A stretch of DNA of 29,182 nucleotides from an uncultured bacterium (GTDB lineage: Bacteria; Ratteibacteria; UBA8468; B48-G9; JAFGKM01). Positions 1-29,182 of this stretch are shown in pieces; positions within the stretch are counted from its first letter, which is position 1, and every line of letters starts with the position of its first letter. Location of the stretch: assembly GCA_964599135.1 (NCBI GenBank), contig CAZRDZ010000001.1, positions 1 to 29,182 on the forward strand, written 5' to 3'. The notes beneath the pieces were generated by a model. The model made no database searches and was not told where the DNA came from. It saw only the letters and a program-made list of their open reading frames with translations. The translations under genes and the position numbers were made by a program.

Positions 1-18
1 CATGGTTGCCAGAGACAT
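1..18 (-). CDS. Possible 5' end of a divergent gene truncated by the window edge (MSLATM...)
   Basis: ATG TCT CTG GCA ACC ATG on the minus strand just downstream of a consensus promoter. Too short to identify. Confidence 0.25.
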
Positions 19-22
19 ATAT

Positions 23-50
23 ATTATACTTTTTTTTCTCCATCTGTCAA
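23..50 (-). promoter_or_regulatory. Sigma70-type promoter pointing out of the left edge of the window
   Basis: Minus strand TTGACA (50-45), 16 nt spacer, TATAAT (28-23): perfect consensus hexamers. Two in-frame ATGs follow (18-16 and 3-1). Confidence 0.6.
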
Positions 51-198
51 CAGAACACCATCCCTCAAAAAAATCTCCTATAAATATGTGGTCCTGATAC
101 TTTCTTCTTAAAATTACTTGAGAAAGGCAGGACAGGAGAAATTGTTTTTTATAAAACTGCAAAAGAAATCAGGATAAATTTATAACTTACTTTTTTCC

Positions 199-228
199 TT
201 GACAGAAACATCGTTTTTGTGGTAATTT
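199..228 (+). promoter_or_regulatory. Sigma70-type promoter for tRNA-Phe/secA
   Basis: TTGACA 199-204; extended -10 TG-G-TAATTT (TG 220-221, hexamer 223-228), 18 nt spacer; ends 8 nt before the tRNA 5' end. Confidence 0.65.
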
Positions 229-236
229 AAATTTGA

Positions 237-308
237 GCCGGGGTAGCTCAGTGGTAGAGCGCAGCCCTGAAAAGGCTGGCGTGGACAGTTCGATTCTGTC
301 CCCCGGCA
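237..308 (+). tRNA. tRNA-Phe (anticodon GAA)
   Basis: Full cloverleaf: acceptor GCCGGGG/CCCCGGC, D-arm GCTC-AGTGGTA-GAGC, anticodon arm CAGCC-CTGAAAA-GGCTG (GAA 269-271), T-arm GACAG-TTCGATT-CTGTC, discriminator A308. It is followed by CCT, so CCA is not fully encoded. Confidence 0.97.
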
Positions 309-334
309 CCTTTCCAAGGGAGGCAGGAAATTTA

Positions 335-3300
335 ATGGGATACTACGAAGACCTTTTAGAAAAGTTAAAAATTTTAAATCCAGGAACAAAATATTTTATT
401 AACAGGGTATTTAATAAAGAGAAATATTCATTCCTTATAGAATGTATTTCCCTCCTTAAAAAAATAAATGAAAAAGAAGAAGAAGTAAAAAATCTTACAA
501 GAGAGCAGATGAGGGAGAAAACAGAAGAATTTAAGAAAAGGATATCTGATGGAGAGCCAATTGATAATTTTATTGTGGATGGTTTTGCTCTTGTAAGAGA
601 AGCAGCAAGAAGAACTCTCAATATGCGACATTTTGATGTCCAGATTATAGGAGGAATTGTTCTTCATAAAGGAAAAATTGCTGAAATGGTAACGGGGGAG
701 GGAAAAACGCTTGTTGCTACACTCCCTCTTTATCTGAATGCTCTCAGTGGAAAGGGATGCCATCTTGTAACTGTAAATGATTATCTTGCAAAAAGAGATA
801 CTCAATGGATGGGCGCAATTTTTGATTATCTTGGTCTTTCTGTCGGTTGTATCATATCTGTTAAGGAAGCAAAAGGACCTTACTCTGCTTCTGCTTTTAA
901 GTTTGACACGACATATCTTCCTGCTGATTCAAGATTTCTCTATCTTTATCCAGTTGAAAGAAAACAGGCATATCAGTGTGATATAACTTATGGAGTTGGA
1001 AGCGAATTTGGATTTGATTACTTAAGAGATAATATGGCAATAAGAAAGGAAGACCAGGTTCAGAGAGAACTCAATTATGCAATAATTGATGAAGTTGATT
1101 CAATTCTAATCGATGAAGCAAGAACTCCTCTTATCATTTCAGGTCCTTCAGAAGAAACTCCTCATCTTTATTATGAAATTGACCGCCTTGTAAGAAAACT
1201 TATTAAAGATACCGATTTTATTGTTGATGAGGAAGCACAGAGTGTTGTTCTTACAGAAGAAGGAATAAGAAAATGTGAGAGGATGCTCGGTGTGAAAAAT
1301 CTTTATGATGGAGCCCATACGGAGGTAGTTCATAAAATAAATCAGGCACTGAGGGCACATGCATTTTTCAAAAGGGATAAAGAATATGTTGTAAGAGACG
1401 GGAAGGTTATCATTGTTGATGAATTCACAGGAAGGTTAATGCCTGGAAGAAGATGGAGTGATGGGTTGCATCAGGCAATAGAAGCAAAAGAAGGTGTTTC
1501 TATAGAAAGTGAAAATCAAACCCTCGCAACAATTTCTTTCCAGAACTATTTTAAATTATATAAGAAAATAGCAGGGATGACAGGGACCGCTTTGACTGAA
1601 GCGATTGAATTTAAAGAAATTTATAAGCTTGATGTAATCGCAATCCCTACGAATAAACCACTGAGAAGAACAGAATATGATGATGAAATATACAGAACCG
1701 AAAGAGAGAAATTTAAAGCAATTACAGAAGAAATCAAGCAACTCCATGAAAAAGGAAGACCTGTTCTTGTTGGAACAATCTCAATTGAAAAAGCAGAAAA
1801 ATTGAGCAGATATTTAAGGAGGGCAAACATTCCCCATAATGTCCTTCATGGAAAGAATCACGAAGCAGAAGCAGCAATAATTGCTCAGGCAGGAAAATTT
1901 AAAGCAGTAACAATTGCAACACAGATGGCAGGAAGAGGAGTGGATATAATCCTGGGAGGAAATCCAGAAATAATAGCGAGAGAAGAAACTATAAAAACAA
2001 TCTGGTCAAAAAAAGGTGGTAAAAAAACAATTAAAAAGAAAGAATTTTCTGAAATTATATCCGAACTTGAAGAAAATTATAAAAAGAAAACCGGGCAAAT
2101 AGAAAAAGAGTATGGAGAAAAACTTTCAAATCTTAAAAAAATATTGAATGAGAAAGAGAGAAATTTCTATTCCCTTGAATCAAAAGCAAGAGAAATTTTT
2201 GAAAAGGAAATCTTCAAGAAAATAACAAAAGAAACCTTTGAAAAAATTAATCTCCGTCTGGATAAATTGAAAGAAAAGTATGAAAATGCCAACTCTCAAT
2301 TTCTTTCATTACAGGAAAAGTTTAAAGATAAACCAGAGAGACTTAAAGAACCAAGAGAAATAGCAGGTAAGGCATACAGGGACCTTGTTCTTTACAAACA
2401 ATCAATTAAGAAAAAATACGGAATTTTTTTGAAAGAAGATATTGAAGGACAGAGAAATCAGTTGAGAGAACTTTTAGAAAATTTCAAAATAGAAACTGAC
2501 TATATAAAAAATATAATATCACAGATTGAAAGATTAAAAGAGACAATTGAAAAATATGTGGAAGTTATTGAAAATGTTTTCTCTTCCCTGAAACTTGATA
2601 ATGTTAAAAAAGCAACTGAAAAATATAAAAACTTCCTGAACAAATTCATAAAAAACATTTCAGAGAAAAAAGAAAATGTAGAGCAGATTTATCAACAATT
2701 TGAAAAAGAGGAAGAAAGAACATACGAAAATTATCTTAAAGTTATTGAGCAGACAGAAAAGAAAATTTTCACAACATTTTTTCAGAATCTTTCTTCTGTT
2801 GAGAAAGAATATTTTGAAACATTGAAAGAATATGAAAGTCAGCATAAAAGTTATGAAGAACTTTTGAAGAAAATTAGAGAGGAATACGAAAAAGAGAGAG
2901 GAAAAATTGAGGAAGAATGGCAGAAGGCAAGAGAAGAACTTGAAAAAAGCCCTGAAGAATTCAAGGAAGTTTACCAGACCCTTTTAGAAAAATATAAAAA
3001 ACCATGGGAACAAGAACATAAAAAGGTTGTTGAACTGGGAGGACTTCATGTTATTGGAAGTGAAAGATATGAAGCAAGAAGAATTGATAATCAGTTAAAA
3101 GGTAGAGCAGGAAGACAGGGAGACCCTGGCTCATCAAAGTTTTTTCTCTCTCTTGAAGATGACCTGTTAAGAATTTTTGGTTCTGACCGACTTATGGGAT
3201 TAATGGGGAAAATGCCTGAAGGAGAAAAAATAACCCATCCACTAATAACAAAAATGATAAATAATGCTCAGAAAAAAGTTGAAGGACGAAATTTTGAAAT

Positions 3301-4144
3301 AAGAAAACAACTTGTTGAATTTGATAATGTTCTTAATGAGCAAAGAAATGTTATATATGCAATAAGGCAGAACTTCCTTGAGGGTAAAAATGTTGAAGAG
3401 TATATAAAACAGTTTACAGATGAAATTATTAACAACCTTTTTGATGAATTTTTCAGTTTGAGTGTAAAACCATTTCACTGGAATGTTGAAGGTCTTAAAG
3501 TTTCTTTAAGGAGAATATTCAATGCTGATTTTGAAATACCTTCTGTTGACAATATATCAAATCCTTCTAATTTTAGAGAAGAACTTATGGATGATATAAA
3601 AAATAAAATTTTTGCTCTTTATAAGGAAAAAGAGAAAGAAATAGGTGCTATCTTTTCAGAAATACAGCGTCTTATTATCTTGCAGATTATAGATAATAGA
3701 TGGAAATCTCACTTAAGGGCTATTGATGAACTGAAGGAAGGAATAAGTTTAAGGTCATATGCTCAGAGAGACCCTCTTCTTGCCTATAAGCATGAAGGGT
3801 ATAAACTATTCCAGGAAATGCTTTTTGCAATAAGAGAAGAAAGTTTATCTGCAATATTTAATATAAGAATATCTGAAGAAAGACCTTCCATTCCAGTTGA
3901 AAGGAAACAATTAGTGAGAACTAATTATATACATAAACAGTTTGGACAGTTTGATACTGTTTCAGCAACAGATCAGCAACAACCCCAGTCAGTTGAACCT
4001 GTAAAAACTCCTTTTGCGCCACCATCACCATCTGTTGGAGTAAAACAGAAGCCAGTGGTAGCAGGAAAGAAAGTCGGAAGGAATGATCCCTGTCCCTGTG
4101 GAAGCGGGAAAAAATATAAACACTGCTGTGGAAAAAATGTATAA
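335..4144 (+). CDS. secA: Preprotein translocase ATPase SecA (1269 aa) with a large insertion in the VAR region
   Basis: Motifs MVTGEGKT, VTVNDYLAKRD, FGFDYLRDNM, DEVDSILIDEARTPLIISG, GRRWSDGLHQAIEAKE, MAGRG, RRIDNQLKGRAGRQGDPG; C-terminal SEC-C motif GRNDPCPCGSGKKYKHCCG. Start moved from TTG 233 (which runs through the tRNA) to ATG 335, preceded by GGAGG 319-323. Confidence 0.97.
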   Translation: MGYYEDLLEKLKILNPGTKYFINRVFNKEKYSFLIECISLLKKINEKEEEVKNLTREQMREKTEEFKKRISDGEPIDNFIVDGFALVREAARRTLNMRHFDVQIIGGIVLHKGKIAEMVTGEGKTLVATLPLYLNALSGKGCHLVTVNDYLAKRDTQWMGAIFDYLGLSVGCIISVKEAKGPYSASAFKFDTTYLPADSRFLYLYPVERKQAYQCDITYGVGSEFGFDYLRDNMAIRKEDQVQRELNYAIIDEVDSILIDEARTPLIISGPSEETPHLYYEIDRLVRKLIKDTDFIVDEEAQSVVLTEEGIRKCERMLGVKNLYDGAHTEVVHKINQALRAHAFFKRDKEYVVRDGKVIIVDEFTGRLMPGRRWSDGLHQAIEAKEGVSIESENQTLATISFQNYFKLYKKIAGMTGTALTEAIEFKEIYKLDVIAIPTNKPLRRTEYDDEIYRTEREKFKAITEEIKQLHEKGRPVLVGTISIEKAEKLSRYLRRANIPHNVLHGKNHEAEAAIIAQAGKFKAVTIATQMAGRGVDIILGGNPEIIAREETIKTIWSKKGGKKTIKKKEFSEIISELEENYKKKTGQIEKEYGEKLSNLKKILNEKERNFYSLESKAREIFEKEIFKKITKETFEKINLRLDKLKEKYENANSQFLSLQEKFKDKPERLKEPREIAGKAYRDLVLYKQSIKKKYGIFLKEDIEGQRNQLRELLENFKIETDYIKNIISQIERLKETIEKYVEVIENVFSSLKLDNVKKATEKYKNFLNKFIKNISEKKENVEQIYQQFEKEEERTYENYLKVIEQTEKKIFTTFFQNLSSVEKEYFETLKEYESQHKSYEELLKKIREEYEKERGKIEEEWQKAREELEKSPEEFKEVYQTLLEKYKKPWEQEHKKVVELGGLHVIGSERYEARRIDNQLKGRAGRQGDPGSSKFFLSLEDDLLRIFGSDRLMGLMGKMPEGEKITHPLITKMINNAQKKVEGRNFEIRKQLVEFDNVLNEQRNVIYAIRQNFLEGKNVEEYIKQFTDEIINNLFDEFFSLSVKPFHWNVEGLKVSLRRIFNADFEIPSVDNISNPSNFREELMDDIKNKIFALYKEKEKEIGAIFSEIQRLIILQIIDNRWKSHLRAIDELKEGISLRSYAQRDPLLAYKHEGYKLFQEMLFAIREESLSAIFNIRISEERPSIPVERKQLVRTNYIHKQFGQFDTVSATDQQQPQSVEPVKTPFAPPSPSVGVKQKPVVAGKKVGRNDPCPCGSGKKYKHCCGKNV

Positions 4145-4190
4145 AAGTTGTGGAAAACTTGTGGAAAATGGAAAAATTTGAGGTGGAAAA
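4127..4190 (-). promoter_or_regulatory. DnaA-box cluster upstream of and overlapping the dnaA start
   Basis: TGTGGAAAA (reverse complement TTTTCCACA, fits TTWTNCACA) at 4127-4135, 4149-4157 and 4160-4168; one-mismatch GGTGGAAAA at 4182-4190. Confidence 0.85.
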
Positions 4191-5463
4191 CCTCTCAAAT
4201 GTTATTTTTAAAAATATTCAGGAAAGGATTAATAACCCGAGAGCATTTGATATATGGATAAAGCCAGTAAAAATTATTGATTATGATGGAGAAACTCTCA
4301 GTATACAGATACCAAACAGGGCTTTTTATCGCGGGTTTTCTTCCTTTATTGAAATAATAAAAGAAGAATTTTCAAAAATATATGGTTTTTTTCCAAAGAT
4401 TGAAATTTCTTATGGAGAGGAAGAAAACACATCTAAATCTCTAATTGAATCCACTCTTAATCCAGAATATACATTTGAAAATTTTGTTGTTGGTCCCTGT
4501 AACCGTCTTGCTCATGCCGCTGCACTGGCAGTATCTCAATCACCAGGGGTTGCTTACAACCCACTTTTTCTTTATGGGGGAGTTGGTCTTGGAAAAACCC
4601 ATCTTATGCAGGCAATAGGTCATTATGTAAAAAACAGAGGGGACTTAAAAATGGCATATATCCCTGCTGAATTTTTTGTAAATGAGTATATACAGAGTAT
4701 TAAAAATAAGAAAACAGCAAATTTCAGAAATAAGTTCAGGAATCTTGATTTTCTTCTTATAGATGATATTCATTTTATTGCAGGAAAAGGTGGCTCTCAA
4801 GAAGAGTTTTTTCACACATTTAATTTTCTTTATGATAATAAAAAGCAGATTATCTTATCAAGCGACAGACCTCCAAAAGAAATTACCGCAATTGAAGAAA
4901 GAATAATATCAAGATTTGAATGGGGACTTGTTGTTGACCTGCAACCCCCTGACTTTGAAACAAGAGTTGCGATATTAAAGAAAAAAGCAGAAATTAGGAA
5001 TATTGTTATAAATGATGATATAATATTTTTAATAGCAGAAAAGGTAAAAGAAAATGTAAGAATTCTTGAAGGAATTTTAAACAGGATTCTTGCTCTTTCA
5101 AAATTAATGAATACTGAAATAAATCAGGAGTTAGTTCTTGAAATAATTGAGGGATTTAAAAGAAGTTCAAAAAAACAAATTACAATGGATTTAATAATGG
5201 AAAAGGTTTGTAATTATTTTAATGTTTCTGAAAGAGAGATAAAAAGTGCAAAAAGGGTAAAAAATATACTAATTCCAAGACAGATTGCAATGTATCTTAC
5301 GAGGGAATTAACAAATAGTTCTTTAAATTCTATAGGAGAATATTTTGGTGTGAAAGACCATACGACAGTTATTAATGCGTGTAAAAAGATAAAAAATTTA
5401 ATTGATAAAGATAATTATATAAGAAGTGCAGTAGGAAATATAAAAAGAGGATTAAATGAATAA
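4150..5463 (+). CDS. dnaA: Chromosomal replication initiator DnaA
   Basis: LNPEYTFENFVVG, YNPLFLYGGVGLGKTHL (Walker A), LLIDDI, QEEFFHTFN, RFEWGL, RQIAMYL, DHTTV. Start is uncertain: GTG 4150, ATG 4168 or GTG 4183. Confidence 0.98.
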   Translation: MENLWKMEKFEVENLSNVIFKNIQERINNPRAFDIWIKPVKIIDYDGETLSIQIPNRAFYRGFSSFIEIIKEEFSKIYGFFPKIEISYGEEENTSKSLIESTLNPEYTFENFVVGPCNRLAHAAALAVSQSPGVAYNPLFLYGGVGLGKTHLMQAIGHYVKNRGDLKMAYIPAEFFVNEYIQSIKNKKTANFRNKFRNLDFLLIDDIHFIAGKGGSQEEFFHTFNFLYDNKKQIILSSDRPPKEITAIEERIISRFEWGLVVDLQPPDFETRVAILKKKAEIRNIVINDDIIFLIAEKVKENVRILEGILNRILALSKLMNTEINQELVLEIIEGFKRSSKKQITMDLIMEKVCNYFNVSEREIKSAKRVKNILIPRQIAMYLTRELTNSSLNSIGEYFGVKDHTTVINACKKIKNLIDKDNYIRSAVGNIKRGLNE

Positions 5464-5564
5464 TTTTTCCACAAGTTTTCCACATCATAATTTATTGTGT
5501 CTTAAGAGTTTAGATAAGAAAATCATTAAAACCACATTTTCTATGATTACTAATGGAGGTAAAA
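5464..5564. other. Probable replication origin (oriC core) in the dnaA-dnaN intergenic region
   Basis: Two DnaA boxes followed by an AT-rich stretch (5485-5552), in the canonical dnaA-dnaN position. Confidence 0.65.
5465..5484 (+). promoter_or_regulatory. Tandem DnaA boxes downstream of dnaA
   Basis: TTTTCCACA at 5465-5473 and 5476-5484 (11-bp spacing). Confidence 0.85.
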
Positions 5565-6659
5565 ATGGAAATAATAGTAAATAGTAAAGAATTGGAAAAT
5601 GCTTTAAGTTGTATTTCAAAAGTTCTTCCTTCAAAATCAACAATGGAAATTTTATCTGGTATTTTAATTGAAGGAAAAGATGAACTAAATCTTATTTCAA
5701 CAGACCTTGAAAATACAATTAAAGTTTCAATGAAATGTAATTTTAAAAAAGGTTCTATTTTAATTCCAGGGAAACAGTTTATATCTTTAATAAAACAAAT
5801 TCCTGATGAAGAAATAAAAATTACACAAATTGAAAATGAAGTTGAAATTAGTAATGAAAATATAAAATATAAATTTATATCAATGAATACAGATGACTTT
5901 CCTAAAATTTCAAAAATAACTCCAAAAATAAACTTTTCTTTAAATGGATTAATTTTAAAAGAAGCGATAGAAAAAATAAAGTTCTGTGTTGACCCTGATG
6001 AACCAAGACCTCATTTTAAAGGTGGATTACTTGAAGTAAAAAATAATAAAATAAGTCTTGTTGGAACTGATGGTAGACGCCTTTCTTTGAGAACAATTGA
6101 AACAGAAAGTAAAAATGAAAAAATAAAAGTTTTACTCTCTGTAAAACTTATGAATATTCTTTCTGACCTTTTAATTGACGAGAATATTGATATTTCAATT
6201 GGTAAAAATCAAATTGTATTTAAATTTTCAAATATACTCTTAATTTCTCAACTTCTATCCGGGGCAGAGGACTTCCCTGACTATGAAAAAGTTATTCCTG
6301 ATGAAAAGAAAAGTAAAGTTGCAATTATTGAAAGAGAAAATTTTCTTTCTACTTTAAAAAGAACTTCACTTTTTACAAACGAAAGATATAATAAATTGAT
6401 GATTTCAATTGGGAAATCATCTATGGTAATATCTGTTTCTTCTCCTGAAATAGGACAGGGACAGGAAAGAATACCTGTTGAATATAAAGGAGAAGAAGTA
6501 AATTTTGCTTTTCCACCTGAGTTTTTGATTGAGTTCTTACAGAAAGTTGATGATGAAAAAATAATTTTTGCTTTTACAGAGAATACAAAACCTGTGCTGT
6601 TAAGACCTGAAAGTGATAGTAATTTTATTTATGTTTCAATGCCGCTTAAAACAGAATAA
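5565..6659 (+). CDS. dnaN: DNA polymerase III beta sliding clamp
   Basis: 364 aa after dnaA; STDLE, FKGGLL, VGTDGRRLS, FPDYEKVIP, C-terminal MPLK. Start set at ATG 5565 after GGAGGT 5555-5560. Confidence 0.96.
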   Translation: MEIIVNSKELENALSCISKVLPSKSTMEILSGILIEGKDELNLISTDLENTIKVSMKCNFKKGSILIPGKQFISLIKQIPDEEIKITQIENEVEISNENIKYKFISMNTDDFPKISKITPKINFSLNGLILKEAIEKIKFCVDPDEPRPHFKGGLLEVKNNKISLVGTDGRRLSLRTIETESKNEKIKVLLSVKLMNILSDLLIDENIDISIGKNQIVFKFSNILLISQLLSGAEDFPDYEKVIPDEKKSKVAIIERENFLSTLKRTSLFTNERYNKLMISIGKSSMVISVSSPEIGQGQERIPVEYKGEEVNFAFPPEFLIEFLQKVDDEKIIFAFTENTKPVLLRPESDSNFIYVSMPLKTE

Positions 6660-6931
6660 TGGAAAAAATAGGAGATATAACAAAAAGGGTTATTTCAAAC
6701 TGGATTTTTGAAGATGAAGAAAGAAATTTTGATATTGAAGTTGTATGGAATAGAATAATTGATGAAAATTTAAAAGGGCATACATATGTAAATGGACTGA
6801 AAAATAATGTTTTATATATAAAAGTTGATTCAAGTTGCTATTTGAGTATTCTGAATATGAAAAGAAAAGAGATAATTAAGAAATTGGAAAATAAAGGTTT
6901 CAAAATAAAAAAGATGATTTTAAAGTTATAA
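6659..6931 (+). CDS. DUF721/DciA-family protein (helicase-loading factor)
   Basis: 90 aa after dnaN, with pattern W..II...L..HT.......LYIKVDSS....L....EII.KL typical of DUF721. Confidence 0.75.
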   Translation: MEKIGDITKRVISNWIFEDEERNFDIEVVWNRIIDENLKGHTYVNGLKNNVLYIKVDSSCYLSILNMKRKEIIKKLENKGFKIKKMILKL

Positions 6932-6943
6932 AAAGGAGGTTTT

Positions 6944-7816
6944 ATGTTTGAAGGTTCAATTGTAGCAATAGTAACACCAATAAAAAATGGAGAAGTTGAC
7001 AGAGAGGGTTATAGAAAACTTCTTGAATTCCAGATAGAAAATGGCACTGATGGAATTCTGACCTGTGGCTGCACAGGAGAACCAGCAACTCTATCAATGC
7101 AAGAACACAAAGACATTATTAAATATACTGTTGAAATAGTTAATGGTAGAATTCCTGTAATCGCTGGAACTGGCTCAAATAATACAGAAGAAGCAATTGA
7201 ACTTACAAGTTTTGCCAGACAGGCAGGATGTGATGCTGTTTTACTGATTACTCCTTACTATAATAAACCAACTCAAAAAGGGCTTTATCTCCATTATAAG
7301 AAAATTGCAGAGAGTGTTGATATTCCGATAATTTTATATAATGTCCCTTCAAGAACGGGTATATCAATATCTCCAGAAGTAGTTGCTGAACTTTCAAAAA
7401 TTAAAAATATTATCGGGATAAAAGAAGCATCTGGAAGTATTGACCAGGTATGTAAAATAATTTCTCTTGTTGAAGATGATTTTCTTGTTCTTTCAGGCGA
7501 TGATTCTCTAACTCTTCCAATTATATCTGTGGGGGGAAAAGGAGTTGTTTCTGTTGCTGCAAATATTGTCCCCAGAGATATGTCTGATATGGTAAAATTT
7601 GCTCTTAATGGTGAAATAGAAAAAGCAAGGAAAATACATTATAAACTTTTTCCTGTTTTTAAAGTTCTTTTTATAGAAACAAATCCCATACCTGTAAAGA
7701 CATCTCTTTCAATTATGGGTATGATACAGGCAGAATGGCGACTTCCCTTAACTTCTCCATCTGATGAAAATTATAAGAAAATTGAACAGACATTAAAAAA
7801 ATGTGGAGTTATTTAA
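6944..7816 (+). CDS. dapA: 4-hydroxy-tetrahydrodipicolinate synthase
   Basis: GCTGE, AGTGSNNT, PYYNKP, LYNVPSRTG, IKEASG, SGDD, ETNPIPVK; GGAGG RBS. Confidence 0.95.
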   Translation: MFEGSIVAIVTPIKNGEVDREGYRKLLEFQIENGTDGILTCGCTGEPATLSMQEHKDIIKYTVEIVNGRIPVIAGTGSNNTEEAIELTSFARQAGCDAVLLITPYYNKPTQKGLYLHYKKIAESVDIPIILYNVPSRTGISISPEVVAELSKIKNIIGIKEASGSIDQVCKIISLVEDDFLVLSGDDSLTLPIISVGGKGVVSVAANIVPRDMSDMVKFALNGEIEKARKIHYKLFPVFKVLFIETNPIPVKTSLSIMGMIQAEWRLPLTSPSDENYKKIEQTLKKCGVI

Positions 7817-8656
7817 ATGTTTAGAAGGAAAAAATTTACTGAAATTTCTCCAAAAGAAAAAGTTGAGATAAAAAAAGAGATGTGGGTGAAATGTGATAAT
7901 TGCGGGAAGATGATTTACAAGAAAAAATGGGAAGAATCGTTAAAAATATGTCCATACTGTAATAAATATTCAAGATTAACTGCAGAAGAAAGAATAAATA
8001 TGCTTGCTGATAAGAATACATTTAAAGAACTCTGGAAAAATATGGTATCAAAGGACCCTCTTAATTTTGTTGGTGTAAAACCTTATAGAGAAAAACTTGA
8101 AGAAGAAATGCAAAAAACAGGGATGAACGAAGCACTTGTAATTGGGGAATGTAAAATAAATGGGATTTCGGCTGTTCTTTCAGTTCTTGATTCACATTTT
8201 ATAATGGGAAGTATGGGTTCTGTTGTCGGTGAAAAATTTACAAGAGGATGTGAATATGCTATTTCTAATGGACTTCCTTTTATAAGCATTTCAGGAGGAG
8301 GGGGAGGCGCAAGGATGTATGAAGGAGTAATATCTCTTATGCAAATGGCAAAAACATCAGCAGGTGTTGGTAAATTGAAAAAAGCAGGTATATTATATAT
8401 TTCAATTTTAACAGACCCAACAATGGGAGGAGTAGCAGCAAGTTTTGCTTTTCTTGGAGACATTATTATTGCTGAACCAGGTGCTTTGATTGGTTTTGCA
8501 GGACCAAGAGTTATTGAACAGACGATAAGACAAAAACTTCCCCCTGGTTTTCAAACATCAGAGTTCCTTTACCAGCACGGGATGATAGATATGATTGTTA
8601 AAAGAGAAGAAATGAAAGAAAAAATCACCAAAATTTTAAATATTTTCCTCCTATGA
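7817..8656 (+). CDS. accD: Acetyl-CoA carboxylase carboxyltransferase beta subunit
   Basis: Zn finger WVKCDNC...CPYC, MGSMGSVVGEK, GARMYEG..SLMQMAK, GFAGPRVIEQTI, GFQTSEFL..HGMID. Confidence 0.96.
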   Translation: MFRRKKFTEISPKEKVEIKKEMWVKCDNCGKMIYKKKWEESLKICPYCNKYSRLTAEERINMLADKNTFKELWKNMVSKDPLNFVGVKPYREKLEEEMQKTGMNEALVIGECKINGISAVLSVLDSHFIMGSMGSVVGEKFTRGCEYAISNGLPFISISGGGGGARMYEGVISLMQMAKTSAGVGKLKKAGILYISILTDPTMGGVAASFAFLGDIIIAEPGALIGFAGPRVIEQTIRQKLPPGFQTSEFLYQHGMIDMIVKREEMKEKITKILNIFLL

Positions 8657-9939
8657 AAAACATCCCTGAAATCCAGTTCCTTGAAAATTTATCTGATTTT
8701 GGTATAAAACTTGGACTTGATAAAACAAGTTTTTTACTTGAAAAATTTAAAAACCCACATTTTAATTACCCATCAATTTTAATTGCAGGAACAAATGGTA
8801 AAGGGTCAGTTGCAAAAACGCTTTCAGAAATTCTTAAAGAAGCAGGATATAAAACAGGACTTTATATAAGCCCTCATCTTGTTGATATAAGAGAAAGAAT
8901 ATCAATAAATGGGCAACTTATAGAAGAGGAAGATTTTAAATCAGAAATAAGGGAGTTTAAAAAAGTTTTAGAAAAAATGCCATTCCATATGTATCCTACT
9001 TTTTTTGAAGCAATTACAGTTATTGCTTTTAAATACTTTTCAGATAAAAAAATAGATATTCTTGTTTGCGAAGTTGGTCTTGGTGGAAAGTATGATGCAA
9101 CAAATGTTCTCCCCTCTTTTATGGAAATCATAACAAAAATAGGAATTGAACACACAAAATATCTTGGAAATACATACAGAGAAATAGCGGGAGAAAAAGC
9201 AGGGATTATAAAGAATAGAACAACTGTAATATGTGCAAAACAGAAGAAAGAAGCAGAACAGGTTATAAAAAGTGTGGGGAAAAAGAAGAAAGCAAAAATT
9301 TATTTTTATGGAAAGGATTTTTTTTCAATGAGAAGACAGAAATGTTTAGAAGGGCAGATATTTAACTTTTATGGAAAAGAAAATTTAAAGAACATAAAGA
9401 CCACATTCATTGGAAAATATCAAATTGAAAATGTATCTCTTGCAATTCAATCATCTCTTATAATGAAGGAAAGGGGATTTAAAATAGAAAAACAGGATAT
9501 TTATAAAGGAGTGGAGAATGTTAAATGGGATGGAAGATTTCAAATATTAAAGAAAAAACCACTTATAATTCTTGATGGAGCCCACAATCCTGATGGAGTA
9601 AACTCTTTACTGAGGACAATAAAGGATATTTTCCCTGACAGGAAATTCTCTTTTCTTGTTGCCATTCTGAGAAATAAAGATTATTTGAAAATGGTAAGGA
9701 AAATATCAAAATTTGCTGAAGAAATAGTTTTTACAAAACTGGAAACTGAAAGATGTATTGAGCCTGAAAAATTATTATCTATTTTAAGAGAAAAGAAAAA
9801 AGCAAAAATTTTCTCAAATGTGAAAGAATCAATGAATTACATAGAAAAAACAAAAAGGGACTGGGTAATTTGCGGTTCTCTTTATCTTGTTGGAGAAATT
9901 TTTTCCCTAAAAGAGAGAGAAAAATGCCAGAAGAATTAA
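8653..9939 (+). CDS. folC: Dihydrofolate/folylpolyglutamate synthase
   Basis: AGTNGKGS, SPHL, TFFE, EVGLGGKYDATNV, EKAGIIK, LDGAHNPDG, GSLYLVGE; follows accD with a 4-nt overlap. Confidence 0.95.
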   Translation: MKNIPEIQFLENLSDFGIKLGLDKTSFLLEKFKNPHFNYPSILIAGTNGKGSVAKTLSEILKEAGYKTGLYISPHLVDIRERISINGQLIEEEDFKSEIREFKKVLEKMPFHMYPTFFEAITVIAFKYFSDKKIDILVCEVGLGGKYDATNVLPSFMEIITKIGIEHTKYLGNTYREIAGEKAGIIKNRTTVICAKQKKEAEQVIKSVGKKKKAKIYFYGKDFFSMRRQKCLEGQIFNFYGKENLKNIKTTFIGKYQIENVSLAIQSSLIMKERGFKIEKQDIYKGVENVKWDGRFQILKKKPLIILDGAHNPDGVNSLLRTIKDIFPDRKFSFLVAILRNKDYLKMVRKISKFAEEIVFTKLETERCIEPEKLLSILREKKKAKIFSNVKESMNYIEKTKRDWVICGSLYLVGEIFSLKEREKCQKN

Positions 9940-9985
9940 TAGTAATATCTCCAGGGAAAGCAATATTGAAAACTATGAGGAAGAA

Positions 9986-10040
9986 CCTTTAAAAGCCAAA
10001 TCAAAAAGGAAAAGAAGGTTTTTTAAAGGGCATCTTTTTT
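9986..10040 (+). terminator. Possible weak intrinsic terminator after folC
   Basis: CCTTTAAAA (9986-9994) pairs with TTTTAAAGG (10021-10029) around a large purine-rich loop, followed by a T6 run. The stem is AT-rich and the loop oversized. Confidence 0.25.
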
Positions 10041-10070
10041 CATAGATTTATTATGTCTCAATTCGTCCCC

Positions 10071-10100
10071 TTGACACTGTCAGGAAAAAAATATTAAAAT
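10071..10100 (+). promoter_or_regulatory. Sigma70-type promoter for the Fur-family gene
   Basis: TTGACA 10071-10076, 18 nt spacer, TAAAAT 10095-10100. Confidence 0.7.
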
Positions 10101-10126
10101 CTAAATAGAAATCATTTCTATTTAGA
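10100..10126. promoter_or_regulatory. Zur/Fur-type operator (perfect 13-1-13 palindrome)
   Basis: TCTAAATAGAAAT-C-ATTTCTATTTAGA directly after the -10. The core resembles the Bacillus Zur box AAATCGTAAT-N-ATTACGATTT (2 mismatches per half). Confidence 0.8.
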
Positions 10127-10138
10127 AAGGAGAAAAGG

Positions 10139-10570
10139 ATGGAAAAATATATAAAAATGATGAAAGATAACAACTTAAAAATAACTCCAAGAAGGAAAAG
10201 CATAATTAAATTTTTTCTTAAAAGTAAGATTTATGCCACCCCTGAAAATGTCTGGAACCATCTTAAAAAAAATTTTAAAAAAATAGGACTGCCAACTGTC
10301 TACAGAAATCTTGCTGAATTTGAAAAAATAGGGATTTTAACTAAAGTTGAAGGAGAAGAAGAAAGGATGTATTATGGTCTCTGTGAAGCAAAAAATCCAC
10401 TTTCACACCATCATCATATTGTCTGTATAAAATGTCATAAAGTTGGACTTGTTGAATCCTGCGATTTTGATGAAATAGTAGAAAAAATTGAAAAATTAAG
10501 TGGATTTAAAGTTGTATCTCACTATTTACAGATAAAAGGAATATGTAAGAACTGTTTGAGAAAACAATAA
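10139..10570 (+). CDS. Fur-family metalloregulator, Zur-like
   Basis: KITPRRKSI, TVYRNL, HHHHIVCIKC, GICKNC (two CxxC motifs plus a His cluster). A Zur-type palindrome lies in its own promoter. Confidence 0.88.
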   Translation: MEKYIKMMKDNNLKITPRRKSIIKFFLKSKIYATPENVWNHLKKNFKKIGLPTVYRNLAEFEKIGILTKVEGEEERMYYGLCEAKNPLSHHHHIVCIKCHKVGLVESCDFDEIVEKIEKLSGFKVVSHYLQIKGICKNCLRKQ

Positions 10571-10581
10571 AGGGGAAAAAA

Positions 10582-11181
10582 ATGAATAAAAATATCAGGA
10601 AGGAATTGAGAAATCATGCTCCTTTTACAAGTTTTGGGGCTATTACAGGAATTATAATAATGCTTCTTTTTTATAAAATTCCTTTTAGGGCTTCACATGC
10701 TATTTTTTATATTCTCCATCCTGTTCATGTTCTCTTAAGTTCTTTTGTCACTGCGTCAATGTATCGTCTTCATACAAAAGAAAAGTGGTGGAAAGTTGTT
10801 ATAATTGGATATGTTGGTTCTATTGGAATTGCTACATTAAGTGATTCAATAATACCTTTTCTGGGAGAGTGGCTTTTAAAATTACCGAACAAAGGGATTC
10901 ATCTTGGATTTATTGAGAAATGGTATATTGTTAATCCCCTTGCTTTTCTTGGAATTGGCTTTTCATTTTTAAAACCAACAACAAAGTTGCCTCACTCTGG
11001 ACATGTTCTTCTTAGTACATGGGCTTCACTTTTTCATATTATGATGGCTCTCGGTGGAATAATTAGTATTTTAAGAGTATTTGTAATTTTCGTTTTCCTC
11101 TTTATTGCTGTTTGGTTCCCTTGTTGTTTAAGTGATATAATATTTCCACTTTTATTTGTAAAGGAATCTTCGGAAGAATAA
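10582..11181 (+). CDS. Uncharacterised polytopic membrane protein with duplicated HxxHVLLS / LSD motifs (putative metal transporter)
   Basis: 199 aa, about 6 hydrophobic segments; H46-P-V-H49-VLLS, H138-S-G-H141-VLLS, LSD 86-88 and 183-185, CC 181-182; 11 nt downstream of the Zur-like gene. Confidence 0.7.
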   Translation: MNKNIRKELRNHAPFTSFGAITGIIIMLLFYKIPFRASHAIFYILHPVHVLLSSFVTASMYRLHTKEKWWKVVIIGYVGSIGIATLSDSIIPFLGEWLLKLPNKGIHLGFIEKWYIVNPLAFLGIGFSFLKPTTKLPHSGHVLLSTWASLFHIMMALGGIISILRVFVIFVFLFIAVWFPCCLSDIIFPLLFVKESSEE

Positions 11182-11240
11182 GTTTATTAAAAGTAGAAAT
11201 ATTTAAATTTTGTATTATAATTATATTTAAACCTTTTTAT

Positions 11241-11534
11241 ATGGAGGTGATTGAACTGAATAAAGAAAAAGCCGATAAAATTGTTGATTTCCTGAGAGCA
11301 ATAGCAAATCCTGTGAGAATTGAAATTATAAAACAACTTTTAAAAGGGGAAAAATGTGTTACAGATATTAAAAAAATTTCTGATTTTACCCAGCCAAATA
11401 TTTCCCAGCATTTAACAATTTTGAGGTTGAACGGGATAGTGGAATGTGAAAGGGATGGACATTTTAAATGCTATAGATTAAAAAATCCAGAGGAAATTAA
11501 GAAACTTCTTGAAATTGTGGCAAAAATTGTATAA
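11241..11534 (+). CDS. ArsR/SmtB-family transcriptional regulator
   Basis: LRAIANPVRIEII, EKCVTDI, TQPNISQHLTILR..G.V...R.G....YRL winged HTH. Start uncertain. Confidence 0.9.
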   Translation: MEVIELNKEKADKIVDFLRAIANPVRIEIIKQLLKGEKCVTDIKKISDFTQPNISQHLTILRLNGIVECERDGHFKCYRLKNPEEIKKLLEIVAKIV

Positions 11535-11543
11535 GGAGCAAGA

Positions 11544-11975
11544 ATGGATGAACATATATATAAGGTTAAAGTTGAATGGACTGAAGGGAAAAAGGGTATA
11601 GTTGAAGGAGATGACGGGAAGAAAATAGAAATTTCAACTCCGCCTGATTTTGGAGGTCCCTCTGGATACTGGAGTCCAGAAGAACTTTTTGTATCTTCTA
11701 TTGCATCCTGTCTTATGACTTCTTTTTTATATTTTGTTCTGAAAAATAATGTGAAACTTATAAGTTATGAAAACAAAGCAATCGGGAAAGTTGAAAAAGT
11801 TGAAAAAAAAGGATATGTTTTTACTGATGTTGAAGTTGAAGTAACAGCAAAAGTAGATAAAGATGAAGATATTGATAAAATTAAAACATTTCTTGGACTT
11901 GCAGAAAAATACTGTCTAATTTCTAACTCTACAGATGTTAAAATATCTGTAAAAAATTCTGTTATTTCAGAGTAA
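11544..11975 (+). CDS. OsmC/Ohr-family protein
   Basis: TPPDFGG, WSPEELFVSSIASC, AEKYCLISNS: two conserved Cys in OsmC-like spacing. Confidence 0.88.
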   Translation: MDEHIYKVKVEWTEGKKGIVEGDDGKKIEISTPPDFGGPSGYWSPEELFVSSIASCLMTSFLYFVLKNNVKLISYENKAIGKVEKVEKKGYVFTDVEVEVTAKVDKDEDIDKIKTFLGLAEKYCLISNSTDVKISVKNSVISE

Positions 11976-12025
11976 AATAGTATCAGGTAAAATAAGAAAT
12001 ATTGATATAAAAGATGGGAGATAAA

Positions 12026-12355
12026 ATGTCAAAAGAAGTTGTTAATTTGAATAGCGAAAGTTTTGATAAGTTTCTTCAAGAGAATGAAGTCGCAGTAGTT
12101 GATTTCTGGGCTGTCTGGTGTATGCCCTGTCTTATGGTTGCTCCAATAATGGAAAATCTTGCCAAAAAATACGAAGGAAAAATTGCTTTTGGGAAAGTAA
12201 ATGTTGATGAAGAAAGAGATATAGCAATGAGATTTGGTATTATGTCAATTCCAACAATTATAATTTTTAAAGACGGTAAAATGGTTGACCAGATTGTTGG
12301 AGCAATGCCTGAAAAAATACTTGAAGAAAAATTGCTTGAAGCAACATCTCGTTAA
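12026..12355 (+). CDS. trxA: Thioredoxin
   Basis: VVDFWAVWCMPC, KVNVDE, GIMSIPT; about 109 aa. Start set at ATG 12026 after GGGAG (alternative ATG 12014). Confidence 0.92.
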   Translation: MSKEVVNLNSESFDKFLQENEVAVVDFWAVWCMPCLMVAPIMENLAKKYEGKIAFGKVNVDEERDIAMRFGIMSIPTIIIFKDGKMVDQIVGAMPEKILEEKLLEATSR

Positions 12356-13311
12356 ATAACTGACTTATAAATCATATCAACAAGTTCCATTGTTTTTACT
12401 GCATCTGAAAAGTTTGTTTTTGGAAGTTTCTTTTTCTCAATACATTCAATGAAATGTCTGTTTTCATCAAGAAATCCAGCAATCTCAAACAGTTCCTTTT
12501 TCCCTGTAAATTCCTCAACATTTATAATTTCTCCCTCTTCTTTCCCATCTTTATAAATAACTGCTTCTTTTTCAGGGTTAATGAAAGCAACTATTCCTTT
12601 CCCGTGTATCTCTACGGAAAATATTCTTTTTCCACTTGTCCAGTTTGCTGATAATATTCCTGTTGCTCCTGAAGAAAATTCAATTAATGCACAGAAAAAG
12701 TTATCATAATCAGCAAATAAATTTCTAACAATACTTTTAACCTTTTTTACTTCTCCCCCTATTTCTCTCAAAAGGTCAACAGAATGTATAGCATCACAGG
12801 TTAATATATCAATTGCACCATTGTAATATGGCGGCTGATTTAAGTAATATTTGAAGAAGTTTGTTTGAGTCATTATTACTTCTCCTCTCTCTTCTATCCT
12901 TCTTTTGCTTTCAACTATAAGAGGAGCAAATCTTCTCTGAAAACCAACCATTGTCAGCACCCCTTTTTTCTCTGCAAGATTTGCCATCTGTCTTGTCTGT
13001 TCAGATGTTACTCCTGGCGGCTTTTCTATAAAAATATTTAATTTTTCGTTCAAACAGTGTATTACTATATCAAAAAGCTGATACGGAGGCATAATTATAT
13101 AAACTGCATCAGGGGCAGTTTCCTCAATCATTTTTTTATAATCATTGAAAGTATTTGAAATCTTATATTTTTTAGATGTTTCTTTCAATTTTTCTTCATT
13201 CAGGTCGCATATTCCAACAATTTCCACATTTTCAATTTTTGAAAGAGATGGATAATGAACCAAATTTGCCATACTTCCCGCTCCAATAACATTAATTTTT
13301 ACTTTACTCAT
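12352..13311 (-). CDS. Gfo/Idh/MocA-family NAD(P)-dependent oxidoreductase
   Basis: N-terminal VIGAG Rossmann motif, FIEKPP, VGFQRRF, DAIHSVD. Confidence 0.88.
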   Translation of the reverse strand: MSKVKINVIGAGSMANLVHYPSLSKIENVEIVGICDLNEEKLKETSKKYKISNTFNDYKKMIEETAPDAVYIIMPPYQLFDIVIHCLNEKLNIFIEKPPGVTSEQTRQMANLAEKKGVLTMVGFQRRFAPLIVESKRRIEERGEVIMTQTNFFKYYLNQPPYYNGAIDILTCDAIHSVDLLREIGGEVKKVKSIVRNLFADYDNFFCALIEFSSGATGILSANWTSGKRIFSVEIHGKGIVAFINPEKEAVIYKDGKEEGEIINVEEFTGKKELFEIAGFLDENRHFIECIEKKKLPKTNFSDAVKTMELVDMIYKSVI

Positions 13312-13883
13312 TTTTTAACACCTTTTTCAAGTAATTTTTCAATAAATTTTTTTATTTTTTCCACTGTTTCTTTAATTTCTTTATTTATCACCCTATAATT
13401 ATAGTACTTCAACAAAGTTTTTCTTTCTTCTTTTGCTGCTTCCAATCTTCTTTTTATTTCTTCTTCACTTACATCTCCCCTTTTTTTCAGTCGTTTTTCC
13501 TGTTCTTTTGCCGAAGGGGGTAAAATCCCTATTAAAATTGCATCAGGGAATATTTTTTTTACACTCATTCCTCCCTGAGTATCAATAACAAGAAGAACAT
13601 TTTCTCCTTTTTTTAATTTCTCCATAACTTCTTTTTTTGGTGTTCCATAAAAGTTTCCGTAAACATTAGCATATTCAAGAAATTCTCCATTTTTAATCTT
13701 TTCTTTAAAATCTTTTTCAGTTAAAAATTTATAATCAATGCCGTTTTTTTCACCAATTCTTGGTTTTCTTGTTGTGCAGGTTGTGATACTTTTAAGAGAT
13801 GGGATTGCTTCAAGGAGTAATTTCTGGATAGTCGTTTTACCAGTCCCTGAAGGCGCAGAGATAACAAAAATTTTACCTTTCAT
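13308..13883 (-). CDS. gmk: Guanylate kinase
   Basis: SAPSGTGKTT, TTRKPRIGEKNGIDYKF, EYANVYGNFYGT, IDTQG. Confidence 0.95.
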   Translation of the reverse strand: MKGKIFVISAPSGTGKTTIQKLLLEAIPSLKSITTCTTRKPRIGEKNGIDYKFLTEKDFKEKIKNGEFLEYANVYGNFYGTPKKEVMEKLKKGENVLLVIDTQGGMSVKKIFPDAILIGILPPSAKEQEKRLKKRGDVSEEEIKRRLEAAKEERKTLLKYYNYRVINKEIKETVEKIKKFIEKLLEKGVKK

Positions 13884-14843
13884 TTATGGAGAAAATTTAC
13901 CTTTTGTTTTTAATTCCTTTATTGCTCTTTCTGCAATGTTTTTAAAATCTGTATTTAACAATTTTTCCCACTGTTTCATTGCCATATCAATCTGCCCATT
14001 TTTCTCATAGGCGTGTGCCAAACAATCATCAACATAGTCAGGATGGGGAAATTTAATTGCTTTTTTCAAATATCTAACAGAATTTTTATAATCCATACCT
14101 TTATGATAATAAATCCATCCAGTTTCAAAGTAAAGGTCATACCTATCAGAATTATATACAACTCCTTTCTTATCAAATTCAATTCCCTGAGTGTACCAGA
14201 AAAGCATTTCTTTTACACAGGCAACAAACTGTTTATCTGACTCAACAAAAAAAGCATTTTTACTATTCTTTTCATACCTGTAATTATTAAGAAAGTGCTC
14301 GTAATTATTCATCTCTGAAATTAAATCAGGAATTTTATCCTCTTGCATACCTTTTTTAAGCCCAAGATTTTTAATAAGATAAATAGTTCTACCTCCAATT
14401 GCAAGAACTTTCTGTAAGTTTTTCTTCTCCTTCTCTGACAATTTTTTAACTTTTTCATTATACTCCTTTATCAAGTTTTGCTTTGCGTCCCTCACTTCAG
14501 CAAAAATATTATAGGACATATGCCATCCACCAACAGCCCAGACATTTATATAATGTGGCTGTAGCCATGCAATTGCTTCTAAAAGGGGTAGCATTTTATA
14601 ATGTTGTCCTGAATGCCAGTAATTTTCTATATTTAACCATAAAAGGTCTGCTGCCAATCCTTTAAAACCGGAAAGGACTAAACTTCCTGCAACCTGTCCA
14701 GGCATAAGGAGAAGCCCACTTTCAAGTTCTTCAACCTTTTTGCTATAATCAATACTTACCTGAAGAAATCCAAGAGGAATATAAAGTAACAAAGCAATAA
14801 AGAGAAAAACCCAGTTTTTACTATTAATTTTATTCTTTCTCAT
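13884..14843 (-). CDS. Membrane-anchored TPR-like protein associated with the ABC transporter
   Basis: N-terminal TM helix; GFKGLAADLLW, W..GGWHMSYN, YDLYFETGWIYY and TPR-like C-terminal helices; overlaps the permease stop. Confidence 0.65.
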   Translation of the reverse strand: MRKNKINSKNWVFLFIALLLYIPLGFLQVSIDYSKKVEELESGLLLMPGQVAGSLVLSGFKGLAADLLWLNIENYWHSGQHYKMLPLLEAIAWLQPHYINVWAVGGWHMSYNIFAEVRDAKQNLIKEYNEKVKKLSEKEKKNLQKVLAIGGRTIYLIKNLGLKKGMQEDKIPDLISEMNNYEHFLNNYRYEKNSKNAFFVESDKQFVACVKEMLFWYTQGIEFDKKGVVYNSDRYDLYFETGWIYYHKGMDYKNSVRYLKKAIKFPHPDYVDDCLAHAYEKNGQIDMAMKQWEKLLNTDFKNIAERAIKELKTKGKFSP

Positions 14844-15604
14844 ACCTCCCTCTTCTGGAAGAAATAAAGACCTATAAGTATAACAATCGCTATATACAAA
14901 ACACCATATATCAATGTCTTAAATACATAATTCCATGAAACAGAAACTCCAATCACAACTTTATCCCTTATTGCAAAATTTTCATAATTTGGAACAACTG
15001 TGTAAATTATCTGCCCAATTCCTTTCAAAATAGTATTTTCAACTCTTTCAGTTAGTTGTTTACCATACGAAATTAAATGTCCAACTATATAAAGAAAAAA
15101 AGAAAGTATTATATTGAAAGCATCAGTGGCAAATGTAGTAACAGTTAATGTTATTGTGCTTATCAAAACAAGTTCAACATATATAAGAAGTAGTGTTTTG
15201 AATGTTTCAATGTCAGGAGGGCTTTTTTTAAATATGAGAAGTCCAATAAAGAATAAACTTATAAGGACAAAATTAAGAAGCAGTATCAAACACATACCAA
15301 GAAATTTCCCGATAAATAAATTTCCTCTTGTGACTGGCTTTGTAAGGAGTGTGTAAATTGTCCTTTTCTCTATCTCTCCAGAAAGAGCACCAATGGCACC
15401 GAATATTGCTATTAAAGCACCAAAAAATTCAATGGTTGAAAAACTCACATCTTTAATCATCTTAAGTTCTTCTTCAGCAGTAAGAAAAGAAAAGAACTTT
15501 GAAGCACCTATTACAATGAAAGCAAAAACTAAAAGGATATACAGAGTTCTTTTCCTCAATGATTCCTTAAATGTGTTTACCGCAACTATCCATGCTTTTT
15601 TCAT
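14840..15604 (-). CDS. ABC-2-type transporter permease
   Basis: VAVNTFKESLR, EIEKRTIYTLLTKPVTR..LFIGKFLG; about 6 TM segments. Confidence 0.88.
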   Translation of the reverse strand: MKKAWIVAVNTFKESLRKRTLYILLVFAFIVIGASKFFSFLTAEEELKMIKDVSFSTIEFFGALIAIFGAIGALSGEIEKRTIYTLLTKPVTRGNLFIGKFLGMCLILLLNFVLISLFFIGLLIFKKSPPDIETFKTLLLIYVELVLISTITLTVTTFATDAFNIILSFFLYIVGHLISYGKQLTERVENTILKGIGQIIYTVVPNYENFAIRDKVVIGVSVSWNYVFKTLIYGVLYIAIVILIGLYFFQKREV

Positions 15605-16362
15605 TATATCTCCCTTTTATACCTGCTATCAAAATCTTCAATTGTTTTTACAAAAAGTTCTTCAAGGGTTTCTGCGTTATACCGGGAAATCAAACCATCA
15701 AGAGTTCCTGTTGCTAAAAGATTTCCTCTGTGAAAAATTGCTATTCTATTGCAAACTCTTTCAACTTCTGAAAGGAAATGACTTGAAAGTAAGATTGTTT
15801 TCCCCTGTTTATTCAATTCAAGTATAAGGTCCCTTGTTTCAAGACATCCAATAGGGTCAAGACCTGTTGTTGGTTCATCAAGTATAAGAATTTTTGGGTC
15901 ATTAAGAAGGGCAGATGCAAGTCCAATTCTTTCAAGCATACCTTTTGAATAATGTTTTAAAGTTAACTTTTTAGCATCAGATAATTTAACAAGATTAAGG
16001 AGATATTCAGTTCTTTCTTTTATCGCCTGTTTATCCATATCAAAAAGTTTCCCATAAAAATAAAGAAGTTCAGGACCTGTAAGATAATCATAGTAATAGG
16101 GGTTTTCAGGTAAAAATCCAATATATTTTTTAACTCTCACATCAAACTGGCTTTCCCCCATTATGCTTATTTCACCATCAGTTGGAAACAAAATGCCGAG
16201 AAGAAGTTTAAGACAGGTTGTTTTACCTGAACCATTGGGCCCAAGAATTCCAAATATTTCTCCTTCCTCAATTTCAAGATTTACTTTATTTAATCCAATA
16301 ACTTTTTTTCCTCTTCCAGGAGTATAAATTTTTGTCAATTCCCTTGTCTCAATAATTGCCAT
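15604..16362 (-). CDS. ABC transporter ATP-binding protein
   Basis: GPNGSGKTT, YSKGM signature, LILDEPTTGLDP, SSH. Start moved to ATG 16362 after GAGGAGG; the longer ORF start at 16422 lies inside the promoter. Confidence 0.92.
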   Translation of the reverse strand: MAIIETRELTKIYTPGRGKKVIGLNKVNLEIEEGEIFGILGPNGSGKTTCLKLLLGILFPTDGEISIMGESQFDVRVKKYIGFLPENPYYYDYLTGPELLYFYGKLFDMDKQAIKERTEYLLNLVKLSDAKKLTLKHYSKGMLERIGLASALLNDPKILILDEPTTGLDPIGCLETRDLILELNKQGKTILLSSHFLSEVERVCNRIAIFHRGNLLATGTLDGLISRYNAETLEELFVKTIEDFDSRYKREI

Positions 16363-16413
16363 AAAAACCTCCTCACTTAATTTTTTCCCCGAAGATTCTC
16401 TTTTAATAGAATT

Positions 16414-16442
16414 ATCATACATTGAACAAAAAGAAGTGTCAA
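16414..16442 (-). promoter_or_regulatory. Sigma70-type promoter for the ABC trio and gmk
   Basis: Minus strand TTGACA (16442-16437), 17 nt spacer, TATGAT (16419-16414). Confidence 0.7.
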
Positions 16443-16461
16443 AAAAATGTACAGGGTAAAT

Positions 16462-16475
16462 CCAAACCGGTTTGG
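16462..16475. promoter_or_regulatory. Perfect 14-bp palindrome CCAAACCGGTTTGG (candidate operator)
   Basis: Exact palindrome in a 59-nt intergenic gap, about 20 nt upstream of the -35 at 16442. Confidence 0.45.
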
Positions 16476-16481
16476 TCTTTT

Positions 16482-17804
16482 TTAAAATTCTATACTTTTA
16501 AACTGGGGTAAATAATCCCTGTTTTTTTCAAACATCTCCTTGACCATTTTCTTTATTTCTCTCAGTGAAAGAACACTTGCAGAAAGAGGGTCATAACAAG
16601 CAGCATGATAAACCAATTCGGCATTTCCTGTTAGAGCACCTTCAACTGCCATCTCTTCTACTGCAATATTGACATTATTTAAAGCAGCACATTGAGGAGG
16701 AAGTGGACCAACATGTAAAGGTTTAAAATCCCCTTTTGAAACACAAACAGGAACTTCAACACATGCCCGGTAAGGAAGATTTGGAATAATGTTTTCGTTT
16801 GGAACATTTCCATTAAAAATATATGGCTCTCCTCCCATATAAGCGTTTATTATATAAGCAGCGTATTCTTTCCCTCTTTTTAAATCAACTGGTTCTTTAA
16901 GCCAATTTTTAATAGCATCTTTCCATGTATCTTCTCTTTTTAAATATTCATTAAGGATGTAAGCATACTCTCCTGGATTCCAACCAGTTCCATGTTTGCA
17001 ATATTTTTCAATTAGATCTGGTCTTTTTCTGAACCACCAGTTATATTCTGAATTGTGGCCGCTTGATTCAGTTACATAATAACCAAGTGCAAGAAACATT
17101 TCGTTTCTAACTATTTCTTCTTTATATATCTCTTCATTCTCAGTTATTGCTTTTCTTATGAGTGGATATGCATCTTTTCCATTCTTTTTAAATTCAATAT
17201 ACCATGCCTGATGATTTATTCCTGCACAGGTATATGTTATTTCTTCAGGTTTTGCTCCTATCCATCTGGTAAGCATTTCGGCTGTCCCCTGAACACTGTG
17301 ACATAGACCAGTAACTTTAACCGAAGTTGCTTTCTGCATTGCTCTGCACAACATAGCCATAGGGTTGGTATAATTTAGAAGAATCGCATCAGGACATAAA
17401 TTTTCAATATCTCTGCAGATATCTAACATAACAGGTATGGTTCTTAATGCTCTAAAAATTCCTGCAATTCCCCTTGTGTCTCCAACACAAAAATCAACAC
17501 CATACTTTTTTGGTATTTCAACATCATACCTCCATATATTAACCCCCCCTGCAAGAATGGTACATAAAACAGCATCAGCCCCTTTTAATGCTTTCTTTCT
17601 ATCCATTGTAACTTCAATTTTTGCAGGATACTTTCCTTCTTCAATAATCTTTTCCACAGCAATTTTTGAAAATTTAAGTCGTTCCTCGTCTATATCCATT
17701 AAAGATATTGTAGAATCCCTTAAAAGGGGAAAAGAAAGTATATCTCTCACAAGTGCTCTTGTGAATCCAAAACTACCTGCTCCTATAAAAGCAATTTTTG
17801 CCAT
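16482..17804 (-). CDS. Glycoside hydrolase family 4, alpha-galactosidase (MelA-like)
   Basis: [56 protein letters not shown]. Confidence 0.9.
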
Positions 17805-17842
17805 TTTTTCTCCTTTTTGTAATTGATTCTTAAATAAGAAGA

Positions 17843-17871
17843 GTTTTAATATATTTTATATAATTTGTCAA
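17843..17871 (-). promoter_or_regulatory. Possible promoter for the GH4 gene embedded in the 3' end of the upstream gene
   Basis: TTGACA (17871-17866), 17 nt spacer, TAAAAC (17848-17843). The -10 lacks the conserved final T. Confidence 0.35.
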
Positions 17872-18625
17872 AAAGAAATGAGAGATAAATCCCTTTTTTA
17901 CCAAAAAATTCAATATCTTTCTTTAATTTTCTGTAAATTGAGTTTAATTTTTTCTTTAATTCTTCAGTATTTCCTTCTTTATCCTCAATATCATCCCTTA
18001 TCTGAAAAGCGATACCAAAGTTTTTAGCAATTTTTTCAAGAAGTTTCTTTTTCTCTTTTCTTATTTTTTTGAAAAAACAGGGACCTGAAAAGCAAACCTC
18101 AAAAAGTTTTCCTGTTTTTTTCTCATCTATCTCTTTTTTTGTTTTTTTATCAATCTTTCTGTTTTTATAAATCATATCAAGAACCTGTCCACCTGCCATT
18201 CCTTCTGAACCAATCGCATCTGCAACAAATTTTATAAGTGGGACACAATCAGTTTCTGAAATAAGTTTAAATCCAAGAGCAATAAGAGCATCTCCAGCAA
18301 GAATTGCAATATCTTCTCCAAATTTCTTATGGCAGGTTAATTTCCCTCTTCTGTAATCATCATTATCCATTGCTGGAAGGTCATCATGAATTAAAGAGAA
18401 ATTATGAATAAGTTCTATTCCACAGGCAAATGGCATCAATTTTTTCTTATCAATCCCCAGAATCTCCCCAACAAGCAAAATTATTAAAGGTCTCAATCTT
18501 TTCCCCCCTGAAAAAACAGAATATCTCATTGCCTTATGTAAAATGGGTGGAAAACTTTTTTCAGAAGGTAAGTATTTATCAAGATATTTTTCAATTTCTT
18601 TTCTCAAATTTTCTATTTTAGTCAT
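17846..18625 (-). CDS. ispA: Short-chain polyprenyl diphosphate synthase (IspA-like)
   Basis: [23 protein letters not shown] (FARM), [18 protein letters not shown] (SARM). Confidence 0.88.
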
Positions 18626-19712
18626 TTTTATAAACCTTTACCATCCTCTTACTTCCAAAACCACATAAAATTTCTTGAGGGACTGTATTACCTATTTTTG
18701 CCATATTTTCAATTTCAAAATTACTTCCGAATATCTGTATTTTATCCCCTATTTTTACATCTTTTCCGCTTACATCAATAAGTGTCTGGTCCATACATAT
18801 ATTACCTATTATTTTAACCTTTTCCTCTTTCCATTTAAGAGAGAACTTATTTGAAAGAAACCTTTTCAGTCCATCTCCATAACCAATTCCGAGAGTTGCT
18901 ATTTTGGTTCTCTTTTTTGTTTTGTAAGTAATTCCATAACTTAAATATTTATCTGCTGGTAATTCTTTCAGGAATAAAATTCTGCAAAAACCACTTAAAG
19001 CACAATCAAGTTTTAACTTTTTTGAAAGGTATTTTTCAGGATAAACTCCAAGAGTCAAAAGTCCAATTCTTACCATATCAAAATTTTTATATGTTTCAGG
19101 AATATTTAATATTGAAGCAGAATTTGCTATATGTTTTAATGGAACTTTTTTTATTTTATTTATTTCTTCAAGGACTTTATAAAAAGTTCCTATCTGATAT
19201 TTTGCATACTCTTTATTTCTCCATTCAGCCGTTGCAAGATGTGTAAAAATTCCTTTGACAAAAATACCTTTTTCTTCAACAACTTTTTTAAAAAAATCTA
19301 CTGCTTCTTCTACTTTTACCCCAATTCTTCCCATTCCTGTGTCTACTTTTATATGAACAGTTGCTTTTTTTCCCCGTTTTTTTGTTATCTGTCTTATTTT
19401 TCTGAATATTTCCTCTCCAGAAAGAGTAATTTCAACGCCTCTCATAACAAGTTCATCAACATCAGAAGGTAAGACAGGACCAAGAACAAGAATTGGCTTC
19501 TTGACTTTTTTTTCTTTAAGTTGTATTGCTTCAGAAGGTGTTGCAACTCCAAAATAATCAACAACATCTTCAATCTTTTTTGAAAGAAATTCAGCCCCCA
19601 TTCCATAAAAATCACTTTTAACAGTTGCCATAAATTTTCTTCCTGTGAAATTTTTCATCTTTATTATATTTTTTCTTATCTTTCCAATATCAACTTCAAT
19701 CCATCTTTCCAT
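18618..19712 (-). CDS. alr: Alanine racemase family PLP enzyme
   Basis: VKSDFYG (PLP Lys), HIKVDTGMGRIG, HIANSA, SYGITY, IGYGDG, ICMDQ. Confidence 0.9.
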   Translation of the reverse strand: MERWIEVDIGKIRKNIIKMKNFTGRKFMATVKSDFYGMGAEFLSKKIEDVVDYFGVATPSEAIQLKEKKVKKPILVLGPVLPSDVDELVMRGVEITLSGEEIFRKIRQITKKRGKKATVHIKVDTGMGRIGVKVEEAVDFFKKVVEEKGIFVKGIFTHLATAEWRNKEYAKYQIGTFYKVLEEINKIKKVPLKHIANSASILNIPETYKNFDMVRIGLLTLGVYPEKYLSKKLKLDCALSGFCRILFLKELPADKYLSYGITYKTKKRTKIATLGIGYGDGLKRFLSNKFSLKWKEEKVKIIGNICMDQTLIDVSGKDVKIGDKIQIFGSNFEIENMAKIGNTVPQEILCGFGSKRMVKVYKND

Positions 19713-20373
19713 TTTTCATCTCCTTAGTTAAATTTTTTACTATATTTTCAGGATTTTTACTTTCATAAATAGGTCTCCCCACAACAAGAAAATCAGCCCC
19801 CATTTTTACTGCATCAGAAGGAGTTATAACTCTTTTCTGGTCATCTTTTATTTTTTCTATTCTTATACCTGGAACTATAAGATAAAAAGGATATTTTCTT
19901 AAAAATGAAAGTTCCTGTCCAGAACAAACAATCCCATCAAGTCCCCATTTAAAGCCACTTTCAGCAAGAGCAGAAACCATTTTTTTAACATCGGGAAACC
20001 CAAATTCTTCACCACTGAATGATGTAAGAACAGTTATCCCAACTATTTTTGTATTTTTATTTACTTTATTCCTTATTTCAATTGCTTCTTTTACCATTCT
20101 CTCACCACCAAGAATATGGAGAGATAACATATCAATCCCCAGTTTACAACAATTCTCAACAGAACCTTTTACAGTATTTGGGATATCAAAAAATTTAAAA
20201 TCTAAGAATATTTTTTTATTTAGTTTTTTCAATTTTTCAATCAAATTAAAACCAAATTTCAAAAAAGGAACTGGCCCAACTTTATACCAGTTTATATAAT
20301 TTTCTGTTTTTTCTATCACTTCATCCATCTTTTCTTCTTCAGTTATATCAAGAGATATTATTAACTCTGCCAT
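19696..20373 (-). CDS. pyrF: Orotidine-5'-phosphate decarboxylase
   Basis: WYKVG, FLDFKFFDIPNTV, ITVLTS, DGIVCS, IVPGIR, DDQKRVITP, VVGRPI. Confidence 0.95.
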   Translation of the reverse strand: MAELIISLDITEEEKMDEVIEKTENYINWYKVGPVPFLKFGFNLIEKLKKLNKKIFLDFKFFDIPNTVKGSVENCCKLGIDMLSLHILGGERMVKEAIEIRNKVNKNTKIVGITVLTSFSGEEFGFPDVKKMVSALAESGFKWGLDGIVCSGQELSFLRKYPFYLIVPGIRIEKIKDDQKRVITPSDAVKMGADFLVVGRPIYESKNPENIVKNLTKEMKNGKMD

Positions 20374-21436
20374 TTTTTCTCCCTGTCAATTCAAGTATTC
20401 CAACTATTGATAGAATTATTATAACCTGTATTAAAACAACTATACATCCCCATATATTTAAATTTTTCATCAAAATGGCACCAAGACCTGTGCAAAAAGT
20501 AAGCAAATAAATAAATATCACTGCCTGTTTTTTACTCATACCGAGATTAACAAGTCGGTGAGAAAGATGATTTTTATCTGCTTTAAAAATTGGCAATTTT
20601 CTCTTTTTCCTTATCCAGATAACAGAGAGAGTATCAAAAAATGGGACAGCAAAAACAGCAAGAGGAGCGAAAAAAGGAAGGAATGTCTCTGAAACATTAT
20701 ACTTATAAAAGGTTATAACAATTGTAATTGTCCCTAAGAAAAAACCAAGAAAACTGCTTCCACATTCACCCATAAAAATTTTTGCAGGTGGGAAATTGTA
20801 AATAAGGAAACCAGCAACAGCACCAAGAAAAACAGAAAGTAAAGTTGCTACAAAGAGTTGTCTCATCTGAAAAGAAAAAATAAAGAGTATAAAACCAGAA
20901 ATTAAAGCAACACCAGAACTCAATCCATCCATATTATCTAAAAGGTTGAAACTATTCATCATAAAGACAATCCATCCAGTTGTTATTATGAATGAAATAA
21001 GAGGATTATGAAGAAATAGTGAAATCCTTATACCTGAAAAAAAAAGAACAATTGATACAAAAATTTGTAAAAAAAGTTTTGTGAATGGTTTAAGATGATA
21101 AGCATCATCAAAAACACCGAATATAACAACAAGAAAACCAATTGATAAAATTAAAAAGAGATTATGAAGGGAACTAATAATACCAGATGAATGAATTTTA
21201 AGTTGAGGGAAAACAATATCCATTTTTACAAAGATAACTCCTGCAGAAACAGTTAAGAGAATTGAAAAAAATATGCCAAGACCACCTAAAAGTGGAGTTG
21301 GAACTCTGTGAACTTTTCTTGGAGAAGGTATATCAATTACATTAAATTTTCTGGCAATCTTACCAGAAACAGGAGTGAGAATAACTGCTAAAATAAAACT
21401 TGAAAAAAACCCAAGAAAGTAAACTATATTCCACAT
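20348..21436 (-). CDS. UDP-GlcNAc:undecaprenyl-phosphate GlcNAc-1-P transferase (MraY/WecA/TagO family)
   Basis: D.P..RKVH..PTPLLGG, GVFDD, NSFNLLDNMDGL, NFPPAKIFMGECGS, DKNHLSHRL; multi-TM. Confidence 0.9.
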   Translation of the reverse strand: MWNIVYFLGFFSSFILAVILTPVSGKIARKFNVIDIPSPRKVHRVPTPLLGGLGIFFSILLTVSAGVIFVKMDIVFPQLKIHSSGIISSLHNLFLILSIGFLVVIFGVFDDAYHLKPFTKLFLQIFVSIVLFFSGIRISLFLHNPLISFIITTGWIVFMMNSFNLLDNMDGLSSGVALISGFILFIFSFQMRQLFVATLLSVFLGAVAGFLIYNFPPAKIFMGECGSSFLGFFLGTITIVITFYKYNVSETFLPFFAPLAVFAVPFFDTLSVIWIRKKRKLPIFKADKNHLSHRLVNLGMSKKQAVIFIYLLTFCTGLGAILMKNLNIWGCIVVLIQVIIILSIVGILELTGRKNGRVNNIS

Positions 21437-21443
21437 AAAATAA

Positions 21444-21471
21444 ATTATAAAAGAAAAAGAAAGGAATTCAA
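21444..21471 (-). promoter_or_regulatory. Sigma70-type promoter immediately upstream of the WecA-like ATG
   Basis: TTGAAT (21471-21466), 16 nt spacer, TATAAT (21449-21444); 7 nt to ATG 21436. Confidence 0.55.
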
Positions 21472-21483
21472 AATTTAACTTTG

Positions 21484-22842
21484 TTAAGAACCAGTGCTTT
21501 TTACTATTTTTAAAATTGCAGAATATATTTTTCTTTCTGTATCTTTACTTACTTTACTTGCCATTGGTAATGTCTCATAACTTGTATTTATCCCTATCGC
21601 CTCTGAAAGGTTTACATCTTCTATTTCTTTTATTTTCAAATTTTTCTCAAACTGTTTAAACGCCTTTTCTGTAGGTATATAACCAGTTTTATAATTTGCA
21701 TTTTGTGCAATTATAGTGTTTTTTACTCCAGATAATTTTTTAATTTTTATACCTATTTCTGCAAAAATTTCTCCTGGAAGTCCAACTATAATTGTATCTT
21801 TTCCTATTTTTAAACCATTTATGCTAACTTTAATATTTTTGTTTTTTCTTTTTTCTTTATATATCCCAACAATTCCAGAAGCAATCATATATTTAAGAGA
21901 ATTTCTTTTCTCTTCTTCTAAAATTTTTTCTGCTTCTTTATATTCCTCTTCAGTTACTTTTCTGTAATTGAACTTTAAAGGAATATAGAATGGATTTATA
22001 TTTTTAACATCTCTTTCTTTACAATTTATTTTTTCCTTTATTTTCTCTTTAATTTTACCTGCTATTTTTTTACCTATATTTTCACTTCTTGTTTTATAAT
22101 CAAATGGATTTATATGATTTATATCTCCAGAAGGACCATTTAAAACAATAACAAAAATATCTCCAAATTCTTTTCTTAACCCATCTCGTAAAAATCCAGG
22201 CCAGTCAGAAGAAATTAAATTATCACCGAGAGTATCAGGATGAAGAGCAAAGTTGACAATCAATCCCTTTAACTTCCCTTTTTTATCTGTTATTTTTAAA
22301 AAAATAAGAGTGTTATCAACAGGTCCTGCTGGTTTTACTATGTTTTCAATCTGATTAAATGGATTTGTTATAACTTGCCCATCTTTCATAAAATATCTTC
22401 TGTTAAAAGAAATCCCATCAACTTTGCTTTTACCGACTGCTATCTTCACTTTCTGCCTTCTATTTAAAGCAATTTTTACACTTGAAGCAATATAAAAAGG
22501 TAAAACTTCCAGATAACTTCTCTCAATATAAAACCCTTTTGTGTAAATTGAACCTTCATCTAAAACAGGACCTGTATGAGTATGAGTGGCGTGAATTAAA
22601 ACATTCTCTTTTTTTATTTTATTTTCTTTCCAGAGAATTTCTTTTATTTTTTCTGCTATATTTTCAGAAATATAGATTAAATCACAGGAAACAATAACAA
22701 AAATATTTTCCCCATCGTCAAAGACAACACAACTGGCATAAAGGTCATCCCTTACATCTACACTTCTTCTATCCTGAAAATAACCACAAAGAGAGGAACC
22801 AACAGGTGGTGTTATAACAAATTTCCCAGAGCCAGCTTCCAT
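21484..22842 (-). CDS. Neutral/alkaline ceramidase-like metallohydrolase (unknown substrate)
   Basis: ITPPVG...GY, DDLYA, ATHTHTGP, NFALHP, S.DWPG, GPSGDIN, PGEIF, GYIPT. Confidence 0.75.
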   Translation of the reverse strand: MEAGSGKFVITPPVGSSLCGYFQDRRSVDVRDDLYASCVVFDDGENIFVIVSCDLIYISENIAEKIKEILWKENKIKKENVLIHATHTHTGPVLDEGSIYTKGFYIERSYLEVLPFYIASSVKIALNRRQKVKIAVGKSKVDGISFNRRYFMKDGQVITNPFNQIENIVKPAGPVDNTLIFLKITDKKGKLKGLIVNFALHPDTLGDNLISSDWPGFLRDGLRKEFGDIFVIVLNGPSGDINHINPFDYKTRSENIGKKIAGKIKEKIKEKINCKERDVKNINPFYIPLKFNYRKVTEEEYKEAEKILEEEKRNSLKYMIASGIVGIYKEKRKNKNIKVSINGLKIGKDTIIVGLPGEIFAEIGIKIKKLSGVKNTIIAQNANYKTGYIPTEKAFKQFEKNLKIKEIEDVNLSEAIGINTSYETLPMASKVSKDTERKIYSAILKIVKSTGS

Positions 22843-22851
22843 CTTATCCCT

Positions 22852-23769
22852 TTAAAATTTTTCTACTTCTGAAAGTTTAACAACTCTTTTTTCTCTTTCA
22901 CTCAAAAGGGCTGCTTCTATAAATTTCATAATCTCAAGTGTCTCTTCTTTTGAAACAGGAGGGATTCCTGTTTTAAAAAATTTTATTATTTCTTTCAAAA
23001 GTTGAGAATAAAGAGGAATATCTTTTGAATACAAAACTTGATAAACCTTTTCTTCTCCAAAAACAGTTGCTCCATATTCATGCGTTCCTTTCCTTATCCC
23101 TCTCATCGTCCCAATTCTTCCATCTTTCCACTTTCCAGAGACAAAATGAAAGTCATCTGTTTTCTCACAAAAAACTTCTTCACAGCCAGTTCCCATAAAT
23201 GTATAAAGAATTTCAACTCCATGAATTCCATACCAGTAAAGACCTGGATTTGTTGGTTCAAGAGAAGCAGGAGAAAAAGAATCACATCCGAAAACATTAT
23301 TTTTTATTTCTTCTTTTACTTTCTGAATATTGTAATCAAATCTCAGAGAAGATGAGGAAAAAACAGGACAATTATACTGCTCTGAAAGTTTAAAAATTTC
23401 ATCTGCTTCTTTATAACTTGCTGTCATTGGTTTATCAATAAAGAGCGGTTTTTTTGCTTCTATAACTGGTTTTGCTTCTTTCAAATGTCTTCTTCCATCA
23501 ACACTTTCAAGCAAAACAGCATCAACTTTTTTTATTAATTCTTCAATTGAATCAACCAGTTCAATTCCCCAATTTTCAGTTAATTCTTTCTTAAATCCAT
23601 CAACTCTTGAATAACTTGCTTCAACATCAGGACTGAAAGATGGAAAACCACAAGTTATTTTTCCTCCTTCAACATGATACTTTTCATTTTCATCATTTAA
23701 AAGTTTTGTAAAAGCAGTAACATGAGAAGTATCAAACCCGATTATCCCAATTTTCAATTCATTTTCCAT
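22852..23769 (-). CDS. Gfo/Idh/MocA-like oxidoreductase
   Basis: IGIIGFDTSH, LESVDGRRH, FIDKP, SSSLRF, WYGIHGVE. Confidence 0.8.
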   Translation of the reverse strand: MENELKIGIIGFDTSHVTAFTKLLNDENEKYHVEGGKITCGFPSFSPDVEASYSRVDGFKKELTENWGIELVDSIEELIKKVDAVLLESVDGRRHLKEAKPVIEAKKPLFIDKPMTASYKEADEIFKLSEQYNCPVFSSSSLRFDYNIQKVKEEIKNNVFGCDSFSPASLEPTNPGLYWYGIHGVEILYTFMGTGCEEVFCEKTDDFHFVSGKWKDGRIGTMRGIRKGTHEYGATVFGEEKVYQVLYSKDIPLYSQLLKEIIKFFKTGIPPVSKEETLEIMKFIEAALLSEREKRVVKLSEVEKF

Positions 23770-24826
23770 TTTCTCCCCCCATTTTAATAATTTCCTTAAT
23801 TAGAAGTTTAATAATTTCATTTTCTTTATAAGTCCCTATTATAACACCTTTCCTGAAGAGAACAAATTTTTTCTTTCCTCCTGCTATTCCTATATCTGCC
23901 TGTTTTGCTTCCCCGGGTCCATTTACACTGCAACCCATAACTGCAATTTTTAGATTATTGATAGAAGGATATTTTTTACTCAATTTTTTAACTTCTTTTT
24001 CTACCTTTTTTAAAACATCCATAAGGTTTACCTGAATTCTCCCACAGGTTGGGCAGGATATGATTTCAGGGAAAAATCTCCTTATTCCAATGGATTGCAA
24101 AATTGATTGAGCAACTTTTATTTCTTTCCAGGAACTTTCAGTTAACGAAACTCGTATTGTATCACCAATCCCTTCACTTAAAAGAATACCAATACCAAGA
24201 ATTGATTTACTTTCTGCCAGATATCCTCTACCTGCTTCAGTAATTCCAAGATGTAATGGATATTCAAATTTTTTTGAGAGAACTCTGTAAATTTCAAGAG
24301 TTTCTTTTACAAAAGGGGTTTTAGCAGAAATGACAATATCTGTAAAATCATTGTCCTGAAAAAATTTTATACTTTCTTCTGCTTCCTCAATTATACTTTC
24401 AGAAAGTGTTTTCTTCTTAATTTTTATTGAACCAGAGTTTATACCTATTCTTATCGGGATTTTTTTTTCTTTTGCTTTTTTTATAATTTCTTTTAAATCA
24501 TTTTTTTTCATATTTCCAGGATTAATTCTTATCTTATCAGCCCCTTTTTCAATTGATAAAAGAGCAAGTTTTTTATCATAATGAATATCACATACTATAG
24601 GGACATTTATCTCTTTTTTTAATATTTTTATTGAATTAGTGTCTTCTTTATTCAGAATTGCTACTCTTATAATTTCTGCTCCTTCTTTTTCCAGTTTCCG
24701 ACACTCTCTTAAAAGGACGGGAATGTTGGAAGTGGCACATTTTGTCATTCCCTGGATTAGAACAGGACTATCTCCACCGATATAAACATTGCCTATTTTA
24801 ATCTTTTTTGTTTTTCTTCTTTTCAC
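23759..24826 (-). CDS. ispG: (E)-4-hydroxy-3-methylbut-2-enyl diphosphate synthase (flavodoxin)
   Basis: DIHYD, RINPGN, RIGINSGS, PLHLGITEAG, GIGDTIRVSLT, CPTCGR, GCSVNGPGE (4Fe-4S Cys); GTG start overlaps the rseP stop. Confidence 0.96.
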   Translation of the reverse strand: MKRRKTKKIKIGNVYIGGDSPVLIQGMTKCATSNIPVLLRECRKLEKEGAEIIRVAILNKEDTNSIKILKKEINVPIVCDIHYDKKLALLSIEKGADKIRINPGNMKKNDLKEIIKKAKEKKIPIRIGINSGSIKIKKKTLSESIIEEAEESIKFFQDNDFTDIVISAKTPFVKETLEIYRVLSKKFEYPLHLGITEAGRGYLAESKSILGIGILLSEGIGDTIRVSLTESSWKEIKVAQSILQSIGIRRFFPEIISCPTCGRIQVNLMDVLKKVEKEVKKLSKKYPSINNLKIAVMGCSVNGPGEAKQADIGIAGGKKKFVLFRKGVIIGTYKENEIIKLLIKEIIKMGGENGK

Positions 24827-25902
24827 TTTTTAATCGCAGAATGAATAACTCTCAAAATATCATTATAAGTGATAAAAAGAGCAAGGATAATTAAAAGGAC
24901 TGCTCCTGCATACTGAACAATTTCAAGAAATTTTTTCTTTGGTCTTATTCCTGTAATTCGCTCAAAGAAAAGACCAACAAGATGCCCTCCATCAAAAACA
25001 GGTATTGGGAAAAGGTTTATAATCCCGAGATTTATACTGACAAAAGCAATAAAATAGATATATCTGGCAATTCCATAATGAACAATTTCTGCTCCCCATT
25101 TTGCTATACCAACAGGTCCTGATAGAAGTTTCATTGATACCTGCCTTTTAATAAGCATCTTAAAGGCAGCAAAAACTCCATAACACATCTTATAAAACTC
25201 TTTTCCTGCTCTCACAACTGCTTTGAAAAATGGATATTTCTCCTGCGTTTCTTTTGGGAGTATTCCAATTATATAGACCTTTTCTTTTTCTCCTGATAGG
25301 GAAGAACTAAAATAAGGAGCAGGTTTCATCTTAAATGTAAGAATTTTCTCATTTCTTTTTATTTTAAGGATTATATTTTTTTCTGGATTTTCTTTAGTAA
25401 TTTTTCTTATGTTAGTAAGAACATCAAACCACATCCTGCATCTTTTACCATTAACCTCAATTATTTCATCCCCTATTTTAAGTCCTGATTTTTCTGCAGG
25501 CATCCCTTTAACAAATCCACCAATTTTTGTCCCATCATAACCTGGAAGACCAAGCATAAAAGCAGGTATAAGAAGTAAAAAACCAAGTATCAAATTATTA
25601 AGAGAACCACCTACTATAACTCTACTTCTAACCCCTGGTGGCTTTCCCATATATTCATTTTCATCAAATTTTTCTTTATCCTTATATTCTTCCCCTGCCA
25701 TTTTAACAAAACCACCAAAAGGAATTAAACATATCAGATAAACTGTCTCTCCTTTCTTCCATGAGAAAAGTTTTGGTCCAAACCCAATAGAAAATGTTTC
25801 AACTTTTATTCCTGCTTTTTTTGCAAAAAAGAAATGACCTGCTTCGTGGACAAAAATTATAATTGAAAATAAAAAGATAACTGCCACTATTGATATTATC
25901 AT
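24823..25902 (-). CDS. rseP: RIP metalloprotease RseP (site-2 protease with PDZ domain)
   Basis: HEAGH, FSIGFGP, GGFVKM, PDZ (PAEKSGLKIGD), SGPVGI, NLFPIPVFDGGH. Confidence 0.94.
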   Translation of the reverse strand: MIISIVAVIFLFSIIIFVHEAGHFFFAKKAGIKVETFSIGFGPKLFSWKKGETVYLICLIPFGGFVKMAGEEYKDKEKFDENEYMGKPPGVRSRVIVGGSLNNLILGFLLLIPAFMLGLPGYDGTKIGGFVKGMPAEKSGLKIGDEIIEVNGKRCRMWFDVLTNIRKITKENPEKNIILKIKRNEKILTFKMKPAPYFSSSLSGEKEKVYIIGILPKETQEKYPFFKAVVRAGKEFYKMCYGVFAAFKMLIKRQVSMKLLSGPVGIAKWGAEIVHYGIARYIYFIAFVSINLGIINLFPIPVFDGGHLVGLFFERITGIRPKKKFLEIVQYAGAVLLIILALFITYNDILRVIHSAIKK

Positions 25903-25916
25903 TTTTTTATTTTGAC

Positions 25917-26252
25917 CTAAATTGTTATTTTTTCTGCATATTTACCAATAAGTGGTAAAACTTCTATTTTCCCTCTTAAAGAATTCACAATCCCGATAAT
26001 CGTAAGAACAAGAATAAAAATCCATACAAAATAAGAAAGAATCCATATAATAACTCTCAGAAATGGAATAAAAATAAAAACAAACTGTATAAATGCCCAT
26101 CCGATAGAGAGTATTAAAAGAATAAGTCCCTGTTTTATATGGAATTTTGTGTAGGGATTATCTTTCTGAACTAAAAGTGGGATTAAAATAAATATACCCA
26201 GATATGATAACCATGCTAATCCTTTTCCTTCTTCAATGTCCTTTTTTTCCAT
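25917..26252 (-). CDS. DUF4870/Tic20-like small membrane protein
   Basis: LAWLSYLG...IPL...KD....FH.KQGL, GIVNSL.G....LPLIG; 3 TM segments. Start set at ATG 26252 after GGAG. Confidence 0.75.
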   Translation of the reverse strand: MEKKDIEEGKGLAWLSYLGIFILIPLLVQKDNPYTKFHIKQGLILLILSIGWAFIQFVFIFIPFLRVIIWILSYFVWIFILVLTIIGIVNSLRGKIEVLPLIGKYAEKITI

Positions 26253-26274
26253 TTTCACTCCTTTGTTTTTTTTG

Positions 26275-26303
26275 ATTTTACTTTAATCTGATTCTGCTGT
26301 CAA
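26275..26303 (-). promoter_or_regulatory. Internal sigma70-type promoter overlapping the dxr stop codon
   Basis: TTGACA (26303-26298, includes the dxr TGA), 17 nt spacer, TAAAAT (26280-26275). Confidence 0.7.
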
Positions 26304-27427
26304 TTTTTAATTGTTGCCATACCTTCATAGTTTCTTTTTACCTCTTCAGTTATTCTGTAAATATCCTGAATATCTATATTTCTTTCTATTCTGTGATTTT
26401 TAACAATTTTCCCCACTATTTTTATAATTTCGTTAAATTTTATTTTATTCTTTAGAAAAAGACCAACAACAAGTTCATTTGCAGCGTTTAAAACTACCGG
26501 GTAAGAACCTTTTATTTCAATTGCCTTTTTTGCAAATTTTATAAATTTTTCATTTTCAGATGGGACTTTAAATGTAAGATTCCTCATATTTTCAATATCA
26601 AGAAAATCAAAAGATGTCCCTTTTCTTTCAGGATAATTCAAAACATAACTTATAGGAATTTTCATATCTGGTTTATACATAACTGCCTTTATTGTTCCAT
26701 CAACAAACTCAACAAGTCCGTGAACTATTGCTTCAGGATGAATTAAAACACCAATTTTTTCAAAAGGTAGAGAAAAAAGATAATGTGCTTCAATTATTTC
26801 AAAACACTTATTCATCATAGTTGCTGAATCAACTGTTATCTTTTTTCCCATTTTCCACACAGGATGGGAAAGAACTTCTTTTACTTTTGGATTTTTTGTT
26901 TTTTTCCCATAAAATGGACCTCCTGATGCAGTTAAATATATCTTTTTAATATCTTTCTTCTTTTCTCCCTTAATAATCTGAAAAATTGCATTATGTTCAC
27001 TGTCAACGGGCAGAATTTTACTTTTATACTTCCTTATCAAATTTTTTACAAGAAAACCACCAACAACAAGAATTTCTTTTGTAGCAAGGGCAATAGTTTT
27101 TCCTCTCTTTACGCATTCAACAAATGTTTTCAAACTTTCAATTCCAGGGATGGCAAAAACAAAAATATCTGCATCAACTTCTGAAATTTTTATAAGGTCA
27201 TCACCATAAAAAAATTTCACACTTTTAAAATTTTTCTCAAAAGAAGAATCTCTCTTTTTAGTATAAACAAAGGAAGGAGAAAATTCTTTTATCTGCTCCT
27301 TTAAAACCTTTCTATTTTCTTTACAGGCAAGAGCAACAACTTTAAATTTTCCTCTCTGTCTTCTTATAACTTCAAGAGTATTAACTCCTATTGTTCCTGT
27401 TGAACCTAAAATTGCAATTTTCTTCAT
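26300..27427 (-). CDS. dxr: 1-deoxy-D-xylulose-5-phosphate reductoisomerase
   Basis: ILGSTGTIG, LPVDSEH, LTASGGPF, HP.W.MG.KITVDSATMMNK, NAANE. Confidence 0.96.
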   Translation of the reverse strand: MKKIAILGSTGTIGVNTLEVIRRQRGKFKVVALACKENRKVLKEQIKEFSPSFVYTKKRDSSFEKNFKSVKFFYGDDLIKISEVDADIFVFAIPGIESLKTFVECVKRGKTIALATKEILVVGGFLVKNLIRKYKSKILPVDSEHNAIFQIIKGEKKKDIKKIYLTASGGPFYGKKTKNPKVKEVLSHPVWKMGKKITVDSATMMNKCFEIIEAHYLFSLPFEKIGVLIHPEAIVHGLVEFVDGTIKAVMYKPDMKIPISYVLNYPERKGTSFDFLDIENMRNLTFKVPSENEKFIKFAKKAIEIKGSYPVVLNAANELVVGLFLKNKIKFNEIIKIVGKIVKNHRIERNIDIQDIYRITEEVKRNYEGMATIKN

Positions 27428-28128
27428 TTAATAAGCCCTCCAAATTTCCTTTTTCTCTTCTGGTATGAAACAAGGGCTTTATAAAAATCTTCTTCATCAA
27501 AATCAGGCCATAAAACATCTGTAAAATAAAATTCTGAATAAACTGATTGCCAGATTAAAAAATTACTTATTCTTTTCTCTCCAGCAGTTCTTATTATAAG
27601 GTCAACATCTGGAACATCAGGAAGATAGAGAAATTTTCTGAAAGTTTCTTCATCTACTTTTTTAATTTTTTTCTTCTTAACAATTTTCTCAATTGCATCA
27701 AGTATTTCCTGCCTTCCCCCATAATTTATTGCAAAAATCAAATTTAAACCAGTATTATTTTTTGTAATGTCTCTAACATAGTCCATTATTTCAATAAGTT
27801 TTTCTGGTAATCCCTCTTTCCTTCCTGTAAATTCAACTTTAACATTATTCCTGTTCAAACTATCTCCTTCTTTTCTCAATCTTGTTTCCATAAGTTTGAA
27901 GAGAAAATTAACCTCTTCTTCAGGTCTTTTCCAGTTTTCTGTTGAAAAGGAGTAAAGAGTTAAATATTTAATCTTAAACTTTTTTGCTGCCTTTACCGCT
28001 TTTCTTACTGCTTTAAGTCCTTCTCTATGTCCAAAAACTCTCGGCAATTTCCTTTTTTGTGCCCATCTTCCATTTCCATCCATTATAATCCCAATATGAC
28101 AAGGCAATATTTTTAATTCTTTTTTCAT
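27424..28128 (-). CDS. uppS: Undecaprenyl diphosphate synthase (cis-isoprenyltransferase)
   Basis: HIGIIMDGNGRWA, FSTENWKRP, NYGGRQE, DLIIRTAGEKRISNFLIWQ, WPDF. Confidence 0.96.
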   Translation of the reverse strand: MKKELKILPCHIGIIMDGNGRWAQKRKLPRVFGHREGLKAVRKAVKAAKKFKIKYLTLYSFSTENWKRPEEEVNFLFKLMETRLRKEGDSLNRNNVKVEFTGRKEGLPEKLIEIMDYVRDITKNNTGLNLIFAINYGGRQEILDAIEKIVKKKKIKKVDEETFRKFLYLPDVPDVDLIIRTAGEKRISNFLIWQSVYSEFYFTDVLWPDFDEEDFYKALVSYQKRKRKFGGLIK

Positions 28129-28841
28129 ATCTGGAATTTCTCCCCGAAATAAACACCTCTTGCTTCAGGATGTTCTAAAATTCTTTCTGGTTTTCCTTCA
28201 ATGAGTATTTCTCCCTGATAAATTATATATGCTCTATCTGTGATTTTTAATGCCTCTCGGACATTATGGTCTGTTAATAAAATCCCTATATTCTCTCTTT
28301 TCAGAGCAACAACTATATCCTGGAGTTCAGAAACTGTTTTTGGGTCAATTCCTGAAAATGGCTCATCAAGAAGGAAAAACTTGGGATTTAAACTCAAACT
28401 TCTACCTATTTCAAGGCGTCTTTTTTCTCCTCCTGATAAAGTTCCTGCAATCTGTTTTCTCATATCATAAAGTCCCATTTTCTTAAGATATTTTTTCACC
28501 ACTTCTTTCATTTCTTTTTTATTTCTATAATACGACTCAAGGACAATAAAAAAATTTTCCTCAACAGTTAATTTTGAAAAGATTGATATTTCTTGAGGAA
28601 GATAAGAAATTCCAAGTCGTGCTCTTTTCCACGCAGGATAATTTGTTATATCAACCCCATCAAGCACAATTTCCCCTCTATCCGGTCTTAAAAAACCCAA
28701 TATCATTTCAAAAGTAGTAGTTTTTCCTGCCCCATTTGGACCAAGAAGACCAACTATTTCTCCTTTTGAGACATTCAGGGAAACATCTCTCACTGCTATT
28801 TTTTTACCAAATCTCTTTTTTAAATTTTTTGTCTCAAGCAT
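28125..28841 (-). CDS. lptB: LPS export ABC transporter ATP-binding protein
   Basis: GLLGPNGAGKTT, YLPQE.SIF, LSGGEKRRLEI, LLDEPFSGIDP, LTDHNVRE, C-terminal VYFGE..F. Confidence 0.93.
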   Translation of the reverse strand: MLETKNLKKRFGKKIAVRDVSLNVSKGEIVGLLGPNGAGKTTTFEMILGFLRPDRGEIVLDGVDITNYPAWKRARLGISYLPQEISIFSKLTVEENFFIVLESYYRNKKEMKEVVKKYLKKMGLYDMRKQIAGTLSGGEKRRLEIGRSLSLNPKFFLLDEPFSGIDPKTVSELQDIVVALKRENIGILLTDHNVREALKITDRAYIIYQGEILIEGKPERILEHPEARGVYFGEKFQI

Positions 28842-28932
28842 TTTTCTTCTCTTATTTTATCATAATTATCAACATCTTTCATTCCATAACTTCACTTGAT
28901 TTTTATTCAGGAATTTTGTATCTTTAAAAGAG

Positions 28933-28960
28933 ATTATAAAGTTAATCCGTAACTCTGCAA
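28933..28960 (-). promoter_or_regulatory. Possible promoter for the lptB-uppS-dxr operon
   Basis: TTGCAG (28960-28955), 16 nt spacer, TATAAT (28938-28933). A short AGTTA-5-TAACT inverted repeat lies in the spacer. Confidence 0.45.
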
Positions 28961-29182
28961 GTTTAATTTAATCGGTAAGTTTAATTTCTCAATTTTTTCT
29001 CTTCCAGCAGATTTACATTATCCTGACTGTAGAAACTTTATCTCCTATAATTATTACATCTTTTTTTTTCGCAGAGTTAAGGATAAGAATGTAACCTAAA
29101 TATGAAAGTTTCTGAATTTTAGTTTTGCTAAAAATCAATTAGATATTCTTTCGGGAAAATATTATCAAGCCCTAAAATACAG

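What the first reader, a model, noticed from the sequence alone, without database searches (positions are those of the whole stretch)
4127..5552. Perfect 20-bp inverted DnaA-box doublet brackets dnaA: a symmetric bipartite origin
Seen: TGTGGAAAACTTGTGGAAAA (4149-4168) and TTTTCCACAAGTTTTCCACA (5465-5484) are exact reverse complements, including the 2-nt linker. Upstream boxes start at 4127, 4149, 4160 and 4182 (spacings 22, 11, 22), all in the same 11-bp helical phase; the first is written into the secA Cys-Gly-Lys codons. Five of the seven exact TTTTCCACA copies I found in the window flank dnaA (the others are at 17650 and 26851). Established: bipartite oriC regions flanking dnaA with DnaA-mediated looping occur in B. 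subtilis and H. pylori, and TTTTCCACA is the box variant reported for cyanobacteria. Inference: a very compact split origin in which phased arrays loop out dnaA and unwind the AT-rich tract at 5485-5552. An exact inverted repeat could also allow inversion of dnaA.
Basis: partly seen in the sequence, partly recalled or inferred. Interest (0 to 1): 0.65.

Follow-up and report, generated by a model that had tools for sequence, protein, structure and literature searches.

The report
DnaA double boxes bracketing dnaA
Two perfect pairs of binding sites for the replication initiator DnaA sit on either side of its own gene in an uncultured Ratteibacteria bacterium; they most likely mark a very compact but otherwise ordinary chromosome origin and dnaA self-control region, and the exact inverted repeat is a by-product of both pairs matching the consensus.

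Summary
TGTGGAAAACTTGTGGAAAA (4149-4168) and TTTTCCACAAGTTTTCCACA (5465-5484) are exact reverse complements. Five of the seven exact TTTTCCACA copies in the window flank dnaA, against about one copy expected by chance.

Each arm is a canonical "double DnaA box": two 9-mers in the same orientation, 2 bp apart. Both pairs are conserved in all five genus-level lineages (DnaA 83-99% identical), while the surrounding non-coding DNA diverges by up to about 47%. The 2-nt linker matches in only three of those five lineages, so selection acts on the boxes, not on the inverted repeat.

The box at 4127 is imposed by the conserved SecA Cys-Gly-Lys codons.

In more distant relatives the 86-123 bp dnaA-dnaN spacer shows an origin-unwinding layout. 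A distal box is followed by an AT-rich stretch, then proximal box(es) 41-43 or 51-54 bp later, then CTA/TTA "DnaA-trio" repeats. In this window that module is degenerate.

No inversion was seen in about 25 assemblies or in contigs from four metagenomes. No recombinase gene is in the window.

Verdict: a probable compact origin of the B. subtilis / H. pylori type plus a dnaA autoregulation site. It is a new member of a known kind and of modest interest.

The parts
4127..4135 (-). Exact DnaA box (TTTTCCACA on the - strand) written into the secA codons Cys-Gly-Lys of the SEC-C zinc motif
   Evidence: The residues CCGK are conserved in all relatives. Synonymous variants (TGCGGAAAA, TGTGGGAAA) occur in 5 of 19 lineages. 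The exact box is kept in 14 of 19, against about 0.34-0.42 expected from codon usage.
4149..4168 (-). Upstream double DnaA box: two exact 9-mers with a 2-bp linker. It fills most of the 23-bp secA-dnaA gap, and its last base is the A of the dnaA ATG.
   Evidence: It is conserved in all genus-level relatives, with only the linker and 0-1 box positions varying.
4182..4190 (-). One-mismatch box GGTGGAAAA inside dnaA codons 5-8 (Glu-Val-Glu-Asn)
   Evidence: It is conserved in four genus-level lineages (AGTGGAAAA in L174) but is GATGGAAAA in L090.
4168..5463 (+). dnaA (431 aa; Bac_DnaA ATPase and C-terminal HTH domains)
5465..5484 (+). Downstream double DnaA box: two exact 9-mers with a 2-bp linker, starting 2 bp after the dnaA stop codon
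   Evidence: It is conserved in all genus-level relatives. It is homologous to the 'ATTCACA-NN-TTTTaCACA' pair of family-level relatives.
5485..5527 (.). AT-rich central spacer: fast-evolving in sequence but constant in length
   Evidence: The spacer is 101 bp with no indels in W, L082 and L083, although it differs by 28% overall. Its duplex stability is not exceptional.
5528..5536 (+). Degenerate proximal box AAAACCACA, 52 bp after the second box of the pair
   Evidence: It occupies the position of the strong proximal boxes (TTTTTCACA / TTTTCCACA) of family-level relatives, which lie 41-43 or 51-54 bp from the distal box. It is lost in L083 and L090.
5541..5552 (+). DnaA-trio-like repeats CTA TGA TTA CTA, 4 bp after the degenerate box and abutting the dnaN SD (5555-5559)
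   Evidence: In this window there are only 2 consecutive strict trios, which is not significant alone. At the same position, 10 of 19 related lineages have at least 3 strict [CT]TA trios, against a background of 0.11 per kb. Orientation relative to the box matches the published unwinding modules (PMC8287927 supplement).
5565..6659 (+). dnaN (sliding clamp), followed by dciA at 6659-6931

Best explanation
The two arms of the inverted repeat are two consensus 'double DnaA boxes'. Each is a pair of 9-mers in the same orientation, 2 bp apart, which is the unit that binds a cooperative DnaA dimer. They point outwards from dnaA.

They belong to the conserved secA-dnaA-dnaN replication-origin region of a Ratteibacteria lineage. 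The proposed roles are as follows.
- The 101-bp dnaA-dnaN spacer is the core origin. DnaA bound at the downstream pair and at a weak proximal box about five helical turns away would nucleate a DnaA filament on CTA/TTA trio repeats next to the dnaN ribosome-binding site and open the DNA there.
- The upstream cluster is the pair overlapping the dnaA start codon plus two box-like sequences in coding DNA. It most likely lets DnaA repress its own gene. It does so either at a promoter buried in the secA 3' end or as a roadblock to read-through from secA.
- The upstream cluster may also assist initiation by DnaA-DnaA bridging, as in the bipartite origins of B. subtilis and H. pylori.

Shown: the sites exist, are non-random and are conserved footprints, and the family-wide spacer has box-trio architecture with turn-wise spacing.

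Inferred: DnaA binding, the site of unwinding, autoregulation and looping.
For: - Statistical excess and clustering of exact boxes.
- Both pairs are conserved in five genus-level lineages, while the central spacer diverges by up to about 47% and the linkers vary.
- secA-dnaA-dnaN-dciA synteny, with tiny intergenic gaps, is found in all relatives examined.
- In E. coli, pairs of boxes 2-3 bp apart are the preferred DnaA target (PMC11317965).
- TTTTCCACA pairs followed by trios form the unwinding module of Synechococcus (PMC8287927 supplement).
- In family-level relatives, a distal box is followed by proximal box(es) at 41-43 or 51-54 bp, and never at 44-50 bp.
- After the proximal box, at least 3 strict [CT]TA trios occur in 10 of 19 lineages, against 0.11 per kb background.
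- This is the only cluster of exact boxes in the 29-kb window and in the roughly 40 kb seen in the 84% relative.
- mnmG and mnmE, which are often origin-proximal genes, lie within about 7-15 kb of dnaA in relatives.
Against: - No whole-genome skew, box census or coverage could be obtained.
- Total GC skew does not switch at dnaA. It switches at about 12.3 kb, following gene strand.
- Four-fold-site skew is weak or inconclusive.
- In this window and its genus the proximal box and trios are degenerate: AAAACCACA, only 2 consecutive trios, and the box is lost in L083 and L090. The strict requirement of a box within 16 bp of at least 3 trios is therefore not met by the strong pair.
- The AT-rich tract is not unusually unstable.
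- At 101 bp this would be shorter than the experimentally defined origins I recall, such as E. coli at about 245 bp and Thermotoga at 149 bp. Those figures are from my own knowledge and were not checked here.
Confidence: 0.62

Rival explanations
1. The pairs are purely transcriptional operators. The upstream pair autorepresses dnaA, and the downstream pair controls dnaN, through a promoter or a roadblock just after dnaA. The replication origin lies elsewhere in the genome.
For: - In E. coli, nearly all DnaA regulatory targets are double boxes 2-3 bp apart.
- The upstream pair overlaps the dnaA start codon and replaces the SD (AAGGGG / AAGGAG) seen in family-level relatives.
- A TATAAT-like hexamer (CATAAT 5486-5491; TATAAT in L081 and L082) directly follows the downstream pair.
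- No skew switch is seen at dnaA.
- The AT-rich tract is unremarkable.
Against: - The last position of the -10-like hexamer varies across the genus (T, C, G, A), which is unlike a selected -10 element.
- No usable -35 element is present, and the promoter scan found nothing in the spacer.
- The family-wide trio repeats and the turn-wise box spacing are origin features, not promoter features.
- From established knowledge, origins next to dnaA-dnaN are the commonest arrangement in bacteria.
Confidence: 0.27
2. The exact inverted repeat is a recombination substrate. dnaA is an invertible segment, or the two arms are homogenised by gene conversion, and this is the selected feature.
For: - The arms are an exact 20-nt inverted repeat.
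- The linker co-varies in two related lineages (CT/AG in this window, GT/AC in L082) and matches in 3 of 5 lineages. I estimate roughly p = 0.02-0.04 under empirical linker frequencies.
Against: - Two of the five lineages have non-matching linkers.
- Complementarity ends exactly at the box borders.
- All ~25 related assemblies have the same secA>dnaA>dnaN orientation.
- Contigs from four metagenomes cross both arms in the native orientation, with no strand-change joints.
- No recombinase or invertase gene is in the window.
- Inverting dnaA would separate it from its start context.
Confidence: 0.03
3. The boxes are a chance or coding-imposed pattern with no function of their own.
For: - The box at 4127 follows from conserved Cys-Gly-Lys with preferred codons.
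- The 4182 site lies in coding sequence.
- Background one-mismatch sites follow the coding strand.
Against: - The four boxes of the two pairs are non-coding, exact and paired at the canonical spacing.
- They are conserved while their surroundings diverge.
- None of 100 shuffles gave 7 copies.
Confidence: 0.02

Closest known systems
Bipartite oriC of Bacillus subtilis (incA/B - dnaA - incC) and its basal unwinding system (Richardson et al. 2019, PMC6669920; Pelliciari et al. 2021, PMC8287927)
   Same: - Box clusters lie on both sides of dnaA.
- The unwinding side faces dnaN.
- Boxes in 5'-TTxTCCACA-3' orientation are followed on the same strand by CTA/TTA trios.
- A distal box acts at helically phased distances.
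- The upstream cluster overlaps dnaA expression signals.
   Different: - The non-coding DNA totals only 23 + 101 bp, against several hundred bp in B. subtilis.
- The upstream neighbour is secA, with no room for a separate promoter region.
- The box variant is TTTTCCACA.
- No GC-rich cluster lies between box and trios.
- In this genus the strong pair lies about 56 bp from the trio-like repeats, and the proximal box is degenerate.
- No distinct AT-rich 27-mer is present; the trios run straight into the dnaN SD.
Helicobacter pylori oriC1/oriC2 and Clostridioides difficile oriC1/oriC2 (PMC8235120, PMC7561715)
   Same: Two box clusters bracket dnaA. In both species unwinding occurs in the dnaA-downstream subregion. 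The C. difficile trio sequence CTACTACTATTACTACTA closely resembles TTACTATTATTA of the family-level relatives.
   Different: Those origins are far larger and carry many more boxes: 5-19 per subregion in clostridia. Here there are 2-4 per side.
Cyanobacterial origins with TTTTCCACA boxes (Synechococcus elongatus BUS; Cyanothece, PMC4674748)
   Same: The box variant is identical. In S. elongatus a tandem pair of exact TTTTCCACA boxes precedes the trios.
   Different: In the S. elongatus entry of the BUS tables, the trios (GATGATGAT on the complementary strand) follow the tandem boxes after a 4-bp GC spacer. Neither is true of the strong pair here. From my own knowledge, unchecked here, the cyanobacterial origin also lies next to dnaN rather than bracketing dnaA.
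Double DnaA box as the general DnaA binding unit (Stringer, Fitzgerald and Wade 2024, PMC11317965)
   Same: Two same-orientation 9-mers are spaced 2 bp apart. This is exactly the geometry that E. coli DnaA needs for stable binding at regulatory targets and at low-affinity oriC sites.
   Different: That work is in E. coli with the TTATCCACA consensus. Binding by the Ratteibacteria DnaA is untested.

Membership tests
Double DnaA box (DnaA dimer site) | Two 9-bp DnaA boxes in the same orientation, separated by 2 or 3 bp | tested here: met
   Sites 4149-4157/4160-4168 and 5465-5473/5476-5484 are exact consensus with a 2-bp linker. The definition comes from PMC11317965.
Bipartite oriC flanking dnaA (B. 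subtilis / H. pylori type) | DnaA-box clusters both upstream and downstream of dnaA | tested here: met
   There are 4 sites at 4127-4190 and 2 (plus 1 weak) at 5465-5536. The arrangement is conserved in relatives.
Bipartite oriC flanking dnaA (B. subtilis / H. pylori type) | Lies at the replication start (strand-skew switch, or coverage peak) | tested here: inconclusive
Window GC skew follows gene strand. Four-fold-site TA skew is lower in secA than in downstream genes in 9 of 11 loci, but GC skew shows no difference and replicative skew is near zero.
Bipartite oriC flanking dnaA (B. subtilis / H. pylori type) | Both subregions are required and interact through a DnaA-mediated loop | not testable with these tools
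   This needs genetics, or electron microscopy / footprinting with purified DnaA.
Basal unwinding system (BUS: box(es) - spacer - DnaA-trios) | A DnaA box (at most 2 mismatches) within 16 bp upstream of at least 3 consecutive trios (NAN on the bound strand, consensus 3'-GAT-5'), in fixed orientation | tested here: inconclusive
   In this window, CTA TGA TTA CTA (5541-5552) lies 4 bp after AAAACCACA, which has 4 mismatches, and the run is broken by TGA. The strong pair is 56 bp away. The feature is met at the homologous position in 10 of 19 related lineages.
Basal unwinding system (BUS: box(es) - spacer - DnaA-trios) | An AT-rich unwinding region beyond the trios | tested here: inconclusive
   The trios abut the dnaN SD and coding start. 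The spacer is only in the top 3.5-5% of least stable windows.
dnaA autoregulatory operator | DnaA boxes overlapping the dnaA promoter or 5' end | tested here: inconclusive
   The pair overlaps the start codon. No convincing promoter was found in the secA 3' end. No RNA runs were available.
Invertible DNA switch | Inverted repeats flanking a segment, a cognate recombinase, and both orientations present in populations | tested here: not met
   The inverted repeat is present. No recombinase is in the window. Only one orientation is seen, both in all assemblies and in contigs from four metagenomes.

The most novel reading that the evidence does not exclude
The complete chromosomal origin of this lineage is squeezed into about 125 bp of non-coding DNA plus boxes written into the secA and dnaA codons. 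The two outward-facing double boxes are bridged by DnaA into a 1.3-kb loop that encloses dnaA. The same complex would then fire the origin and shut off (or insulate) dnaA expression. This would be one of the smallest natural origins, with initiation and initiator synthesis physically coupled. The partial co-variation of the two linkers would then reflect occasional gene conversion between the arms.
Probability: 0.15. Interest if true: 0.55.

Novelty: new member of a known kind. Interest (0 to 1): 0.3.

Why it matters
No origin appeared to be described for the candidate phylum Ratteibacteria in the two DnaA-box literature searches I ran. This locus gives a testable candidate, and it shows that the cyanobacterial-type TTTTCCACA box is used there.

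The extreme compaction makes it a convenient natural 'minimal origin' for in vitro unwinding assays. The secA-dnaA gap is 23 bp, the dnaA-dnaN spacer is 101 bp, and a box replaces the dnaA ribosome-binding site.

Across the family, the proximal box and trios are strong in some lineages and decayed in others, and the distal pair is strengthened where they decay. That gives a small comparative series on how unwinding modules drift. Otherwise the finding is what one expects next to dnaA.

Tried and rejected
2. Looking up the window's own DnaN to extend the contig: it is not on record.
3. Local replicative skew from four-fold degenerate sites in the window, in 10 relatives and in the left flank of the 84% relative. 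The test was underpowered. Only a small TA-skew difference between secA and the downstream genes appeared.
4. Gene orientation as an origin marker. A divergent switch lies upstream of tRNA-Phe/secA. Orientation is mixed further left, and this window flips to the minus strand after 12.3 kb, so it is uninformative.
5. The intergenic DNA upstream of tRNA-Phe/secA as an alternative origin. It holds no box cluster (window 1-236; one exact box in L083).
6. A dnaN promoter reading of the TATAAT-like hexamer after the pair. I rejected it as the main reading because its last base varies.
7. The 42-aa ORF that gene callers place over the spacer. It has no codon-position signature and is interrupted in L090 and many family-level relatives.
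8. Known RNA families in 3900-5800: none.
9. RNA runs to map transcripts: none available.
10. Inversion joints in metagenome contigs: none. These are assembled contigs, so rare variants would be missed.
11. A second dnaA-3'/spacer/dnaN-5' copy in L081. It is a chimeric contig with a poly-G junction.
12. One look-up of encoding contigs was lost to a coordinate slip.
Full report
**Observation**

The region was read directly. TGTGGAAAA occurs exactly at 4127, 4149 and 4160. Its complement TTTTCCACA occurs at 5465 and 5476. Two more exact copies lie inside genes at 17650 and 26851. Seven copies were found against 0.96 expected, and none of 100 dinucleotide-preserving shuffles reached seven.

The repeat finder reports arms 4149-4168 and 5465-5484 as 20 nt, 100% complementary, with 1296 nt between them (pair I5). 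The complementarity ends exactly at the borders of the two box pairs. A fourth upstream site at 4182 is GGTGGAAAA, one mismatch.

**Genes and organism**

Pfam assigns the following genes:
- SecA, up to 4144
- DnaA, 4168-5463
- the sliding clamp DnaN
- DciA, 6659-6931
- DapA, AccD and FolC

tRNA-Phe lies at 237-310, so secA starts at ATG 335, behind an AAGGGAGG site. dnaN most likely starts at ATG 5565, behind GGAGG at 5555-5559. This matches the 364-365 aa calls in relatives. The non-coding DNA is therefore 23 bp (4145-4167) plus 101 bp (5464-5564).

The closest species-representative genomes are MAGs labelled Candidatus Ratteibacteria or Omnitrophota, at 60-64% DnaA identity. Closer relatives at 83-100% exist in metagenomes. 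The sequence itself is held by hydrothermal-vent and marine-sediment metagenomes.

**What the arms are**

Each arm is two consensus 9-mers in the same orientation with a 2-bp linker. In E. coli, DnaA binds preferentially to exactly such pairs, 2 or 3 bp apart. Both boxes and the spacing are required, at oriC low-affinity sites and at nearly all regulatory targets (PMC11317965).

TTTTCCACA is the cyanobacterial box variant. In Synechococcus elongatus a tandem pair of exact TTTTCCACA boxes precedes the DnaA-trios (supplement of PMC8287927).

**Conservation within the genus**

I recovered five distinct lineages at 83-99% DnaA identity:
- the window with L081, L092 and L104
- L082 with L103
- L083-L089 with L175
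- L090
- L174

All carry both double boxes at the same positions, with at most one mismatched position per 9-mer. The centre of the spacer, by contrast, differs by up to about 47% between the window and L083 (28 of 101 positions overall). The boxes are therefore phylogenetic footprints.

The linker is not conserved. In box orientation, the upstream/downstream linkers are:

| Lineage | Upstream / downstream |
|---|---|
| window | AG / AG |
| L082 | AC / AC |
| L090 | AT / AT |
| L083 | AT / GG |
| L174 | CC / TT |

The perfect 20-bp inverted repeat is thus found only in the window's own species-level group. It is a by-product of two consensus pairs facing outwards.

Three linker matches in five lineages is more than I would expect. 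I estimate roughly p = 0.02-0.04 with empirical linker frequencies, and the lineages are not independent. I record this as an unexplained hint of concerted evolution, not as a finding.

**The other upstream sites**

The box at 4127 is TGT-GGA-AAA, the Cys-Gly-Lys of the SEC-C zinc motif (...KKYKHCCGKN*). These residues are conserved in all relatives. Synonymous variants that break the box (TGCGGAAAA, TGTGGGAAA) occur in 5 of 19 lineages. The exact box is kept in 14 of 19, against 0.34-0.42 expected from codon usage. That suggests at most mild extra constraint.

One 84% relative (L175) has about 190 bp inserted between the secA stop and the double box. The 22-bp phasing of the secA box with the pair is therefore dispensable.

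The 4182 site sits in dnaA codons 5-8 and is GATGGAAAA in L090.

In family-level relatives the position just before the dnaA ATG alternates between a DnaA box (TGTGGAAAAAATGG) and an ordinary Shine-Dalgarno (AAGGGGTAAAAAATGG). In the window's genus the second box of the pair ends on the A of the ATG and leaves no good SD. This placement is what one expects of an autoregulatory operator. No promoter could be identified in the secA 3' end, and no RNA data exist.

**The dnaA-dnaN spacer across the family**

In 19 distinct lineages the spacer is 86-123 bp long. It has a common plan, in this order:
1. A box or weak-plus-strong pair sits right after the dnaA stop.
2. An AT-rich stretch follows.
3. 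One or two proximal boxes follow, often abutting at 9-bp spacing.
4. A 2-11 bp gap follows.
5. CTA/TTA repeats such as TTACTATTATTA follow.
6. An A-run and the dnaN SD close the spacer.

The box-then-trio orientation on the same strand is that of published unwinding modules. In B. subtilis it reads TTATCCACA-AATCCACA-GGCC-CTACTATTACTTCTACTA. C. difficile has CTACTACTATTACTACTA.

At least three consecutive strict [CT]TA trios occur in 10 of 19 spacers, always at this position. The background is 0.11 runs per kb per strand in 158 kb of the same loci.

The distal-to-proximal box distance falls at 41-43 bp in seven lineages and 51-54 bp in five. None falls at 44-50 bp. The two classes differ by one helical turn. 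This recalls the helical phasing of the distal box in B. subtilis incC (PMC6669920). Phylogenetic non-independence tempers both statistics.

**The spacer in this window**

Here the module is degenerate. The proximal box is AAAACCACA (5528-5536), 52 bp after the second box of the pair. It is followed after TTTT by CTA TGA TTA CTA (5541-5552). That gives only two consecutive strict trios, which is not significant alone. The box remnant is lost in L083 and L090.

The spacer keeps exactly 101 bp in the window, L082 and L083 despite heavy substitution. This suggests a spacing constraint.

The AT-rich centre is not exceptional for a 31% GC genome. It is in the top 3.5-5% of least stable windows, and some coding segments are less stable. 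Membership in the basal unwinding system is therefore inconclusive for this window, although it is met in many relatives.

**Is it the origin?**

Those tests are whole-genome skew, a genome-wide box census and coverage.

- **Total GC skew:** within the window it is positive over 1-12 kb and negative beyond, simply following gene strand.
- **Four-fold degenerate sites, right of dnaA:** comparing plus- and minus-strand genes gives a replicative component near zero (GC +0.007, TA -0.04).
- **Four-fold degenerate sites, secA versus downstream genes:** secA has lower TA skew in 9 of 11 loci (pooled -0.068 against +0.020), but GC skew shows no difference.
- **Left flank of the 84% relative:** uninformative.
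- **Gene orientation:** mixed.

Positive circumstantial evidence:
- This is the only exact-box cluster in the 29-kb window and in about 40 kb around dnaA of the 84% relative.
- mnmG and mnmE lie within about 7-15 kb of dnaA in relatives.
- From established knowledge, origins adjacent to dnaA-dnaN are the commonest bacterial arrangement.

I put about 0.62 on the origin-plus-autoregulation reading. I put about 0.27 on the reading that the sites are only transcriptional operators and the origin lies elsewhere.

**Inversion**

- All ~25 related assemblies show secA>dnaA>dnaN.
- Contigs from four metagenomes cross both arms in the native configuration, and no strand-change joints were reported. Assembled contigs would miss rare variants.
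- No recombinase gene is in the window.
- The repeat does not extend beyond the boxes.

An invertible dnaA is very unlikely.

**Other checks**

- No Rfam family matches 3900-5800.
- The 42-aa ORF that gene callers place across the spacer shows substitutions spread evenly over codon positions. It is interrupted in L090 and many family-level relatives. It is probably spurious.

**Verdict**

The interpretation as a compact bipartite origin is plausible but only partly supported. The symmetry, the phasing of four boxes, the special AT-rich tract and the inversion idea are not supported. This is a new member of a known kind (bipartite origin with dnaA autoregulation) in an unstudied candidate phylum. 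Its compaction gives it modest interest.

Noticed in passing
L175:428-635 (84% relative): About 190 bp of GC-richer DNA is inserted between the secA stop codon and the upstream double box. The window and the other relatives lack it. It could be a small mobile element or an RNA gene, and it shows that this junction tolerates insertions.
   Followed up: no
L081:4356-5143 (98% relative, JGI contig of 5143 bp): The contig jumps from dapA back to the dnaA 3' end, spacer and dnaN 5' end, and then to an inverted dnaN piece. The first junction carries a poly-G run (gtgggggggggttt). This is a chimeric assembly, not a real origin duplication.
   Followed up: yes
window 5456-5584 and homologous places in L081, L082, L084, L086 and L087: Gene callers annotate a 42-aa ORF spanning the dnaA stop, the whole spacer and the dnaN start. 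An open frame across the spacer is seen in about 10 of 19 lineages, more than chance predicts. Substitutions show no codon-position bias, and the frame is broken in L090.
   Followed up: partly
L001-L010, L093-L101 dnaA-dnaN spacers: The distance from the distal to the proximal DnaA box is bimodal: 41-43 bp or 51-54 bp, never 44-50 bp. The two classes differ by one helical turn. The proximal boxes are often abutting pairs at 9-bp spacing.
   Followed up: partly
window 4149-4168 / 5465-5484 and relatives: The 2-nt linkers of the two double boxes are reverse-complementary in 3 of 5 genus-level lineages. This includes a co-ordinated change (CT/AG in the window, GT/AC in L082). It could be gene conversion between the arms, or chance.
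   Followed up: partly
window 4145-4170: dnaA in this genus has no recognisable Shine-Dalgarno. The position held by AAGGGG or AAGGAG in family-level relatives is occupied by a DnaA box whose last base is the A of the ATG. Gene callers disagree between ATG 4168 (431 aa) and GTG 4150 (437 aa).
   Followed up: partly
window 233-335: The long secA ORF from TTG 233 overlaps tRNA-Phe (237-310). The real secA start is ATG 335, behind AAGGGAGG. A near-consensus promoter (TTGACA at 200-205) precedes the tRNA.
   Followed up: partly
window 12352-28841: After a Fur/Zur-family regulator, an ArsR-family regulator, OsmC and thioredoxin, all 18 remaining genes lie on the minus strand. They include gmk, ABC transporters, a GH4 enzyme, alr, pyrF, mraY-like, ispG, rseP, dxr and uppS. 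The 84% relatives instead continue on the plus strand with mnmG after folC. The right flank has therefore been rearranged between close lineages.
   Followed up: no
L083:13154-14767, L085:7263-8843: The 84% relatives carry an extra 526-537 aa ORF with no Pfam hit between dciA and dapA. It is absent from the window.
   Followed up: no
window 3000-7000 laid on runs X2 and X4: Contig depth spikes at 4072-4205 (124-176, against about 10 elsewhere). The cause is that contigs of other organisms match the highly conserved SecA SEC-C motif codons. It is not a copy-number signal.
   Followed up: no
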